The position numbers were made by a program, and so were the translations under genes. From the NCBI GenBank assembly GCA_963664805.2, contig OY761612.1, forward strand, positions 1,288,368 through 1,352,367: a stretch of 64,000 bases of DNA, given 5' to 3'. The stretch is from Pseudomonadales bacterium. Its GTDB lineage: Bacteria > Pseudomonadota > Gammaproteobacteria > Pseudomonadales > Pseudohongiellaceae. How positions within the stretch are numbered: the stretch's first letter is position 1; each line of letters begins with the position of its first letter. The notes under the pieces were generated by a model. That model had not been told where the DNA came from and made no database searches. It was given only the letters and a program-made list of their open reading frames with translations. This document shows positions 1-64,000 of this stretch, piece by piece.

Positions 1-747
1 AAAAATGTCATTATTCGACCAAGTGTGCCAGATTACCGACCCTTCAATTTTATCGGTTGACTCATCTGAAGTCCTGACCAGGAAATAGACATCGGACCTT
101 AACGCAATACGAAAAAATAGACGATTTCTTTCAGTTGACAAATCACGGACGGCATTTAGAAGTGCTGAAAGCCTATTGATATCCTCTTTTTTGCCTTCCC
201 ATCCGCGATCTAGATCATCTATATAGATATATATCGATTTAGATTTTTGATACTGATGAATGATTTCCTTTTTTGCAAATTGTATGTTTATCTCGGACAT
301 ACTACCAAGAATTTGCAGCAAGTAATCTGTCAACTTTCCTCCCAAATTCTTTATATTCTTTGACCAACTTTTTTCAGGTATGTCGAGATTGGTTAAAACT
401 TTTCGCGCTACGATTTCAATAATTCCTGTCTTCCATTCTCTGATCATTTCCATAAAGCTTGTCGACTTCTTCCCTATATCTATAACGTCATCCGGCTTAA
501 TCAATACTACAAGCTTATTTTGCTCTTCTTCTTCGCTCATGGCGACTTGAAAAAGTGCTGATTTTCCAATCCCTTTGTGTCCCACTAGTACTCTTAAAGG
601 CAAATCAGTAATTACTTGATTGTAGACATGGGTTTTATAGTAGTACTTTCTTAACCGATCTCTCGACTCATCTTCAGCAGCCTCGCACCCAAACAAGAGC
701 TGGATCTCTTGTTCATCAAATTGCAATTCTTCGCGAGTTGATTTCAT
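1..747 (-). CDS. P-loop NTPase, N-terminal ~249 aa only; the gene continues past the left window edge
   Basis: Absent from the ORF track because it is open at the edge. Reverse-strand reading from ATG 747-745 gives MKSTREELQFDEQEIQLLFGCEAAEDESRDRL...LRVLVGHKGIGKSALFQ (Walker A, GxxGxGKS) and ...KSIYIYIDDLDRGW (Walker B-like hhhhDD). GGAGAA lies 9 nt upstream of the ATG. The segment is strongly AT-rich compared with the adjacent pepF-like gene. Confidence 0.6.
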   Translation of the reverse strand, partial: MKSTREELQFDEQEIQLLFGCEAAEDESRDRLRKYYYKTHVYNQVITDLPLRVLVGHKGIGKSALFQVAMSEEEEQNKLVVLIKPDDVIDIGKKSTSFMEMIREWKTGIIEIVARKVLTNLDIPEKSWSKNIKNLGGKLTDYLLQILGSMSEINIQFAKKEIIHQYQKSKSIYIYIDDLDRGWEGKKEDINRLSALLNAVRDLSTERNRLFFRIALRSDVYFLVRTSDESTDKIEGSVIWHTWSNNDIF

Positions 748-775
748 CTATTAAATTCTCCGGCATTGATTTTGT

Positions 776-2635
776 TTACAACAACCCCTCAATCCGATCC
801 ATCAAATCTTCCATTCTCCGCAGCACCGGCTCATAGGCCTCCGCCTGTGTCATGTCCAGCCCGGCCTCGTCGAGCAGGATGTTGTGCGGGTAGTCCGACC
901 CACCGGCGCTGAGGACGCGGATGAAGGCATCGCGCACGGCTTCGTCGCCGGCCAGGAACTGCTCGGCGAACCAGGCGGCGCCGCTGATCGAGGTGGCGTA
1001 TTGGAAGACGTAGAAGTCGTAGTAGAAATGCGGGATGAAGGCCCATTCGACGGTGTAGGCGTCGTCGATGGTGAGGACGCCGAGGTCGTGGCCGTGGTAG
1101 CGCTTGAGCAGGTCACCGTAGATTTCGGTCAGGCGCGGGCCGGTGAGGGGTTCGCCGCGTTCGGCGGCGCGGTGAATCGCGAGTTCGAATTCGGCGAACA
1201 TCGTCTGGCGGAACAGGGTGCCGCGGATCTGTTCGAGGGCGCCGCCGAGGTAGAACAGCCGCTCGGCGTCGGTGCTTGCGTTCGCGATCATGTATTCCTG
1301 CAGCAGGATTTCGTTGATGGTCGAGGCCAGTTCGGCGGTGAAGGTCGAATAGCCCGCGGTTTCGAAGGGGTTGCTGGCGTTGGCAAGCAGGCTGTGGACG
1401 GCGTGGCCCCACTCGTGGGCGAAGGTCGACATCGACTCGTAGTCTTCGTTGTGGTTCAGCAGCACGTAGGGGTGCACGTCGTAGACCGAGCCGTTCATGT
1501 ACGCGCCCGAGCGCTTGCCGGGCTGCGGGTGGCTGTGCATCCATTGCTGCGACAGGCCATACTCGAGCAGTTCGAGGTATTGCTCGCCAAAGGGTTCCAG
1601 CGCGGCGAAAGTGATTTCCGACGAACGTTCTAGGTCGAAGACGCCGGTTTCCGCCTGCACCAGGGGCGGGTAGATGTCGTAGTAGCGCAGGTCGTCGATG
1701 CCGAGCAGGCGGCCGCGCAGTTCGAGATAGCGGTGGAACAGCGGCAGGGCGTCGTTTACCTGGGTGACGAGTTGCGTGTAGATCTCGGGCGGCAGGCCGT
1801 CGGCGAACAGGTTGGCTTCGAGTACGCCGGGGTGATTGCGCACCCGGGCGCTGAAGACATTGGCCTGGGCTTCGGCGGCGAGGGTCGCTCCCATGCCGTC
1901 GGCGTACTGGTTCCAGGCGCCCCAGAAGGTGTCGAAGACGAGCTTGCGGTCGTCGCGGTTCGGCGCGGCGCGCCAGAAGGAATAGCCGGCCTGGCTCAAG
2001 GTCGCTTCGGTGCCGTCGCTCAGGGTCACCGTCGGCCAGGGGATGTCGGCGTTGGCGTAGTTCTCGTAGATCTGCTGTGGGGCCGAGAGCACCATGCCGG
2101 CCTGGGCGAGGATCGCCTCGGTGCGCTGGTCGAGGGTGTGCGGTTCCTGCCGCAGGATGTCTTCGAGCATGAACCCGAACTTCTCAAGTCGCGGTTCCTG
2201 TTGGCGGAAGCTGCGGATGTTGTCCGCGCCGAGGTCTAGAATTTCCGGGCGTATCCAGGAACTGGCCTGCTCCAGGTTGGTCAGCATCTGCCGGGCGCGG
2301 GCGAAGCGCGCCTGGGCCGCGGGCTCGCGCTGGTCGACATCGCGCATCAGGCTGGTGTAGACGTATACGCGATACGCTTCCTTGGTGGTGTCGGACTGGG
2401 CCTCGAGGGCGTCCGCAAGTTCGGCGGCGCCGTTGTCGAGCGTGCCGCGGTAGCGCGACAGGGCGTCGAGCCGATTGGTCACGGCGCTGATGGCGTCCTC
2501 CCACGCCTCCACCGTCGGATAGATGTCAGTCAGGTCCCATTCGTAGCGCGCGGTATCGGACTGCGCATGGACATTGACGGCAATTCCCGTCAACAGCGTG
2601 AAAACCAGTAAGGCGGGAATCCTGTTCATAAGCAT
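776..2635 (-). CDS. pepF: M3-family oligoendopeptidase F-like zinc metallopeptidase, exported
   Basis: 619-aa ORF with the HExxH zinc site in STFAHEWGHAVHS. The N-terminal signal peptide is MLMNRIPALLVFTLLTGIAVNVHAQ. Length and layout are typical of M3B PepF. Confidence 0.8.
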   Translation of the reverse strand: MLMNRIPALLVFTLLTGIAVNVHAQSDTARYEWDLTDIYPTVEAWEDAISAVTNRLDALSRYRGTLDNGAAELADALEAQSDTTKEAYRVYVYTSLMRDVDQREPAAQARFARARQMLTNLEQASSWIRPEILDLGADNIRSFRQQEPRLEKFGFMLEDILRQEPHTLDQRTEAILAQAGMVLSAPQQIYENYANADIPWPTVTLSDGTEATLSQAGYSFWRAAPNRDDRKLVFDTFWGAWNQYADGMGATLAAEAQANVFSARVRNHPGVLEANLFADGLPPEIYTQLVTQVNDALPLFHRYLELRGRLLGIDDLRYYDIYPPLVQAETGVFDLERSSEITFAALEPFGEQYLELLEYGLSQQWMHSHPQPGKRSGAYMNGSVYDVHPYVLLNHNEDYESMSTFAHEWGHAVHSLLANASNPFETAGYSTFTAELASTINEILLQEYMIANASTDAERLFYLGGALEQIRGTLFRQTMFAEFELAIHRAAERGEPLTGPRLTEIYGDLLKRYHGHDLGVLTIDDAYTVEWAFIPHFYYDFYVFQYATSISGAAWFAEQFLAGDEAVRDAFIRVLSAGGSDYPHNILLDEAGLDMTQAEAYEPVLRRMEDLMDRIEGLL

Positions 2636-2973
2636 GGCGCCTTAGTCTCTTGAACATGAATTCCGGGATTCTAGCGGAAACCCGAACAGCGGGCACCAAC
2701 TCAAACCCACTACGCTACGATGGACTGACCCACGAATTCAGGTATAAGCTGATGAGTACCAAAACCGGCGAGCAGAAAATGGGGAAGCCTGTCGGCCTGC
2801 TCGGCGTAGACAGGGACAAGATCGAAGTCATGGGCGACATCATTGAACCGCTGGACATCGAGTGGGAAGCCGAACAAATTGAAGGTTGCGAGCCCATCGA
2901 CCCGAAATTGCCTGGATAGAACTTCCGGCCGCCCTTGCGATATGCTTGGGCGACTTTGGAAATGGGGTCGGGA

Positions 2974-4098
2974 ATGGCTTCGAGACGACAACTGTTGCAG
3001 GCGCTTGGAGCGCTGCCCCTGCTTGGCGCCTGTGCGGCCGGCGCGCCGGCATCGCCGGCCAATTTCACGCCGTCCGGCGTGCCATTGCGGCGGGTCAAGG
3101 TATCCGACGAGCGCGTGATCCGCACCATCGCCGGTCTGCGGCCGTTTCGCCGCAATGGCTTCAACGTCTCGGCAGAGAAGCGCGGCACGAAGACTCTGAT
3201 TCATAACTATGGTCATGGCGGTGGCGGTATTTCGCTTTCCTGGGGTACATCGACTCTTGCGGTGGAATTTGCCGGCGTCGGCAATCGGCGCAATTGCGCC
3301 GTGATCGGCGCCGGCGTGATGGGCCTGACCACCGCGCGCCTGGCCCAGGATCGGGGCTGGAACGTCACGGTCTATTCGAAGGATCTGCCGCCGGACACCA
3401 CTTCCAATGTCGCCGGCGGGCAATGGTCCCCTACTTCGACTTACGACTCGGAATTCGTCACGCCCGCATTCCGGCGGCAGTTCGACCGCGCCATGGCGAT
3501 CGCCTACCGCTATTTCCAGAATCTCGTCGGGCCGCGCTACGGCGTGCGCTGGATCAGCAATTACAACTTCTCAAGCGATTCGCCCGAAGAGGAGGATTTC
3601 CAGCGCCGATACGCGGGCTTCTACCCGCAATTGCGCGACCTCGGGCCCGGCAGCCATCCTTTCCCCGTCCCTTTCGCACGCCATTACGACACCATGCTGA
3701 TCGAGCCGGCGGTATTCCTGCCCGCGGTAATGGCCGATTTCTTCGGCGCCGGCGGCAGGATCAACATCCGCGAATTCGCCGGCGCCGGGGAAATCCTCGC
3801 GCTCGAAGAAGACGTAATCTTCAATTGCACCGGCCTCGGTTCCCACGCGCTGTTCGGCGACGAGATGCTGATGCCGGTCAAGGGGCAACTCACTTTCCTG
3901 CTGCCCCAGGAAGAAGTCGAGTTCAACATTATCGGCAACGGCGGCCTCTACATGTTCCCGCGCAGCGACGGCATCCTGCTCGGCGGCACCTACGAGCGCG
4001 GCGAATGGAGCCTGGAACCCGACCCGGAAGCCACCCGCCGCATCATCGACGGGCACCGGACGTTTTTCGAAGCGATGGACGATCCCTGGGCCGCTTGA
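2974..4098 (+). CDS. FAD-dependent oxidoreductase, D-amino-acid-oxidase-like, with a Tat/lipoprotein-type leader
   Basis: The leader MASRRQLLQALGALPLLGAC has a twin arginine and a lipobox-like Cys. The dinucleotide-binding motif is VIGAGVMGLTTA. The start is uncertain; alternative ATGs lie at 2935 and 2962. Confidence 0.65.
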   Translation: MASRRQLLQALGALPLLGACAAGAPASPANFTPSGVPLRRVKVSDERVIRTIAGLRPFRRNGFNVSAEKRGTKTLIHNYGHGGGGISLSWGTSTLAVEFAGVGNRRNCAVIGAGVMGLTTARLAQDRGWNVTVYSKDLPPDTTSNVAGGQWSPTSTYDSEFVTPAFRRQFDRAMAIAYRYFQNLVGPRYGVRWISNYNFSSDSPEEEDFQRRYAGFYPQLRDLGPGSHPFPVPFARHYDTMLIEPAVFLPAVMADFFGAGGRINIREFAGAGEILALEEDVIFNCTGLGSHALFGDEMLMPVKGQLTFLLPQEEVEFNIIGNGGLYMFPRSDGILLGGTYERGEWSLEPDPEATRRIIDGHRTFFEAMDDPWAA

Positions 4099-4136
4099 GA
4101 TTCCACGACTCCGCTTCGCTCCGCGCAGAATGACGT
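4098..4136. repeat. Short palindromic intergenic repeat, family B (GAGATTC.GCGACTCCGCTTCGC.CCGCGCAGAATGAC type)
   Basis: gagattccacgactccgcttcgctccgcgcagaatgacg sits immediately after the stop of the DAO-like gene. The same unit recurs at 17551, 35257, 38152, 39060 and 48027. Confidence 0.7.
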
Positions 4137-4160
4137 ATTTCCGGGGCTTGCACGGCGTGA

Positions 4161-4271
4161 GTCGCCGTCCGGCGGGCTGTGCGCAGCGGGCGTGCGAGGC
4201 AGGACGCCGAGCCCGAAGCCCACAGGGACGTGTTTATGGCGTCCGCTGCGCACAGCCCGCCGGACGGCGAC
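4161..4271. repeat. Long hairpin repeat, family A, copy 1 (~110 bp)
   Basis: Left arm gtcgccgtccggcgggctgtgcgcagcgg pairs with right arm ccgctgcgcacagcccgccggacggcgac. They flank a conserved core, gcgtgcgaggcaggacgccgagcccgaagcccacagggacgtgtttatggcgtc. Confidence 0.75.
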
Positions 4272-4412
4272 GGTTCGAAGTCGCTTGCCAAGTAAGGGCA
4301 TACCCACCGAACCTTACAGTCAGAACTGCTGAATTCGCCTGAAAAAGTTAGACATTTCAGCCGGTTCCCATTACTCTTTTTGGTTGATCCAGTTAACCCA
4401 GCGAGAAACGCC

Positions 4413-5768
4413 ATGACACGCAAGATTGCCAGGTATCTCTCACTCGCCGCCCTGCCCGCTTTCGCCTTGAGCGCGTTGGCCCAGGACGCTCCGACTTTCT
4501 ATCAGGACGCATTGCCCGTTTTCCAGAAGAACTGCGTTGCATGCCATCAGCCGGACGGTCCCAGCGTCGGCGGCATCTATGCGCCGATGTCGCTGATGGA
4601 CTACGAGGCGGCCAGACTTTGGGCGCCGCTCATCAGGAACGCGCTGGAAACAGGCTACATGCCGCCCTGGGGCGCCCATGAGCGCCATCGCGGCGAATTC
4701 AAGGGCGAGCGATACATCGACAAGGCCGAGAAGGACCTGCTGATCGCCTGGGTTGACGGCGGCGCGCCGGAGGGTGATCCCGAAAAGGCCGCCAACGCTG
4801 AGGGCCTGGTCGCTTCGAGTGTCGGCACCACCTTGCCCGAGTCGGGCTGGTGGATCGGCGACCCGGATCTGGTCGTGAAATTCGATGAACCGGTCTACGT
4901 GCCAGACGAAGTCGAAGACTGGCAGCCAACGGTGCGGATGAACTACGAAGAAGGCGCGCACCAGGAGCCGCGCTGGATCTCCATGGCCGAATTGCGGCCC
5001 GGCGGACCCTGGGTGCATCACATCGTTTCCAGCCACATGGGCGTCGGCGTTCCCGGCCGGGGGCCCTTCACCTATCCGGAAGGCTGGGGCGTGCTGCTCG
5101 CGGAAGACCCGTTCATCACGGTGAACATGCATTACCACAAGGACCCGGTGCCGGGCTCGGCGGTCCATGACGACACCCAGGCGGCATTCAAGTTCTATGA
5201 AGACGGCGCCGTGATCGACCATGTGGTCGAAACCAACCTGCTGCCGCATCGCAACTGGACCATTCCCGCGGGCGATCCCAACTTCGAAGTGAACAACACC
5301 TTCGAGATCGAGGAAGACATCTACCTGCTTTCCATGGGTCCGCACATGCACTATCGCGGCAAGGCCATGCGCTACGAGCTGGAGTATCCCGACGGCGAGA
5401 TGGAAACCCTGCTCTGGGTGCCGAACTACGACTTCAACTGGCAGTTCCTCTACGAATACGAGGAGCCCAGGTTTATTCCCGCAGGCTCCACCTTGCACAT
5501 GTCCTGGTGGTTCAACAACTCGGAAAGCAATCGTTACAACCCCGACCCGGCAGCGGACGTGGTGTACGGCCCGGCAACCACCGATGAGATGGCCAACGCG
5601 CGCATCTATTACGCGCCGGTCAAGCAGCGCGGCATCGTGGTCGGCCGCGACCTGCCCCAGGACGTGCTCGAAACCGCGCGGGCGACCGAACAATTGCGCC
5701 GCGAGCGGACCGAATTGCTCGACCAGAGCGCGGACGACTTTTCCTGGCTGACTGAGGACAGCCAGTAA
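4413..5768 (+). CDS. Exported fusion protein: N-terminal c-type cytochrome domain plus a C-terminal PHM/DBH-like copper monooxygenase-like domain
   Basis: Signal peptide MTRKIARYLSLAALPAFALSALAQ. Heme site CVACH lies in FQKNCVACHQPDG...YMPPW. The copper-ligand-like pattern is HH (WVHHIV), H (NMHYH), HxH (GPHMHYRG) and Met (TTDEMANARIYY). The ORF track starts at TTG 4380; ATG 4413 is preferred. Confidence 0.6.
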   Translation: MTRKIARYLSLAALPAFALSALAQDAPTFYQDALPVFQKNCVACHQPDGPSVGGIYAPMSLMDYEAARLWAPLIRNALETGYMPPWGAHERHRGEFKGERYIDKAEKDLLIAWVDGGAPEGDPEKAANAEGLVASSVGTTLPESGWWIGDPDLVVKFDEPVYVPDEVEDWQPTVRMNYEEGAHQEPRWISMAELRPGGPWVHHIVSSHMGVGVPGRGPFTYPEGWGVLLAEDPFITVNMHYHKDPVPGSAVHDDTQAAFKFYEDGAVIDHVVETNLLPHRNWTIPAGDPNFEVNNTFEIEEDIYLLSMGPHMHYRGKAMRYELEYPDGEMETLLWVPNYDFNWQFLYEYEEPRFIPAGSTLHMSWWFNNSESNRYNPDPAADVVYGPATTDEMANARIYYAPVKQRGIVVGRDLPQDVLETARATEQLRRERTELLDQSADDFSWLTEDSQ

Positions 5769-5795
5769 CAGGGGCCTTGATTTCGCACGATGTGA

Positions 5796-5908
5796 GTCGC
5801 CGTCGGGCGGTGTGTGGTTCAGCGGGCGTGCGAGGCAGGAAGCCGAGCCCGGAGCCTACAGGGATGTATTTACGGCGTCCGCTGAACCACACACCGCCCG
5901 ATGGCGAC
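5796..5908. repeat. Long hairpin repeat, family A, copy 2
   Basis: gtcgccgtcgggcggtgtgtggttcagcgg...ccgctgaaccacacaccgcccgatggcgac has the same conserved core as copy 1. The stem sequence differs from copy 1 but stays complementary. Confidence 0.75.
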
Positions 5909-5954
5909 GGATCGAAGCCAAAATTCTCCGGGAGATTATTCGAGGAGGCGGTAA

Positions 5955-6959
5955 ATGAAAACTGATCTCTGGAAACTGACGGCGGCGGCCTGCCTTGCGA
6001 GTTTCGCCAGCGGCGCCTTGCTCTCACAATCGTTCGCGCAATCGGACGACGGCTGGGTCAACGGCCGCACGCCCGACGGGCAGCCTGACCTGCAAGGTGT
6101 CTGGACGAATGACACGATCACGCCGATAGAGCGCCCGGCTTCACTGGCCGACCGCGATTTCCTCACGCCCGAGGAAATCGAGGCCATGGAGACCGGCATC
6201 GCCCAGCGCAGGACCGAGGCCGACAACAACATCGTCGTCCGCGCGGGCGGCAATGTCGGCGGCTACAATCAGATCTGGCTCGATTCGGGCGACACCGTGC
6301 TTTCCACCGGCCAGACCTCGATGATCGTCGACCCGCCCAACGGACGCGCTCCGATCATCAAGAGCGCCCTTGCCGAGCGCGACTTCTATTTCGCCAACGT
6401 CGAAAATCACTACGTCTATCACACCGTCTGGGACCGCTGCATCACTCGCGGCGTACCCGGCTCCATGCTCCCGGCGGGCTACAACAACGCCTATCGCATC
6501 ATCCAGACCCCCGACACGATCACAATCGTCTACGAGATGATTCACGACGTTCGCGTCATCCCGCTGAGCAAGACCGAACATATCGACCCGAAAGTGCGAC
6601 TGTGGATGGGCGACTCGGTGGCGCATTGGGAAGGCGAAACCCTGGTGATCGAGACGAAGAACTTCAACGACCGCGGCATGATCGCCAACAGCAGCGCCGG
6701 CGGCCGCCTCAAGGGCGTGCCGGCCTCGGATCAGTTGCACGTGATCGAGCGATTCACCCGCGTCAGCGAGGGAACGATCATCTGGGAAGCCACCATGACC
6801 GACCCGGAGGCCTTTTCATCCCCGGTGACGATCTCGATGCCGCTGACGCTGGAAAACGACTACCAGATGTACGAATACGCCTGCCACGAAGGCAACTACG
6901 CGATTCCCAACATCCTCAGCGCCGGCCGCGCCCGCGAACGCATGCAATCTAGCGATTGA
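5955..6959 (+). CDS. Exported protein of unknown function
   Basis: 334-aa ORF with GAGGAGG 7 nt upstream of the ATG. Signal peptide MKTDLWKLTAAACLASFASGALLSQSFAQ. I recognise no catalytic motif. The C-terminus contains YEYACHEGNY. Confidence 0.6.
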   Translation: MKTDLWKLTAAACLASFASGALLSQSFAQSDDGWVNGRTPDGQPDLQGVWTNDTITPIERPASLADRDFLTPEEIEAMETGIAQRRTEADNNIVVRAGGNVGGYNQIWLDSGDTVLSTGQTSMIVDPPNGRAPIIKSALAERDFYFANVENHYVYHTVWDRCITRGVPGSMLPAGYNNAYRIIQTPDTITIVYEMIHDVRVIPLSKTEHIDPKVRLWMGDSVAHWEGETLVIETKNFNDRGMIANSSAGGRLKGVPASDQLHVIERFTRVSEGTIIWEATMTDPEAFSSPVTISMPLTLENDYQMYEYACHEGNYAIPNILSAGRARERMQSSD

Positions 6960-7074
6960 AAGACGTTTGTGCATGCCGTCCCTGGCGAAACTTCGCTGAT
7001 TTCTCCAGCCCCCAGCCTTGCCAGCACCCGGGAGATCATTCAGAGAAGGGCTTTTATTCGCTCAAGCAATAGAC

Positions 7075-7984
7075 ATGTTCGCCACCGAAGAAACGGCGGC
7101 GAAGTGGTTCGAGTCCATCTATTGGCGGGAAGGAACCAAGTGCGGGAAATGCGGCAGCGCGAACACGCTCGAAGTACAGGGCGCCAAGCCCATGCCCTAC
7201 CATTGCCGCGACTGCAAGAAACATTTCAGCATCCGCACAGACCGCGCTGGAATCTTCCCGCGTCCTGCTTCGCAAGTAGGCTCTCGCTATACATCTCTGC
7301 TTTACTTCGCTGAAACGCATGTCCAGCATGAAGCTGCACAGCGAACTCAGCGTTACCCAAAAAGACCGCGTAGTTCATGATCCACCGTATCCAGTTGGCC
7401 TAGGCGGGAATGGCGAGCGCTGACAATCCCTTCGGCGAGCCGGTCAAAGTTGACGAAACCTATATCGTCGGCAGAGAATCGAACTATCAAAGGACAAGCT
7501 GCACGAAGGACGCTACATGTTCGGTAAGACTGCCGTGGTAGGCGCGAAGGATCGGAAAACCAACCAGATATGGGCGAAGGTTATCCTGAAGGTGGACAAA
7601 ATGACAAGGCACGGGTTCATCGCCTAGAACGTGTTGCCGGAAGCCGCTGTCTAAATCGACGAATCAGGCGTGTATTCGGGAAATGCCGAATAATCACGAA
7701 TCCGTCAATCACTTGATTGGGGGATGGCTGGGCGGCAAGGTACAAACAAACAGCATTGAAACCATTTGGTCGAGCTTAAGTGGGCGCGCAAGAGTACGTT
7801 TCACAAGATGGGCCCGAAGCACATCGACTGTTACATCAAGGAGTTTGTGGGCAAGAGTAATATCAGAAATTCAGACACGCTTAAGCAGGTGCGGCACACT
7901 GCTGTCAGTCTGGCCGGAAGGCGACTGCATTACAGTCGCCTTATCGCGGACAATGGACTGACAAGCGGGACCAGAAGCAAGTAG
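7075..7984 (+). pseudogene. Degraded IS1595-family (ISXO2-like) transposase
   Basis: The N-terminal zinc-ribbon segment MFATEETAAKWFESIYWREGTKCGKCGS...YHCRDCKKHFSIRTD is intact. Downstream pieces (SMKLHSELSVTQKTA, VKVDETYIVG, KTAVVGAKDRKTNQIWAKVI, HESVNH, VQTNSIETIWSSL, TFHKMGPKHIDCYIKEFVGKSNIRNSDTLKQ, RLHYSRLIADNGL) are scattered over three frames with stops. Confidence 0.75.
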
Positions 7985-8066
7985 CGCTTTAGCAAGTGTT
8001 TCGGGGGGTAGCGCCTCTTAGGTCGCGCTTGGGATCGAGTATGGCTTTCATGGCAGTTTTCCGAGA

Positions 8067-8510
8067 TCAATGATCTGGAGTTGATAGCGTTACTTCCCCA
8101 GTCAAGCCGTTGTAATGGAGCATTGCACCGTGTAGAAATGATCTTCCCAACAACGCGGCGTAAGGCTGGCCCCCAGCGATCAAGTGCGCACCGAGGAACC
8201 TACCGTACTGGGTTCGACCTATATCTGGAAAATACAATTGTCCAAGATGCACATTAAGTTCTTCTTTCCCGTGTACCCCTGACACAGGCGACCTGTTTAC
8301 GATAGGAAGGCCCAACAGTTCAGCCAAGCGGGAGTCAATGCAACTTTCTGTTGCACCAGTATCTATCAAGGCCGGATATAGGTGCGCAGGCAATGCCGGA
8401 ATTGTCTCTCCTGGACGATAGTTCAGATCAAAGCCGATACGAACACTGATTGTCGGCCCATAAACGACCAGACCTTCTGCTCCCCGGTCGTTACACTGAA
8501 TCGTTGGCAC
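8067..8510 (-). CDS. Retropepsin-like (clan AA) aspartic protease
   Basis: 147-aa ORF with the D-T-G-A active-site motif in ALIDTGATESCID. GTG start with GGGAG 8 nt upstream. It overlaps the upstream small gene by 20 nt. Confidence 0.65.
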   Translation of the reverse strand: MPTIQCNDRGAEGLVVYGPTISVRIGFDLNYRPGETIPALPAHLYPALIDTGATESCIDSRLAELLGLPIVNRSPVSGVHGKEELNVHLGQLYFPDIGRTQYGRFLGAHLIAGGQPYAALLGRSFLHGAMLHYNGLTGEVTLSTPDH

Positions 8511-8748
8511 CGGAATACTCCCTGTAAAGAACCGATGCAGGTAGCGTTACGCTTTGCTCTCCTACTTTTCGGATAAGGTAGGGTCCGCGACCGTACTTCT
8601 GTACGGCAAAATTTGCCGCGTCTTGAAATCCATCAAAAGAACCGACAAATTCTTCTTCGTAAATCACTACCCATTTCCCGAAATAATCGACTTCTAGCCG
8701 ATTTCGCATACTCTCAAATGCCTGAATTTCGTTGCTAAGTGTGTTCAT
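8491..8748 (-). CDS. Small protein of unknown function, possibly DUF5678-like, partner of the retropepsin-like protease
   Basis: 85-aa ORF with a strong GGAGGTGG Shine-Dalgarno just upstream of the ATG. The core is GKWVVIYEEEFVGSFDGFQDAANFAV. It is co-directional with, and overlaps, the protease gene. Confidence 0.55.
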   Translation of the reverse strand: MNTLSNEIQAFESMRNRLEVDYFGKWVVIYEEEFVGSFDGFQDAANFAVQKYGRGPYLIRKVGEQSVTLPASVLYREYSGANDSV

Positions 8749-9055
8749 GGCTCACCACCTCCCCTTTCCGATGGCTGCGAGCAAAAAATACGACCGATGA
8801 TCTTTACACGCGAACGAATCGCTGTAAATACCACTATATAATGTAGCTCTCCACAAGCATTGACAACAATATCGGCGATGCCGGCACGGATTCAAGCGGA
8901 ATAGCAAAAAGGGTGGGCTGTGTCAGAAGGAACGCGCCGGTGGCAGGTTGCCGTTTGGACGGGTCCCGACACCGGCACGGCCCGCTGCCAATAGCTAGCA
9001 TAAGGCGTCGCGGGCGACCAGAGTGTAGCAGATTGGAGAGGTGGCCCGCTAATAT

Positions 9056-9469
9056 TTATTCCGGGCACGGATAAGATCCCGCTAAGCCCACGAATAGAGC
9101 CATCCTCGCGGATTGGTCAATCAATTCTGGGCGCAATGCAATATATTCCAAGACGGTATAAAACATGTCATTTATCGGTGCCTCTAATGCCTCCACAGGC
9201 GGGCAAGCGAAGTTTATCGGTTGGTCTACTCCGAGTTGCTGAGCCAAAGCAATTCCCGCTGCGCGTTGTCCCTCAAAAAACCCGCGAAAATATGCAATGG
9301 ATTCATCTGCACAATCCACTCGCAGCAGGTCAAACGTATCGTAAATATCAATACAGAGGCTGCCTGCAGGCGCAGTTGGTTGTTCTTGAGACATAGCCGG
9401 AGCACTGCAAGCCTGCAGAAACACCAGCAAGACGATCAGCACGGTAGAATTGGTCCAGTTCGTTTTCAT
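9056..9469 (-). CDS. Putative lipoprotein of unknown function
   Basis: 137-aa ORF in a lower-GC patch. Signal peptide with lipobox: MKTNWTNSTVLIVLLVFLQAC. No obvious RBS. Confidence 0.45.
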   Translation of the reverse strand: MKTNWTNSTVLIVLLVFLQACSAPAMSQEQPTAPAGSLCIDIYDTFDLLRVDCADESIAYFRGFFEGQRAAGIALAQQLGVDQPINFACPPVEALEAPINDMFYTVLEYIALRPELIDQSARMALFVGLAGSYPCPE

Positions 9470-9550
9470 GGCCCGGATCGTATCAGGCCATTACCGCTGT
9501 TGCCAAGATAAAGATAACTATACAACCCCTCTCAAAAAGCGATGCTATTC

Positions 9551-9565
9551 GTCGGCTACGCCGAC
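9551..9565 (-). terminator. Weak candidate terminator hairpin after the NosR-like gene
   Basis: gtcggc-tac-gccgac lies 7 nt past the stop codon on the minus strand. A TTTTT run follows only after about 12 nt, so the intrinsic-terminator signature is weak. Confidence 0.3.
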
Positions 9566-9571
9566 CGGGCC

Positions 9572-11551
9572 TCACCCCACTGCAATCAGTTCCGGATGCT
9601 TGATTCTTGAGCGGACTTCTTCCACCGGGTGCTTGCACACGCCGGCCTTGTGGATGAGTTTGCTTTCGCAATCGTCGCAGCGCACGCATTCCTTGAAATC
9701 GATCTTCGGGCCTTCGATGGCGCCGGTGGGGCAGGAATGCTCGCAGACCTTGCAATAGAGGCATTGCCGTACGCGCTTGATGCGTAAAGGCGAGATCAGC
9801 GAAACCACGCCGAGGGCGGCGCCCAGCGGGCAGGCATAGCGGCAATAGAAGCGGCTGATGAAGACTGAGCCCGCAAGGAAGCCGAACAGGATCACCCAGA
9901 GCCAGACCGACTGGCTGAAATAGAAGATCGTGCCGAATGGCTCGAAATACTGGAACAGGCTCAGGTCGGCCCAGGCCACCGCCATCAGCAGCAGAAAGCC
10001 CAGCACGGCGTACTTGATGTAAATCGCGGCGTTGTGGATGGCGCGCGGCAGTTCCTTCTGGAAGTGCCGCGGCAGGAAGCGGCTGATAACGTCCTGCAAT
10101 GCGCCGAAGGGACATAGCGAGGAGCAGAACACCCTGCCCCAGAACAGCGTAGTCGCCACCGTGAATACGACGATGATCAAGGTCGGCAGGTCGGTCAGGA
10201 ACATCGACGGGCCCTGCTTGACGAAATTGGTGATGTGCGAAACCGACAGGAAGCCGCCGTCGATCCAGCCGAGCCAGACCAGGGTGAAGGCGAGCGTGGT
10301 CCAGCGCAGTGTCGAATTCTTGGTGGCGAAGCTGATGCTCACAAGGGCTAGCAGGAAGAGCAATGCGCTGGTCTGCATCGGCGGCGCGGTCTGTATCAGG
10401 TAGGCGATCCGGCTCGTATCCGTCGTCAGCGCGATGTCGTCTTCGTCGAATACGCTGAATTCCGGCGGCAGCTCCGTGCCCTGGGCCAACGCCAGCGGCA
10501 GTGAAGGCACCTGGTATTCAAGGCTTGCCACGTAGCCGAATTGCGCCAACTGGTCGCTGAGGTCGTAATGCACGGTGAACGGCTGGGAGATATCGATGCG
10601 ATCGTCGAGCACCATGGCGCCGGCGAAGCGCACTTGATCGGCGATCTTGCCGTTGTCGGCGCTGCCGACGTAAACGAAGCGCCGCCGTTCGAGCCGCATG
10701 AACTCGCCGTTCTGCTCCACCGCCAGCCGCTCCTGCCTGAATGGCATGCTCGAATTTCCGTCGATGCCCATGAGCACGAGATTGCCGTCGCGCACCCGGG
10801 CGCTGGCTTCGCGTTCGGCGCGGGAGTAGTCGTCGGCGCCGACGAGCAGTTCGCCGAGTCCGTCATGGGCCATGAAGGCGACTTCCAGATGCAATATCGT
10901 GCCATCGGCCATTTCGACGTCGAGTTCGCGCACGAGGCCGTCGGCCTTGAAGTCGTCCCAGCTTTTGCCTTCCAGGAACTGCAGCGCGCGGCCGTCGGCG
11001 TTTGTTGAGCGCGCGTAATCGGTGTCCGGCAGGTGTTCGAGCGCGACCCTGCGCGCGGCGTTGCGGATGCCCCGGGCGACCGCCCAGGCGGTAATCGTGG
11101 CGCGGGAGATGCCGTCGACGTCGCGTCCTACGCGGAATCCCTCGCTGATTTCCATGCCTGAAAACTGCTGGGGAAAACCTTCGGAGTTGATGAAATCGCC
11201 GCGAATGCTCTTGTAGGACTCGGTGTAATGGACGATTTCGAGTCCGGTGACCGTGCCTTCGGTATCCATGCCGACGAGCATGTCGATGGGCGCGCTATAG
11301 CCGATTTCCTCGGGCGGCAGATCCGGCGTGAAAAAGACGTAACCGGCGAGTTCGGCCTCGGGCCCGGAACCCATGTAGCCCGCGTAAATCGGCAGGGTGC
11401 TTTCTGCCGGTTCGAAACTGCTCGCTCCGGGAAGCACCCGGCGCATGAGTTCGGCGTCGATATCGGCCAGGGTATTCGGCTGGGCGAACGCGCCCGAAAC
11501 AAGAGCCAGCAGCGCGGCAGCGAGCGCAATTTGCCCGCGCCATGCCGCCAT
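9572..11551 (-). CDS. NosR/NirI-family membrane protein: periplasmic FMN-binding domain, transmembrane segments and Cys-rich 4Fe-4S motifs
   Basis: Trimmed to ATG 11551 (MAAWRGQIALAAALLALVSGAFAQ signal). FMN_bind-like flavinylation motif VDGISRATITAW. Membrane Cys motifs CSSLCPFGALQD and CRYACPLGA. Ferredoxin motif CLYCKVCEHSCPTG plus CVRCDDCES. The start overlaps the stop of the upstream ligase gene (TGATG). Confidence 0.7.
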   Translation of the reverse strand: MAAWRGQIALAAALLALVSGAFAQPNTLADIDAELMRRVLPGASSFEPAESTLPIYAGYMGSGPEAELAGYVFFTPDLPPEEIGYSAPIDMLVGMDTEGTVTGLEIVHYTESYKSIRGDFINSEGFPQQFSGMEISEGFRVGRDVDGISRATITAWAVARGIRNAARRVALEHLPDTDYARSTNADGRALQFLEGKSWDDFKADGLVRELDVEMADGTILHLEVAFMAHDGLGELLVGADDYSRAEREASARVRDGNLVLMGIDGNSSMPFRQERLAVEQNGEFMRLERRRFVYVGSADNGKIADQVRFAGAMVLDDRIDISQPFTVHYDLSDQLAQFGYVASLEYQVPSLPLALAQGTELPPEFSVFDEDDIALTTDTSRIAYLIQTAPPMQTSALLFLLALVSISFATKNSTLRWTTLAFTLVWLGWIDGGFLSVSHITNFVKQGPSMFLTDLPTLIIVVFTVATTLFWGRVFCSSLCPFGALQDVISRFLPRHFQKELPRAIHNAAIYIKYAVLGFLLLMAVAWADLSLFQYFEPFGTIFYFSQSVWLWVILFGFLAGSVFISRFYCRYACPLGAALGVVSLISPLRIKRVRQCLYCKVCEHSCPTGAIEGPKIDFKECVRCDDCESKLIHKAGVCKHPVEEVRSRIKHPELIAVG

Positions 11552-12690
11552 CACGCCGCGAGTCCCTCGCAAGTCTCTTCGATGAGGGCGTCCACTACGG
11601 CAACCAGCGCTTCTTCCTCGCTGTCGCCTTCGAGCCGCCGCAGCCGGTACAGGTCGATCTGCCGGTCGGCGCTGGAACCGTTCCTGATGATTTCGTGGAC
11701 GTGGTTCAACTCGGCTTCGCAACCCAGCGCCGCGGCGTCTTCGGCGAGTTCTCCCGTCAGCCATTCCGCAATATCGCCGATATCCCTGCGATCCTTGCCC
11801 AGCGGGGAACCGAGAATCGCGAACACGCCATAACGCTGCGCCAGCCAGCGGTTCTCGGCGATGATTTCGGTCGGCGGCTCGGGCGGCAGCGAGTCCCTGT
11901 TGCGCATCAGCCAGCGCACCAGGCAAGCGTACAACGCGACCAGGGTCATGGTTTCCTCGACGCGGGTGCCGACGTCGCAGATGCGCATTTCAATCGTGGG
12001 ATACTTCTGCGACGGGCGTATGTCCCACCAGAGCTCGCTGCCGTCGCGCACGAAATCCATTTCCCGATAGTCATCCAGCAACTTGTCGTAGTCGGCTTGC
12101 GAATACAGCGCTCCCGGTACGCTGGTGCGCGGCAGGGCGCCCAGCAGATTCAGCCGGTAAGACTTGAAGCCGGTCATCCGCCCTTCGGTGAACGGCGAAG
12201 AAGTGGACAGCGCGTGCAACAGCGGCAGATAGCGCCGCAGCGCCGTCATTACCCGAATGCGGTCGTCGGCGTCGCCGAAACCGGCGTGAACGTGCAGGCC
12301 GCCGTTCACGGAGCGGCGCATGCTTTCCTGGAAGATCACCGCGAAGTGGCGGTAGCGGTCCCCCTCCGTGGGCATTTGTTCTTGCCAGCGTCCGAAAGGA
12401 TGCGTCGACACGGCAATCACCTTCGCGCCGTGTTGCCTGGCCGCATCCGCCACGAGCTTGCGCGTCTCAAGCAGGGCCCGGCGCACTTCAGCTACCGAGT
12501 TGCATACTCGGGTATTGGCTTCGATCTGCGAGCGGAGAAACTCGTGAACCACCTTGTGCGGGCCCGCGTTTCGTTCACATAGCTCGAAGATTTCCGGCGC
12601 CGGGTCAGCCAGCAGATCGCGGCTGGCGGCGTCCACCAGAAAAAATTCCTCCTCGACGCCGAGGGTGATTTCAAGATTGTCCATATCCAT
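11551..12690 (-). CDS. Carboxylate-amine ligase, YbdK / glutamate-cysteine ligase family 2 type
   Basis: Trimmed from the 610-aa ORF to MDMDNLEITLGVEEEFFLVD.... The GVEEEFF N-terminus and about 379-aa length are typical of GCS2/YbdK. AAGGA lies immediately upstream, so the second ATG at 12684 may be the true start. Confidence 0.7.
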   Translation of the reverse strand: MDMDNLEITLGVEEEFFLVDAASRDLLADPAPEIFELCERNAGPHKVVHEFLRSQIEANTRVCNSVAEVRRALLETRKLVADAARQHGAKVIAVSTHPFGRWQEQMPTEGDRYRHFAVIFQESMRRSVNGGLHVHAGFGDADDRIRVMTALRRYLPLLHALSTSSPFTEGRMTGFKSYRLNLLGALPRTSVPGALYSQADYDKLLDDYREMDFVRDGSELWWDIRPSQKYPTIEMRICDVGTRVEETMTLVALYACLVRWLMRNRDSLPPEPPTEIIAENRWLAQRYGVFAILGSPLGKDRRDIGDIAEWLTGELAEDAAALGCEAELNHVHEIIRNGSSADRQIDLYRLRRLEGDSEEEALVAVVDALIEETCEGLAA

Positions 12691-12704
12691 TCCTTGATAT
12701 CGAA

Positions 12705-13994
12705 TCAGGCTCGTGCCGGAGCTTGCAGAATACCGGTTTCGTTTTCGGACTTGCCGATTACGACGGCGCCGCAGGAATCCGAGAATATGTTGATCGAAGT
12801 CCTGAACATGTCGAGTACGCGGTCCGTCACGAGCAGCAGTCCGATCGCTTCGATCGGCAGGCCGATTGCGGTCAGAATCACCGCGATCGCCACGAGGCTG
12901 GCGGCGGGAATACCGGCGACGCCGATCGAGGTCAGCAGTGCGATCAGCACCACGGTGAACTGCGTGCCGAAGGTCATGTCGAGCCCGTAGGCCTGGGCGA
13001 TGAAGATCGCCGCGACGCATTCGTAAAGCGCCGTGCCGTCCATGTTGATCGTGGCGCCAAGCGGCAGGCAGAAACTCGTCACGCGGTCCGAAACCCCCGC
13101 ATTTTCCCTGGTGCAGCGTACGGTCAGCGGCAAGGTGCCGGAAGACGATGCCGTGGAAAACGCGGTCAGAATCGCCGGCGCCATTGCCTGGAAGTGCAGG
13201 AAGGGATTGACCTTGGCCAGGTATTTGAGCATCAGCGGCAAGGTCACGAAAACGTGGAACGAAAGCGCGAGCACCACCGTGATGAAGAATCTGAGCAAGG
13301 GCTCGAAGGCGCCGAATCCGGTCGAGGCCACGGTTTCCGCCACCAGGCCGAATACGCCGATGGGCGCGAAGCTCATGATCCACATGGTGATCTTCATCAT
13401 GGTTTCGTAAACGCCGGTCCAGAAGCTGAGCATGGTTTCTCTTGGGCCTTCCGGAATGCGCGACATGAAGAAGCCAAAGACCAGGCTGAAGAAAATCAGC
13501 CCGAGCATTTCGCCTTGCGCCGCCGCGTTGACGATATTGGTCGGCACCATGCGCAGGAAGATGTTGACGATGTCGCCGCCGCCGCGACCTTCGACGACCG
13601 CCATGGTCGAGGCGAGTTCACCGCCGTCGACGGTCAGGTTGAGCGCGCCGCCGGCGGGTTGGCCGTTGATTATTCCCGGCGCCATCAGGTTGACGAAGAA
13701 AAGCCCCACGAGAATCGACAATGTGCTCGTGGTGGCGTAGTAGAGGAAGGTTTTTCCGCCTAGCCGACCGAGGTCCGAACCGCTGCCGAGCTTGGCGATG
13801 CTGACGATGATCGAAGACATGATCAGCGGCACGACAATCATGAGCAGGCCATTGAGGAACAATGTGCCGAGGAAGTCGTAGATCCCGTAGAAGGTGACCC
13901 CGAGAAAACCCGTTTCCGTGCCGGTAATCGCTCCCATGATCACCGCCAGCGCGATCGCGATCAGAATCTGCCAGTGAAGTTTCAACTTGCGCAT
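12705..13994 (-). CDS. Dicarboxylate/amino acid:cation symporter (DAACS family)
   Basis: Trimmed from the 634-aa ORF to MRKLKLHWQILIAIALAVIMGAITG, with AAGGGGA upstream. It is polytopic, with typical DAACS segments (SSSGTLPLT, GATINMDGTALYE). The upstream 200-codon extension is Arg/Pro/Gly-rich and not protein-like. Confidence 0.75.
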   Translation of the reverse strand: MRKLKLHWQILIAIALAVIMGAITGTETGFLGVTFYGIYDFLGTLFLNGLLMIVVPLIMSSIIVSIAKLGSGSDLGRLGGKTFLYYATTSTLSILVGLFFVNLMAPGIINGQPAGGALNLTVDGGELASTMAVVEGRGGGDIVNIFLRMVPTNIVNAAAQGEMLGLIFFSLVFGFFMSRIPEGPRETMLSFWTGVYETMMKITMWIMSFAPIGVFGLVAETVASTGFGAFEPLLRFFITVVLALSFHVFVTLPLMLKYLAKVNPFLHFQAMAPAILTAFSTASSSGTLPLTVRCTRENAGVSDRVTSFCLPLGATINMDGTALYECVAAIFIAQAYGLDMTFGTQFTVVLIALLTSIGVAGIPAASLVAIAVILTAIGLPIEAIGLLLVTDRVLDMFRTSINIFSDSCGAVVIGKSENETGILQAPARA

Positions 13995-14477
13995 TCTTTT
14001 CCCCTTGAAGTTCGCCGCCGTTGAAGCCGGCCGTACGCCGCAACTGGATTCGTCCCGGCAGAATGCAGCGATGATACTTGAGACCCGGTGACATGCACAG
14101 CCCCGACCCGACGAGGCAGCAATTCTCATTTTAGCGGTTACATGTATCTTGCTCCGTGGTTTCGGCTTTGTTTCGACGAACGGGATTGGTTTTCGAGGTT
14201 CCAGCGGCTGGAGCGGCGCGCTCGCAGTCCTGTTTGTCGTGTCCTTCCCGTGGCGCGGGGAACTCCGACGGCAACGGCAGGGCCGGATTTCGTCCTGGCG
14301 CGAACAGGGTGGTGGCGAGCGCACGAATACGCCGCCATCTCCATCGTCCGCCCGCACGGCTGATTCCAGCATCAACCGCGGGCGCACGCCCGGCGGGGCT
14401 GCGCCCTCTGGAAGGTGCTCAGCACCGCCTGACCCAGACCCGGAAACGCTGGATCGGCCCGCGCCTGCCAAACCGAA

Positions 14478-14503
14478 CTGCGCCGGGACCGGTCCCGGCG
14501 CAG
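14478..14503. repeat. 26-bp perfect palindrome
   Basis: ctgcgccgggaccggtcccggcgcag sits inside a ~650-bp high-GC stretch with no convincing ORF. Confidence 0.8.
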
Positions 14504-14857
14504 CCGCTCCCACCCGCGGGACAACCGGAACCATCGAAACTGCAGGAAACAGCCCAAATCGCTCCACAGCTCGAACGCGGGCTAACCACGCAACAGTGAT
14601 GGCCAACAACCTATGTGACTATATGATCGCCTTGGCGAACCGCTTGACAGTCCTAAATCACATCCGGTAGCTTTGACAGTGCCATAGCAAGAGAAGCCCG
14701 ATAAGTCGGGTTACTCGCTGAATAGAATAGCCCCTTTCGACCCGACTAAGGGTAGCTCCCTCAAGTCCGGCAAATAGGCGAGATATCATTTTTCTCTTGG
14801 TATGGCAACGGCCCGACACCATGTCGGAAAAATGCCATTAACCAAGAGAAACGCACA

Positions 14858-15556
14858 ATGAAGCATAATCAATTCGTGGCAACTGCCGCAAAATGGGCCT
14901 TGGGGCTTTCACCTTTGGTCTTACTGGGCGTAGCTGTTTTGGCATTTAGCCAAGACAGGTACTCTTTTTTTCTTGCACCTACGCATTGGCATTGGGAAGA
15001 CTGTGCCACACCCTCGATAGTTTACGGAAATAGTCGTGCTAGGCTCATTGAAGAAGCAAGGCAGAGCAATCTTGCCAACGCGCCTCACAACCAGAGTATT
15101 CTCACCAACTTTGATGAAAACATGCAAGAACAGATCGAATCTTCCCCGGGATTTGGAGTCAGGTACACCGGAGGGAATGTAGTCATAATAGCAGTCCTTG
15201 CTTTTGCTGACGCCAAAGTAGTAACCAATGCAGTTCTCGAAACCATACGTAACTACGACCAACCCACAATCGAGAGGGCCATAAATGCCCACTTCGATGA
15301 GTTACACTTAGAAACGGAATCGTACTTGCGAGGACAAACCACACGTTGCGCAGAAGAGACAAATGATTTTCAAAGAAGAAACGACAGGAACAATGGGAAC
15401 GCTGACAGATTCGAAATCAGTTATGGTACAAGGTCGTTGGGTGTCAACAGTTGGATGGTTATACCGACAAGAACAATCATAAGGACTAGGACATGGGGTT
15501 ATGTACCGTCGCAAACTGACCTTGACGAATTACAACAAGAAAATGACGCTGGCTGA
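14858..15556 (+). CDS. Membrane-anchored protein of unknown function (low-GC islet)
   Basis: 232-aa ORF with one N-terminal hydrophobic segment (WALGLSPLVLLGVAVLAF). AT-rich codon usage differs from the core genes. Confidence 0.45.
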   Translation: MKHNQFVATAAKWALGLSPLVLLGVAVLAFSQDRYSFFLAPTHWHWEDCATPSIVYGNSRARLIEEARQSNLANAPHNQSILTNFDENMQEQIESSPGFGVRYTGGNVVIIAVLAFADAKVVTNAVLETIRNYDQPTIERAINAHFDELHLETESYLRGQTTRCAEETNDFQRRNDRNNGNADRFEISYGTRSLGVNSWMVIPTRTIIRTRTWGYVPSQTDLDELQQENDAG

Positions 15557-15581
15557 TAGGGCCACGAAAAGAGGTATCAAC

Positions 15582-16784
15582 ATGAAACTTGACAATACGA
15601 GTCACAATGCAAAACTACGAGCGGCACTCTCCGCTATTGCCTTGATAGCTGCAGCGGTACTCATACGGGAAGGTTTTGAACTTTCCAGAGAAGCCGATTC
15701 AGTCGGCAACCGGGAAATCCCGGCACTTGAAACGGATTGGAGAAACAACCCTCGCGCTCTACAAAATACACTGACGATTCAGGAAAACGCCCAATTTGCC
15801 GAACTTCAGCAAAGATACAGCTTTGAAGAATTGAATCATGTTTTCAATCCGCCAACATCCGATGAGCGAGAACAAGCTTTATTGGAAAATCCTCTCACTC
15901 CCTACGATCACGCCAACTTTCAATTTGATGGGGAATGGTCTGAATTCGTCGATAGTCTAAACCTAAGCCCAGAAGTTGCCCGACTTGTAAGGGATATTTG
16001 GGTTGAATCGGAGGCCAGATTTATCGAACTGGGCATCGCCGCGGGAAACGGCACACTTGAAACAGGAATCGCTGCCAAAGCACAAGAAGAAGTTAACAAC
16101 CGGCTTTATTCAAGACTCTACGAAATTCTGTCACCGGAACAATTGACGGCATTCCTTGATCACGAGGAACGCCTTCAAACCGATTTTCTTGCGTCTTCGG
16201 AAGCACTCCAGGAAGAACTTATCGACATGGGATATTCCGGCCTAATTCTGGCCGCAATCAAGAACGACTTGCCCACCACGCAAGCCTATCTGGCCTCGGG
16301 AATCAACCCAAACCGTTTTACATCGGACGGACTAAGCGCATTGCGTCAAGCCGCAATCAACAACAATCCGGAAATGTTGCGGGCACTGATCAACGCGGGT
16401 GCAGATGTCAACCTAGCAAAAATGCCCGGAAACATAAGCGCGATGTGGGACGCGGTAAATTACGGCAATACGGATGCGGCACGGTTACTTATCGAATACG
16501 GTGCCGACCCGAACCATCGGACCAACCCGGACAATCCATTGAGCGCACTACTGTCGTCTGCCGCGCGAAACGGACATACTGAAATGGTCCGCTTACTGCT
16601 GAACGCGGGCGCGGATGCTTCTGGCATTGCTGGAGAATCCGCGCTTGTAAATGCTATTGAATTCAGCGACCGTGAAATGGAGCAGATGCTAATTGATGCT
16701 GGCGCAAACGCACAAGCACCGCAAGTAACTGAAAGACGAGACCTCTTCAACTTGGGGCGCAGACTAGGATTAGTTGACGACTAA
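15582..16784 (+). CDS. Membrane-anchored ankyrin-repeat protein
   Basis: ATG 15582 is preceded by GAGGT. N-terminal anchor LRAALSAIALIAAAVLI. At least four ANK repeats are visible (LRQAAINNNPEMLRALINAGADVN; YGNTDAARLLIEYGADPN; ARNGHTEMVRLLLNAGADAS; EFSDREMEQMLIDAGANA). Confidence 0.7.
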   Translation: MKLDNTSHNAKLRAALSAIALIAAAVLIREGFELSREADSVGNREIPALETDWRNNPRALQNTLTIQENAQFAELQQRYSFEELNHVFNPPTSDEREQALLENPLTPYDHANFQFDGEWSEFVDSLNLSPEVARLVRDIWVESEARFIELGIAAGNGTLETGIAAKAQEEVNNRLYSRLYEILSPEQLTAFLDHEERLQTDFLASSEALQEELIDMGYSGLILAAIKNDLPTTQAYLASGINPNRFTSDGLSALRQAAINNNPEMLRALINAGADVNLAKMPGNISAMWDAVNYGNTDAARLLIEYGADPNHRTNPDNPLSALLSSAARNGHTEMVRLLLNAGADASGIAGESALVNAIEFSDREMEQMLIDAGANAQAPQVTERRDLFNLGRRLGLVDD

Positions 16785-17058
16785 CAATTCACAAACGCGC
16801 AGTTTTAAATCCGCCCTCGCTGGGCAGGTAGAAGGGTAGCCGGTGCAAGCTGGTCTGGTCTGCCGTTCTGCCGCTAGGCTATGAGTGAAAATGCGATGTA
16901 GACAACAATGGAGTCGAGATGCAGGTCGGAAGCTCCCTGAATCGCTCATCGATTCTTGTTGACATTGCTGAGAGGGCACCGATAACTCGGGACAGGGTGT
17001 CGCAGAGAGACCGGGGCCCGGAGAGATTGAAGAACAGGTAAGTGAAGACTACTACTCC

Positions 17059-17217
17059 CTAGCGAAACCGCAGCCTAACGCCCAAAACAGCCAGAACCAG
17101 CAGTACAGCGAGAATCTCAATACTCAGTCCAAAATTATCCAAGTCGACAATACCACTACGATCAGCAATGAAAATCCAAAAAAATCCAAAATAAACCAAC
17201 ATCAAGCGTTTTTTCAT
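17059..17217 (-). CDS. Possible 52-aa small membrane protein
   Basis: Below the ORF-track size cut-off. Sequence is MKKRLMLVYFGFFWIFIADRSGIVDLDNFGLSIEILAVLLVLAVLGVRLRFR, with GGAG about 11 nt upstream of the ATG. Two hydrophobic stretches. Confidence 0.3.
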   Translation of the reverse strand: MKKRLMLVYFGFFWIFIADRSGIVDLDNFGLSIEILAVLLVLAVLGVRLRFR

Positions 17218-17420
17218 CACAACAGACTCCGAATATTGCAGCTTAGCCCCGTATCCGGTTGCAACCGGTAGGCGTTAATCCGAGATAGCGACAGCGAACC
17301 GACCGGACGAATGAAGACGGAACGCGAGCTAAGGTTAGCATATAATCGACTTGTATGGCATACGAGTGTCGAAATCGCGCCAAGGATGGCATGCAGTACC
17401 TACCAGAATTCCAATACAAA

Positions 17421-17476
17421 GATGTATTCACGGCGTCTGCTGAACACAGCCCACCAGATGGCGACGGTTCGGAGCC
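17421..17476. repeat. Family A hairpin repeat, right half only (truncated copy)
   Basis: gatgtattcacggcgtctgctgaacacagcccaccagatggcgacggttcggagcc aligns with the right half of copies 1-3. The left arm and core are replaced by AT-rich islet DNA. Confidence 0.65.
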
Positions 17477-17550
17477 GCTTGCCGGGAGGGCGGATGCCCA
17501 CCAAAAATCAAAATGAGAATTGCTGCCGACGAGGCGTGATTCGCTCCACA

Positions 17551-17588
17551 GATTTTGCGACTCCGCTTCGCTTCGCGCAGAATGACGG
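17551..17588. repeat. Family B palindromic repeat
   Basis: gattttgcgactccgcttcgcttcgcgcagaatgacgg. Confidence 0.65.
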
Positions 17589-17661
17589 GAAAGCTGTGAT
17601 CCTGCACGCGATCGCAGGATCCCGTTGGTGCAATCTTTGACTTGATCCGCAGAGGCTGTTT

Positions 17662-19452
17662 ATGCTGCCGCAATCAGCGCTTGAGAATTGCGCCATGCAC
17701 AGAATGTCTTGCTTGTACCTTGCTCTGCTGGCACCACTGGCGGTGGCCCAGACCGGGCCGCTTGAGCCGGTCACCGACGCCATGCTGGCGGACCCGCCGC
17801 CCGGCTCGTGGCTGAACTGGCGCGGAGACCAGGGAAGCTGGGGCTATAGCGAACTCGATCAGATCGATACTGGCAATGTGCATCAGCTGCAGTTGGTCTG
17901 GTCCTGGTCTTTTGACGATACCGGCGGCGGCCAAGCCGCGCCGCTCGTGCACGACGGCGTCCTGTTCCTGCCGGCGCCGCGGGGCGTAATCCAGGCGCTC
18001 GATGCGGTTTCGGGCGATCTGTTGTGGGAATATCGACCCGGCGTCACCCCCGCGCTGGAAGGCTCGGGCGCGGTGCCGCTCGGCCCCGAACAACTTGGCG
18101 ACGCGGTCCTGCCCGCTACCGCCTGGGCCGGCGTGGGCCGCGGCGTGCAAAAGAACATCGCCATCTATGGAGACAGGATTTTCGCCGCGACCGAGAACGC
18201 CAGCGTGCTCGCGCTGGATGCCCGAACCGGGCTGCTGGCGTGGGAATCTCCGGTGGTCGATCCGGCCATGGGGTACAACTATGTCGCCGGTCCGATCATC
18301 GCCGACGGCGTTGTCGTCACGGGCATGAGCGGTTGCGAGCGCTTCAAGGAAGGCGCCTGCTTTATTACCGGCCACGATCCCGACACCGGCCGGGAACTCT
18401 GGCGCACGAGCACCATCGCCCTGCCCGGCAAACCCGGCGGCGACTCCTGGGGCGACCTGCCGCTGGAGTTCCGCGCCGGCGGCGATAGCTGGATCTCCGG
18501 CAGTTACGACCCCGCGACCGGCCTGGTCTATATCGGCACCGCCCAGGCCAAGCCCTGGGCGCGCGTCGTGCGCGGCACCGACGGCGACGCGCTTTACACC
18601 AACAGCACCCTGGCGCTCGACCCGCATAGCGGCGAGATCGTCTGGTACTACCAGCATCTGCCGGGCGAAACCCATGACATGGACGAAGTCTTCGAAGCGG
18701 TGCTGATCGATGTGGATGGTCGCCGGTCGCTGTTCAAGATGGGCAAGCTCGGCATTCTCTGGCAACTCGACCGGATGACGGGCGAATTCATCGCCGGCAC
18801 CGACATCGGCTACCAGACCATCGTCGACCTCGATCCCGTCACCGGCAGCGTGCGCTATCGCGACGGCATGATCCCGCGCATCGGCCAGGAACTCGACATG
18901 TGCCCGAGCACCTCGGGCTTCAAGAGCTGGCGCGCCATGTCCTATTCGCCGCAGACACAGGCGCTGTACATCCCCATCACCCTGAACTGCGAACTGGCGA
19001 CCTTCGGCCCGGTTGAATTCGAAATCGGCGGCGGCGGCACCGGTCCCGTGCGCCGGATCAACTATCCGCATCCCGATGCCGAAGGCAATCTCGGCGAATT
19101 GCTCGTGCTCGGCGTGCCCGGCGGCGAAGTGCGCTGGCGCTATCGCTCGCGGGCGCCCGTCAATACCGCCGCCCTGGCGACCGCGGGCGACCTGATTTTC
19201 GTCGGCGACTACGACCGGCGCGTGTTCGCCTTCGATGCCGGGAACGGCGAGATACTCTGGCAGACCCGGGTCAATACTTCGGCCCAGGGCTTTCCGATCA
19301 CTTACATGATCGACGGGCGCCAATACATTGCCTTGCCCGCCGGAGTCGGCGGGGCAAGCTGGTCTAACATGCTGCCGCGGGAACTCGCGCCCGAATTGCG
19401 CCGCCCCGCGCGCGGCAATGCGATTCACGTTTTTGCCTTGCCGGAGAACTGA
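17662..19452 (+). CDS. PQQ-dependent dehydrogenase, methanol/ethanol family-like beta-propeller, exported
   Basis: 596-aa ORF with signal MHRMSCLYLALLAPLAVAQ. The N-terminal signature is WLNWRGDQGSWGYSELDQIDTGNVHQLQLVWSW. Repeated propeller W motifs follow. Alternative start at ATG 17695. Confidence 0.75.
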   Translation: MLPQSALENCAMHRMSCLYLALLAPLAVAQTGPLEPVTDAMLADPPPGSWLNWRGDQGSWGYSELDQIDTGNVHQLQLVWSWSFDDTGGGQAAPLVHDGVLFLPAPRGVIQALDAVSGDLLWEYRPGVTPALEGSGAVPLGPEQLGDAVLPATAWAGVGRGVQKNIAIYGDRIFAATENASVLALDARTGLLAWESPVVDPAMGYNYVAGPIIADGVVVTGMSGCERFKEGACFITGHDPDTGRELWRTSTIALPGKPGGDSWGDLPLEFRAGGDSWISGSYDPATGLVYIGTAQAKPWARVVRGTDGDALYTNSTLALDPHSGEIVWYYQHLPGETHDMDEVFEAVLIDVDGRRSLFKMGKLGILWQLDRMTGEFIAGTDIGYQTIVDLDPVTGSVRYRDGMIPRIGQELDMCPSTSGFKSWRAMSYSPQTQALYIPITLNCELATFGPVEFEIGGGGTGPVRRINYPHPDAEGNLGELLVLGVPGGEVRWRYRSRAPVNTAALATAGDLIFVGDYDRRVFAFDAGNGEILWQTRVNTSAQGFPITYMIDGRQYIALPAGVGGASWSNMLPRELAPELRRPARGNAIHVFALPEN

Positions 19453-19456
19453 GCCC

Positions 19457-19864
19457 TTGCGATTCGCCCTGGCAACGACCTGCTGGGCCGCGCTGGGAGC
19501 GGCTTCGGCAACATCGGCGGCCGGCCTCGGCGACGGCTTGTACAGTTCCGAACAGGCTGCCCGCGGCGCGGAAGCCTATCGCGCCACCTGTTCCTCCTGT
19601 CACGCGCTCGATCTGCGCGGCAACAGCAATTCTCCCGGCCTGCGCGGAATCGGATTCCTGTTCGTCTGGGAGGGCCGCAGCCTGGGCGAGTTCTACACGC
19701 AGATGCGCACGACCATGCCGCAGGAAAGTCCCGGCTCGCTGACGGAAGGCCAGTATCTCGACATCCTCGCGTACATCCTCGAGCAGAATGAATATCCCGC
19801 GGGCGGCGCCGATCTTGCCAATGCCTCGGGCGAATTGGACACTGTCGTCATCAGCGCGCCTTGA
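19457..19864 (+). CDS. Monoheme c-type cytochrome, likely electron acceptor of the adjacent PQQ dehydrogenase
   Basis: CSSCH heme site with a distal Met in TTMPQ. An in-frame TTG at 19457 lies 5 nt after the dehydrogenase stop. The leader is hydrophobic. The exact start is uncertain. Confidence 0.6.
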   Translation: MRFALATTCWAALGAASATSAAGLGDGLYSSEQAARGAEAYRATCSSCHALDLRGNSNSPGLRGIGFLFVWEGRSLGEFYTQMRTTMPQESPGSLTEGQYLDILAYILEQNEYPAGGADLANASGELDTVVISAP

Positions 19865-19887
19865 CGCCCCTTGAGAGAGACCCAGAC

Positions 19888-21078
19888 ATGAACTCATTTC
19901 GATTCTTTCGACTGCAAATTTCGCGGCTTTTCGCGCTTTTGAGCTGCCTGGCGCTGTTCGCGCAAGCGTCCGTCCAGGCCCAGGACTCGGACGAGCGGCC
20001 GCGGGCGCGGGAAGCCGGCGTCATCGTCGGCGTTTTCGAACCCGGTCCGCTGAACGCCATCACCGACGTGGAAGGCGTGCGCGTCGGCCAGAGCACGGTG
20101 ATCCGCGGCGACGACATCCGCACCGGCGTCACGGCGATCATCCCCGCACCGGGCAACCTTTACACCCACCCGATTCCCGCGTGGATTCACGTCGGCAACG
20201 GCTACGGCAAGTTGATCGGCGAAACCCAGGTGCGCGAGTTCGGCGAAATCGAGACTCCCATATTGCTCGTTTGCACCTTGTGCGTCTGGAGCGCCGCCAA
20301 CGCGCTCAAGGAATGGAATTACGAACAGCCCGGCATGGGCGAACACACCTTGAATCCCATCGTCGGCGAAACCAACGACGGCCGCGTGAACGACATGTGG
20401 GCCGATCCGGTCGGGCGCGACGAAGTTTTCGAGGCGCTCGACAACGCCGCCTCCGGGCCCGTCGCCGAGGGTTCGGTCGGCGCGGGAACCGGCACCCAGG
20501 CCTTCGGCTGGAAAGGCGGCATCGGCACGAGTTCGCGCGTATTGCCAGCCGATCTCGGCGGCTACACCATCGGCGTGCTCGTACAGACCAACTATGGCGG
20601 CATACTCGAAATCAACGGCGCCCCCGTGGGCCGGGAACTGGGCAATTATTCCTTCCGGACCTCGATCGAGGGCGAGGACCAGGACCGCGAAGACGGCTCG
20701 ATCATGATGGTGGTTGCGACCGACGCTCCGCTCGACAGCCGCGGCCTGCAAAGGCTTTCGATGCGCGCCATGATGGGCCTTGCGCGCACCGGTTCGTTCG
20801 CAAGCAACGGCTCGGGCGATTACGTGATTGCGTTTTCGGCCAATCCCAGCGTGCGCCGCCCGCGCAGCAGCAATGCGCCGGTACCGACCGAAGTGCTGGT
20901 GAACGAGGCCATGTCGCCCTTGTTCGCGGCCACAGCCGAAGCGACCGAGGAAGCGATCTACAACGCCATCTTCAAGGCGACAACGGTCAGCAGCGCCCGC
21001 GGGGAGTTGCGCGCGATTCCCCTCGATGAAGTACTCGAAATCCTGCGTGAATACAATGCGATTGTTGAACCTCTTTAG
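19888..21078 (+). CDS. P1/S58-family peptidase (DmpA/BapA-like aminopeptidase), exported
   Basis: Signal MNSFRFFRLQISRLFALLSCLALFAQASVQA. DmpA-like segments are GVRVGQSTV, TGVTAIIP and VGAGTGTQAFGWKGGIGTSSR. Confidence 0.7.
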   Translation: MNSFRFFRLQISRLFALLSCLALFAQASVQAQDSDERPRAREAGVIVGVFEPGPLNAITDVEGVRVGQSTVIRGDDIRTGVTAIIPAPGNLYTHPIPAWIHVGNGYGKLIGETQVREFGEIETPILLVCTLCVWSAANALKEWNYEQPGMGEHTLNPIVGETNDGRVNDMWADPVGRDEVFEALDNAASGPVAEGSVGAGTGTQAFGWKGGIGTSSRVLPADLGGYTIGVLVQTNYGGILEINGAPVGRELGNYSFRTSIEGEDQDREDGSIMMVVATDAPLDSRGLQRLSMRAMMGLARTGSFASNGSGDYVIAFSANPSVRRPRSSNAPVPTEVLVNEAMSPLFAATAEATEEAIYNAIFKATTVSSARGELRAIPLDEVLEILREYNAIVEPL

Positions 21079-21136
21079 GGGCGGGGCATGTTCCGCCCGG
21101 AACGGGAATCGACGCCGTTCCCGCGACGGGCGAGGC

Positions 21137-23164
21137 ATGTCTGGCCCCCACAGCGCAATTCATGGGACATCCATCCGCGCACCGCGGATTTCCGCTTTGC
21201 CAACTCATGGGACACCCATTCGTGCGATATGGATTTCCGCATTTGCGGCGCTATGTCTAGCGCTTGCGGCCTGCCGTCCCGCACCTGAAGACGATGCCGC
21301 AGGCACCTGGCCGCATCACGGCGCCGATCATTCTTCAAGCAAGTACGCGCCGCACGGTCAGATCGACCGCAACAATTTCTCCGAGCTTGAAATCGCCTGG
21401 ACCTGGGCCTCGGCCGATTCGCGCATCGACGAGGAATTGCGTTATTTCACCGGCGACTACCGCGCCACGCCGATCTTTGTCGATGGCGTGCTCTATACCG
21501 CCACCAATCATTCCCAGGTCGTGGCGCTCGATCCGGCAAGCGGCGAGGAACTATGGCTGTTCGACCCGGAAAGCTATCGCGCCGGGCCGCCCAATTTCTC
21601 TCCGGTACAGACCCGCGGCATCGAATATTGGACCGACGGCGAAATCGAACGCATATTCATCGCCACATTAGGAAAGCAATTGGTTTCGATAAACGTCGAA
21701 ACCGGCCGTCCTGACCCGAATTTCGGCGATAACGGCTTCGTTGATCTGCGCGGCGAACTTGGCCGACTCGAATTCGAGATGAACAACATCACCCATGGCG
21801 CGCCGCCGATCGCCGTCGGCAGCAGCGTGATCATCGGCTCGAAGATCTACGACTACATCATGTCCAACCGCAGCCCGCCGGGCCATGTGCGCGCCTACGA
21901 CGCCTACACCGGCGAATTCAAATGGCGTTTCAATACGATTCCCCAGCCCGGAGAGCCCTATAACGAGACCTGGGAAAACGGCTCCTGGGCGACCACGGGC
22001 AACACCAATGTCTGGTCCTTCATGTCCGCCGACGACGAAGCGGGAATCGTCTACCTGCCCGTTTCCACGCCGACCAACGACTATTGGGGCGGCATGCGCC
22101 ATGGCGAGAATGTCTTCGCCGAAAGCCTGGTCGCGCTCGATGCCGATACCGGCGAGCGAATCTGGCATTTCCAGACGGTGCACCACGGCATCTGGGACTA
22201 CGACATCGCGTCGGCGCCCAACCTGGTCGACATCGTCGTCGAGGGCACGCCGATCAAGGCCGTCGCGCAGGTGTCGAAGACCGGCTTTACCTACGTGTTC
22301 GACCGTCTCACGGGAGAACCGGTGTGGCCCATAGAAGAGCGGCCCGTGCCGCCTAGCACGGTCCCCGGCGAGAGACTGCATCCGACCCAGCCCATTCCAA
22401 CCTGGCCCCTGCCCTTCGAGCAGATCGGCATCACCGAAGACGACCTGATCGATTTCACGCCGGAATTGCGCGCCGAAGCCGAACGGATCGCGAGCGAATA
22501 CGTTATCGGCCCAATCTTTACGCCAACCATCGTTGCCGGTCAGGACGGCAAGCGCTCGACCATCGTCGTGCCCGGCGCCGGGGGCGGTGCCAACTTTCCC
22601 GGCGCTTCGCTGGATCCGGAAACCGGAGTGCTCTACATTCCTTCGGTAACCCGCCCCACCGGCATGTCCCTGGTCGAGCCTACCCCGGGCGCTTCGGACT
22701 GGCCCTACGTAATCCGCTACGACAGCACCTCCGGACCGCAAGGTCTGCCCTTGCTCAAGCCGCCTTACCGGCGCATTACCGCCATCGACCTCAATACCGG
22801 CGAACACATCTGGCAGATTCCCTTCGGCAAGGGCCCCACGGACCACCCCGCCATCGCCCATTTGAATCTCGGCCCCTTGGGCAGCGTGTTCAACGATGTC
22901 ATCGCCGAGGGAGGCGTACTCATCACCGAAACCCTGCTCATCTCCTATCTGGCGCAGAGGGATGAAATCGACCGGGAGGCCACGGGCTCGATCCTCGTCG
23001 CCCACGACAAGCAAACAGGAGAATTACTCGGCGAGATCATGGTTGACCAGCGCCTTCACGGCGCCCCAATGAGCTACGAACACGAAGGCCGGCAATACAT
23101 CGCCGCAGCCGCCGGCGGCCGCGACGGAGATTTCGGCGAACTGGTGGTGTTTGCCCTGCCCTGA
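21137..23164 (+). CDS. PQQ-dependent dehydrogenase, glucose/quinate/shikimate family-like, probable lipoprotein
   Basis: Lipobox LALAAC follows a long N-region. Motifs include WPHHGADHSSSKYAP, HHGIWDYDIASAPNLVDI and GGANFPGAS. The start is uncertain (ATG 21137 or 21026). Confidence 0.7.
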   Translation: MSGPHSAIHGTSIRAPRISALPTHGTPIRAIWISAFAALCLALAACRPAPEDDAAGTWPHHGADHSSSKYAPHGQIDRNNFSELEIAWTWASADSRIDEELRYFTGDYRATPIFVDGVLYTATNHSQVVALDPASGEELWLFDPESYRAGPPNFSPVQTRGIEYWTDGEIERIFIATLGKQLVSINVETGRPDPNFGDNGFVDLRGELGRLEFEMNNITHGAPPIAVGSSVIIGSKIYDYIMSNRSPPGHVRAYDAYTGEFKWRFNTIPQPGEPYNETWENGSWATTGNTNVWSFMSADDEAGIVYLPVSTPTNDYWGGMRHGENVFAESLVALDADTGERIWHFQTVHHGIWDYDIASAPNLVDIVVEGTPIKAVAQVSKTGFTYVFDRLTGEPVWPIEERPVPPSTVPGERLHPTQPIPTWPLPFEQIGITEDDLIDFTPELRAEAERIASEYVIGPIFTPTIVAGQDGKRSTIVVPGAGGGANFPGASLDPETGVLYIPSVTRPTGMSLVEPTPGASDWPYVIRYDSTSGPQGLPLLKPPYRRITAIDLNTGEHIWQIPFGKGPTDHPAIAHLNLGPLGSVFNDVIAEGGVLITETLLISYLAQRDEIDREATGSILVAHDKQTGELLGEIMVDQRLHGAPMSYEHEGRQYIAAAAGGRDGDFGELVVFALP

Positions 23165-23184
23165 AAAACGTCAGCGAATCAGGG

Positions 23185-24327
23185 TTAGAGGAATTCCCGC
23201 TGCCAGAGGCTGCGAAGAAAATCTTCCCAATGAAGGTGCCGGACACCGCTGTCGAACTGGGCTGCCTGCCGGTCCCTCGAGACCAGCAACAGGTGTTGCC
23301 AGTTCCGCTCCTCCGCGATTGCCCGCAGGCCCTTGTGATCGCGCTGGCTCACCGATTCCGTACTCTTGGCTTCGATGGCGAGTTCTTCGCCGATCACGAA
23401 ATCAACTTCAATACCGGTGCGCGTGCGCCAATACTGCAAGGGCTGACGGATCCGGTTGTAGCTGAGGAAGGCGCGAATTTCGCAGGCGAGGAAGTGCTCG
23501 AATGACATACCGAAAACGTCGCTCGATGGGTCGAGCGGCCGGGCGCCGCGCAGTGTGTGCGCAACGCCAGGGTCGAACAGGTAAAACTTGGCGGTATGTA
23601 CGGGTTTCCTCGCCGTCGAACCACGCCAGGGAGGCACTTGGAATCCCGTCAGCGTGTCCTCAAGGATCTGGTAGTAATCTCGGACGGTATTCGGCGCGAG
23701 TTGCGCGTCGTTGGCGACCTTCGTGTAGTTCAGTACACGGGAATTGTTGAACGCCGCGCTTTGCAAGAATCTCGTGTAGTTGGGCAGATTGCGAACGAGT
23801 CCCTCGAACTGGATTTCCTCCTTCAGATAGGTTTCCACGTAGGCGTACAAGTAGTCATCCGCGTCCTCCCCAAGCCATGCCGTCGGCAATCCGCCGAAGC
23901 GCAGGTAGCGGTGCAGGTCGAACCCGCCGTGGCGGGTTAACTCGAACCAGGTCAGCGGAAACAACTCGGCCCGGAACGCCCTGCCCGCCAGCAGGTTCAC
24001 GCCTTGCCGGCGCAGGCTGCGCGCGCTGCTTCCGGTCAGCAGGAACCGCTGTTGCCGAGACTCGATGGCGCGATGCGCTTCATTGAGCAATTCAGGGATG
24101 CGCTGAATTTCGTCGATTACCGTCAGCGGCTTCGAGAGCATGGAATGCAACAGTGATGGGTCCGCCTTAAGGCGCAGATAGGTGCGCGAATCGAGCAGAT
24201 CGATATAGTCCGCCACGTCCAGACAGCTAGCCCGAATGAGGAAGCTTTTGCCGCTGCCGCGCGGTCCCAACAGAAAATGCGAGGATCTGCCCAGCAGTTC
24301 CGGCAAATCGAGTTGACGAAAAATCAT
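23185..24327 (-). CDS. AAA-type ATPase with a DUF4143-like C-terminal region
   Basis: 380-aa ORF. Walker A is LLGPRGSGKSFL and Walker B-like is LTVIDEIQRIPELL. The layout is typical of AAA_14 plus DUF4143 proteins. Confidence 0.7.
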   Translation of the reverse strand: MIFRQLDLPELLGRSSHFLLGPRGSGKSFLIRASCLDVADYIDLLDSRTYLRLKADPSLLHSMLSKPLTVIDEIQRIPELLNEAHRAIESRQQRFLLTGSSARSLRRQGVNLLAGRAFRAELFPLTWFELTRHGGFDLHRYLRFGGLPTAWLGEDADDYLYAYVETYLKEEIQFEGLVRNLPNYTRFLQSAAFNNSRVLNYTKVANDAQLAPNTVRDYYQILEDTLTGFQVPPWRGSTARKPVHTAKFYLFDPGVAHTLRGARPLDPSSDVFGMSFEHFLACEIRAFLSYNRIRQPLQYWRTRTGIEVDFVIGEELAIEAKSTESVSQRDHKGLRAIAEERNWQHLLLVSRDRQAAQFDSGVRHLHWEDFLRSLWQREFL

Positions 24328-24370
24328 TGCAAATCCGCAGTTGCTCCGTGGATTTGCAATGATAATCCAC
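24326..24370 (-). promoter_or_regulatory. Two mutually exclusive hairpins spanning the start codon and RBS of the DUF4143 ATPase gene
   Basis: Arm attgcaaatccgc (24326-24338, which includes the start codon) pairs with gtggatttgcaat (24348-24360). The same gtggatt can instead pair with aatccac (24364-24370). GGAG sits in the loop. Confidence 0.4.
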
Positions 24371-24422
24371 GAAACGACCGCGTGTCACCATGTGATGGCT
24401 ACGGGCGCTTGCTATGCCGACT

Positions 24423-25316
24423 CTAGGTGCGATCCATGAAATCGCGGAGCGCCGATACTACCGGTTCAGGTGCTTCTTCGGTCAGATAGTGCCCGCAATC
24501 GGCAAATTCATGCAGTTCGAAATCCATCAATTCGGATTTCCAGCGTTCAAGTTCTTTTTGGCGAAACGCGATGTCCTTGAAACCCCAAAGCAACAATGCC
24601 GGCTTGCCGGTAAAAGCCTCACGGTCCTTCCAGATCCGCTCCAACCAATTGCTTGCGCCTACTATGTGGCCCGGCAAAGCTGCACTAGCCGCACGCGCAA
24701 CAGGTGACGGTAATGCACTGCGGTAGTGCGCCATGACATCAGATGTCAGAACTTTGCGGTCGCCTACCGCCATCGGCATCAACCTGTTTACAAAAAAATT
24801 GTGATTTCGAATGAGGTACTGACCCAGCCAACTCGCCATAAGAAAGCTAAAAGACTTGAAATGGAAATCATCGCCAACCGGCCAGCACCACGTATTCGAT
24901 ATAACCAATCGCTTGATACGCTCTGGATGCTTCCGCGCGAAATCTAGGCCGATCGGTCCACCCCAGTCAGTCAGGAATAGAGTAATGTCATGGAGGTCAA
25001 GATGATCGAGCAGCAAGGCGAGGCGATGCGCATGGCTTTCCGGGCTAGGATCTTCATGCCGGTTACTGCGCGATGAGAGACCGAAGCCGATATGGTCGAG
25101 AGCGATACAGCGAAAATTGGAACGAAGCCCGACGATTGGCTGGCGAAAGACAAAAGACCAGGTTGGATTGCCGTGAACAAAGACAATCGGTTCGCCCTTC
25201 CCTTCATCGATAAAGTGCATCAGATGATCCGGCGCTATTGTTAAGTACCGGGATTCGAACGGATACAAGTCACAAGAAACCCAGTCGGGACGAGAACTCG
25301 ACACTGTAGTGCTCAT
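24423..25316 (-). CDS. Alpha/beta hydrolase, haloalkane dehalogenase-like
   Basis: VHGNPTWSFVFR (compare the HGxPTWSYLYR of dehalogenases). Nucleophile elbow LTDWGGPIG (Asp-Trp). C-terminal GHYLTEE holds the His. It overlaps the upstream SRPBCC gene by 1 nt. Confidence 0.6.
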   Translation of the reverse strand: MSTTVSSSRPDWVSCDLYPFESRYLTIAPDHLMHFIDEGKGEPIVFVHGNPTWSFVFRQPIVGLRSNFRCIALDHIGFGLSSRSNRHEDPSPESHAHRLALLLDHLDLHDITLFLTDWGGPIGLDFARKHPERIKRLVISNTWCWPVGDDFHFKSFSFLMASWLGQYLIRNHNFFVNRLMPMAVGDRKVLTSDVMAHYRSALPSPVARAASAALPGHIVGASNWLERIWKDREAFTGKPALLLWGFKDIAFRQKELERWKSELMDFELHEFADCGHYLTEEAPEPVVSALRDFMDRT

Positions 25317-25819
25317 CAGACCAACAATTTCTCAAGCTTTGACAGACAGCCGGACCAGCCCCGTTCATGCTCATCTCTGGTTTCGGTTTGTTCGAACCGA
25401 GAATGCGTAAGTGTCAATAACGTCTTGCCGGGCGCTGCCAACTCAAAATCTACAGCGACCAATGACTCGACACCACTGCCATCCCACACCCAGGTATGCA
25501 CTAATCGTCTGAGCGGTTCGACTTCCCGATACACACCTCGAAGGCGCCATATCGTTCCATCAGATGCTCGAATCTCGACGAGGAGTTCCCCACCGACCAT
25601 GACATTGGCAACCGCGATTTTTACTTCAGCATCCCCGGGAGCAAACCATTTTTTCAGAATTTCAGAGTTTGTCCATGCAGCATAAACCTCATCCAATGGT
25701 GCATTGATAATACGATTCAGCGTCAAGCGGATATCGGATTCGCGCGCCTTGTCGGTAAAGGCGCCAGACTTGGCGCTTTCTGCGTAGGGCTGTCGTACCG
25801 CTGATTCTTGTCTTGCCAT
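25316..25819 (-). CDS. SRPBCC-superfamily (AHSA1-like) protein
   Basis: 167-aa ORF with GGAGAA upstream. It shows the typical LTLNRIINAPLDEVYAAWTNSEILKKWF start of the AHSA1/SRPBCC fold. The ArsR-SRPBCC pairing is common. Confidence 0.6.
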   Translation of the reverse strand: MARQESAVRQPYAESAKSGAFTDKARESDIRLTLNRIINAPLDEVYAAWTNSEILKKWFAPGDAEVKIAVANVMVGGELLVEIRASDGTIWRLRGVYREVEPLRRLVHTWVWDGSGVESLVAVDFELAAPGKTLLTLTHSRFEQTETRDEHERGWSGCLSKLEKLLV

Positions 25820-25833
25820 TTCGATTCTCCAGA

Positions 25834-26166
25834 CTATTCCGGATTTCCATTGTCCGGTTCAAACAGTGTATTGAGCGCATCCAGTCGTCCTGACCAAAAA
25901 CGCGCATGAAATTCGAGCCAGTCCCGCGCATCCTTAATTGCTCCAGGATTGATCCTGCATACTCTTTCTCGTCCTCGCGTTTCGCGGGTGATGAGGCCAG
26001 CGCGCTCGAGCACGCCGAGATGTTTCGATACCGCAGCCAATGACAAGGGAAAAGGTTGGGAAATCTGGCCCACGGTAGCTTCCCGAGAGGCCAGACCACT
26101 CAGGATAGCGCGTCGGGTCGGATCGGAAAGTGCATGAAACACTCGATTCAAACTTTGTTCAACCAT
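25834..26166 (-). CDS. ArsR/SmtB-family transcriptional regulator
   Basis: Trimmed to MVEQSLNRVFHALSDPTRRAILSGL.... The winged-HTH segment is VGQISQPFPLSLAAVSKHLGVLERAGLI. The ORF-track start at 26202 is a TTG extension. Confidence 0.75.
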   Translation of the reverse strand: MVEQSLNRVFHALSDPTRRAILSGLASREATVGQISQPFPLSLAAVSKHLGVLERAGLITRETRGRERVCRINPGAIKDARDWLEFHARFWSGRLDALNTLFEPDNGNPE

Positions 26167-26211
26167 ACGGTTTAATGTATAGTCTGTTACCCTGATTGTC
26201 AACCATACGGT
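26158..26211. promoter_or_regulatory. Two copies of a TCAACCATACGGT box spaced 40 bp apart in the arsR/tfoX-like divergent region
   Basis: ttcaaccatacggt (26158-26171) overlaps the ArsR start codon. gtcaaccatacggt lies at 26198-26211. Each box contains an imperfect palindrome, ACCATACGGT. Confidence 0.4.
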
Positions 26212-26279
26212 AGAATAAATTCAGGTTGGTTCAGAGCGCAGAAATTGACTTCCCCCATCCACTGTCAAATTGCAACGTG

Positions 26280-26606
26280 ATGAGTGACCAACTGTTAGTT
26301 GACCGCATTCGACAATTCCTGTCACTACGCAAGGGATATTCTGAACGTAATATGTTCGGAACCGTCTGCTTCATGATAAATGGCAACATGTGTGCCAGCG
26401 TCTGGCAGGATTCCCTTATCGTACGACTTGGCAAGAACGGATATGACAAGGTGCTGACCAAACCGCATGTAAAACCGGCTGACATGAACGGTCGCATCAT
26501 GAAAGGATGGGTGCTTGTCAATTCTGCGGGAATTGCATCAGACGAAAAGCTTGCGAAATGGCTGGACAGGGCCGCTGAATTTTCCGGCTCTCTTCCGCCC
26601 AAGTGA
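26280..26606 (+). CDS. TfoX/Sxy N-terminal-domain protein
   Basis: MSDQLLVDRIRQFLSLRKGYSERNMFGTVCFMINGNMCASVWQDSLIVRL matches the TfoX_N pattern as I remember it. Confidence 0.55.
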   Translation: MSDQLLVDRIRQFLSLRKGYSERNMFGTVCFMINGNMCASVWQDSLIVRLGKNGYDKVLTKPHVKPADMNGRIMKGWVLVNSAGIASDEKLAKWLDRAAEFSGSLPPK

Positions 26607-26671
26607 CGCATCTATCGTCAAAGGTTTCAGCAGCACTCGTCAGAGCCTTCTTCCTGGACGATGTATGTGCT

Positions 26672-27943
26672 CTACGGTTCTGGAACGTGCATGTTCCGCA
26701 TCGCCAAGGTGCTTCGATCCAATCCCATCACTTGGACGACTATGTCCTCGCCTGCGGGGAGATAAATCGTCGTGCTCTCCGTGTTGGTGACTTCAACCCG
26801 ATCGAGGGGCACTTCGTCGTCGAATCCGGCACTTCGCGCTTCCACAATGCATCTCCGCGCCGCGCACTCCGGCGTATCGAAGGAGGTCTCCTGCCTGCGA
26901 CCGCCCATTTCCATCCATGTTGGTCTGCCATTGGCGTAGCTGGTGGAAATGCCGAGTACCGCGAGATCGACGGTCGCGGGAGGTGGAATCACTGACTTGC
27001 CCTCGGAATCGACCAGCACGATTGCTTCGTCGCCGAGCAAGCCCAGTTCTCTCGCCTTCCTCCGCAGTGGATGCTCACGTTCGGGTCTGGAGCGTTCGCT
27101 GTACGCCGTTTGGCTTACGGTCAGCGAATCGAGTCCGGTAAATTGACGGAGGAAGTGGGCCATGGGCGCCCAATTGTCGGTCCTGGATTCGCGAATGTGA
27201 TCATAACCGGCGTGAACGAGAAGCTTTGCTTCGCTGTCAATGTCGAACACCCTCGTGGCGATGTTTCTCGCCTGCCACCAATCCCGCCGCTCCTGAGGGT
27301 TCATTGCGCTAGTTTCCGCGGATGTTCTCTGCCCGTCCTCTTCCTCATAGGCAATGATCCGATAGCCGAGTTCGGTCGCCGACCGGACGAGTTCCGCAAA
27401 GACAACGTCGTTCACATAGTAGCCGGTCTGTGGAATCGGATAGCCGCGCGAATTGACGGGATCTCCATTCCAGCCGGCCTCGATGGCGAGATAGCGGAAC
27501 CCCTGCTCGGCGAGCGGTGCCAACAACTCCATCGTCAAGAGCCTGTCGGACGACACATGGTGACGCTCGTTCACCATGACAATGCGGTAGTCCCGCGCTC
27601 TCTCGGTCACATATTCGACCGCCGGAACGCTTGTGACCGGAGTAGAGAACTCCCAGGAAGAATCTGGAGAAGATGCCGGATCATAGAGCGACAGCGCGGT
27701 TACATGATTGCCGACGAACGACTCCAACTGCCCTCGGTACGATTGATAGGAGTAGGCATGCGGCCCGGGCACACAGACATGTTCGAGCGCGCGGAAACGG
27801 TCAAGCGAAAACCACACACTCGTATCGTAGTTTTCTGTAGCCAATCTATTGAGCGCGTCGGGCTCGCATCGGGAATCGGCTTCAGTCTGCGGGAGCGCGT
27901 GGGCCGATATGGCCAGCAACAATGGAACCACCAAGCCTTTCAT
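26672..27943 (-). CDS. Exported protein of unknown function, tentatively ChaN/Tiki/erythromycin-esterase-like
   Basis: Signal MKGLVVPLLLAISAHALPQ. IVMVNERHHVSSDRLL and LLVHAGYDHI are reminiscent of the two His motifs of that superfamily. The assignment is weak. Confidence 0.35.
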   Translation of the reverse strand: MKGLVVPLLLAISAHALPQTEADSRCEPDALNRLATENYDTSVWFSLDRFRALEHVCVPGPHAYSYQSYRGQLESFVGNHVTALSLYDPASSPDSSWEFSTPVTSVPAVEYVTERARDYRIVMVNERHHVSSDRLLTMELLAPLAEQGFRYLAIEAGWNGDPVNSRGYPIPQTGYYVNDVVFAELVRSATELGYRIIAYEEEDGQRTSAETSAMNPQERRDWWQARNIATRVFDIDSEAKLLVHAGYDHIRESRTDNWAPMAHFLRQFTGLDSLTVSQTAYSERSRPEREHPLRRKARELGLLGDEAIVLVDSEGKSVIPPPATVDLAVLGISTSYANGRPTWMEMGGRRQETSFDTPECAARRCIVEARSAGFDDEVPLDRVEVTNTESTTIYLPAGEDIVVQVMGLDRSTLAMRNMHVPEP

Positions 27944-27970
27944 CAGCGGCTCTACATCGCTGCGTGGCGG

Positions 27971-28105
27971 CTAGCTGGCGTTGGTGGAGAGGAAGATCAG
28001 CAGGTTCTGTTCGATGGCTTCGGACAGGCCGGGGACGAAAAGGATGGAGCCGGCCACCAGCACGGTGACGGCCAGGCAAACCGCGAGATAGGTTCTGTTG
28101 GACAT
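27971..28105 (-). CDS. Possible 44-aa membrane peptide
   Basis: Below the ORF-track cut-off. GGAGG lies 5 nt upstream of the ATG. Sequence is MSNRTYLAVCLAVTVLVAGSILFVPGLSEAIEQNLLIFLSTNAS. It sits between two co-directional genes. Confidence 0.35.
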   Translation of the reverse strand: MSNRTYLAVCLAVTVLVAGSILFVPGLSEAIEQNLLIFLSTNAS

Positions 28106-28114
28106 GGCTGCCTC

Positions 28115-28645
28115 CTAGACGTTCATACCGCGCGGAGCGAGTTCGAATACCCAGAGGTTGCCCGATTCCACGCTTTCGCGGCTGGAATTGCCGCCGTATT
28201 TTTCCCGCAGGGCGGCCGTGACGCCATCGAGCGCTTCGCCCTCGCGGATGCGCACGATTTGACGCTCGTAGCGAACGCCGTCGATTCGCACGACGGCCAT
28301 GCCATCGCCTTCGTCCGCGTCCACCGCCCAATGTTTCCAGATGCGGCCGAGCGTCGTGCCCATGTAGCCGCTGACGACGTACAGTTTTCCCTCGCTTTCG
28401 AGTATGAAAATCAGGCGTGAACTCGGTGGGGCCGGGTTGGTCAATTCGAGTTCAACAAGCTGAATGTCCCGAGTGAAGCCCCAGTCGGGTTCAGGGCCGG
28501 TGTAGAGCTCGCCGGAGACGAGTTCGCCGCCCGGAAAGACGATGGAAGGGCCATCCGCGTTGCGATTTTCCATCCTCAGGGTGACATAGGCCACCACTGG
28601 AATCAGCACCGCGATGCCAATCAATTGCAGGATCAGTCGCAACAT
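28115..28645 (-). CDS. Membrane-anchored protein of unknown function
   Basis: 176-aa ORF with GAGGG upstream and an N-terminal TM segment, MLRLILQLIGIAVLIPVVAYV. Confidence 0.5.
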   Translation of the reverse strand: MLRLILQLIGIAVLIPVVAYVTLRMENRNADGPSIVFPGGELVSGELYTGPEPDWGFTRDIQLVELELTNPAPPSSRLIFILESEGKLYVVSGYMGTTLGRIWKHWAVDADEGDGMAVVRIDGVRYERQIVRIREGEALDGVTAALREKYGGNSSRESVESGNLWVFELAPRGMNV

Positions 28646-28674
28646 CGCACGGCCCTCGCTTTATCCGTCCCGTC

Positions 28675-30702
28675 TCAGTAACCGGAAGACTGGGGCGCCG
28701 CAGCGGGCAGGGCCATGGCGGTCAGTTTCGAGCCGGTCTGCAGCATGATGTATTGATGGCCGTCGTACACCCAGGAACTCATGCCGTAGTTCGAGCGTGC
28801 CGGAACTTCGATCTCGGCCATGATTTCGCCGCTGTCCTTGTCGATCGAGTACAACATCGGCGTACCGTCGCTCGCCACATCGGTATAGACCAGCATGTTT
28901 GGCGTGATCACCATGGGCACCAGGTTGCCGGTGCCGGTGTTGCCGATGTCCACGCCTTCCAGCGCGGGGCTGTTGGCAATGCGGGCCGGCGTCTCACCGG
29001 TGGGAATCTGCCACAGGTGCTCGCCGGTGTTCATGTCGATGGCGACGATGCGGCTGTAAGGCGGCTTCCAGACCGGAATGCCCGAGCGCAGCCTCGGCGG
29101 GCGGGCGGTCGCGCCGCGCACGGCGTTGGCGTATTGCGCCAGGGTCGTGCCGGTCGGATTCGGGAACAGCAGATCGGCTTCCTCGCCGGGGATCAGGCGC
29201 AGCGCGAAACAGGCCTTGTGCGAGGAAATGTACAACACGCCGGAATTGGGGTCGGCGACCGGCGGCGAAGTGATATTCGCGCCCCCTGCCCCGCCCGGAC
29301 AATTCATGGCGGCGTACTTGCCTTCGGGATTGTCGGAGTGGATGGGAGGATTGAACAGTCCGCCCATCACGTAGTCATCCATCACTTCCAGCGCTTCGGC
29401 GCGAAGCTCAGGCGTGAAGTCAACAATATCGTCTTCGGTGAAGCCCTGCATATCGAATGGTTCGGGCCAGGTCACATGGGGCTGGGTCGGCGAGAGCACC
29501 TCGCCGGGCACGATCGAAGGCGGCACCGGACGATCGACGATGGGCCAGACCGGTTCGCCGGTAAGGCGGTTGAAGGTGTATACCCAGGCCTGTTTTGTCA
29601 CCTGGGCGACCGCGGGAATGGTCTGGCCGTCCACATTGATATCGAGCAGCAACGGCGCCGTGGGCGTATCGAAATTCCAGATCTCGTGCTTCACGAACTG
29701 GAAATGCCAGGCGCGCTCGCCGGTGCGGGTATCGAGTGCGATGATGCTTGCGCCGTAGAGATTGTCGCCGGGACGGAAGCCGCCGTAGTAGTCGATGGTG
29801 GCGCTGTTGGTGGGGATATACACCAGGTTGTTGGCCGGGTCGGCTGACAGCGGCGCCCAGGAGGAGACGTCGCCGGTCCATTGCCAGGCATCGTTTTCCC
29901 AAGTCTCGTGGCCGTATTCGCCGGGGCGCGGAATGACGTTGAATTTCCACTTGAAGTCGCCGGTGTTCTTGTCGTAGGCGAGGATGTCGCCGGGCACGTT
30001 TTCGATCCGCGCCTGGAGGTAGCCCTGTTCGGCAGAGTTGCCGATGACGATGGTGTCGTTGACCACGATAGGCGGTGAGGAGGAGGTGATGTAACCGGTT
30101 TCCAGCGGAATGCCTTCGTAAGGGTCATAGGGATGGCCCAGATCGGCAAGCAAGTCGACCACGCCGGTTTCAGGGAAGCCATCAATGGGCACGGGGTTGC
30201 CGAAGCCTTCCAGCGGATGGCCGGTCTTGGCGTCGAGCGCGGTCAGGAAGAACCCGGGGGAGACGATGTAAATCACGCCGCGGCCGTCAACTTCGGCGTA
30301 CGCGACGCCCTTGCCGTAGTCGGCGCGCATGGAATACTCGGCGCGTGGGGTGTCGGGCTCGCGGTAGGTCCAGATGGTGTCGCCGGTCTTCGGGTCGATG
30401 GCGACGACGTAGCGCTTGTAGCCCACGACGGTGTAGAGAATGCCGTCGATCAGCGATGGTGTGGAGCGCCCGCTGACGGCGTTGAAGCTCGCGCCATCCC
30501 ATTCCCAGGCAACTTCGAGTTCGGAAAAGTTCTCGGCGGTGATTTCATCCGCGGGGGTGTAGCGGGTGTGGGCGAAATCATTGCCCAGGGTAAACCACTG
30601 GCCGGCGTCGCTGCTGTACAACTCGCCGTCGGCAGCCTGGGCGGATCCAGCGACGCACAGCGCGAGCGCGGGCAGGATTTTCTTCAATTCAGGAATTCGC
30701 AT
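28675..30702 (-). CDS. PQQ-dependent dehydrogenase, glucose/quinate/shikimate family-like, exported
   Basis: Trimmed to MRIPELKKILPALALCVAGSAQA, with GGAGG 8 nt upstream. Motifs include KHEIWNFDTPTAPLLLDI and GGAGGANI. It is a clear paralogue of the 21137-23164 product. Confidence 0.75.
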   Translation of the reverse strand: MRIPELKKILPALALCVAGSAQAADGELYSSDAGQWFTLGNDFAHTRYTPADEITAENFSELEVAWEWDGASFNAVSGRSTPSLIDGILYTVVGYKRYVVAIDPKTGDTIWTYREPDTPRAEYSMRADYGKGVAYAEVDGRGVIYIVSPGFFLTALDAKTGHPLEGFGNPVPIDGFPETGVVDLLADLGHPYDPYEGIPLETGYITSSSPPIVVNDTIVIGNSAEQGYLQARIENVPGDILAYDKNTGDFKWKFNVIPRPGEYGHETWENDAWQWTGDVSSWAPLSADPANNLVYIPTNSATIDYYGGFRPGDNLYGASIIALDTRTGERAWHFQFVKHEIWNFDTPTAPLLLDINVDGQTIPAVAQVTKQAWVYTFNRLTGEPVWPIVDRPVPPSIVPGEVLSPTQPHVTWPEPFDMQGFTEDDIVDFTPELRAEALEVMDDYVMGGLFNPPIHSDNPEGKYAAMNCPGGAGGANITSPPVADPNSGVLYISSHKACFALRLIPGEEADLLFPNPTGTTLAQYANAVRGATARPPRLRSGIPVWKPPYSRIVAIDMNTGEHLWQIPTGETPARIANSPALEGVDIGNTGTGNLVPMVITPNMLVYTDVASDGTPMLYSIDKDSGEIMAEIEVPARSNYGMSSWVYDGHQYIMLQTGSKLTAMALPAAAPQSSGY

Positions 30703-30798
30703 GGAATGACCTCCAAAAAGTCCGGCCGATATTCCCACATTTTCACTGACAATTCATCTGTTGTGGCTTCAATCCATTTAAAGGATTAAGAGGTTCCC

Positions 30799-31869
30799 TC
30801 AGGGTCGCACGCGCACATACTTCCTGAGCGTTCGGGCATTGGCATGAGGGGCGGGGATGGGCTCTCCACCATAAATGTTGCCATCGAGGTCGACAGTAAC
30901 GAACTCCGCTCCATTCCCTGGAATGATGTTGGGATTTGCCCAGGGGAAGCGAATAAACTCACTCACCCATCCAGTCTCGTATTCGCCGATTCGGATGCCA
31001 ATTTCATACCCCGGGTTCTGTACGTTGTCTGACTCTGAGTCGGCGACATAGATTCGCCCCATGGTATCGAAGGCAATTCCGCTTGGTCGCCCGAACTGGG
31101 TCCAGGTGCCTTCGTGGTTGCCCTCCTGGTCGAAAATCTGAATCCGGCTGTTGCTACGATCTCCCACGAACACCCGGCCGTTCGGGTCGATGGCAATGGC
31201 GTGCAGGGCGCGGAACTCTCCCGGTCCGTAGCCGGTCTCTCCCCAGGACATGAGAAATTGACCGCGGCTGCTGTACTTTGCCACTCGATTGTTTCCATTC
31301 GCAGCATGGCCATCAGCAATAAACACATCGCCGTTGGCCGCGACTGCTACATCACTCGGTTCGGTGAAGTGGTACGGGCCGTCTCCCGATTCTCCGGGCG
31401 TGCCGATTGTCAGCAGGACTTCGCCGGTGGGGCTAAACTTGACGACGAGATGGCCGCGATCGTCGCCCGGCGGAATATTTCTATCAGCTACGGCGTCAGT
31501 CACCCAAACGTTGCCGTCGGAATCCACATCAAGCCCATGGGGCCAGATAAACATGCCGCCACCGAAGGACTCGACCACGTTGCCATCGGGATCGAATTTC
31601 AAGACGGAATCCAGGTCTGAATCAACGCATTCCGCACCAAACTGACTCTGTGGGGCATCGCAACGGATAATCGCCCAGACATGGCGCCCGTCGATGTCGA
31701 CTTCTGCCTTGCCGACTGCGCCCATTGTCCTGCCGCCAGGCAGTTTTGCCCACCCTTCGACGATTTGATAGTGATTTGTGGAATTCTGCGCGACGGAATG
31801 CAGCGGTACGAGCAAAGATGCCAGTCCAAGCAGAGCGGCCACGGATACGATTCGATTGCGAAAAGACAT
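30799..31869 (-). CDS. NHL-repeat six-bladed propeller, peptidyl-alpha-hydroxyglycine alpha-amidating lyase (PAL)-like, exported
   Basis: Signal MSFRNRIVSVAALLGLASLLVPLHSVAQ. NHL repeats include GEFRALHAIAIDPNGRVFVGDRSNSRIQIFDQEGN, PSDVAVAANGDVFIADGH and GRIYVADSESDN. Confidence 0.65.
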   Translation of the reverse strand: MSFRNRIVSVAALLGLASLLVPLHSVAQNSTNHYQIVEGWAKLPGGRTMGAVGKAEVDIDGRHVWAIIRCDAPQSQFGAECVDSDLDSVLKFDPDGNVVESFGGGMFIWPHGLDVDSDGNVWVTDAVADRNIPPGDDRGHLVVKFSPTGEVLLTIGTPGESGDGPYHFTEPSDVAVAANGDVFIADGHAANGNNRVAKYSSRGQFLMSWGETGYGPGEFRALHAIAIDPNGRVFVGDRSNSRIQIFDQEGNHEGTWTQFGRPSGIAFDTMGRIYVADSESDNVQNPGYEIGIRIGEYETGWVSEFIRFPWANPNIIPGNGAEFVTVDLDGNIYGGEPIPAPHANARTLRKYVRVRP

Positions 31870-31956
31870 GGGGAATCCTTAACGTGTATTGAGTGAACTG
31901 TCAGGAATGTAGCATGTTGAGATTCAATCTACCATTACGAGGATTGTCAGGCTTTC

Positions 31957-33600
31957 TCAATCCTCGGGCAGGGCGAATGATGCCAAAACGTGGCCTGAGA
32001 TGAAGCTCAGGTATTGGATGCCGTCGACCATGTAGGTGATTGGCGCCATGACGATTTGGCCGCCGAGGTTCTTTTTCCAGAGCAGTTCGCCGCTGGTGGC
32101 GTCGAGGGCGTGGATGTAGCCTTCGCGACCGCCGGTGAATAGGAGGTCGGTGGCGGTTGTGAGCATGCCGCTGTCGCTGACGTCGAATTGCTCGAATTCC
32201 CAGACTTCCTCGCCGGTGCGGGGATCGAGCGCCTTCAACGAGGCATGGCCCACTTCGTCGGTCCAGTTGTTGATCGGATTGGTGCGACCGATGCCGACTC
32301 CGGGCGCTCCCGGCGCTGGCGTTAGCACCTCGAAGCCGCCGCCGAGAAAGGCCCGCCCGGGCACGTATTCCGATTCCTCCGGCTCGTAGATCGTCGCGTA
32401 GTCCTCCCAGGCGCTGAAATAGAACAGTTCCGTGCGCGGGCTCCAGGACGGCGGATACCAGTTGGTGCCGCCCTGGTTGCCGGGCCAGGTGGGCATGCCT
32501 TCGGGCTGCGGCGTTGGAATGGGCCGGCCGTTTTCGTCGAGTCCGCTCGACCAGTTGACGCGCACGAAGGGACTGCCGAGCAGGTATTCGCCGTCGGTGC
32601 GGTCGAGCACGTAGAAATAGCCGTTGCGGTTCGCCCAGAGCATGAGCTTGCGCTGCTCGCCCCGCCATTCCATGTCCGCCAGCACCGGCACCTGCACGGC
32701 GTCGTAGTCGTAGCCGTCGTTGGGCGTGAACTGGAAATACCAGCGCAATTCACCGGTGTCGGCGTCCAGCGCGATGACCGAATCCGAATAGAGGTTGTCG
32801 CCGGGACGCTGGGCGGCGTTCCAGTCCGGACCGGGGTTGCCCACGCCCCAATAGGTGAGATTTTCTTCGGGATCGAACGAGCCGGTAATCCAGACCGGCG
32901 CGCCGCCGTATTGCCAGTCGTCGCCCTCCCAGGTCTCGTGACCCGGCTCGCCGGGAGCGGGAATGGTATAGGTTTTCCAGGCGAGTTCGCCGGTTTCCGC
33001 GTAATAGGCCGCGACATAGCCGCGGATGCCGAATTCACCGCCGCCGACGCCGACGATGATCTTGTCCTTCACCGCGAGCGGCGCCATGGTCACCGAATAC
33101 GCCAGGTTCACGTCGCCGACTTCAACATCCCAAATCGGTTCGCCGTTGATTCGGTCCACCGCCACGAGGCGGGCGTCGAGCGTGCCCATGAAGACGCGGT
33201 CGCCGAGCACCGCCACGCCGCGGTTGTTGGCGCCGCAGCAGACCAGGGCGTTGTCCGCGGGAGTGTGGACGTATTTCCAGAACACGCGGCCGGTGACGGG
33301 ATCCACCGCCATGATGCTGTTCGGACGCTCGGTCAGATACATGACGCCATCGGCGACGATGGGACTCGACTGCCAGGCGCCGAAGACCTGGTTCTGCAAC
33401 AGCCAGCGCAATTCCAGATCTCCGACGTTTTCCTGGTCGATCTGGGTCAGCCTGCTGTAGCGCTGGCTCATGTAACTGCCGTTATAGGTCAGCCAGCTTT
33501 CCGGTTCGTCTTCGGCCTGGAGTATCCGCTCGTAGGATATCTGTGCGTATGCCGGCGCCGCTAGCAGCGCCAGCAAAATCGTCCACGCGAATCTTTTCAT
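31957..33600 (-). CDS. PQQ-dependent alcohol dehydrogenase (methanol/ethanol family) with the DYD motif of lanthanide-type enzymes
   Basis: Signal MKRFAWTILLALLAAPAYAQ. Motifs are WLTYNGSYMSQRYSRLTQI, the vicinal Cys pair in ALVCCGANNRG, GNPGPDWNAAQRPGDNLY and NDGYDYDAVQ. The ATGA overlap couples it to the upstream cytochrome gene. Confidence 0.8.
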   Translation of the reverse strand: MKRFAWTILLALLAAPAYAQISYERILQAEDEPESWLTYNGSYMSQRYSRLTQIDQENVGDLELRWLLQNQVFGAWQSSPIVADGVMYLTERPNSIMAVDPVTGRVFWKYVHTPADNALVCCGANNRGVAVLGDRVFMGTLDARLVAVDRINGEPIWDVEVGDVNLAYSVTMAPLAVKDKIIVGVGGGEFGIRGYVAAYYAETGELAWKTYTIPAPGEPGHETWEGDDWQYGGAPVWITGSFDPEENLTYWGVGNPGPDWNAAQRPGDNLYSDSVIALDADTGELRWYFQFTPNDGYDYDAVQVPVLADMEWRGEQRKLMLWANRNGYFYVLDRTDGEYLLGSPFVRVNWSSGLDENGRPIPTPQPEGMPTWPGNQGGTNWYPPSWSPRTELFYFSAWEDYATIYEPEESEYVPGRAFLGGGFEVLTPAPGAPGVGIGRTNPINNWTDEVGHASLKALDPRTGEEVWEFEQFDVSDSGMLTTATDLLFTGGREGYIHALDATSGELLWKKNLGGQIVMAPITYMVDGIQYLSFISGHVLASFALPED

Positions 33601-34373
33601 AGCGCACCTCGCAAGGTCAGCAGGAAAGCCACCAGGTCGGCTACTTCCTCTTCGTTCATGTCGACGGGCGGCTTGCTCGGTTCGCGGCTGATCTCGAAGC
33701 TGCCGAGATCAGCCTTGGCGAAAGAGCGCAGGCGCTCTGTGGAATCGAGCAATTGCACGGTATGAGTGTCCTCATTGAGGCGGCGGCCGGTGACCACTTC
33801 CTCGTCGAGGGTAACGAGCCGGACAGGCCGGTTGATCGGCATCAGGGCCGCTGCCGGATCGAGCAGATTGAGTTGCAGCACGGCAGGCGTGCGGATGGCG
33901 CCGATGTCGCTGAGATCGGGCGCGGTGCGCGGCCCTTCCCCGTTCACCCGATGACAGTCCGCACAACCGCCCCGACCGTAAAAGAGTTCTTCGCCGCGCG
34001 CCGCGTCGCCGATTCTCACGGCAACGCCTTCGGGGTCGAACCCGGCCCGGATGTAGGCGATGATGCCCTCCATCTCGTTTTCGCCGAGCGCTGCCGCCGG
34101 CATCTGCCCTTCGCCCGAACCTTCGGCGATGACGCGGCGCAGATCCTCGTCCGACGCCACGCCGCGAAAGATTCCCAGCCGCAGGTCTATGCCGTCGACA
34201 AGCGCGCCCTGGGGCCCATGGCACAAGGCGCATTGGCTGGTGTAGATGCGCGACCCGAGTTCGATCGCTTCGGCAGTGTATTGGTGATCGCCCACGGCCT
34301 GGGACCGCGCCAGCGGCGGCAAGGCCAATAATGCCAGCAACAAGACGCCCGCGCCCAACTTGGCTCGAATCAT
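33597..34373 (-). CDS. Diheme c-type cytochrome, exported
   Basis: Trimmed to MIRAKLGAGVLLLALLALPPLARSQA. Two CxxCH sites are present (CALCH, CADCH). The second domain has a long insertion and ends ...EEVADLVAFLLTLRG. Confidence 0.7.
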   Translation of the reverse strand: MIRAKLGAGVLLLALLALPPLARSQAVGDHQYTAEAIELGSRIYTSQCALCHGPQGALVDGIDLRLGIFRGVASDEDLRRVIAEGSGEGQMPAAALGENEMEGIIAYIRAGFDPEGVAVRIGDAARGEELFYGRGGCADCHRVNGEGPRTAPDLSDIGAIRTPAVLQLNLLDPAAALMPINRPVRLVTLDEEVVTGRRLNEDTHTVQLLDSTERLRSFAKADLGSFEISREPSKPPVDMNEEEVADLVAFLLTLRGAL

Positions 34374-34493
34374 GACTTCGCCTTCCCCGCTCCAGCCCGA
34401 AAAACCGGCAGCATAGCCGCTTGCCCGCTTTCGGTCCATGCCTTCGGCGAACAGCCGATGGGACTGGCCTTGTCCGGCCGCCCGGCCTCGAAA

Positions 34494-34895
34494 TCATCGG
34501 CGCCAGTTTTCCAGGCGAAGACCTTCAACCCGCTTGAATTCATCCAGATTGTTGGTCACCAGCACCAGACTCTCACTGCGGGCATGGCTTGCTATATGCA
34601 AGTCGTTGGGGCCGATTACCGTGCCCTTGCGTTCCAGTTGCGCCTTGATATCGCCATAGTGGTCCGCGGCTTTCCGCCCGTAATCGAGCACACGCAAGCG
34701 GGATGCGAAGTCTTCGACCCGTCGTGAAGCCGCAGACGGATTCCCGCTCTTGTTGGCGCCGTGCAGCAACTCCGCCAGACTGACGGCGCTGAGGCACAGC
34801 GATTCGGCGTGTTCGTTGAACGTGTGCAGAATCTCGACGGGTCTTTTGTTGATTATGTAAATCGATATGTCCGTATCGAGCATGTACTTGATCAT
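34494..34895 (-). CDS. vapC: Type II toxin VapC (PIN-domain ribonuclease)
   Basis: MIKYMLDTDISIYII starts the protein. The acidic PIN residues are D in LDTD, E in LAEL and D in PNDLHIA. A 4-nt ATGA overlap joins it to the antitoxin gene. Confidence 0.85.
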   Translation of the reverse strand: MIKYMLDTDISIYIINKRPVEILHTFNEHAESLCLSAVSLAELLHGANKSGNPSAASRRVEDFASRLRVLDYGRKAADHYGDIKAQLERKGTVIGPNDLHIASHARSESLVLVTNNLDEFKRVEGLRLENWRR

Positions 34896-35125
34896 TCGAT
34901 CGGTTCCCGCTCCCGCTGAACCCCTTGATCGCCGCGTTCGATATCGATGTCTTCGTTATCGCCGGCCAGAAAGAAACTGTCCCAGGTCCGGTCTATGGGG
35001 GACAGCACACGGTCGCACCCGCATATGCGGACCTTTACTTTTTTCACTTCCGCCGGAAAGCGCGTTCCAACGGGCAAGCGAACAGCCTGGGTGCGATTGT
35101 TTTCAAATATGGAACCTATCGCCAT
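34892..35125 (-). CDS. vapB: Type II antitoxin VapB (AbrB/SpoVT-type)
   Basis: 77-aa ORF. MAIGSIFENNRTQAVRLPVGTRFP is typical of VagC/VapB AbrB-fold antitoxins. Confidence 0.8.
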   Translation of the reverse strand: MAIGSIFENNRTQAVRLPVGTRFPAEVKKVKVRICGCDRVLSPIDRTWDSFFLAGDNEDIDIERGDQGVQREREPIE

Positions 35126-35256
35126 TGCCGTCTCCTCAATTCATGCCATGCGACTGAATATCATTGTATGTTGCCCGTTTGTATATGGCAAAGGTATATG
35201 AATCCGCCTCACATCGCCCGGCAGGGGCGAGGGGCTTGGATTTCTCGATTCACTAA

Positions 35257-35292
35257 GCGCAGGATGACGGTTTCCCCACCGTCATCCTGCGC
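35257..35292. repeat. Family B-related palindrome (14-bp stem)
   Basis: gcgcaggatgacgg-tttcccca-ccgtcatcctgcgc. Confidence 0.6.
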
Positions 35293-35641
35293 GGGGCGGA
35301 GCGGATGAGAACGCCCGCGGGTTGTAGATGTCCTTGACGGCCTCTACCAGGCGAATCCCGGCGGACGCCAATCTGGCCGGACTAGCCAGCACAATGTTCT
35401 CCAAGCCGCCTGGCACGGCGGCGCTGGGTACGGAAAGAAGCGTTTCTTCTCCGTTAAGCAGCCACTCGGTTACCTTTTGCCGGGTCCAATGGGAATGGGG
35501 AATGTCCCATTCCGTGGTTCGTGAGAGGCGCAGCGGCGCGGGGTCTGTTATATTTTGGCGTCGTATCACCGGTGAAGGCGGCGGTAGGTTCTTGACGCCG
35601 CCTTCAGTCATGACATCTGCGGAGGTTATCGACCATGACAA
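35282..35641 (-). pseudogene. C-terminal remnant of a RES-domain toxin
   Basis: ...VTEWLLNGEETLLSVPSAAVPGGLENIVLASP...DIYNPRAF matches the C-terminal half of RES toxins (VPS...N...NP...R.F). The N-terminal Arg/Glu part and the cognate antitoxin are missing. The ORF has only a TTG at its 5' limit, where the polyesterase gene begins. Confidence 0.45.
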
Positions 35642-36555
35642 GCGCGAGAATCAACCGGATCCTTTCCTATGCCCTGCTCCTGCTGGCGGCGGGCCTGTTG
35701 CTGTTGCCCGCGGCTTACGCCCAGGACAACAGCCAGGGGCGGTACCGGCCCGAAGGCCGACAGATCGGCGTCGCCTCCGGGCGCGAATTCGGCGAGCGGA
35801 TCTATGAAGTCCGCACATACGAGACGAATCCCGGCATTGCCGAATTCGCCGACGTCATGGTTTTCTATCCGCTCACCTTGAGTTTTGACCGGCCCAACGG
35901 CGCAATCGCCTTTTCCCCAGGCTTCCGCGCGGCGGCGGACAACTACGAATGGTGGGGTCCGGCGCTGGCTTCACTGGGCTACAACGTCTTCATTCTCAAT
36001 ACCAACGAGCCGACCGACGACCTTGACGCGCGCGCCGACGCGCTGGCCGCGCTGGTGGATTTCATCAAGGCCGAGAACGCCAATCCAGACAGCCCGGTGG
36101 CAAACAAGATCGATGAAAACAGGATCGCGCTGATGGGCCATTCCATGGGTGGCGGAGCGGCGCTGGCGGCTGCCGACCGGCTCGGCGACGCGGTCGGCGC
36201 GGTGATTCCGCTGGCGCTGTATTGCTGCAATCCCGGCGGTTCCTTCGAAGGCGACTACGGTTCCCTGTCCGCCGCGGCTCTCGTCATCGCGAGCGCCGAA
36301 GACACCGTGGCGCCACCGGAAGCCCACGCGCGGCTGCTATACGATTCGCTGGGAAGCGAGAACAAGATCTACATGGAATTCGCCGCCGGCGACCACATGT
36401 TCCCCGCCAACGGCGGCCCGGAACTCGCCACCATGGGCCGCTTCACCCTGGCCTTCCTGAAAGCCTATCTCGACGGAGTCGAAGGACTGGAGCAGCACGT
36501 CGCCGAGCCGGGCGACGCCTACGCCGACAGATTCTCAATCTATCTAGCCCCGTAA
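35635..36555 (+). CDS. Secreted alpha/beta hydrolase of the cutinase / PETase-like polyesterase (dienelactone hydrolase) type
   Basis: GGAGG lies 10 nt upstream. Signal MTSARINRILSYALLLLAAGLLLLPAAYAQ. Motifs are AIAFSPGFRAAADNYEWWGPALASLGYNVFILNTN, the nucleophile elbow MGHSMGGGAA (Ser codon 36142-36144), the Asp in SAEDTVAP and the His in AGDHMF. Confidence 0.7.
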   Translation: MTSARINRILSYALLLLAAGLLLLPAAYAQDNSQGRYRPEGRQIGVASGREFGERIYEVRTYETNPGIAEFADVMVFYPLTLSFDRPNGAIAFSPGFRAAADNYEWWGPALASLGYNVFILNTNEPTDDLDARADALAALVDFIKAENANPDSPVANKIDENRIALMGHSMGGGAALAAADRLGDAVGAVIPLALYCCNPGGSFEGDYGSLSAAALVIASAEDTVAPPEAHARLLYDSLGSENKIYMEFAAGDHMFPANGGPELATMGRFTLAFLKAYLDGVEGLEQHVAEPGDAYADRFSIYLAP

Positions 36556-36587
36556 TCGATACGGACGTTGGGGCCTGCACTACCCGA

Positions 36588-36699
36588 GTCGCCGTCTGGC
36601 GAGCGGCTTGCAGCGGGCGTGCGAGGCATGGATGCCGAGCCCGAAGCCTACAGGGACGTATTTACGGCGTCCGCTGAACCCCGCTCGCCAGACGGCGAC
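36588..36699. repeat. Long hairpin repeat, family A, copy 3
   Basis: gtcgccgtctggcgagcgg...ccgctcgccagacggcgac with the conserved core. It lies between two convergent genes. Confidence 0.75.
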
Positions 36700-36718
36700 G
36701 GATCGAAGCCACTAACTA

Positions 36719-38065
36719 TCAATTGACGCCAAGCGGCTCCATGATCGCCTGGTAGGTGAGTTGCCGGGAGAGCGCCCGCACATTCGGCAGACCCTGCCCC
36801 CATTGCTGGATCATTCCCACTACGATCAGGTCTTCCACCGGATCGATCCAGAACCAGGTGCCGGCCGCGCCGCCCCAGTAGTATTCGCCCGCGGAAAATG
36901 ACTCGGCTTCGACCGGGTCGGTTACCACCGCGAAATCGAGACCGAAGACCGTTCCCGGCGCACCGAGAATATTGTCGGGCATGCCGCGCGGCAATTGGTT
37001 GCGATGCATCAAGTCCACGGTCAGCGGCGACAGGATGCGCACGCCGTTGAGTTCGCCGCCGTTGAGCATCATCTGGGTGAACTTCAGGTAGTCCATGGTG
37101 CTCGAGACGAGGCCGCCGCCACCGCTCTTGAACACCGGATCGGCCATGTAGTCGTTGGCGGCGCCGAACATCTCCGAGGACGCGAGATTGCCTTCCTCGT
37201 CATAGGTATAAATCTGGGCGAAACGCTCGGCTTTCTCGGCGGGCACGTAGAAATCGGTGTCGTTCATGCCCAGCGGCCCGAACAGGCGTTCGTCGAGGAA
37301 ATCGTCGAATGCCTGGCCCGAAAGAACTTCGACCAGGTAGCCCTGCACGTCGACCGCGACGCTGTAATGCCACATCGAACCGGGTTGTTGCCGCAACGGG
37401 ATCGCGCCCAGCCTGGTCACCATTTCCTGCAAAGTGATGCCGCTGTTGAGCAAGTCGGCTTCGACATACATGCTGTCCACTTCCGAACCCGAAAAGATGC
37501 CGTAGGTGAGACCGCCGGTGTGGGCCATCAACTCGCGGACCGTCATGGGGTGATCGGCGGGTTCTGTAACAAGTTCGCCGTTTTCATCCGTGCCGGCCGC
37601 GACTTGCAGATCGCTCAGTTCAGGAATGTACATCTCGACCGGGTCGGAAAGCCGGAACTTTCCTTCGTCGTAAAGCATCATCAGCGCGACGCCGGTAATC
37701 GGCTTGGTCATCGAATAGATGCGGAACAGGGCGTCGTTGGTCATCGGCGCGCCGGCTTCCATGTCGCGATAACCCGCCGACTCGAAATGCACGATCTTGC
37801 CGTGCCGCACCACCGCGGTGACGACGCCGGCCAGCCGGCCCTCGTCTACCAGGCCCTGCATGGCGTCGGTCAGACGCGAGAGACGGCCGGAGTCCATGCC
37901 CGCGTCTTCAGGCGCCGCCATGGTCAGGTCGGGAACCTGCTCGACCACCGCTTCGGCAATGGCGGGAGCCGGAGATTCCAGGGCCGGATTACAGGCCGCC
38001 AGCAAGCCGGCCAGGGAAAGGATCAGAACAAGCGGCCAAGCCGCAAAGTGCTTCTTCGGATTCAT
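36719..38065 (-). CDS. Serine hydrolase, class C beta-lactamase / family VIII esterase-like, lipoprotein
   Basis: Lipobox LAGLLAAC. SxxK motif in FRIYSMTKPITG. 448 aa. Confidence 0.7.
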   Translation of the reverse strand: MNPKKHFAAWPLVLILSLAGLLAACNPALESPAPAIAEAVVEQVPDLTMAAPEDAGMDSGRLSRLTDAMQGLVDEGRLAGVVTAVVRHGKIVHFESAGYRDMEAGAPMTNDALFRIYSMTKPITGVALMMLYDEGKFRLSDPVEMYIPELSDLQVAAGTDENGELVTEPADHPMTVRELMAHTGGLTYGIFSGSEVDSMYVEADLLNSGITLQEMVTRLGAIPLRQQPGSMWHYSVAVDVQGYLVEVLSGQAFDDFLDERLFGPLGMNDTDFYVPAEKAERFAQIYTYDEEGNLASSEMFGAANDYMADPVFKSGGGGLVSSTMDYLKFTQMMLNGGELNGVRILSPLTVDLMHRNQLPRGMPDNILGAPGTVFGLDFAVVTDPVEAESFSAGEYYWGGAAGTWFWIDPVEDLIVVGMIQQWGQGLPNVRALSRQLTYQAIMEPLGVN

Positions 38066-38151
38066 CGTCTCAGGATTCCTGTGGTGGAAAACTGCGCCAC
38101 TCTACCCTATTCGCGACGTTGATGGAAAGCACATAGCGAAGCCTGTCCCCG

Positions 38152-38266
38152 GTCATTCCGCGCGAAGCGAAGCGCTTCCCCCTGCGTCATTCCGTGCGAA
38201 GCGAAGCGGAGTCGCGGAATCTCCTCGACCGACAACGAGATTCCGCGGCTTCGCGCGGAATGACAA
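38152..38266. repeat. Cluster of family B palindromic repeats
   Basis: gtcattccgcgcgaagcgaagcgc...gtcattccgtgcgaagcgaagcggagtcgcggaatc...gagattccgcggcttcgcgcggaatgac. Confidence 0.7.
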
Positions 38267-38276
38267 GGTGTCTGCT

Positions 38277-39050
38277 TCAATGGCGGCGACCCCGGCGCAA
38301 TTCCCACAACTTGGCGTATTTCATGAAGGCGTAGAACGCCGCGTTCATGCTCGTCAGCAGGCCATCGACGCCGTCGAGGATGTGGCCCTTCAGGAAATAG
38401 TGCTGATGGAAGGTCAAGGGGAAGATGAACAGCAAGGTCCACAGCGACACCGTGTCGCCGGCGTCGAATTTGTCCTCGGCCCGCGCCTCGCTATAGCGAT
38501 TGGCCTTGGCCACGCGTTCCGTGTAGGTCAGATTCTCGTGATGCAGGATGGTGGCCTCGGTGCGCGCGATCTTGCCGTCGACACTGATGCTTTCGTGTAC
38601 GCGGCGCTCGGGATAGTGCCCGGCGCTTTTGCGAAACAGCCTGATGAGCCGGTCCGTGCCGCCCGGATGCCGCGGCCGCTTGCCCCAGCGGTAGAGGGTA
38701 CGGGTCGATTCCAGCGCGTCCACTTCGTCCGCCGCGACGGTCTTGCGCACTTCCTCGATGAATGCGTCGGTGAGAATCTCGTCCGCGTCGATATTGAGCA
38801 CCCATTCGTTGCGGCAAAGCGACATGGCATGGGCTTTCTGCGCCGCGAATCCTCCCCAGGAATGAAACGACGCGCGCACATTGGAATAGCCGTCGGCGAT
38901 TTCCACCGTGCGGTCGCGGGAGCCGCTGTCGACGACGACCACCTCGTCGAATTCGGTCATGCGCTCGAGCGCGGCGCCGATGTTCGCTTCCTCGTTCAAG
39001 GTGATCATGTAGATGCTGACGGGGATTTTCGCTTTCATTCGATGACCCAT
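38277..39050 (-). CDS. Family 2 glycosyltransferase (LPS-core type)
   Basis: SIYMITLNEEANIGAALERM...VVVVDSGSRDRT and NIDADE (DxD-like). 257 aa. Confidence 0.7.
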   Translation of the reverse strand: MGHRMKAKIPVSIYMITLNEEANIGAALERMTEFDEVVVVDSGSRDRTVEIADGYSNVRASFHSWGGFAAQKAHAMSLCRNEWVLNIDADEILTDAFIEEVRKTVAADEVDALESTRTLYRWGKRPRHPGGTDRLIRLFRKSAGHYPERRVHESISVDGKIARTEATILHHENLTYTERVAKANRYSEARAEDKFDAGDTVSLWTLLFIFPLTFHQHYFLKGHILDGVDGLLTSMNAAFYAFMKYAKLWELRRGRRH

Positions 39051-39059
39051 ATCCTCGAC

Positions 39060-39136
39060 GAGATTCCGCGACTGCGCGCGGAATGACAGGTTATCCCTTG
39101 GTCATTCTGCGCGGAGCGAAGCGCAGTCGCAGAATC
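39060..39136. repeat. Family B palindromic repeats (two units)
   Basis: gagattccgcgactgcgcgcggaatgac...gtcattctgcgcggagcgaagcgcagtcgcagaatc. Confidence 0.7.
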
Positions 39137-39150
39137 TGGTTCTCCGGTGC

Positions 39151-40215
39151 CTAGCGATGCGAATACGAGGTCTCGCCAAACGCCTCGGTGATACTGTCAA
39201 GCACCCTTTCCGGCTGCAGCGATGTCAGACAATGGTAATCGTTCCGGCAATGCCACGCATCACAATCCTCCGCGCAGGGCAATTCGCCCCGCAATACCGT
39301 GCTGTGCCCGCCGAGCGGCGCCCAGACCGCTTCCCGGCTCGGGCCGAACAGCGCGAAGACCGGCAGGCCAGCGGCGGCGGCCAGATGCATGGGGCCGCTG
39401 TCGCAGCCGATGAAGAGCCGGCTTTGGCGGAACAATGCGACCAGTTCAGGCAGCGACAGGCGATTGCAGAGATCGATCGCCGGCGATTGCGGAAGTTGCC
39501 GGTTTTCAAGCTCCCGGTCGATGCCCGCAATGACATCGGCGTCGAACTGTCCCGCGCCGACCCACGCCACTTGCAGCCCCGCGTCGTGCAAGCCTCGCGC
39601 GAGCCCGGCGAAATGCTCCCTCGGCCACAACTTGTAGCGCACGCTGGCGCCGGGATGAATGACCGCCAGCGGGCGGTTTGCGCGATGACCGTCGAGCAAG
39701 GCCCGCAATCGGTCGGCCAGTTCCGGCGCCACCTTGAAATCGAGCGCGCTCGACGGCGATTCGCCGGCGCCGTAGTCGCCGATGATCTCACCGAAAGCGT
39801 TATAGCGATGTGCCTGATAGTCCAGGTCGAGCACATCGCTGTAGAACCATCGCGCGCGTTTCGCCAGCGGTCCGATTCGCCGCCGGCAACCGCTGAGCCT
39901 GGCGATGGCGCCCGAAAAGCGCTCGCCTTCCATGTCGATCAGGCAATGGCCCTTGTATTTGCGCAACTCCCCGAGAAAATCCAGGTAGTGGCGCAATCTA
40001 TGGCCGAAGCCCTTGCCTGCGGCGAGTTCCTTTCTCGGGTAATACAGCGCCCTCGAATCGGCTTCGGGCAACATCGACAGCAATGGCTGAAAACTTGCAT
40101 CGAAAACCGCCACCACCTCGTCGTGCCTTTCCAGCACGCGCAGCACCCAGGGCAACCCGAGCACGAGATTGCCCAGATAATGAGTCGGAAACAGCAACAG
40201 GGGCGGTTGAGGCAT
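39151..40215 (-). CDS. Family 9 glycosyltransferase (heptosyltransferase-like)
   Basis: GCDSGPMHLAAAAGLPVFALFGPS is the typical GT9 C-terminal motif. The start is uncertain (ATG 40215 or 40230, GTG 40257). Confidence 0.7.
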   Translation of the reverse strand: MPQPPLLLFPTHYLGNLVLGLPWVLRVLERHDEVVAVFDASFQPLLSMLPEADSRALYYPRKELAAGKGFGHRLRHYLDFLGELRKYKGHCLIDMEGERFSGAIARLSGCRRRIGPLAKRARWFYSDVLDLDYQAHRYNAFGEIIGDYGAGESPSSALDFKVAPELADRLRALLDGHRANRPLAVIHPGASVRYKLWPREHFAGLARGLHDAGLQVAWVGAGQFDADVIAGIDRELENRQLPQSPAIDLCNRLSLPELVALFRQSRLFIGCDSGPMHLAAAAGLPVFALFGPSREAVWAPLGGHSTVLRGELPCAEDCDAWHCRNDYHCLTSLQPERVLDSITEAFGETSYSHR

Positions 40216-40295
40216 AATGCGTGTTCGCATAACGGGCGAAAGTGGCAAGATTACCACTTATATTCATATACGCAGCCAAGGAGGAATCTCGATCG

Positions 40296-40718
40296 ATGAG
40301 CGAACCCAAGACCGTACAGAACGATGGAAATGTCGACGAATTTCTCGACGCCGTCGAAAATCCGCGCAGGCGAGAAGACGCCAGGCGCGTACTCGAACTG
40401 ATGCGGGACGTGACCGGCGAGCCGCCGAAAATGTGGGGATCGAGCATCGTCGGCTTCGGCAGCTACCGTTACAAGTACGCAAGCGGCCGCGAAGGCGACT
40501 GGATGATCACCGGATTCTCCCCGCGCAAGCAGAACCTGACGGTCTACATCATGCCCGGATTCGCCGATTTCGCCGACCTGCTCGCGAAACTCGGCAAACA
40601 CAAGACGAGCAAGTCCTGCCTTTATCTGAACAAGCTCGCCGACGTCGATCTGGACGTGCTCGCCGAACTCGTGCGCGAGTCGGTCGCGGTGATGCGAAAG
40701 CGATACGCAAAAAGCTGA
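40296..40718 (+). CDS. DUF1801 (YdhG-like) domain protein
   Basis: AAGGAGG lies 11 nt upstream of ATG 40296. Sequence begins MSEPKTVQNDGNVDEFLDAVENPRRREDARRVLELM...GFGSYRYKYASGREGDW. Confidence 0.6.
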   Translation: MSEPKTVQNDGNVDEFLDAVENPRRREDARRVLELMRDVTGEPPKMWGSSIVGFGSYRYKYASGREGDWMITGFSPRKQNLTVYIMPGFADFADLLAKLGKHKTSKSCLYLNKLADVDLDVLAELVRESVAVMRKRYAKS

Positions 40719-41166
40719 TATTCCCAACATCCACCCGCAGCAAGAAACCTAATTTCTACGTCAAGTCGTATCACACGACCATTTGCTTCCTATCTTTCTT
40801 GGGAGAAAGCGCTAAAGAGAATCCCGCCCTTACCGATATGAGATTTGATATTTCGATTGATAGGGAAAGGGGACCGAACCTGCCACCATGGAAATTAGTC
40901 AAAAAACTGGCGGACCTAATTCGGTCGTAGGCGTAGGAAAGGAAGCTTCAAATTATATTATTGAATCCGCCCGAAACTCATCCCGTATAAAGGGGGTGAG
41001 GTGGTCGGGTCTGGTTGGACAGTTCGAGGGCAAAGTTAAGGTAGTTTTCCCATGATTGCAAACCCTCGGTTTCACTCTTTCCCCACCAATATCGTGATGG
41101 GTTTGCCCCCCTGCCGCGCACAGGGAGCGTAGCGGCCGGAGCGCGGCGGGGGGCGGCGCCGCATTT

Positions 41167-42298
41167 TCACGCCGCAGCCCCCAGACATGCCGTCTTCCCG
41201 CCCGCGGCATACACCTCGGCCGGCGTCCGTCCCGCCAGCGCCAGATGCGGACGCCGGTGATTGTAGTGGCCCAGCCAGGACGCAATCACCCGCCGGGCGT
41301 GACGGCCGCCGGTCAGCTCCTCCAGATAAACCGACTCGTACTTCAGCGAACGCCATAGTCGCTCGATAAACCGGTTGTCGATCCAGCGGCCTTTCCCGTC
41401 CATGCCGATCTTCACGCCACGGTCCGGCAACGGGCGCAAATACGCCTCGCAGGTGAACTGGACGCCCTGGTCGGTGTTCGAGATCAGCGGCGTCCCGCAG
41501 CGCTCAAGCGCCTCTTCCAGGGCGCTCACGCAAAAACCCGCCTCCAGCGTGTTGTCCAACTCCCACGACAGAACGAATCGGCTCGCCCAATCCATCACCG
41601 CCACCAGATACGAAAAACCGCCCCGCATCGGTATGCAGGTGATGTCCGCGCAGATCACCTCGCCCGGCGCGATCCGCTCCAGATCGTTCAGCAGGTACGG
41701 GTAGATCTTGTGGCCGGGTTGCGCGCGCGAGGCGCGTGGACGCGGGTACACCGTTCGCCAGCACACCTCGGCCATCAGGGTTCGCGCCAGACCGCGGCCC
41801 ACGTCGCGCCCCTGCCGGCGCAGGTGCAAACTCACGCGCCGCGTGCCGTGGTACGGAAACGCCATGTACAACTCGTCCACCAGCCGGCGCAGCCGCTCCG
41901 CGTCCGGCGGCTTCGGCGCGTAATACAGCGACGAGCGGCTCACGTCGGCCAGGGCGCACTTGCGCGCAAGCGGCAGGGTCTTGTCTTCCTTGATCAACCT
42001 CACTTGCCCGGCCCGCCCGAGCCGCGCGAACCCTTCAGAAAAAAATCCCGTTCCACCGTCAACTCGCCGACCCGCGCGTACAGCCGCTCGATCAGCTGCT
42101 CGGTATTTTGGACACGCCGCCGCCTTTCCCCTGGCGAAAAACTTCCAGCAGCCCGTCGTGAGCCTCGGCCTTCCACTTGCCAACCTGGTTCGGATTGACG
42201 TTGTGACGCGCCGCGATCACACGCAACGCCTCGTCACCCCGCATCGCCTCCAAAACCACCTTGCGCTTGAACTCCGCGCTGAATCTCCTCCTCTTCAT
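41167..42298 (-). pseudogene. IS3 transposase orfA/orfB; orfA appears interrupted by an extra frameshift
   Basis: orfA N-terminus MKRRRFSAEFKRKVVLEAMRG... stops at 42092. The expected continuation QNTEQLIERLYARVGELTVERDFF is in another frame. orfB has ICADITCIPMRGGFSYLVAVMDWASRFVLSW...SNTDQGVQFT...IERLWRSLKYE. Confidence 0.65.
42039..42045 (-). promoter_or_regulatory. Putative programmed -1 ribosomal frameshift site (T7 on the coding strand)
   Basis: The coding strand reads GAT TTT TTT CTG. A -1 slip on T TTT TTT joins ...VERDFF to SEGFARLGRAGQVRLIKEDK... (the orfB frame). Confidence 0.5.
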
Positions 42299-42465
42299 CA
42301 GACAGTCTCCCAGTCCTCGAAAACCACCTTAACAGACTGTCCAAATTTGCCCGACCACTTCTCACGGTAATCGACATGGCCGTACTTGGGGAAACAGAGC
42401 GCGAGTCGGTAGGGATGATGATGCAGCAATTTGGGTAAGAGTGGCCAATTCGAACCGGCGTGATT

Positions 42466-42542
42466 TGGCGCGCCTGGGAAGACTCGAACTCCCGACCAAC
42501 TGGTTCGAAGCCAGCTACTCTATCCAACTGAGCTACAGGCGC
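42466..42542 (-). tRNA. tRNA-Arg (anticodon TCG)
   Basis: GCGCCTGTAGCTCAGTTGGATAGAGTAGCTGGCTTCGAACCAGTTGGTCGGGAGTTCGAGTCTTCCCAGGCGCGCCA. I folded it by hand. It has a 7-bp acceptor stem, D arm, anticodon loop CU-UCG-AA, 5-nt variable loop, T loop TTCGAGT, and encoded CCA. Confidence 0.85.
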
Positions 42543-42659
42543 GTGATCCGCGTTAATTTACCCCCTCGCGCCGCCGCTGGCAAATAGCACTCCAGTCGGG
42601 AACCGTCTAGATCGCCGACGGAGTCAGTCGGATTCAATTCGGCACAGCTGCAGCGCCGT

Positions 42660-43557
42660 TCAATTCGATTTTCGCCAGATTGGCTTTTGTCTCCAATCTT
42701 GAGGGAAACCCATACTCTTTGGATCGACCCATGCAGAATCTTCAATCAGCGAAATCACACGCTGGCTCCAATCGTTTCCAGGAGAGATGGCCGACAGCAA
42801 AAAATCGAGCGTTACCAAAGTACAATAAATTCTGCGTGGCTCCGCGCCTGCCATGGCATTGGCGAGTTCAGCGGGTCGCTTCGGAATCGACATCGTGACC
42901 GTAAATCTCTTGTTCCAGAGACGACCGTGATGTGCGCAGATGTTACGGACGTAACTGACGTGGTGGCAAAATGAAGTAAAGCTGCGTTCATCCAGTCCAA
43001 AGGGATCGGCGATCGCTTTGCGGTCCGCGCGAGACTTCAAATTGCGCATCCACTTGGATAACTGGCCAAGCGAGACTGTTTCAGCGGCCATCCAGATTGG
43101 CGGCAATTTCGGCGAATCGTACTTGTTGCGATAGTGTTCGGCGAATGTATCACGCGAACGGCTGAACTCGTCTTCCAACTTCCTTACAGCTTGGTCGTAG
43201 TGGATCTGGCTTGCATAGAGACTTGGCTTCAGATACCCGTGAGCGCCGTGTCGTATTGCCATGCAATGGGTCCATTACTTCCGCCTGCTCAATGGCATCC
43301 AGCACCAGCAACCGAAGTTTGCGGTCAAAAATGTAGAGCGCCAGCACGGCGTCGAACGTCGTATCACTGCGAAATGCATGGTCGCCCTTTGTGTCAGTGG
43401 GAATTTCAAACGGCAACCAGTATGCCCGAAGACGATAGTAGGAAAGGAAATTCAGGTAGTGTTGCGCCAAATGGTCGTTACGTATAACCATGCCTCGGCG
43501 TTTCAGAAGTCCCACCTGATCGCGAATTGAGATGGCTGGCTTCCTGAACTTCAACAC
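42660..43557 (-). pseudogene. Abi_2 (AbiD/AbiF-like) abortive-infection gene split by one frameshift
   Basis: The N-terminal part starts at GTG 43557 (GGAGGG 6 nt upstream): VLKFRKPAISIRDQVGLLKRRGMVIRNDHLAQHYLNFLSYYRLRAYWLPFE...LDAIEQAEV. The frame changes near 43255-43275. The C-terminal part is ...AIRHGAHGYL...VSYVRNICAHHGRLWNKRF.... Confidence 0.65.
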
Positions 43558-43727
43558 CCTATCCCTCCGTTGGAACGGATCTCCCAAAAACAAGTAACCC
43601 GCCGGGGTGCGCAGTGCAGAATTTAAATCCGTCCGAGGCGTGGCGGGTCTTGTTACCGGGAAGTATAGAGTCAACGCCGGTTGAGGACAAGCTTAAGCTA
43701 TTGAGAAACGCGGCTTTCGGTTACCGG

Positions 43728-45986
43728 TCAATTGAAGATGTCGAGGATGCGGCTGTACTTGAGGATGAACTGGCGGGCGTTCTCGTGTTCGTAATGCGGC
43801 ATGTTCAGGCCGCTGAACTCGTCGACTTCGTTATAGACCAGGTAGAGGCCCGCGTTGGCCGATTGCAGCCAGGCGAAACGCACGTTCGCCGCCACCACGT
43901 CGTCGCGATTGTTGTACTGGATCAGCGTCTGCAGCGAGATTTGCGGCGTGAACGAATAGGAAACGCGCACCCGCGCCAGATCTACGGTGAAATCTCCGTT
44001 CGGCACCGGCAGCGAGATGTCGCTGCGGTTCCAGGACACTTCGGTGCTGAAACGCTCGTCGAGCTGGTAGCGCAGCGTGGAGTCGGTGGATACCCGGTCG
44101 CCACCGAAGAAGCCGCCGATAAAGCTGCGGATGTTGATGCTCAGCGGCGCCGCCTGGTTGGTCCAGTAAACCAACTGCGCCTCGCTGTGCTCGTAGGTGC
44201 CTGCCGGAACCGAAACGCCGTCGACAATCTCGAAAGGTTCGCGCACGCCTTCCAGCGTGAAATTCACGCCGGTGTGGACTTCGCTTCCGTTCTGGAATTC
44301 CCAGTGATTGTCCACGTGCAGGAAGCCGGTTTCCTGGAAACCGTCGAATCCCCAATAACCGCGATAATTCATGTGCGGCCGCAATTCGTGCAGTCCCCAC
44401 CAGTCCTCGGGACGATAGCGGTAGCGCCAGCCCGCGGTCCATCTGCGGAATGCGCGGCGCGCCAGGAAGCCGACTTCAGGATTGAAGTTCTCGCGCACTT
44501 CGGAATAACCGGCGTCCAGATTCCAGTCCTCGTCCTGGTACGAGGCCTGTATGCCGCCGGCCGCGTCGCGGTTTTGCAGGCCCGGCGTTTCGGTGCGGGC
44601 GGCCCAGCCGGTAATCAGCGTGGTATCGCCGATGCCCCAGCGGCCATCTACAGACATCGTGCGGTTGTAGTCTTCGCCGGGATTTTCGCTGGTCGAATTC
44701 AATCCTGTGCCATCGCCGTCGCGTTCGATGTACATCATGCCGACAGTCGAACGATTACCGAGTTCCTGGTTGAGGCGGACAACGGAAAAGTCGTTCTGCG
44801 AGATGCGGCCGTCGACGCTGTCGGTGCGCATCTGCAGCAGGCCGATATTGGTATTGTCGAAAATCTTGCCGGTCAGCCGCGCGCCGCCGTCTATCGGCAA
44901 CTGGGTTCCGCCCGCGCCGACGCCGATGCGGCGGCTGAAGAACAATTCCACTTCACGCGGATTTCCGACCGAAAACTGGCCGGCATTTTCGAGGAAGAAA
45001 GGGCGCTTCTCCGGAAAGAACAGGCTGAACCGGTCGAGATTTACCTGCAATTCGTCGGCTTCGACCTGGGCGAAATCGGTGTTGTAGGTGCCGTCGAGCA
45101 CCAGGCTCGGCGTGATCGTGTATTTGAAATCGAATCCAATTTCCTGCTGGTCCACGGTGCCCGACGCGATGCTGCCGCCGCGTTCGGTGGAACCGAGCAC
45201 ATAGGGAGTGAACTGCAAGGCGCGCTGGCTCGGCACGCGGATGCCTTCGATCAGTCCGGCCTCCGAAACCCGATTCAGGTCGAACTGGCGTTCCAGCGGC
45301 GCCCAATAGGCGATTTCGTTGTTGTGCCGGATATTGCGCTGGAAATTGATCCCCCAGGTCTGTTCGGCGCCATTGCCGTAGCGCAGCGAGGAAAAGGGAA
45401 TCTCCATTTCGGCGCTCCAGCCGTAATCGTGGATTTGCGCTTCCACTTCCCAGGTCGTGTCCCAGTTGATGTTGGACCCGCTGCCCGGGCCGCGAAATCC
45501 GCCGGAGCCCTCGTTGGTGACCTGCGCGTCGAATTGCAGGCCGGCGGGATTGGTGCCGAACACGAAACCGTTCTGGCGATCGAGCATGCCGTCGATGATG
45601 ACGCGGAAACTGTCGGTATCGTCGAGTGGAGCATCGCGCCGGCTGTCGGTCACGATGATCCGGGAGGGGTCGGATTCATAGGCGATCAGGCCGATATACA
45701 GGGCTTCGTCGGTATAGCCCACCCGCACTTCGGTGCGCTGGGTCGCCGGCTGGCCTTCATCGGGCCGCACCTGGGAGAAGTCGGTGGCCGGCGTCACACC
45801 TTCCCATGCCGTATCTCCGGCAACGGCGCCGTCCACGACCGGAGCGCGTTCCAGCGCATGGGCGGTGGTCGAAGGCGGCACGGACAAGGTATTCAGTTCC
45901 TGCGCCAGGGAACCGGAGGCAATCAGGTTCAAGAGCGGAATCAGCAATGCCGAGACCAGCGTCGTTCCGTAACGTGCAATGCTCAT
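43728..45986 (-). CDS. Outer-membrane-type protein with an N-terminal CBM9-like domain and a DUF5916-like beta-rich body
   Basis: Trimmed to MSIARYGTTLVSALLIPLLNLIASGSLAQ. The N-terminal segment is FSQVRPDEGQPATQRTEVRVGYTDEALYIGLIAYESDP...DSFRVIIDGMLDRQNGFVFGTNPAG. The C-terminus ends ...RILDIFN. Confidence 0.55.
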   Translation of the reverse strand: MSIARYGTTLVSALLIPLLNLIASGSLAQELNTLSVPPSTTAHALERAPVVDGAVAGDTAWEGVTPATDFSQVRPDEGQPATQRTEVRVGYTDEALYIGLIAYESDPSRIIVTDSRRDAPLDDTDSFRVIIDGMLDRQNGFVFGTNPAGLQFDAQVTNEGSGGFRGPGSGSNINWDTTWEVEAQIHDYGWSAEMEIPFSSLRYGNGAEQTWGINFQRNIRHNNEIAYWAPLERQFDLNRVSEAGLIEGIRVPSQRALQFTPYVLGSTERGGSIASGTVDQQEIGFDFKYTITPSLVLDGTYNTDFAQVEADELQVNLDRFSLFFPEKRPFFLENAGQFSVGNPREVELFFSRRIGVGAGGTQLPIDGGARLTGKIFDNTNIGLLQMRTDSVDGRISQNDFSVVRLNQELGNRSTVGMMYIERDGDGTGLNSTSENPGEDYNRTMSVDGRWGIGDTTLITGWAARTETPGLQNRDAAGGIQASYQDEDWNLDAGYSEVRENFNPEVGFLARRAFRRWTAGWRYRYRPEDWWGLHELRPHMNYRGYWGFDGFQETGFLHVDNHWEFQNGSEVHTGVNFTLEGVREPFEIVDGVSVPAGTYEHSEAQLVYWTNQAAPLSINIRSFIGGFFGGDRVSTDSTLRYQLDERFSTEVSWNRSDISLPVPNGDFTVDLARVRVSYSFTPQISLQTLIQYNNRDDVVAANVRFAWLQSANAGLYLVYNEVDEFSGLNMPHYEHENARQFILKYSRILDIFN

Positions 45987-46207
45987 TTCTACCTCTGGAA
46001 AGCGCCGCGTCAATGCAGACAACTGATTGATCTTTTGGACAAAAACAGCAGAGCAGCTTAATGCAGGGGCACCCCCCTGACAAGCAGGAAAAAGTTACAA
46101 ATCTTGACCGGAGTCAGGCCGCTTCGATATCGGTTCGAGTGTATCAATTTCGCCAATGATCGCGATTTTGGCGAATTTGTGATACCAGAATATGGTACTG
46201 TTGCTGG

Positions 46208-46462
46208 ATGAATCGCCAACACCAACGAACCCTGGACGCAATTTTTCGCCATCCGACGAGCGGAAACATAAAGTGGCGAGACATTGAAATGTTGTTGCTG
46301 GAGCCCGGCGCCGAAATCAGCGAGAGAGAAGGTTCTCGGAAAGGCGTTCGACTGTTCGGTGAACGGCGGGTATTCCATCGGCCACACCCGCAGCCCACTA
46401 CGGACAAGGGAGCCGTGGCGAGCATTCGGGAATGGCTTCGCACAAACGGGGTGAAACCGTGA
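46208..46462 (+). CDS. hicA: Type II toxin HicA (YcfA-like mRNA interferase)
   Basis: 84-aa ORF, MNRQHQRTLDAIFRHPTSGNIKWRDIEMLL...GSRKGVRLFGERRVFHRPHP, directly followed by the hicB-like gene. Confidence 0.7.
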   Translation: MNRQHQRTLDAIFRHPTSGNIKWRDIEMLLLEPGAEISEREGSRKGVRLFGERRVFHRPHPQPTTDKGAVASIREWLRTNGVKP

Positions 46463-46470
46463 AAAATATC

Positions 46471-46800
46471 ATGGAAATCAATGGCTACCGGGCTATCATT
46501 CAATTCGACCCGGAAATTGAAATGTTTCGGGGCGAATTTGTTGACCTACAAGGCGGAGCGGACTTTTACGCAACCGACATCGACAACCTCAAGCGGGAAG
46601 GCGCCGCTTCGCTACGGGTTTATTTCGACATATGCCGGGAAGACGGCGTAGAACCCGCGAGGCCCTTTTCCGGGAAACTCAACTTGCGGCTGTCTCCCGG
46701 ACTGCACGCCGATATCGCTGCCGCCGCCGCCGCTGAAGGCAAGAGCCTCAATCAATGGATAAACGACGAATTGCGCACCGCAGTCGCCGATTCGCCCTGA
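46471..46800 (+). CDS. hicB: Type II antitoxin HicB with a C-terminal ribbon-helix-helix
   Basis: MEINGYRAIIQFDPEIEMFRGEFVDLQGGADFYATD...GKLNLRLSPGLHADIAAAAAAEGKSLNQWINDEL. An in-frame GTG at 46459 overlaps the hicA stop and could be the start. Confidence 0.7.
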   Translation: MEINGYRAIIQFDPEIEMFRGEFVDLQGGADFYATDIDNLKREGAASLRVYFDICREDGVEPARPFSGKLNLRLSPGLHADIAAAAAAEGKSLNQWINDELRTAVADSP

Positions 46801-46835
46801 AAAACAGCCTGCTTACCGGAACTATCTACCTACGA

Positions 46836-47021
46836 TCAATTGGGCAGACCCTGTTCGTCATACAACAGGCCGCCATGCTCGACCGCGGACGGTGCCGGCT
46901 TGAGCGACTTCGCGCAGCGCCTGCCAATGACGAGCAGATCGCTGACGCCGGTATCCGCATCCGTCCGGCGCCTCTCGCGTTCGAGGCGCTCACGGAGCGC
47001 CGCAGTGATTGCATCGGTCAT
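46836..47021 (-). pseudogene. Orphan fragment of a VapB/FitA-type (PSK_trans_fac-like) antitoxin
   Basis: 61-aa ORF, MTDAITAALRERLERERRR...GLLYDEQGLPN, resembles the C-terminal two-thirds of such antitoxins. There is no adjacent PIN toxin, and the upstream in-frame sequence is unrelated. Confidence 0.35.
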
Positions 47022-47080
47022 CGCGTAACCTTTGTCAATCTGAAATGGTCGGCTTGTTTGCGAGTTGAATCAACTCGACC

Positions 47081-47920
47081 CTACTTGCCTTGCACGACCT
47101 CGTTGCGCAAGGTGCCGATGCCTTCCAGTTCGACTTCGTAGACATCGCCGGGAACCATGGCGCGAGTGCTGCCCATGGTGCCTGACCAGATCATGTCGCC
47201 GGGCATGAGCGTGAAAAAGCGGGAAATGTAGCTGACCATTTCCTCCATGCCGAAGATCAGGTCGGAGGAATTCTCGCTTTGCACGACTTCGCCGTTGTGG
47301 CGGCCGGTGATCTGGATGTTCTTGTAGTCGGCGTCCTTGTACAGCACGGGCCCGATGGCGTTGAATCCGCGGGCGCCCTTGGCGCGCACCCACTGGATGT
47401 CGCCTGACTGCCAGGCGCGTTCGCTGACGTCGTTGCCCGCTGTGACGCCGAAGATGTACTCATGCGCGTCTTCCACCGCCACGTTCTCGGCGCGCTTGCC
47501 GATCACGATGGCCATCTCGGCTTCGTAATGCAGGTTCTGGGATCCCGCAGGGCGTACGATCGGATCTTCCGGTCCCACCAGCGAGCTTGCCGGTACGATG
47601 AACAGGCCCGGTTCCTCGGCCGGATCGCCCGAAATGTGGCTGCGGAAGTTGAAGGCGGTCATGAATATCTGGTTCGGCTCGGCGGGCGCTTCGAGTTTTA
47701 CGGTGCTGCGCTCGTGCCAGACGCCGGTATGCTCCATGGTCTCGTAAGGCGCGCCTTCGAGTTGCCATACCTGGTCGCCATGCACCATGCCCCAGGAAAT
47801 CTCTCCCCCATCCTGGGAATAGCGGACGAAAATCTCCGGCTCCGCTTCCTCCTGCGCGAAAGTCGGCGCGCTCACGATGACGGCGGCAAGCACGGTCAAC
47901 AGGGTTTGCAAGCGGTTCAT
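47081..47920 (-). CDS. Fumarylacetoacetate hydrolase (FAH) family protein with a signal peptide
   Basis: Signal MNRLQTLLTVLAAVIVSAPTFAQ. FAH motifs are LHYEAEMAIVIGK, IFGVTAGNDVSERAWQ and LMPGDMIWSGT. Confidence 0.7.
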   Translation of the reverse strand: MNRLQTLLTVLAAVIVSAPTFAQEEAEPEIFVRYSQDGGEISWGMVHGDQVWQLEGAPYETMEHTGVWHERSTVKLEAPAEPNQIFMTAFNFRSHISGDPAEEPGLFIVPASSLVGPEDPIVRPAGSQNLHYEAEMAIVIGKRAENVAVEDAHEYIFGVTAGNDVSERAWQSGDIQWVRAKGARGFNAIGPVLYKDADYKNIQITGRHNGEVVQSENSSDLIFGMEEMVSYISRFFTLMPGDMIWSGTMGSTRAMVPGDVYEVELEGIGTLRNEVVQGK

Positions 47921-48026
47921 TATGGTCTCCTCTCAGGGAATGCCTTGCGGCGATGAAATCAGGTCGATGCTAAGCGCATCCCCCGGTGTGGTCAATACCG
48001 GGGGAACCGGGCTCAAGTTTCGCGAT

Positions 48027-48139
48027 GAGATTCTGCGACTCCGCTTCGCTCCGCGCAGAATGACGAAGAGGGGCGCGCTTCGCTCCGTGCGGAATGACGA
48101 AGGAGGAGACTGTCATTCCGCGCGAAGTCGCGGAATCTC
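48027..48139. repeat. Cluster of family B palindromic repeats
   Basis: gagattctgcgactccgcttcgctccgcgcagaatgac...gcttcgctccgtgcggaatgac...gtcattccgcgcgaagtcgcggaatc. Confidence 0.7.
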
Positions 48140-48167
48140 ACCGAGTCGGCGGAGCATCCGATTGCGG

Positions 48168-49913
48168 CTAGCGGGCTTCGACGCGGACGGTGACGATGTC
48201 GATGTCGCGGTATTGCTGGTGGCTGACCGAGGAGGCCGCGTGGCGCAGCAGCCGCAGCGACACGTCGCGGTCGGCCGAGGGTTCCGAGGGCGTATCCTTG
48301 ATAACCGTCAGCAAGTCCTGGATGTTTTCGCCGCCCGGCGAGGCGATGAATTCGAGCACGGCGTCGCCGCCGTCGCGGAAGGCCACGATTTGCAAGCTTC
48401 GCTCAGGCCGCGGTTCTTCGGTTTCGTCTTCGTCGCCGAGCAAGGTGTACAGCGTTTCTTCGCCGGCGAGTTCGAGCCGACCTTCCATTCGGCTGTCCAT
48501 GTCGTTGTGCGCCGCGAATTTCGCCAGGAACTTCTGGATCAGCGGCAGCGTCGTGGCCTCAAGCGGCATTTCGATCGTGCGCTGGCGCGGCGCCGTGGCC
48601 ATCACGAACAGGTTCATGAGCATGGCGCAAAGGCCGCCCGCCGTCATGCCGTTTTGCAACAGGCCGCCGGCGAATCCGGATACGATTTCGGGAAAGATCA
48701 CCCCGCTTTGGCAGCCGACGCCGATCCAGAACGAAACGCCGACGATGACCCCGCCGCGATAGTCGATGCCGTGTTGCACGACGATCTTCATGCCGAGCAC
48801 GAACAGCATCGAGAGCAACACTGTGGTGTACGCGCCCACGACCGGGCCGGGAATCGCCAGAATCAAGGCGAGAAACTTCGGCGAGAACGCCGCGATGACG
48901 AATGTCAGGCCCAGCGCGACGCCGACCCGCCGCGAGGCGACGCCGGTCAGTTCGGTGACGGCGACGCTCGAAGAATAGGTCGTGTTCGGCACCGTGCCCG
49001 CCAGACCGGAGAGCAGGTTGCCGAGCCCGTCGGCGCCGACCGCGCCTTGCACCGCGCGGAAATCTATCGCTCTAGGCTTGCGCCAGGAGACGCGCTGAAT
49101 CGCGACCGAATCGCCGATGGTTTCGATCGCCCCGATCAGCGTGACGAAAATGAAACTCGGCAGCAGCGTCCAGAACACGGCGCCGAATTCCAGGTTGATG
49201 CCGGGCCAGCCCGTGGCCGGCACTCCCACCCAGGCGGCGTCGGCGATGCGCTGGAAATCGTAAAGCCCGAACAGCATGGAAACCAGCGAGCCGGCGACGA
49301 CGCCGATGACCAGCGCCCAGAGCCGCAACGCGCCCGTCGCCTTCAGCGCGATCAGCACGACGACGAGCAAGGCGCCGAGCGCGCTGATCGGCGCTCCGAT
49401 CGGGCTGGCGTCGGCGGGAATATCTTCGAGCAAATCCCAGATGATCGGCATTACGGTGACGGGGATGAGCATGATGATGGTGCCGGATACGACCGGGGTG
49501 AGAATGCGCCGCAACAGCGACAGCCGCGCCGACAAGGTGAACTGGAACAGCGAAGAAGCGATCACCAGCGCCGCGAGCACCGCCGGGCCGCCCTCGATCA
49601 GGGCAGTGACACAAACCGCGATGAACGCCCCCGAAGTGCCCATGGCCAGCACATAGCCCGCGCCGATGCGGCCCACGCGAACCGCCTGTATGACGGTGCT
49701 GACGCCACTGACGATGACGGCCGCGAACACCGCCCAATTGAGATAGGATTCGCTGCCTTCGGCGGCGCGGATCACGATCGCGGGGGTCAATACGATGCCG
49801 GCGACGCAAAGCAGGGCGAGTTGCAGCCCGAGACCGGCCGTCAGCGATCCGGGCGGGTTCTCGTCGGCTTCGTAGCGGATGCTCGAGTGCTGGTCGTTTT
49901 CTTCCGCGTCCAT
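48168..49913 (-). CDS. NCS2-family nucleobase:cation symporter-like permease with an extra ~130-aa cytoplasmic C-terminal domain
   Basis: 581-aa polytopic ORF with xanthine/uracil-permease-like segments (AFIAVCV, GIETIGDSVAIQR, NTTYSSSVAVTELTGVASRR). The C-terminal soluble tail begins near RTIEMPLEATTLPLIQKF. Confidence 0.6.
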   Translation of the reverse strand: MDAEENDQHSSIRYEADENPPGSLTAGLGLQLALLCVAGIVLTPAIVIRAAEGSESYLNWAVFAAVIVSGVSTVIQAVRVGRIGAGYVLAMGTSGAFIAVCVTALIEGGPAVLAALVIASSLFQFTLSARLSLLRRILTPVVSGTIIMLIPVTVMPIIWDLLEDIPADASPIGAPISALGALLVVVLIALKATGALRLWALVIGVVAGSLVSMLFGLYDFQRIADAAWVGVPATGWPGINLEFGAVFWTLLPSFIFVTLIGAIETIGDSVAIQRVSWRKPRAIDFRAVQGAVGADGLGNLLSGLAGTVPNTTYSSSVAVTELTGVASRRVGVALGLTFVIAAFSPKFLALILAIPGPVVGAYTTVLLSMLFVLGMKIVVQHGIDYRGGVIVGVSFWIGVGCQSGVIFPEIVSGFAGGLLQNGMTAGGLCAMLMNLFVMATAPRQRTIEMPLEATTLPLIQKFLAKFAAHNDMDSRMEGRLELAGEETLYTLLGDEDETEEPRPERSLQIVAFRDGGDAVLEFIASPGGENIQDLLTVIKDTPSEPSADRDVSLRLLRHAASSVSHQQYRDIDIVTVRVEAR

Positions 49914-49935
49914 GTTCGTCTCCTTCTCTGCGCAG

Positions 49936-51597
49936 CTAGATCTCGTTGCTCCGGGCGAACCGGTCGATATGTTCCGCCGCGCGGAAGGCCAGCGCCATGA
50001 TCGTCATGGTCGGCTGGCCGCGGCTTGAGGTGACCAGGGAACTGCCGTCGCATAGGAACAGGTTGGGCACGTCATGGGAGCGGTGGTGGCGGTCGATGAC
50101 CGAAGTTGCCGGGTCGTCGCCCATGCGGCAGGTGCCGAGCATGTGCGAACTGTTGGTCTGGCCGTCTTCCGGATAGGTCGCGTGGATTTGCAGGGCGCCC
50201 GCCGCTTCCATCATTTCCACCGAACGTTCCATGAAAAAGCGCATGGTCGCGAGATCGTCCGGGTGATCCATATAGGTGCAGCGGATCGCCGGACGGCCCC
50301 ATTTGTCCCGCACTTCCGGGTCCAGCGTGATGTTGTTCGAATCGAGCGGCAAGGACGTGGTATGGCCGTCGAAGGCCGCGGTATGGTTGAATTCCTCCCG
50401 CAGCCGCGCCTTGTATTCGGCGCCCCAGGTCGGCCCGCCCAGCATGCTGCTCGCGAGCGCGGACTCCATCGGCGTGCCGCTGCGCACCGGGTGGCGCCCG
50501 TCGATGCCGCCGCCGCCGTAGAAGCCTTCGGCGGGATCGATTTCGTACCAGTCATGCACGACGCGGGTCGCGGGGATGCTCTTCCAGGCGTTGACGGGTT
50601 CCGGGAACAGTCCGGTCACTTCGCTGTAGCCATTGAACATGAGATTGCGGCCGACGAATCCGCTGCTGTTGGCCAGCCCGTCGGGATGCCGGGGCGATTC
50701 CGACATCAGCAACAGCCGCGGCGTTTCCGCGCCATTGGCGCAAATCACCACGGCGCGGGCGCGCTGGGATTGTTCCGCGCCGTCTTCCCCGAAATAGACA
50801 ACCTCGCTGGCGCGCCCTGATGCATCGGTTTCCACCCGGGAGACCGTGCAATGCGTGCGCAACTCGTAATTGCCCGAAGCGAGCGCGGCGGGAATCATGG
50901 TGATCATCGAAGAGGACTTGGCGTTCACCTCGCAGCCGAAGCCCAGGCAGAAACCGCAATGAATGCAGCCCGGCCTGCCGTTGTGGGGCTGGGACAGGAT
51001 CGCCACCGGCGCCGGATAGGCGGTGCGGCCAAGCGCCCTCGCGCCGCGTTCGAGCAGCACGTCCGAGCCTTTCACCGGCATCGGCGGGCAGGGATAGTCG
51101 CGCGAGCGCGGCGGGTCCCACGGACCTTGCAGGCCGGACACGCCGACTTCCCAGTCCACCCGGGTGTAATAGGGTTCGAGTTCTTCGTAGCGGATCGGCC
51201 AATCGGCGAAATTCGTGCCGGCGATCGTGCCGCGCGCGCTGGCTTCCATGAAATCAATCGGCCGCAAGCGCCAGAAATTGCCGGAAAAATGCAAGCTGCT
51301 GCCGCCGACGTTATGCGCGTAATTGCATACCCTGTCGCGCACGGTCGCGGTCTCGTCCGCGGATTTGCGGAATGTCTGCGGATGCCCCTGGCGGTGGCTC
51401 CAGGTCAGGTCGTGATTGTTGAAGGTGCCCCATTCGTCGTGCCGGAAGTCGGCCGCCTGCAAATGCGGGCCCTGTTCCAGCTGCACGACCGAATGCCCGG
51501 CTTCCGCGAGTTCCTTCGCGACGACGCCGCCCGCCGCGCCGGAACCGACTACGACGAAATCGACTGCTTCCCGGGTCGGGAACGACGCGCCGGCCAT
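49936..51597 (-). CDS. GMC-family FAD oxidoreductase (gluconate 2-dehydrogenase flavoprotein-like)
   Basis: Trimmed to MAGASFPTREAVDFVVVGSGAAGGVVAKELAEAG (GxGxxG). The C-terminus has the GMC signature GTCRMGDDPATSVID. Confidence 0.75.
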   Translation of the reverse strand: MAGASFPTREAVDFVVVGSGAAGGVVAKELAEAGHSVVQLEQGPHLQAADFRHDEWGTFNNHDLTWSHRQGHPQTFRKSADETATVRDRVCNYAHNVGGSSLHFSGNFWRLRPIDFMEASARGTIAGTNFADWPIRYEELEPYYTRVDWEVGVSGLQGPWDPPRSRDYPCPPMPVKGSDVLLERGARALGRTAYPAPVAILSQPHNGRPGCIHCGFCLGFGCEVNAKSSSMITMIPAALASGNYELRTHCTVSRVETDASGRASEVVYFGEDGAEQSQRARAVVICANGAETPRLLLMSESPRHPDGLANSSGFVGRNLMFNGYSEVTGLFPEPVNAWKSIPATRVVHDWYEIDPAEGFYGGGGIDGRHPVRSGTPMESALASSMLGGPTWGAEYKARLREEFNHTAAFDGHTTSLPLDSNNITLDPEVRDKWGRPAIRCTYMDHPDDLATMRFFMERSVEMMEAAGALQIHATYPEDGQTNSSHMLGTCRMGDDPATSVIDRHHRSHDVPNLFLCDGSSLVTSSRGQPTMTIMALAFRAAEHIDRFARSNEI

Positions 51598-51599
51598 GC

Positions 51600-52184
51600 C
51601 TATTGCCCTCCCCTGTTCATATAGTCCTCGTCGTAGAAGCCGAAGGGCGGCTGCCACACGCTGCGCGGCTCGTAGCCGATCAGTTCATTGCCGACGCCGT
51701 CGCGGTTGCCGCCGTATTCCGGCAAGGCGAACATGCCGGCGACGGTGAGATAGCGGATCGTGGCGAAAAAATCGGTGTTTTCGATCTCGCGCAGCAGTTG
51801 GTCCTGTTGTTTGGCGTTCAAGGCGGAGAAACTCGCGGCCTGAAATTCGGCGTTTGCCCGGTTTTGCAATTCCTCCAGGCCGTCGCGCAGGATTTGCAAT
51901 TCCCGTTCACGCTGGTCGCCGAGCACGGCGTCCATGAAATGCACGGCCCCGGCTTCCCGGGCGCCGGGGGTGTTGTCCGGCGGAATGATGCGGTCGGCGA
52001 TGGCTGCGAATTCCTCCGCCTCTTCGCCGCCCAGGAGTTGCAGGCCGATGCCGTCGAGTTGATTTTGCCCGGCGCGGGAGCACGCGGCGAGTATCGCCGG
52101 CATGCTGAGCGCGATCGCCGAACGCGGCAACGCTTCCAGCGTCGATCTCAGCAATGCGCGGCGGGAAAGAATGTGGCGTCGCAT
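51600..52184 (-). CDS. Tat-exported small subunit (gluconate 2-dehydrogenase subunit 3-like)
   Basis: Twin-arginine leader MRRHILSRRALLRSTLE. 194 aa. It ends 2 nt upstream of the GMC gene start. Confidence 0.6.
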   Translation of the reverse strand: MRRHILSRRALLRSTLEALPRSAIALSMPAILAACSRAGQNQLDGIGLQLLGGEEAEEFAAIADRIIPPDNTPGAREAGAVHFMDAVLGDQRERELQILRDGLEELQNRANAEFQAASFSALNAKQQDQLLREIENTDFFATIRYLTVAGMFALPEYGGNRDGVGNELIGYEPRSVWQPPFGFYDEDYMNRGGQ

Positions 52185-52501
52185 TTCCTCAACAGGTCGA
52201 AAACGCCCCGATCGCCCCCGGGCGAATCCGGGCAGACCCCCCTATGTCTACCCGCCGACTATAGCACATCCGCGGCGCATGGCGGCCAAGCCTTTGGCAG
52301 CGTGCTCCGCATCGCCGACGTTTCGCCAAACGCAGGCAGATGGTACGGTTTGGCGGGGGATTCAGGAGGCTGAGCGGGAAGTGAACGAATTCAAATTGGA
52401 TACTTCCGCTCGCCTGGAACGCATCGAACTGTTGCTGCAACTGGTGGTGCGCGGTTCCGACCTTGAATCCCCGGAGAACGTGGCTCCAAACAAACCTCAA
52501 C

Positions 52502-53991
52502 CCTAGGAGTCTGTCGGATTTAGGTTGAGGTAAAATCGTTTTCAGGTTGTTGGAGGGTATTTTACCGATGTCTTCGAAGTTTCGCCTCGTGGACCGGGAC
52601 ACGCTTTATCTTTTGCCGCCGTCGGTGCGGGACCGGCTGCCGGAGGATCATCTGGCGCGTTTTGTGGTGGAGATTGTGGACCGGCTGGACCTGGGCGCGT
52701 TGGAGCGTGCATACGGTGACGGCGGCAAGGATCCGTACCATCCGTCGCTGTTGCTGGGTTTGCTGTTTTACGGGTACGCGACCGGCGTGTTTTCGAGCCG
52801 CAAGCTGGAGCGGGCGACCTACGATTCGGTGGCGTTCCGTTTCGTTGCGGCGAACGCGCATCCGGACCATGACACGATCGCGTCTTTCCGCAAGCGTTTC
52901 CTCGGGGAGTGGCGGGGCTTTTTCGTAGAGATTCGGTTGATCGCGCGGGAGATGGGGCTGTTGCGACTGGGCAATGTGAGCCTGGACGGAACGAAGGTGC
53001 GGGCGAACGCGAGCAGGCGCAAGGCGCTGAGTTGGGGATACGCGAAGCGGCTTGAGGAGCAGTTGCGGGCCGAGGTGTCGGCGTTGCTGGACCGGGCCGA
53101 GGCTGCGGACGACGCGGCGCCCGGGCTGGACGTGCCGAAGGAGTTGAAGCGCCGGGAGGAGCGGCTGGCGGAGATCGGGCGCCGGGCGCGGGAGCGTTGC
53201 GCGGAGGAACAGGAGGAGTACGAGGAGAAGCTCAAGGCGCGGCGGGAAAAGGAGAAGGCGACGGGGCGCAAGCCCCGCGGCCGCGCGCCGAAGGCGCCGG
53301 AGCCGGGGCCGCGGGAGAAGGACCAGGTGAACCTGATGGACGCGGAATCGCGGGCGATGCCGACGGCGGACGGTTTCCAGCAAGCGTACAACGCGCAGTC
53401 GGCGGTGGACGTTGCGAGTTATCTGGTGGTGGCGGCGGACGTGGTGGACCGCTGCAACGACAAGCGGGAGGTCGAGCCGGCGCTGGCGGCGGCGTTGGGG
53501 AAGCCGGAAGCGCTGTTGGCGGACGCGGGTTATTTCAGCGGGGCGAACGTGGAACGTTGCGGGGCGGCGGAGTTGACGCCGCACATCGCCGTGGGCCGCG
53601 AGGCGCACCGCTTGCGGACGCCGGAGGGCCGGAAGCTGTACGCGAAGCGCAAGGCGACGGTGGAAACGGTGTTCGGCGTCATCAAGGAGACGATGGGGTT
53701 CCGGCGTTTCCATTTGCGCGGGCTGGAGGCGGCGCGCGGGGAATGGACGCTGGCCTGTCTGGCGTGGAACCTGAAACGGATGCACGCCTTGCGGTGAGGG
53801 GCGCGGTTGCCGTTTTTCCGCCGGAGGCGGTCATTCCCGACGCTGCCCGCGCCGATTTCGCGCCTGGGCGGCGTGATGCCGGAAGAGCGGCCCGAATCGG
53901 AAAAACCCGCCGCACCTGGCGACGGGCGCGAAAAAATCAGGAAACGCCTTGCCAAGCGATGTCAAAGCCTCAAAACCGACAGACTCCTAGG
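52502..53991 (+). mobile_element. IS1182/IS5-superfamily insertion sequence (~1.49 kb)
   Basis: The terminal inverted repeats are CCTAGGAGTCTGTCGGATTTAGG (left) and CCTAGGAGTCTGTCGGTTTTGAGG (reverse complement of the right end). It holds a single transposase ORF. Confidence 0.7.
52568..53797 (+). CDS. IS1182/IS5-type DDE transposase
   Basis: MSSKFRLVDRDTLYLLPPSVRDRLPEDHLARFVVEIVDRLDL...DPYHPSLLLGLLFYGYATGVFSSRKLERA...SLDGTKVRANAS...LLADAGYFS...VETVFGVIKETMGFRRFHLRGL. Confidence 0.75.
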   Translation: MSSKFRLVDRDTLYLLPPSVRDRLPEDHLARFVVEIVDRLDLGALERAYGDGGKDPYHPSLLLGLLFYGYATGVFSSRKLERATYDSVAFRFVAANAHPDHDTIASFRKRFLGEWRGFFVEIRLIAREMGLLRLGNVSLDGTKVRANASRRKALSWGYAKRLEEQLRAEVSALLDRAEAADDAAPGLDVPKELKRREERLAEIGRRARERCAEEQEEYEEKLKARREKEKATGRKPRGRAPKAPEPGPREKDQVNLMDAESRAMPTADGFQQAYNAQSAVDVASYLVVAADVVDRCNDKREVEPALAAALGKPEALLADAGYFSGANVERCGAAELTPHIAVGREAHRLRTPEGRKLYAKRKATVETVFGVIKETMGFRRFHLRGLEAARGEWTLACLAWNLKRMHALR

Positions 53992-54013
53992 TGTTTATTG
54001 ATGGATCGAATGC

Positions 54014-54035
54014 GGGCGCCGTCCGTGTGGCGCCC
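54014..54035 (-). terminator. Candidate terminator hairpin after the autotransporter gene
   Basis: gggcgcc-gtccgtgt-ggcgccc lies 8 nt beyond the stop. There is no U-tract, so the call is weak. Confidence 0.3.
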
Positions 54036-54043
54036 GCCTTCGG

Positions 54044-57000
54044 TCAGAAGCGGGCCGTATAGTTCAACTCCAGCCGGGGACCGCCTTCGAGGATGGGGGT
54101 GGGCAGTTCGTAGCCGAAGCGCAGCTTCAGGCCCCGGCCCAGCCCGGCGCCCGATTCGCCGGTCGCCGAATCCCAAGAGAAGCCGACGGTTTCCCGCCCG
54201 CCCGGGCCCATGCGGCTGTGCGTTGCGCCCAGCGTCAGCAGGCCCCGGTCGAAGGCGAAACCCCAGCCAAGATCGCTTTCCAGCGTCATGGCGCCAGCAC
54301 CCGCCGCCGCGCCGCGACCCGCCAGGGCGGCGATGTCCGGCCCGCCGAACATCATGCCGCCGCGGGTTCCCGAACCGCCGCCGAGCAGGGTTTCGCTTAC
54401 TCCGCCCCAAGTCGGCGCGAAGGTCAGGCGCGGACCCGAACCGTCGGCGCGGGATTTCACGGTGAGCCGCGCCATGCCGCCGAACTCTTCGTAGTTCTCG
54501 ACCGAATGCGCCGCCAGCCAGCGCGCCTGCGCCTCGAAATCGAACCGGGCGCCGGCATAATGCAGGCCGCCGGTCATTTCCAGCCCGCCGCCGGCCTGAC
54601 CGTCGCCGCCATCGCCGCGCGCGCCGAGGCGCAGGTAGGGCCGCAGCGCCCCGTCGGGACGCGAAACCTCCAGCGACAGACGCGCCTGGGAAATGTTCAC
54701 GTCGAGACCGTCCACGGCGCGCCGGGCTCCGTTGCCATCGGTGCGCAGCGAGACGTAGCCGCCGCTTGCCACCAGCGAGAATTGCACCGCGCCGCGTTGC
54801 GCCAGCGGCTGGCGCAGACCCGCCGCGGCCATGTTCATGTCCAGATCCGCCGTTTCCACCGGTGCGCCCGCGGGGCCGGAAAAATTCTCCGCCCCGCCGC
54901 CGCCGACGCCGCCCAGGGCCCAGAGCTCCAAGCCGGAAGCGGTTTCGCCGCGGATATAGGGCAGCACGCTGGTCAAGGACGTTTCCAGGCCACCTCGGCG
55001 TCCGCCGATGTCGTAGTCGGTCTCGCCGCGGCTGCGCGACACCGCCGCGCCGATCAAGACGCCGTTGCCGAGGCGCGTGTCGGCGCCGAGCCAGAGCGAG
55101 TCCACGCCGCCGTCGTAGGCGCCGGATTCGGAGGCGCCGTCAAAGTGCTGGGAGTCGGCCGCGCCCCACAGCGTCCATCGCGCCGGCGACGGGTTGGCGA
55201 CCGCCTCGGCGCCGGTAGCGGCGTTCAGCGGCAGCGCGAAGGTGCGGTCCGCGAAGGCGTTGTCGAAACCGAGAGCGCCCGCGCCGAAATCGGAACCGGA
55301 TGCCGGGCCGGCGCCGAAATTCGCGCCGGCGCCGGACATCGCGCCCGGGCCGTAGCCACCGGTCGCCGCGGGGGCGCGGCCCGCGCCAAAGCCGAAGCCC
55401 GCGACCGGAAGCGGAGCGCCGACCGAACCGAAATTGCCGCCGGACGCCGCCGCACCGGTTCCGAACGCCCCCCGCGGAGCGGAGAATTGTCCGCCGACCG
55501 GCCCGAAGCCGGGCGTCCCGCCCGCCGCCGGATGTGCGCCGTACCCGCCGCGACCGCCGCCGGCTCCGGCGAGCCAGCCCGCGAAGGCGTTCAGCATCGT
55601 CTCGGCGCGGTCCCGTTCCCCCTCGCCGTCCGCGACTTCCGCCCGCGCAGCGGCGGGTGCCCGGAAGCGCCCGCCGATCACGCCCGTCGCGCTCGTCAGC
55701 AGGGCTCGTCCCTGCGCCGACAGCGCGTCTTCCAGCATCTTCTTCTCGACTTCCGAAATGGATACTTCGATGCTGAAACTCAGGCTCGCGCTGTCCGGGT
55801 CGGCCGCGTCGGAATCGGTCGCCATGTATGTGTAGACCGCGGCGGACGCGGCTTCGACCGGCGTGCCGGACAGCGTCCGCGTCGCCGGGTCGAAAGTCAG
55901 ACCCGCCGGCAGGGCCGGGCTCAGCGAGTAGCGCAGTTCGCCGTCGCCGCTGGACGCGGCGGGCAGCGTCAGCGGGGCCATGGCGAGATTCTGGGTCAGT
56001 TTCAGGTCAGCGACGGTTGCGCCGGCGAAGTCAGGCATGAGGTCCGCGGCCACCGCGAGGCTGAAACCCAGGCTCGCGCTGTCGGGACCGGACGCGTCCG
56101 AATCGGTGGCGGTGTAGGTGTAGACCGCGGCGGGCGCGGCTTCGGTCGGCGCGCCGGCAAGCGTCCGCGTCGCCGGGTCGAAGGTCAGACCCGCCGGCAG
56201 GGCCGGACTCAGCGCGTAGCGCAGTTCGCCATCGCCGCCGGATGCGGCGGGCAGCGTCAGCGGGGCCATGGCGAGATTCTGGGTCAGTTTCAGGTCAGCG
56301 ACGGTTGCGCCGGCGAAGTCAGGCATGAGGTCCGCGGCCACCGCGAGGCTGAAACCCAGGCTCGCGCTGTCGGGACCGGACGCGTCCGAATCGGTGGCGG
56401 TGTAGGTGTAGACCGCGGCGGGCGCGGCTTCGGTCGGCGCGCCGGCAAGCGTCCGCGTCGCCGGGTCGAAGGTCAGACCCGCCGGCAGGGCCGGACTCAG
56501 CGCGTAGCGCAGTTCGCCGTCGCCGCCGCTCGCGGCGGGCAGCACCAGAGGCGCCGCCTCGATGCCTTGGATGTAGTTTTGGTCGGCGATCACCGCGTCC
56601 GCAGCGAAGGCGGGACGCAGGTCGGCGGTGATTTGAACCTCAAGCGCCGCCTCCAATCCTTCGTATTCCCCGCCCGCGGCCCTGTGATTCAGGGCGGCCG
56701 TGTGCGTAGGCGCGTCGGCCGCGGCCGAAACCGTCACGCCGCGTTCGGCGGGCCATTCGTCCGCCGCGAATTGCAGCAGCGCCGGCGAGGCGCTCAGCGC
56801 GGCGTCGGCGCTGGAAAGCGATACCGAAACCGCTTCGGTCGGCGGCGCCGTGAGCCGCAGTGTGTACGTCGCCGAAGCGCCGGCGGCCAGCGAAATGCGC
56901 TCCGGCGAAAACGCCAGGCCGACGGTGTCGTTGTCGACCACGTTCACCGCCAGAACGGCCGACACGCCGTCGTAGCCGCCGCCCGAGGCCGCGTGGCCGA

Positions 57001-60000
57001 TGACGGCGTGCTCGCCAACCCCGTTGGCGTCCTTGGCCACCGTCACCGTCACGGTCGCCGGCTGGTTCCAATTCCCGGTGGTGAAACGCAGTTCGGCGGA
57101 ACCGTCCGCGCCGCCCGCGCCCGTATCCAGCGTCAGGCCGGCGGTGTCGCCCGTCAAGCTCAGCGCCACCGTCACCGGCCCCGCGGGGCGCGTGAACAGC
57201 TTCACGGTGAAGGAGGTCGTGGTGCCTTCCAACAGTTCGGTCGAGTGCAGAGAGAGAACAAGTCCCGGCGTGGCGAAGGCGGCAGTGCCCAGTTCCGTCT
57301 CGCAGTCGCTGGCGCCGTAGGCCACCGCCGTGTAATCCGTTCCCGCCGTCAATCCAGCCAGTTCCATCGTGGCGTCGTTCGCGTTGGGACCCACGCAGGC
57401 GCCGCCGGAAAGCTTGTACCACCATTCGCCGGAGTGTCCTTCGATGGTCAGTTGCGCCGCGGTCGCCGTGACGGCGGTCACGTTCAACTCGGGATCGGAT
57501 GAATCGCCGCCACCGCCGCCGATACCACCGACGCCGGCGGCCAGAGGCGTCACGGCGTCCGATTCCGGCGACTCCGCGCCCGCGCCCACGCTGTTCCAGG
57601 CGCGCAGCTTGAACTGGTGCGCCACGCCGGCGGTCAGGCCGGTGACGGTGTGACTGGTGGTGTTCGGGCCGCTGTTCGGAATGTCGGTCCAGCTCCCGTA
57701 GTCGCCCGTCGTCTTGTAGGCGTACTGCCAGCGGGTCACCGCGGCGCCGCCGTCGCTGCCCAGGGTCCAGGACAGCACGACGCGCTGCGTGTCCGGCTTA
57801 GAGTCGGGCACCGCCGCGTCCGGCTTCGACGGCGCGCCCGGCGCCGTGGTCGGCGTCGCCGCGTCGGAGGCGTCGGAGTCCGCGCCCGTGCCGGTGGCGT
57901 TCACCGCGCGCACCTTGAACTGGTAGGACGTGCCGCCGGTCAGGCCGGTGACGACGTGGTTCAGCGAGGTCGAAGTAACGGAGATGTCGGTCCAAGTGGC
58001 GGTCTCGAAGTCGCCGTTGCCTTCCTTCTTCGCGTACTGCCACTTGCTCAGCGTGCCGTCGCCCCCGACCGAGGCCGCGAGGGTCAGTTCGCCGCTGCCG
58101 GGTCCGGTCGTCGCGGTCGGCTTGCTGGGTTTGCGCGGCTTGGTCAGCAGGGTCTCGGTGGCCAGTTCCGTGTTGCAACCGTTGTCGCTGTAGGCCTTGT
58201 AAGTGTAGTTCGTGTTCGTGGACAGGCCCGTCAAGCGCGCGGCCGTTCCCGTCACGGCGGACGAGCAGGACGCGTGCGGCGCGGCATTGGCCTTATAGTG
58301 CCAGTCGCCGGTGTGGTGGCCGATGGTCAGCGTTGCGGTCGTGGCCTCCACGGCGCTGGCGGTCAGCGTCTCGTCCGCCGGCGTCGCCGCGTCGGAGGCG
58401 TCGGAGTCCGCGCCCGTGCCGGTGACGTTCACCGCCCGCACCTTGAACTGGTAGGACGTGCCGTTGGTGAGGCCGGAGACATCGTGGTTCAGCGAGGTCG
58501 AAGTAACGGAAATGTCGGTCCAGGTGGTCTCGAAGTTGCCGGCGCCCTCCTTCTTGACGTACTGCCACTTGCTCAGCGCGCCGTTGCCCGCGACCGACGC
58601 GGCCAGGGTCAGCGTGCCGCTGCCGGCGCCGGACGTCGCTTCCGGCTTGGCCGGCTGGCCCGGCAGGGTGAGCGCTTCGGCGGTGTCGGTCCAGGTTCCC
58701 CAGCCGCCATAGCCGCCGTTCCACTTGCCGGCGCGGACCTCCACCTCGTAGATGGTGTTGTCCTTCATCGTAAACGATTCGTGGGCGGGGATGGTGGCGC
58801 TGGTCGCGCTCCCGGCGAAATTCTGCTCGCCGCTGTTCGAATTGGCGTCGGCGTAGGTCCAGGTGTCCTGGCCCTTCTCCCGGTAGCGGATACGGTACGC
58901 CCCGAGGCCGCTCACCCCGGCCGGATGGCTCCAGCTCAGGCTGATTCGCCGCGCGTTCGCGCTCGCGTCCGGCGCCGACAGCGTGGGCGCGGCCAACGAC
59001 AGCGTTGCGCTGGTGGTGAAGGCCACGTCCGCGACCTTGTCATTGGCATCGCAATCGGCCACGCCGTACACCGCCCAAGTGTAGTCCGAGTTCGGCGTCA
59101 GGTCGGCGAGGTTCGCCGTGTGCGTGCCCTGGTTAACCTTCGTGCAGGTATGCGAGCCGGTACCGGAGGTCTTGTTGTGCCACCAGTCCGCCGTCCAGTT
59201 GGCGAGGTTCAGCGTCGCCGTGGTCTGCGCCAGATCGCTCGCGGTCAACCCCACCGTGGAGAACTCCGCGTCGGTCGCGTCGGTCGTCAATTCGGTGGTG
59301 CAGCCGCTGTCGCTATAGGCCTTGTAGGCGTATTCGGTGCCGCCCATCAGGCTGGACAGGCTCGCCGTCGCGGTGCTGGCCGCGACCGCGGTGCAGGCGG
59401 CCCCGTCCTGGTCGCCCTGGTACCACCAGGCCGCGGTGTGGTTGCCGATGGTCAGCGTCGCCGTGGTCTGTGTGACGTCGCTCGCGGTCAGGGTCGCGGC
59501 CCGCGGCGTCGCGGTCAGCTCGGTCGACCAGTCCCCGTCGCCGTTCGCGTTGGTTGCCGCTACCCGGACGGTGTACGTGGTGTCGTTGGTCAGGGACGAG
59601 ATGTCCGAGGATGTGGAGGAGCCGCCCGAGATCGTGTTCTGCCGCGCGGAGCCGTACTCCTCGTTGCCGGACTTCCACTGCACCTTGTAGCCCGTGGCGC
59701 CGGTCTTCGCGTCCCACGAGACCCCGATGCGCGCGTTCCGCGCCTCGAGCGCGACGTTGGCGGGCGGCCCGAGTCTGGTCGTGAACGCCGCCGCGGTCGC
59801 GAGCAGCGTCGAGCAGCCGCTGTCGCTGTAGGCCTTGTAGGTGTAGCTGGTGTTCGTGGACAGGTCCGTCAGACTGGCCGTCGGGCCGGTCTGCGCGGAT
59901 GAGCAGGTGCCGCCCATGGGCGACGTGTGCTTGTAGTACCAGTCGCCGGTGTGGCTGGAGATGGTCAGGGTCGCCGTGGTGGCGGTGATGGCGCTGCCGG

Positions 60001-62986
60001 CGAGGTCCTTCGTGGTGAACGCCGCGGCCGTCGCGACCGTGTTGGTGCAGTTGCTGTCGCTGTAGGCGGCGAAGGTGTAGGCCGTGCCGCCGGTCAGCGT
60101 GGTCAGGCCGGCCGTCGTGCCGGTCTGCTCGGATGAGCAGGTGCCGCCCGTGGGCGACGTGTACTTGTAGTACCAACTGCCCGTGTGGTTGCCGATGGTG
60201 AGCGTCGCCGTGGTCTGTGTGACCGCGCTCGCCGTCAGCGTCTCGTCCGCCGGCGTCGCCGCGTCGGAGGCGTCGGAGTCCGCGCCCGTGCCGGTGGCGT
60301 TCACCGCCCGCACCTTGAACTGGTAGGATGTGCCGTCGGTCAGGCCGTCGACGACGTGGTTCAGCGAGGTCGAAGTAACGGAAATGTCGGTCCAGGTGGT
60401 CTCGAAGTTGCCGGCGCCCTCCTTCTTGACGTACTGCCACTTGCTCAGCGCGCCGTTGCCCGCGACCGACGCGGCCAGGGTCAGCGTGCCGCTGCCGGCG
60501 CCGGACGTCGCTTCCGGCTTGGCCGGCTGGCCCGGCAGGGTGAGCGCTTCGGCGGTGTCGGTCCAGGTTCCCCAGCCGCCATAGCCGCCGTTCCACTTGC
60601 CGGCGCGGACCTCCACCTCGTAGATGGTGTTGTCCTTCATCGTAAACGATTCGTGGGCGGGGATGGTGGCGCTGGTCGCGCTCCCGGCGAAATTCTGCTC
60701 GCCGCTGTTCGAATTGGCGTCGGCGTAGGTCCAGGTGTCCTGGCCCTTCTCCCGGTAGCGGATACGGTACGCCCCGAGGCCGCTCACGCTGGCCGGATGG
60801 CTCCAGCTCAGGCTGATTCGCCGCGCGTTCGCGCTCGCGTCCGGCGCCGACAGCGTGGGCGCGGCCAGCGGCAGCGCCGGGGTGCTGAAGTCCACGTCCG
60901 CGACCTCGTTCGTGTCGGCGCAGCCGCTCGCGCTATAGACCGTCCAGGTGTAGTCTGAGTTCGGCGTCAGGTCGGCCAGGTCCGCGGTCGTGGTGTTGGC
61001 GGCCACGGAGGCGCAGGTTCCGGCCGGGGTCGCGGGCGCCGTCTTCTTGTGCCACCAGGCCGTGGTCCAGTTGGACAGGGTCAGCGTCGCCCCGGTCTGC
61101 GTCACCGAGGTCGCGGTCAGGCCCACGGTGGAGAAGGCCGCCGCCGTCGCGAGCAGGTTCGTGGCGTTGCAGCCGGTCGCGCTGTAGGCCTTGTAGGTGT
61201 ATTCGGCGCCGCCGGTCAGGCCGGACAGGCTCGCCGTCGCGGTGCTGGCCGCGACCGCGGTGCAGGCGGCCCCGTCCTGGTCGCCCTGGTACCACCAGGC
61301 CGCGGTGTGGTTGCCGATGGTCAGCGTGGCGGTGGTTTCCTTGACGCCGCTGGCCGCGAGCGACACCGTCGAGGTGCTGAAGTCCACGTCCGCGATCTTG
61401 TCCGCGGCGTTGCAGTTCGCCGCGCTGTACACCGTCCAGGTGTAGTCCGACGCCGTCGTCAGGCCCGACAGGGCGGCCGTCCTGGTGTTGGCGGCGACCG
61501 ACGTGCAGGACGCGGCGCCGGGCCCGGTGGTCTTGTTGTGCCACCACGCCGAGGGCCAGAACGCGAGGGTCAGCGTCGCCCCGGTTGACGTCGGGTTCGC
61601 GGTCAGGCCCACCGTCGAGAAAAACGTGGCGGCGAGATCCGTCATGCAGTTGCTGTCGCTGTATGCCTGCCAGCTGTATTGGACCCCGCCGGTCAGGTTG
61701 GTCAGGTTGGCGGTGGTCCCGGTCTGGGCCGAGGAGCAGGTCCCGCCGGTCGGATCCACCTGTTTGTGGTACCAGTTGCCCGGCCAAGTGCCGCCGAGGG
61801 TGAGCGTCGCCGTGGTTTCCGTGATCGCGCTCACGTCCAGCGACGCGTCGCTCAGGGTGGTGAAGGCCACGTCCGCGATCTTGTCCGCGGCGTTGCAGTT
61901 CGCCGCGCTGTACACCGTGTAGATGTGGTTCGTCAGCGCGTCCAAGCTGCTCAGGTTAGCCGTCGCGGTGTTGGTCGCGACCGATTCGCACAGCGCTCCG
62001 CTCTGGTCCCCCTTGTACCACCACGCATTGGTCCAGTTCGCCAGGGTCAGCGTCGCCCCGGACGCCGTCACCGAGCCGGCGGTCAGTCCGACGGTGGAAA
62101 ACTCCGCGTCGGTCGAGGCGGTGGTGATTTCGGTGGCGCAGCCGCTGTCGCTGTACGCCTTGTAGGTGTAGTTCGTGCCGCCCGTCAGCCCGGTCAGGTT
62201 CGCCGTCGCGGTGCTGGCCGCGACCGACGTGCAGGCGGCGTTTGTCTGGTTCCCCTGGTACCACCACGCCGCCGTGTGACCGGAGAGCGTCAGCGTCGCC
62301 TTGGTTTCCTTGACGTTGCTGGCGGCCAGCGTCGCCGTGGCGGTGGTGAAGGTGGTTTCGACGTCCCAGTGGGCGGCCTTGTCCGAGTCTTCCGTACAGG
62401 TGTCGCGGTAGTAGACGTTGTAGGTGTAGGAGACGCCGGGGTTGAGGCCGGTGAGGGTGACCGCGCTGGTGCCGTTGGGCACTGCGGTGCATGTCGCGCC
62501 GGCCTGCTCGCCCTTGTACCACCACTGGGCCGGCAGGTTGTCCACCGTCAGGGTTGCGCTCGTCATCTTGACGTTGCCGGCGGTGACGGTCGGCAACGCC
62601 GCCCGCGCCGTCGTGGTGTGGGACCAGGGGCCGAAGACGCCGCCGCCGGAGACCGTGTGGCCGCGGACCTTCAGGGTGTAATTGTAACCCCGCCTCAGGG
62701 TCGTCGGGCTCCTCATAAACCTGGCTTCCGTGGTGGATCCGGAGTACCCGGTCTGGGTGAGTTGCTCGTCGGCGGTGCGGATTTCGTAGTAGTTGGGCGC
62801 GCCGTTGGCGGGATGCGTCCATTTGACGAGGAAGTAGGCGCCGAAATTGCCGGTTCCGGAGATGAAAGGGATCATTTCCGGCTTGCCGGGCTGCGCGAAG
62901 GCGGCGGGAGCGCAGAGCAGGAGGATTAGCGCGGCGGAGAAAGAAATGCGCCGCCGCGTATGTGACCTTCTGGATTGTCGTTCCAT
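54044..62986 (-). CDS. Giant (2,980-aa) type Va autotransporter-like adhesin: FN3 and FN3-like Cys-pair modules, He_PIG-like Ig domains, a Gly-rich linker and a C-terminal beta-barrel
   Basis: Trimmed to MERQSRRSHTRRRISFSAALILLLCAPAAFAQ. It has about 13 modules of the pattern T.ATLT(I/L)..(H/W)T..WW(Y/H)(K/Q)...C....T(A/T).L..L....(Y)T(Y/W).(A/V)YS...C, and several classical FN3 domains (RISLSWSHP...YRIRYREKG; LSKWQYVKKEG...YQFKVRAVN). It also has three 96-aa He_PIG-like repeats (LP..SGGDGELRYALSPALPAGLTFDPATRTLAG). The C-terminal barrel ends in ...RLELNYTARF. Confidence 0.8.
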   Translation of the reverse strand: MERQSRRSHTRRRISFSAALILLLCAPAAFAQPGKPEMIPFISGTGNFGAYFLVKWTHPANGAPNYYEIRTADEQLTQTGYSGSTTEARFMRSPTTLRRGYNYTLKVRGHTVSGGGVFGPWSHTTTARAALPTVTAGNVKMTSATLTVDNLPAQWWYKGEQAGATCTAVPNGTSAVTLTGLNPGVSYTYNVYYRDTCTEDSDKAAHWDVETTFTTATATLAASNVKETKATLTLSGHTAAWWYQGNQTNAACTSVAASTATANLTGLTGGTNYTYKAYSDSGCATEITTASTDAEFSTVGLTAGSVTASGATLTLANWTNAWWYKGDQSGALCESVATNTATANLSSLDALTNHIYTVYSAANCNAADKIADVAFTTLSDASLDVSAITETTATLTLGGTWPGNWYHKQVDPTGGTCSSAQTGTTANLTNLTGGVQYSWQAYSDSNCMTDLAATFFSTVGLTANPTSTGATLTLAFWPSAWWHNKTTGPGAASCTSVAANTRTAALSGLTTASDYTWTVYSAANCNAADKIADVDFSTSTVSLAASGVKETTATLTIGNHTAAWWYQGDQDGAACTAVAASTATASLSGLTGGAEYTYKAYSATGCNATNLLATAAAFSTVGLTATSVTQTGATLTLSNWTTAWWHKKTAPATPAGTCASVAANTTTADLADLTPNSDYTWTVYSASGCADTNEVADVDFSTPALPLAAPTLSAPDASANARRISLSWSHPASVSGLGAYRIRYREKGQDTWTYADANSNSGEQNFAGSATSATIPAHESFTMKDNTIYEVEVRAGKWNGGYGGWGTWTDTAEALTLPGQPAKPEATSGAGSGTLTLAASVAGNGALSKWQYVKKEGAGNFETTWTDISVTSTSLNHVVDGLTDGTSYQFKVRAVNATGTGADSDASDAATPADETLTASAVTQTTATLTIGNHTGSWYYKYTSPTGGTCSSEQTGTTAGLTTLTGGTAYTFAAYSDSNCTNTVATAAAFTTKDLAGSAITATTATLTISSHTGDWYYKHTSPMGGTCSSAQTGPTASLTDLSTNTSYTYKAYSDSGCSTLLATAAAFTTRLGPPANVALEARNARIGVSWDAKTGATGYKVQWKSGNEEYGSARQNTISGGSSTSSDISSLTNDTTYTVRVAATNANGDGDWSTELTATPRAATLTASDVTQTTATLTIGNHTAAWWYQGDQDGAACTAVAASTATASLSSLMGGTEYAYKAYSDSGCTTELTTDATDAEFSTVGLTASDLAQTTATLNLANWTADWWHNKTSGTGSHTCTKVNQGTHTANLADLTPNSDYTWAVYGVADCDANDKVADVAFTTSATLSLAAPTLSAPDASANARRISLSWSHPAGVSGLGAYRIRYREKGQDTWTYADANSNSGEQNFAGSATSATIPAHESFTMKDNTIYEVEVRAGKWNGGYGGWGTWTDTAEALTLPGQPAKPEATSGAGSGTLTLAASVAGNGALSKWQYVKKEGAGNFETTWTDISVTSTSLNHDVSGLTNGTSYQFKVRAVNVTGTGADSDASDAATPADETLTASAVEATTATLTIGHHTGDWHYKANAAPHASCSSAVTGTAARLTGLSTNTNYTYKAYSDNGCNTELATETLLTKPRKPSKPTATTGPGSGELTLAASVGGDGTLSKWQYAKKEGNGDFETATWTDISVTSTSLNHVVTGLTGGTSYQFKVRAVNATGTGADSDASDAATPTTAPGAPSKPDAAVPDSKPDTQRVVLSWTLGSDGGAAVTRWQYAYKTTGDYGSWTDIPNSGPNTTSHTVTGLTAGVAHQFKLRAWNSVGAGAESPESDAVTPLAAGVGGIGGGGGDSSDPELNVTAVTATAAQLTIEGHSGEWWYKLSGGACVGPNANDATMELAGLTAGTDYTAVAYGASDCETELGTAAFATPGLVLSLHSTELLEGTTTSFTVKLFTRPAGPVTVALSLTGDTAGLTLDTGAGGADGSAELRFTTGNWNQPATVTVTVAKDANGVGEHAVIGHAASGGGYDGVSAVLAVNVVDNDTVGLAFSPERISLAAGASATYTLRLTAPPTEAVSVSLSSADAALSASPALLQFAADEWPAERGVTVSAAADAPTHTAALNHRAAGGEYEGLEAALEVQITADLRPAFAADAVIADQNYIQGIEAAPLVLPAASGGDGELRYALSPALPAGLTFDPATRTLAGAPTEAAPAAVYTYTATDSDASGPDSASLGFSLAVAADLMPDFAGATVADLKLTQNLAMAPLTLPAASGGDGELRYALSPALPAGLTFDPATRTLAGAPTEAAPAAVYTYTATDSDASGPDSASLGFSLAVAADLMPDFAGATVADLKLTQNLAMAPLTLPAASSGDGELRYSLSPALPAGLTFDPATRTLSGTPVEAASAAVYTYMATDSDAADPDSASLSFSIEVSISEVEKKMLEDALSAQGRALLTSATGVIGGRFRAPAAARAEVADGEGERDRAETMLNAFAGWLAGAGGGRGGYGAHPAAGGTPGFGPVGGQFSAPRGAFGTGAAASGGNFGSVGAPLPVAGFGFGAGRAPAATGGYGPGAMSGAGANFGAGPASGSDFGAGALGFDNAFADRTFALPLNAATGAEAVANPSPARWTLWGAADSQHFDGASESGAYDGGVDSLWLGADTRLGNGVLIGAAVSRSRGETDYDIGGRRGGLETSLTSVLPYIRGETASGLELWALGGVGGGGAENFSGPAGAPVETADLDMNMAAAGLRQPLAQRGAVQFSLVASGGYVSLRTDGNGARRAVDGLDVNISQARLSLEVSRPDGALRPYLRLGARGDGGDGQAGGGLEMTGGLHYAGARFDFEAQARWLAAHSVENYEEFGGMARLTVKSRADGSGPRLTFAPTWGGVSETLLGGGSGTRGGMMFGGPDIAALAGRGAAAGAGAMTLESDLGWGFAFDRGLLTLGATHSRMGPGGRETVGFSWDSATGESGAGLGRGLKLRFGYELPTPILEGGPRLELNYTARF
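55750..56620 (-). repeat. Three tandem 288-bp (96-codon) repeats inside the autotransporter gene
   Basis: The offset between equivalent positions is 288 bp (for example, catgagg at 56036 and 56324). Units 2 and 3 are almost identical over about 210 bp. Boundaries are approximate. Confidence 0.8.
58362..58995 (-). repeat. Near-identical ~634-bp internal repeat, copy 1
   Basis: It matches 60234-60867 at a constant offset of 1872 bp, with only scattered mismatches. It encodes ...LAAPTLSAPDASANARRISLSW...AATPADETLTASAV. Confidence 0.85.
60234..60867 (-). repeat. Near-identical ~634-bp internal repeat, copy 2
   Basis: See copy 1. A further ~112-bp near-identical stretch follows at 61223-61334, matching 59354-59465 at an offset of 1869 bp. 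Confidence 0.85.
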
Positions 62987-63035
62987 CACTTCAAGTCCCG
63001 ATTCGATCGTCAAGTTTTGTTTTTTTAGTGTGTGT

Positions 63036-63054
63036 GGGGGGGGGGGGGGGGGGG
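63036..63054. repeat. G19 homopolymer (C19 on the coding strand), preceded by (GT)4 and located 50-68 nt upstream of the autotransporter start codon
   Basis: The sequence reads ...ttttttagtgtgtgtGGGGGGGGGGGGGGGGGGGcagtgc.... It is followed by a very AT-rich 250-bp upstream region. Confidence 0.9.
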
Positions 63055-63463
63055 CAGTGCTCGTATCGCACGGACCGAGCGCGAATCGGAATCTATGTTT
63101 TTCGAAGTCATCATTGGATTCCTTGTTCCACTTGCGACTTGGCGGATCCAATTTCCGCACCAAAACGTGGCGCATTTTACTAATAACTCATAAATTTACA
63201 ACTTTAATCACATTTAATTCACTTTATGAAAGATGTACGCATAGAATATCCACTTTTATTCATAATAATTCCAGACCCAGACTCGGCCCCGCGACCAGGA
63301 AATCGCTCGTCTCACAAGCCCGGGAGTTCCGATTCATCCGCCTCGGCGCGCTTTCGTTCCCGCAATTGCCGATTCGTCGCATGGCTGTTGCCAAGGTCGA
63401 ACCGGCGGGGCTAGATTGGCCCCGCATTCCCGAAATCAATCAAACTTGCGAAGGAGCACGAAC

Positions 63464-63892
63464 ATGAAAACGGCCAAACTCATCAGCGCATGCCTGCTCG
63501 CCGTTTTGCTCGGCGTCTATACCCAAGTCTCGGCCGAGACTTTGACCATCGTCATCGAGGACATCCGCGAAGCAAGCGGCGCCCTGCAGGTGCAGGTGCT
63601 CGCCGGGCAGGCGCAATTCGAAGGCGAAGGCGCGGTGGCGCAATTCATCGAGCCGGCGGCGGAAGGATCGGTTACCTTGACGGCGGAAAACCTGCCGCCG
63701 GGGGAATACGCCATCAGAATCATGCACGACGTGAACGGCAACGACGAACTCGACGCCAACTTCGTCGGCGCGCCCACCGAGCCTTACGCCTTCTCCAACA
63801 ACGCCAAGGGGATGTTCGGACCGGCCAAGTGGGAAGACGCGCGCTTCACGCTCGAAGGCGATGTCACCCAGGTGATCAGCCTGATCCACTAG
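63464..63892 (+). CDS. DUF2141-domain exported protein
   Basis: AAGGAG lies 7 nt upstream of ATG 63464. Signal MKTAKLISACLLAVLLGVYTQVSA. The core is IRIMHDVNGNDELDANFVGAPTEPYAFSNNAKGMFGPAKWEDARF. Confidence 0.6.
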   Translation: MKTAKLISACLLAVLLGVYTQVSAETLTIVIEDIREASGALQVQVLAGQAQFEGEGAVAQFIEPAAEGSVTLTAENLPPGEYAIRIMHDVNGNDELDANFVGAPTEPYAFSNNAKGMFGPAKWEDARFTLEGDVTQVISLIH

Positions 63893-63924
63893 TTTCTCCG
63901 GAAAACAGGAACGAGGAGCCAACG

Positions 63925-64000
63925 ATGCAAAGACGCGAATTTTCGAAGCTGCTGGCGCTGCTGGCCTGCCCCTGGCCGACCGGCGCGCTGGCCCAGGCGG
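63925..64000 (+). CDS. 5' end of a gene for a Tat/Sec-exported protein (truncated by the right window edge)
   Basis: GAGGAG lies 6 nt upstream. MQRREFSKLLALLACPWPTGALAQA has a twin-arginine-like leader. Confidence 0.4.
   Translation, partial: MQRREFSKLLALLACPWPTGALAQA

What the first reader, a model, noticed from the sequence alone, without database searches (positions are those of the whole stretch)
63028..63054. G19 homopolymer plus (GT)4 just upstream of the giant autotransporter: candidate phase-variation switch
A run of 19 G (C19 on the coding strand) lies 50-68 nt upstream of the ATG (62986) that precedes the signal peptide. It is flanked by (GT)4 and a T/A run, and it sits below a very AT-rich 250-bp region. 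Long homopolymers in or next to promoters of surface adhesins are the classical substrate for slipped-strand mispairing. Known examples are the Bordetella fim promoters and the Neisseria opc and porA promoters.

The reading frame also stays open through the tract, as APPPPPPH, up to an ATG at 63175. A length change could therefore also switch an N-terminally extended isoform on or off.
Basis: partly seen in the sequence, partly recalled or inferred. Interest (0 to 1): 0.7.

Follow-up and report, generated by a model that had tools for sequence, protein, structure and literature searches.

The report
Slippery poly-C switch on adhesin gene
A run of 19 G (19 C on the gene's strand) sits at the start of a giant surface-adhesin gene, and because relatives of this gene carry the same kind of run at the same place it is most likely a real, mutation-prone on/off switch of a classical type, found here in uncultured environmental bacteria.

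Summary
G19 lies at 63036-63054, flanked by (GT)4 and T7, 50-68 nt upstream of ATG 62986. It is the only homopolymer longer than 7 nt in the 64 kb.

The gene is a real type Va autotransporter, shown by a borderline Pfam hit and clear structural matches.

The tract is not an artefact:
- Synteny with a related contig spans both flanks.
- Nine homologous 5' ends from another metagenome carry poly-C tracts of 11-39 nt at the same place.
- The sequence flanking those tracts is unconserved.

This supports a slipped-strand contingency switch, although no read-level length variation could be tested.

The promoter-spacer analogy (fim, opc, porA) is not supported, because every sigma-70-like candidate lies upstream of the tract. 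Instead, six of nine loci, the window included, have a Shine-Dalgarno site plus ATG reading into the tract (p = 2e-5). In two relatives the tract clearly encodes poly-proline inside the signal peptide.

In the window that start (ATG 63114) is in frame only at C17, C20 or C23. The assembled C19 is therefore one base out of frame, meaning either "OFF" or a length error.

Closest analogues are the AutA/AutB and NalP/MspA autotransporters. This is a new member of a known kind.

The parts
63036..63054 (-). Homopolymer: C19 on the coding strand (G19 on +). Proposed slipped-strand switch.
   Evidence: It is the only homopolymer longer than 7 nt in the window. Equivalent tracts occur in relatives.
63028..63035 (-). 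(AC)4 on the coding strand ((GT)4 on +), directly 3' of the tract. It is read as H-T-(L/H) depending on frame.
   Evidence: Not conserved in relatives.
63025..63027 (-). TAA stop codon that ends the ORF starting at ATG 63114 when the tract is C19 (also C16 or C22).
   Evidence: peptide ...AIRALPPPPPPHTH*.
63109..63114 (-). ATG ATG, candidate true translation start. It encodes MMTSKNIDSDSRSVRAIRAL and then runs into the tract.
   Evidence: open frame into the tract. (in frame with the autotransporter at C17/C20/C23).
63120..63124 (-). Shine-Dalgarno-like AAGGA, 5 nt and 8 nt upstream of the two ATGs.
   Evidence: The same arrangement (SD + ATG + short basic peptide + tract) occurs in L002b, L003, L004, L013 and L014.
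63174..63201 (-). Best sigma-70-like promoter, TTGTAA-16-TAAAAT. The inferred transcription start is near 63167, about 53 nt upstream of ATG 63114.
   Evidence: This is a consensus match only.
63150..63300 (.). AT-rich upstream region (G+C 0.29-0.41) that contains the promoter-like sites.
62894..62986 (-). Classical signal peptide MERQSRRSHTRRRISFSAALILLLCAPAAFA. Its ATG 62986 is an alternative or internal start with only a weak SD (GGGA, 9 nt upstream).
   Evidence: Cleavage before QPGKPEMIPF is inferred from alignment with relatives.
54044..62986 (-). Giant autotransporter gene (2980 aa counted from ATG 62986). It holds the N-terminal PGKPE-IPF module, many WW[YH]K Cys-pair Ig-like repeats, fn3 x7, He_PIG x3, a linker and a beta-barrel.
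54047..55210 (-). C-terminal translocator (beta-barrel) domain ending in ...NYTARF.
   Evidence: PF03797 at E = 2.6e-5, 24.6 bits against a cut-off of 26. AlphaFold2 model with pLDDT 70.5, all-beta. Foldseek top hits are EstA, Hbp, EspP, AIDA-I, BrkA and NalP beta-domains.
52502..53991 (+). IS1182-family insertion sequence with 20-nt terminal inverted repeats, 52 nt downstream of the autotransporter stop codon.
   Evidence: (repeat pair I21).
52170..63352 (.). 11.2-kb segment (IS + autotransporter gene + tract + AT-rich region) that is absent between the same two flanking genes in a related contig.
   Evidence: L001 1-616 matches window 51554-52169, and L001 722-1244 matches window 63353-63884.

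Best explanation
The G19/C19 tract is a real hypermutable homopolymer belonging to the 5' end of a giant type Va autotransporter (adhesin-like) gene. Slipped-strand mispairing during replication is expected to add or remove single C:G pairs at high frequency. This step is inferred from established knowledge of such tracts.

The tract most probably lies inside the transcribed and translated 5' part of the gene, not in the promoter. The proposed order of events is:
1. A promoter in the AT-rich region (about 63174-63201) drives transcription.
2. A Shine-Dalgarno site (AAGGA, 63120-63124) and ATG-ATG (63114/63111) start translation of a short basic peptide, MMTSKNIDSDSRSVRAIRAL.
3. The tract is read as poly-proline.
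4. Sixteen further codons lead into the classical signal peptide and the passenger domain.

Only C17, C20 or C23 join this start to the gene. At C19, as assembled, the ribosome stops at TAA right after the tract. At C18 or C21 it stops at a TGA 7 nt before ATG 62986.

Tract length would therefore switch production of the adhesin between ON and OFF, or to a low level if the weak internal start ATG 62986 is used. This would create mixed populations, for example for attachment versus detachment, or for escape from phage or grazers.

The steps differ in how well they are supported:
- Shown: the tract, its conservation across the gene family, the SD-ATG architecture, the frame arithmetic and the autotransporter identity.
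- Inferred: that the length actually varies, which start codon is used, and what the phenotype is.
For: (1) The tract is unique in the window: 19 nt against a maximum of 7 elsewhere.

(2) It is not a chimeric join. The two genes that are adjacent in related contig L001 flank the 11.2-kb segment holding the tract, in the same order and orientation.

(3) The tract is conserved across the gene family. The loci and tracts are L002 C26 and C39 (plus G14), L003 C14, L004 C15, L005 C13, L006 C11 (plus C10), L013 C27 and L014 C15. All sit at the 5' ends of homologous or neighbouring giant surface-protein genes. No other homopolymer of 10 nt or more occurs in 196 kb of loci plus the 64-kb window.

(4) The flanks of the tracts are not alignable, except between L004 and L006. 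Selection therefore acts on the tract itself.

(5) An SD + ATG with an open frame into the tract lies within 68 nt upstream in 6 of 9 loci, against 0.083 expected per locus (binomial p = 2e-5).

(6) In L013 and L014 the tract is clearly intragenic. The layout is SD, ATG, 7 or 11 codons, then C27 or C15, in frame with the h-region. There is no ATG between the tract and the h-region.

(7) In five loci with a measurable gap, the signal-peptide frame is open from the tract to the signal peptide in 5 of 5, against 3 of 10 control frames (Fisher p about 0.02, my arithmetic).

(8) All sigma-70-like promoter candidates lie upstream of the tract.

(9) Of the six SD-led starts, three are in frame and three are off by one, as expected for a switching locus.

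(10) There is precedent for repeats inside the DNA encoding an autotransporter signal sequence: AutA/AutB (PMC5118866) and NalP/MspA (PMC3723659).
Against: No reads were available, so length heterogeneity at this locus is unproven.

All comparator loci come from one indel-prone long-read assembly, ERZ21830300, in which genes are broken by frameshifts. Their tract lengths and frames are therefore approximate.

The window has a Met (ATG 62986) at the start of a complete classical signal peptide. This Met is conserved in one sub-clade (L005, P0080, P0089), and in L005 the tract looks untranslated. An OFF frame upstream may therefore not silence the gene.

G+C at third codon positions is lower in the proposed leader than in the gene body. 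It is 0.55 before the tract (hand count) and 0.47 after it, against 0.90 in the gene.

The resulting signal peptide of about 74 residues would be unusually long, and no ESPR (extended signal peptide region) motif was detected.

Tracts of 19-39 nt would also cause RNA polymerase slippage, which would blur a strict ON/OFF switch (my own knowledge).

One homologous giant autotransporter that lacks the N-terminal module (L007) has no tract.
Confidence: 0.55

Rival explanations
1. A transcriptional or 5'-UTR 'volume control'. Translation starts only at ATG 62986. The tract lies 50-68 nt upstream in the promoter or untranslated leader. Its length changes transcript level, as for the Bordetella fim C-stretch or the M. 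catarrhalis uspA1 G(n) tract.
For: ATG 62986 opens a complete classical signal peptide.

The equivalent Met is conserved in L005, P0080 and P0089. In L005 a TGGTCA-17-TAGTAT promoter-like site ends 1 nt before the tract, and a GAGG SD precedes the downstream ATG.

A tract 21-80 nt upstream of a start codon is the class judged most likely to overlap a promoter in Bordetella, where fim tracts reach C19 (PMC1891110).

The uspA1 G(n) tract upstream of its ORF changes mRNA about 20-fold (PMC7302503).

Third-position G+C is low around the tract.
Against: No -10 hexamer with A2/T6 lies downstream of the tract, and no promoter candidate straddles it, in any locus.

The SD in front of ATG 62986 is weak (GGGA, 9 nt away), whereas AAGGA precedes ATG 63114.

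The enrichment of SD + ATG upstream of tracts (p = 2e-5) and the intragenic tracts in L013 and L014 are not explained by this model.
Confidence: 0.25
2. A fixed-function leader element whose role does not depend on length change. Two versions are possible. The C-rich, G-free leader RNA (C19 + ACACACAC + UAAAAAAACAAAAC) could act as a Rho loading site that attenuates transcription of the 9-kb gene. Or the short poly-proline leader ORF could act as an EF-P-dependent stalling peptide that controls downstream initiation.
For: In the predicted fold of the leader the tract is unpaired, and the leader is not more structured than shuffled sequences (z = +1.16).

A 43-nt stretch without G follows the start of the tract.

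The tract is C on the coding strand in all family members that carry the N-terminal module.

The leader ORF encodes poly-Pro in every frame.

Poly(C) is the classical best activator of Rho (my own knowledge).
Against: In L013 and L014 the tract is simply part of the main ORF.

In L002a the tract is followed by G-rich sequence.

One neighbouring gene has G14, not C, on its coding strand.

A perfect homopolymer is not needed for either function, yet the tracts are uninterrupted, which points to selection for mutability.
Confidence: 0.1
3. A sequencing or assembly artefact, for example a two-colour-chemistry poly-G read tail that joined two unrelated contigs, or an inflated homopolymer.
For: Poly-G is the typical no-signal artefact of two-colour Illumina chemistry (my own knowledge). 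The exact length of 19 cannot be verified without reads.
Against: Both flanks belong to one genome. The Gluconate_2-dh3 and DUF2141 genes that are adjacent in L001 bracket the segment.

The tract sits exactly between a coherent upstream region and the start of the gene.

Nine homologous 5' ends in an independent long-read assembly have a tract at the same place, and no tracts occur elsewhere in those loci.
Confidence: 0.03

Closest known systems
[quoted passage not shown]
   Same: In both, a simple repeat sits just downstream of the start codon, inside the signal-sequence coding region of a type Va autotransporter. Frame changes switch the protein ON or OFF, and many alleles are found out of frame. 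Long repeat insertions in the signal sequence are tolerated, up to 40 units in autA (PMC5118866).
   Different: Here the repeat is a mononucleotide C tract encoding poly-proline, not a tetranucleotide. The window also has an internal Met at the start of the classical signal peptide. The hosts are uncultured, apparently environmental bacteria, and no expression data exist.
Neisseria NalP and MspA, Campylobacter CapA, Bordetella BapC and TcfA (homopolymeric G/C tracts inside autotransporter ORFs)
   Same: A homopolymeric G/C tract lies in the coding sequence of an autotransporter and gives ON/OFF phase variation by slipped-strand mispairing (PMC3723659, PMC7168839 and PMC1891110).
   Different: To my knowledge those tracts are typically about 7-14 nt. 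Here they are 11-39 nt, and 19 in the window. The position inside an extended signal peptide is conserved across a whole new gene family.
Bordetella fim2/fim3/fimX promoter C-stretch
   Same: Both are long poly-C tracts (up to C19 in B. bronchiseptica fim3) upstream of a surface-structure gene in a high-G+C proteobacterium. The distance to the start codon falls in the 21-80 nt class (PMC1891110).
   Different: The fim tract lies between an activator site and the -10 box. Here no -10 follows the tract, and the promoter-like sites are 119-146 nt upstream. A start codon with an SD lies upstream of the tract.
Moraxella catarrhalis uspA1 G(n) tract
   Same: A homopolymer upstream of the annotated ORF of an autotransporter adhesin gives graded high or low expression (PMC7302503).
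   Different: UspA1 is a trimeric (type Vc) autotransporter, and its tract of 8-12 G acts on mRNA level. Here translation through the tract is the better-supported reading.

Membership tests
SSR-mediated phase-variable (contingency) locus | A perfect simple-sequence repeat far longer than chance allows | tested here: met
   G19 against a maximum of 7 nt elsewhere in 64 kb. About 2e-5 such tracts are expected per window.
SSR-mediated phase-variable (contingency) locus | The repeat is placed so that a one-unit change alters expression (inside the 5' coding region or the promoter) | tested here: met
   In-silico variants C15-C24 move the SD-led ORF from ATG 63114 between fusion with the gene (C17/20/23) and two different stops. 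The same architecture occurs in 6 of 9 loci.
SSR-mediated phase-variable (contingency) locus | Tract length is polymorphic among cells, strains or reads at the same locus | not testable with these tools
   No reads and no second copy of this locus were found. Homologous, not orthologous, loci differ: 11, 13, 14, 15, 15, 19, 26, 27 and 39 nt. Half of the SD-led frames are off by one. This is only indirect evidence, and the comparator assembly is indel-prone.
SSR-mediated phase-variable (contingency) locus | Reversible, heritable switching of the gene product | not testable with these tools
   This needs cultures or reporter constructs.
Type Va (classical) autotransporter | C-terminal beta-barrel translocator domain (PF03797) | tested here: met
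   Pfam gives 24.6 bits against a cut-off of 26, at E = 2.6e-5, which is borderline. Three of eight aligned family members (the window's C-terminus included) match PF03797 at E up to 0.01; the best reaches 1.4e-9. The AlphaFold2 model is all-beta. The top 16 Foldseek PDB hits are autotransporter beta-domains, with E down to 3.9e-9 and TM-score up to 0.77 on the target. Sequence-only PDB searches found nothing.
Type Va (classical) autotransporter | N-terminal Sec signal peptide and a C-terminal aromatic residue | tested here: met
   By inspection: MERQSRRSHTRRRISFSAALILLLCAPAAFA|QPGKPE and a terminal ...NYTARF. No dedicated signal-peptide predictor was available.
Bordetella fim-type promoter C-stretch | The tract lies between an activator-binding site and a -10 box and sets their spacing | tested here: not met
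   No -10-like hexamer with A2/T6 occurs within the 50 nt downstream of the tract. All candidates, at 8 or more matches of 12, lie upstream. An activator site cannot be tested.
SSR inside the signal-sequence coding region (AutA/AutB, Opa type) | A start codon with a ribosome-binding site upstream of the repeat, with the h-region and cleavage site downstream in the same frame at permissive repeat numbers | tested here: met
   Window: AAGGA-N5-ATG ATG, then 20 codons, then the tract, in frame at C17/20/23. This arrangement is clear in L013 and L014. Actual use of this start is not shown.
Extended signal peptide region (ESPR, PF13018) autotransporters | A conserved N-terminal ESPR motif | tested here: not met
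   No PF13018 match, even at E up to 10, for the six reconstructed N-termini.

The most novel reading that the evidence does not exclude
The unusually long tracts (13-39 C), conserved in the leaders of a whole family of giant autotransporters in free-living bacteria, may be more than a binary frame switch. At these lengths three processes could act together:
- RNA-polymerase slippage.
- EF-P-dependent translation of 6-13 consecutive prolines.
- Rho loading on an unstructured poly-C leader.

Together they would make tract length a graded, physiology-sensitive rheostat for a 9-kb transcript, combining genetic and RNA-level control.
Probability: 0.12. Interest if true: 0.7.

Novelty: new member of a known kind. 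Interest (0 to 1): 0.45.

Why it matters
Contingency loci are known almost entirely from host-adapted pathogens such as Neisseria, Haemophilus, Campylobacter, Bordetella and Moraxella.

Here the same logic appears in a previously undescribed family of giant autotransporters. This family was found only in metagenomes. There were no relatives among 185,579 representative genomes, but 894 representative proteins in the 1.84-billion-protein library (one representative per 50%-identity cluster of about 15 billion proteins) match the N-terminal profile. One tract-bearing locus lies next to a carboxysome/RuBisCO operon, and the window's locus lies on an IS-associated 11-kb insertion.

If length variation is confirmed, three things follow:
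- Bet-hedging of surface adhesins by homopolymer slippage would be shown to be common in environmental communities.
- Metagenome annotators would gain a practical rule: a poly-C run at the 5' end means the start codon may lie upstream, and the gene may be phase-OFF rather than a pseudogene.
- A family would be available in which very long tracts can be studied.

Tried and rejected
Searches for the same locus elsewhere, to compare tract alleles, found none:
- The exact-product look-up of the neighbouring DUF2141 gene was not on record.
- An exact-flank pattern with a variable gap found nothing in genome contigs.
- The metagenome scan returned only a 79%-identical relative that lacks the whole segment.
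- A genome-contig scan with an N-terminal-domain profile found nothing.
- One gene present in three samples (L010-L012) could have given allele comparisons, but it is a distant autotransporter without any tract.

Other negative results:
- Rfam: no family at gathering score in the leader, and only chance-level hits at E up to 1.
- RNA structure: the leader is not structured and the tract is unpaired, so a riboswitch or SD-sequestering hairpin was dropped.
- ESPR motif: none.
- A sigma-54 site (TGGTGCG-N4-TTGG at about 63146-63161) was considered and rejected by eye, because the conserved -12 GC is missing.
- A conserved -10-like hexamer directly 5' of the tract (TGTAAT, TACTAT, TAGTAT in L002a, L004, L005, L006) was considered as a promoter with transcription starting inside the tract. 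Two of the four lack the essential A2, and the window has nothing similar, so it was kept only for L005.
- Regulation of the divergent DUF2141 gene by the tract was rejected. That gene has its own promoter-like site (63388-63417), conserved in L001, which lacks the tract.

Pfam and NCBIfam on the whole protein or on the last 518 aa missed the beta-domain. Only the trimmed 388-aa query and the structure search found it.

Taxonomy could not be fixed. The IS transposase is at most 56% identical to proteobacterial IS1182 elements.

Full report
OBSERVATION. The sequence is as described. G19 occupies 63036-63054 on the + strand. It is preceded by T7 (63020-63026), A and (GT)4 (63028-63035), and followed by CAGTG. 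On the coding (-) strand this reads ...GCACTG-C19-ACACACAC-TAAAAAAACAAAAC..., and the ATG at 62986 follows 49 nt after the tract. A census of the window shows that the next-longest homopolymers are 7 nt, and that no other G or C run exceeds 6 nt. At 61% G+C a 19-mer is expected about 2e-5 times per window. The 150-250 bp upstream (about 63100-63300) fall to 29-41% G+C. The giant ORF's frame is indeed open through the tract to ATG 63175.

THE GENE. From ATG 62986 the ORF encodes 2980 aa. It holds a classical signal peptide, an N-terminal module beginning QPGKPEMIPF, about 20 copies of an unannotated WW[YH]K domain of about 80 aa with a Cys pair, seven fn3 domains and three He_PIG domains. Whole-protein Pfam and NCBIfam searches, and a 518-aa C-terminal query, gave no autotransporter hit. 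A trimmed 388-aa C-terminus matches PF03797 at E = 2.6e-5 (24.6 bits, cut-off 26), and homologues match better. An AlphaFold2 model (pLDDT 70.5) is an all-beta meander. Its 16 best PDB matches are autotransporter beta-domains, including EstA, Hbp, EspP, AIDA-I, BrkA and NalP, with E down to 3.9e-9. The 'giant autotransporter' label is therefore justified.

NOT AN ARTEFACT, AND PART OF AN INSERTED SEGMENT. A related metagenome contig (L001) carries the window's Gluconate_2-dh3 gene and DUF2141 gene about 105 nt apart. In the window the same two genes, at 87% and 78% nucleotide identity, are separated by 11.2 kb (52170-63352). This segment holds four things: an IS1182-family element with 20-nt inverted repeats (52502-53991), the autotransporter gene, the tract and the AT-rich region. 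Because both sides of the tract are anchored in one syntenic genome context, the poly-G is not a chimeric join. The DUF2141 gene keeps its own promoter-like site (63388-63417), which is conserved in L001, so the tract does not belong to that gene.

THE KEY COMPARATIVE RESULT. Homologues of the N-terminal module were found only in metagenomes. None was found among 185,579 representative genomes. An exhaustive profile search finds 894 representative proteins, many of 2000-5900 aa. Every retrievable locus whose gene carries this module has a poly-C tract on the coding strand at its 5' end:
- L002: C26
- L003: C14
- L004: C15
- L005: C13
- L006: C11, plus a C10 123 nt upstream
- L013: C27
- L014: C15

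In L002 the next two giant surface-protein genes in the array are preceded by C39 and G14. In 196 kb of fetched loci plus the 64-kb window there is no other homopolymer of 10 nt or more. The DNA flanking the tracts cannot be aligned between loci, apart from the close pair L004/L006. The tract itself is therefore the conserved feature. A homologous giant autotransporter without the module (L007) and more distant ones (L010-L012) have no tract. This pattern is the signature of contingency loci: a perfect repeat maintained at one position of a surface-protein gene family, with different lengths and unconserved flanks. One caveat applies. All comparators come from a single long-read assembly (ERZ21830300) whose genes are visibly broken by frameshifts. 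Their tract lengths are therefore approximate, and they are paralogues or homologues from different organisms (G+C 59-69%), not alleles.

WHERE THE TRACT ACTS. Strict and relaxed sigma-70 scans place every candidate upstream of the tract:
- Window: TTGTAA-16-TAAAAT, with the -10 ending 119 nt upstream.
- L002a: 55 nt upstream.
- L003: 152 nt upstream.
- L013: about 280 nt upstream of the tract.
- L005: abutting the tract.

No candidate straddles or follows a tract. In contrast, a Shine-Dalgarno motif plus ATG, with an open frame running into the tract, lies within 68 nt upstream in 6 of 9 loci. The expectation from the density of such sites across all the sequences is 0.083 per locus (binomial p = 2e-5).

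In L013 the layout is AAGGGAGAG-N4-ATG, seven codons (MSEKHGRL), C27 (nine prolines), then directly the hydrophobic core and cleavage site. No ATG lies between the tract and the hydrophobic core. L014 comes from a circular 4.56-Mb contig. There the layout is GAGGAG, ATG, eleven codons, C15, then the signal peptide. In these relatives the tract is therefore translated as poly-proline inside an extended signal peptide. In five loci with a measurable gap, the signal-peptide frame is open between tract and signal peptide in 5 of 5. The corresponding figure for control frames is 3 of 10 (Fisher p about 0.02).

THE WINDOW UNDER THIS MODEL. The window has AAGGA (63124-63120), five nucleotides, then ATG ATG (63114/63111). 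These encode MMTSKNIDSDSRSVRAIRAL up to the tract, a short basic peptide like those of the relatives. The predicted promoter would start transcription near 63167, about 53 nt upstream of this start. It would also exclude ATG 63175, which overlaps the -10 and has no SD. In-silico variants show that the SD-led ORF joins the autotransporter frame only at C17, C20 or C23. At the assembled C19 it ends HTH-stop at TAA 63027-63025. At C18 or C21 it ends at a TGA 7 nt before ATG 62986. The contig consensus is thus one base away from ON. That is either a genuine OFF variant or a one-base length error, and the two cannot be told apart without reads. Among the six SD-led loci, three are in frame and three are off by one.

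RESERVATIONS.
- ATG 62986 begins a complete classical signal peptide. The equivalent Met is conserved in a sub-clade (L005, P0080, P0089), where the tract appears to be in the 5' UTR.
- In the window, therefore, a transcript-level or coupling effect on initiation at 62986 cannot be excluded, and OFF may mean 'low'.
- Third-position G+C in the proposed leader (about 0.5-0.55) is well below that of the gene body (0.90).
- No ESPR motif was found.
- The leader RNA is unstructured and the tract is unpaired.
- No Rfam family matches.

COMPARISON WITH KNOWN SYSTEMS. The best functional match is the meningococcal AutA/AutB pair. [quoted passage not shown] Homopolymeric G/C tracts inside autotransporter ORFs are known for NalP and MspA (PMC3723659), for Campylobacter autotransporter genes (PMC7168839), and for Bordetella bapC and tcfA (PMC1891110). 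The Bordetella fim C-stretch, up to C19, and the uspA1 G(n) tract are the promoter or leader analogues (PMC1891110, PMC7302503). The defining fim feature, a tract between an activator site and the -10, was tested and not met here. The finding differs from these precedents in four ways: tract length (11-39 nt), its conservation across a new family of giant autotransporters, the apparently environmental hosts, and the location of the window's copy on an IS-associated insertion.

VERDICT. A slipped-strand switch is the best explanation, at about 0.8 for the general claim. The most likely mechanism is translational, inside an extended signal peptide (0.55), rather than promoter spacing (0.25). The finding is a new member of a known kind and of moderate interest.

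Noticed in passing
window 52170-63352 (compare L001 617-721): The autotransporter gene, its tract and AT-rich upstream region, and an IS element together form an 11.2-kb insertion. It lies between a Gluconate_2-dh3 gene and a DUF2141 gene that are adjacent in a related metagenome contig. The adhesin locus therefore looks horizontally acquired or mobile.
   Followed up: partly
window 52502-53991: A complete IS1182-family insertion sequence. Its transposase is at 52547-53797 on the + strand, with 20-nt terminal inverted repeats CCTAGGAGTCTGTCGGATTT / AAAACCGACAGACTCCTAGG. It lies 52 nt downstream of the autotransporter stop codon. The closest plasmid-borne relatives are only 46-56% identical (Pseudomonas, Methylobacter, Polaromonas, Aromatoleum).
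   Followed up: partly
window 57800-62600 (inside the giant gene): The passenger domain is built from about 20 copies of a domain of about 80 aa (..TATLTI.NHT..WWYKG....C......T..L..L...T.YTYKAYSD..C..) that no Pfam model covers. There is also a recent internal duplication of about 1.87 kb: 58350-58649 and 60222-60521 are 96% identical. The three 288-nt He_PIG repeats at 55768-56631 are 75-92% identical. These repeats are a substrate for recombinational size or antigenic variation.
   Followed up: no
L002 9808-9833, 15507-15545, 18848-18861: On a 1.7-Mb contig, three consecutive giant surface-protein genes are each preceded by their own long homopolymer (C26, C39, G14). This would allow independent, combinatorial switching. 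The third tract is G, not C, on the coding strand.
   Followed up: partly
L004 9380-9556 and L006 5700-5829: The 170 nt upstream of the tracts in these two loci are homologous (CATTGACYCC ... GCAGAGGGRRTTGATGGTTGGGTG ...). In L006 a second C10 tract sits where L004 has an interrupted CCCGTCCCGGC. This may be a conserved regulatory region carrying a decayed second tract.
   Followed up: no
L005 1-5700: One tract-bearing autotransporter gene lies directly next to an alpha-carboxysome/RuBisCO operon (CsoS2, CsoSCA, RuBisCO large and small subunits, BMC shell proteins). At least some hosts of this gene family are therefore chemolithoautotrophs rather than host-associated bacteria.
   Followed up: no
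window 41167-42542: An IS3-like transposase (rve integrase core) gene at 41167-42183 lies beside the only tRNA gene in the window, tRNA-Arg(TCG) at 42466-42542. This could be a second mobile-element insertion site.
   Followed up: no
P0069, P0071; L003, L004: Gene callers start several family members inside the hydrophobic core of the signal peptide (MLAGALLPSS..., MLAGLTLAGLTTQANA...), or split them. The apparent cause is that the poly-C tract puts the true start out of frame. This is a systematic annotation error for this family.
   Followed up: partly
window 17662-19452 and 28675-30738: Two PQQ-dependent dehydrogenase genes lie elsewhere in the window, together with GMC oxidoreductase and gluconate 2-dehydrogenase subunit 3 genes (49936-52184) and a class C-type beta-lactamase-fold gene (36719-38065). 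This is ordinary metabolic context, with no link to the tract.
   Followed up: no
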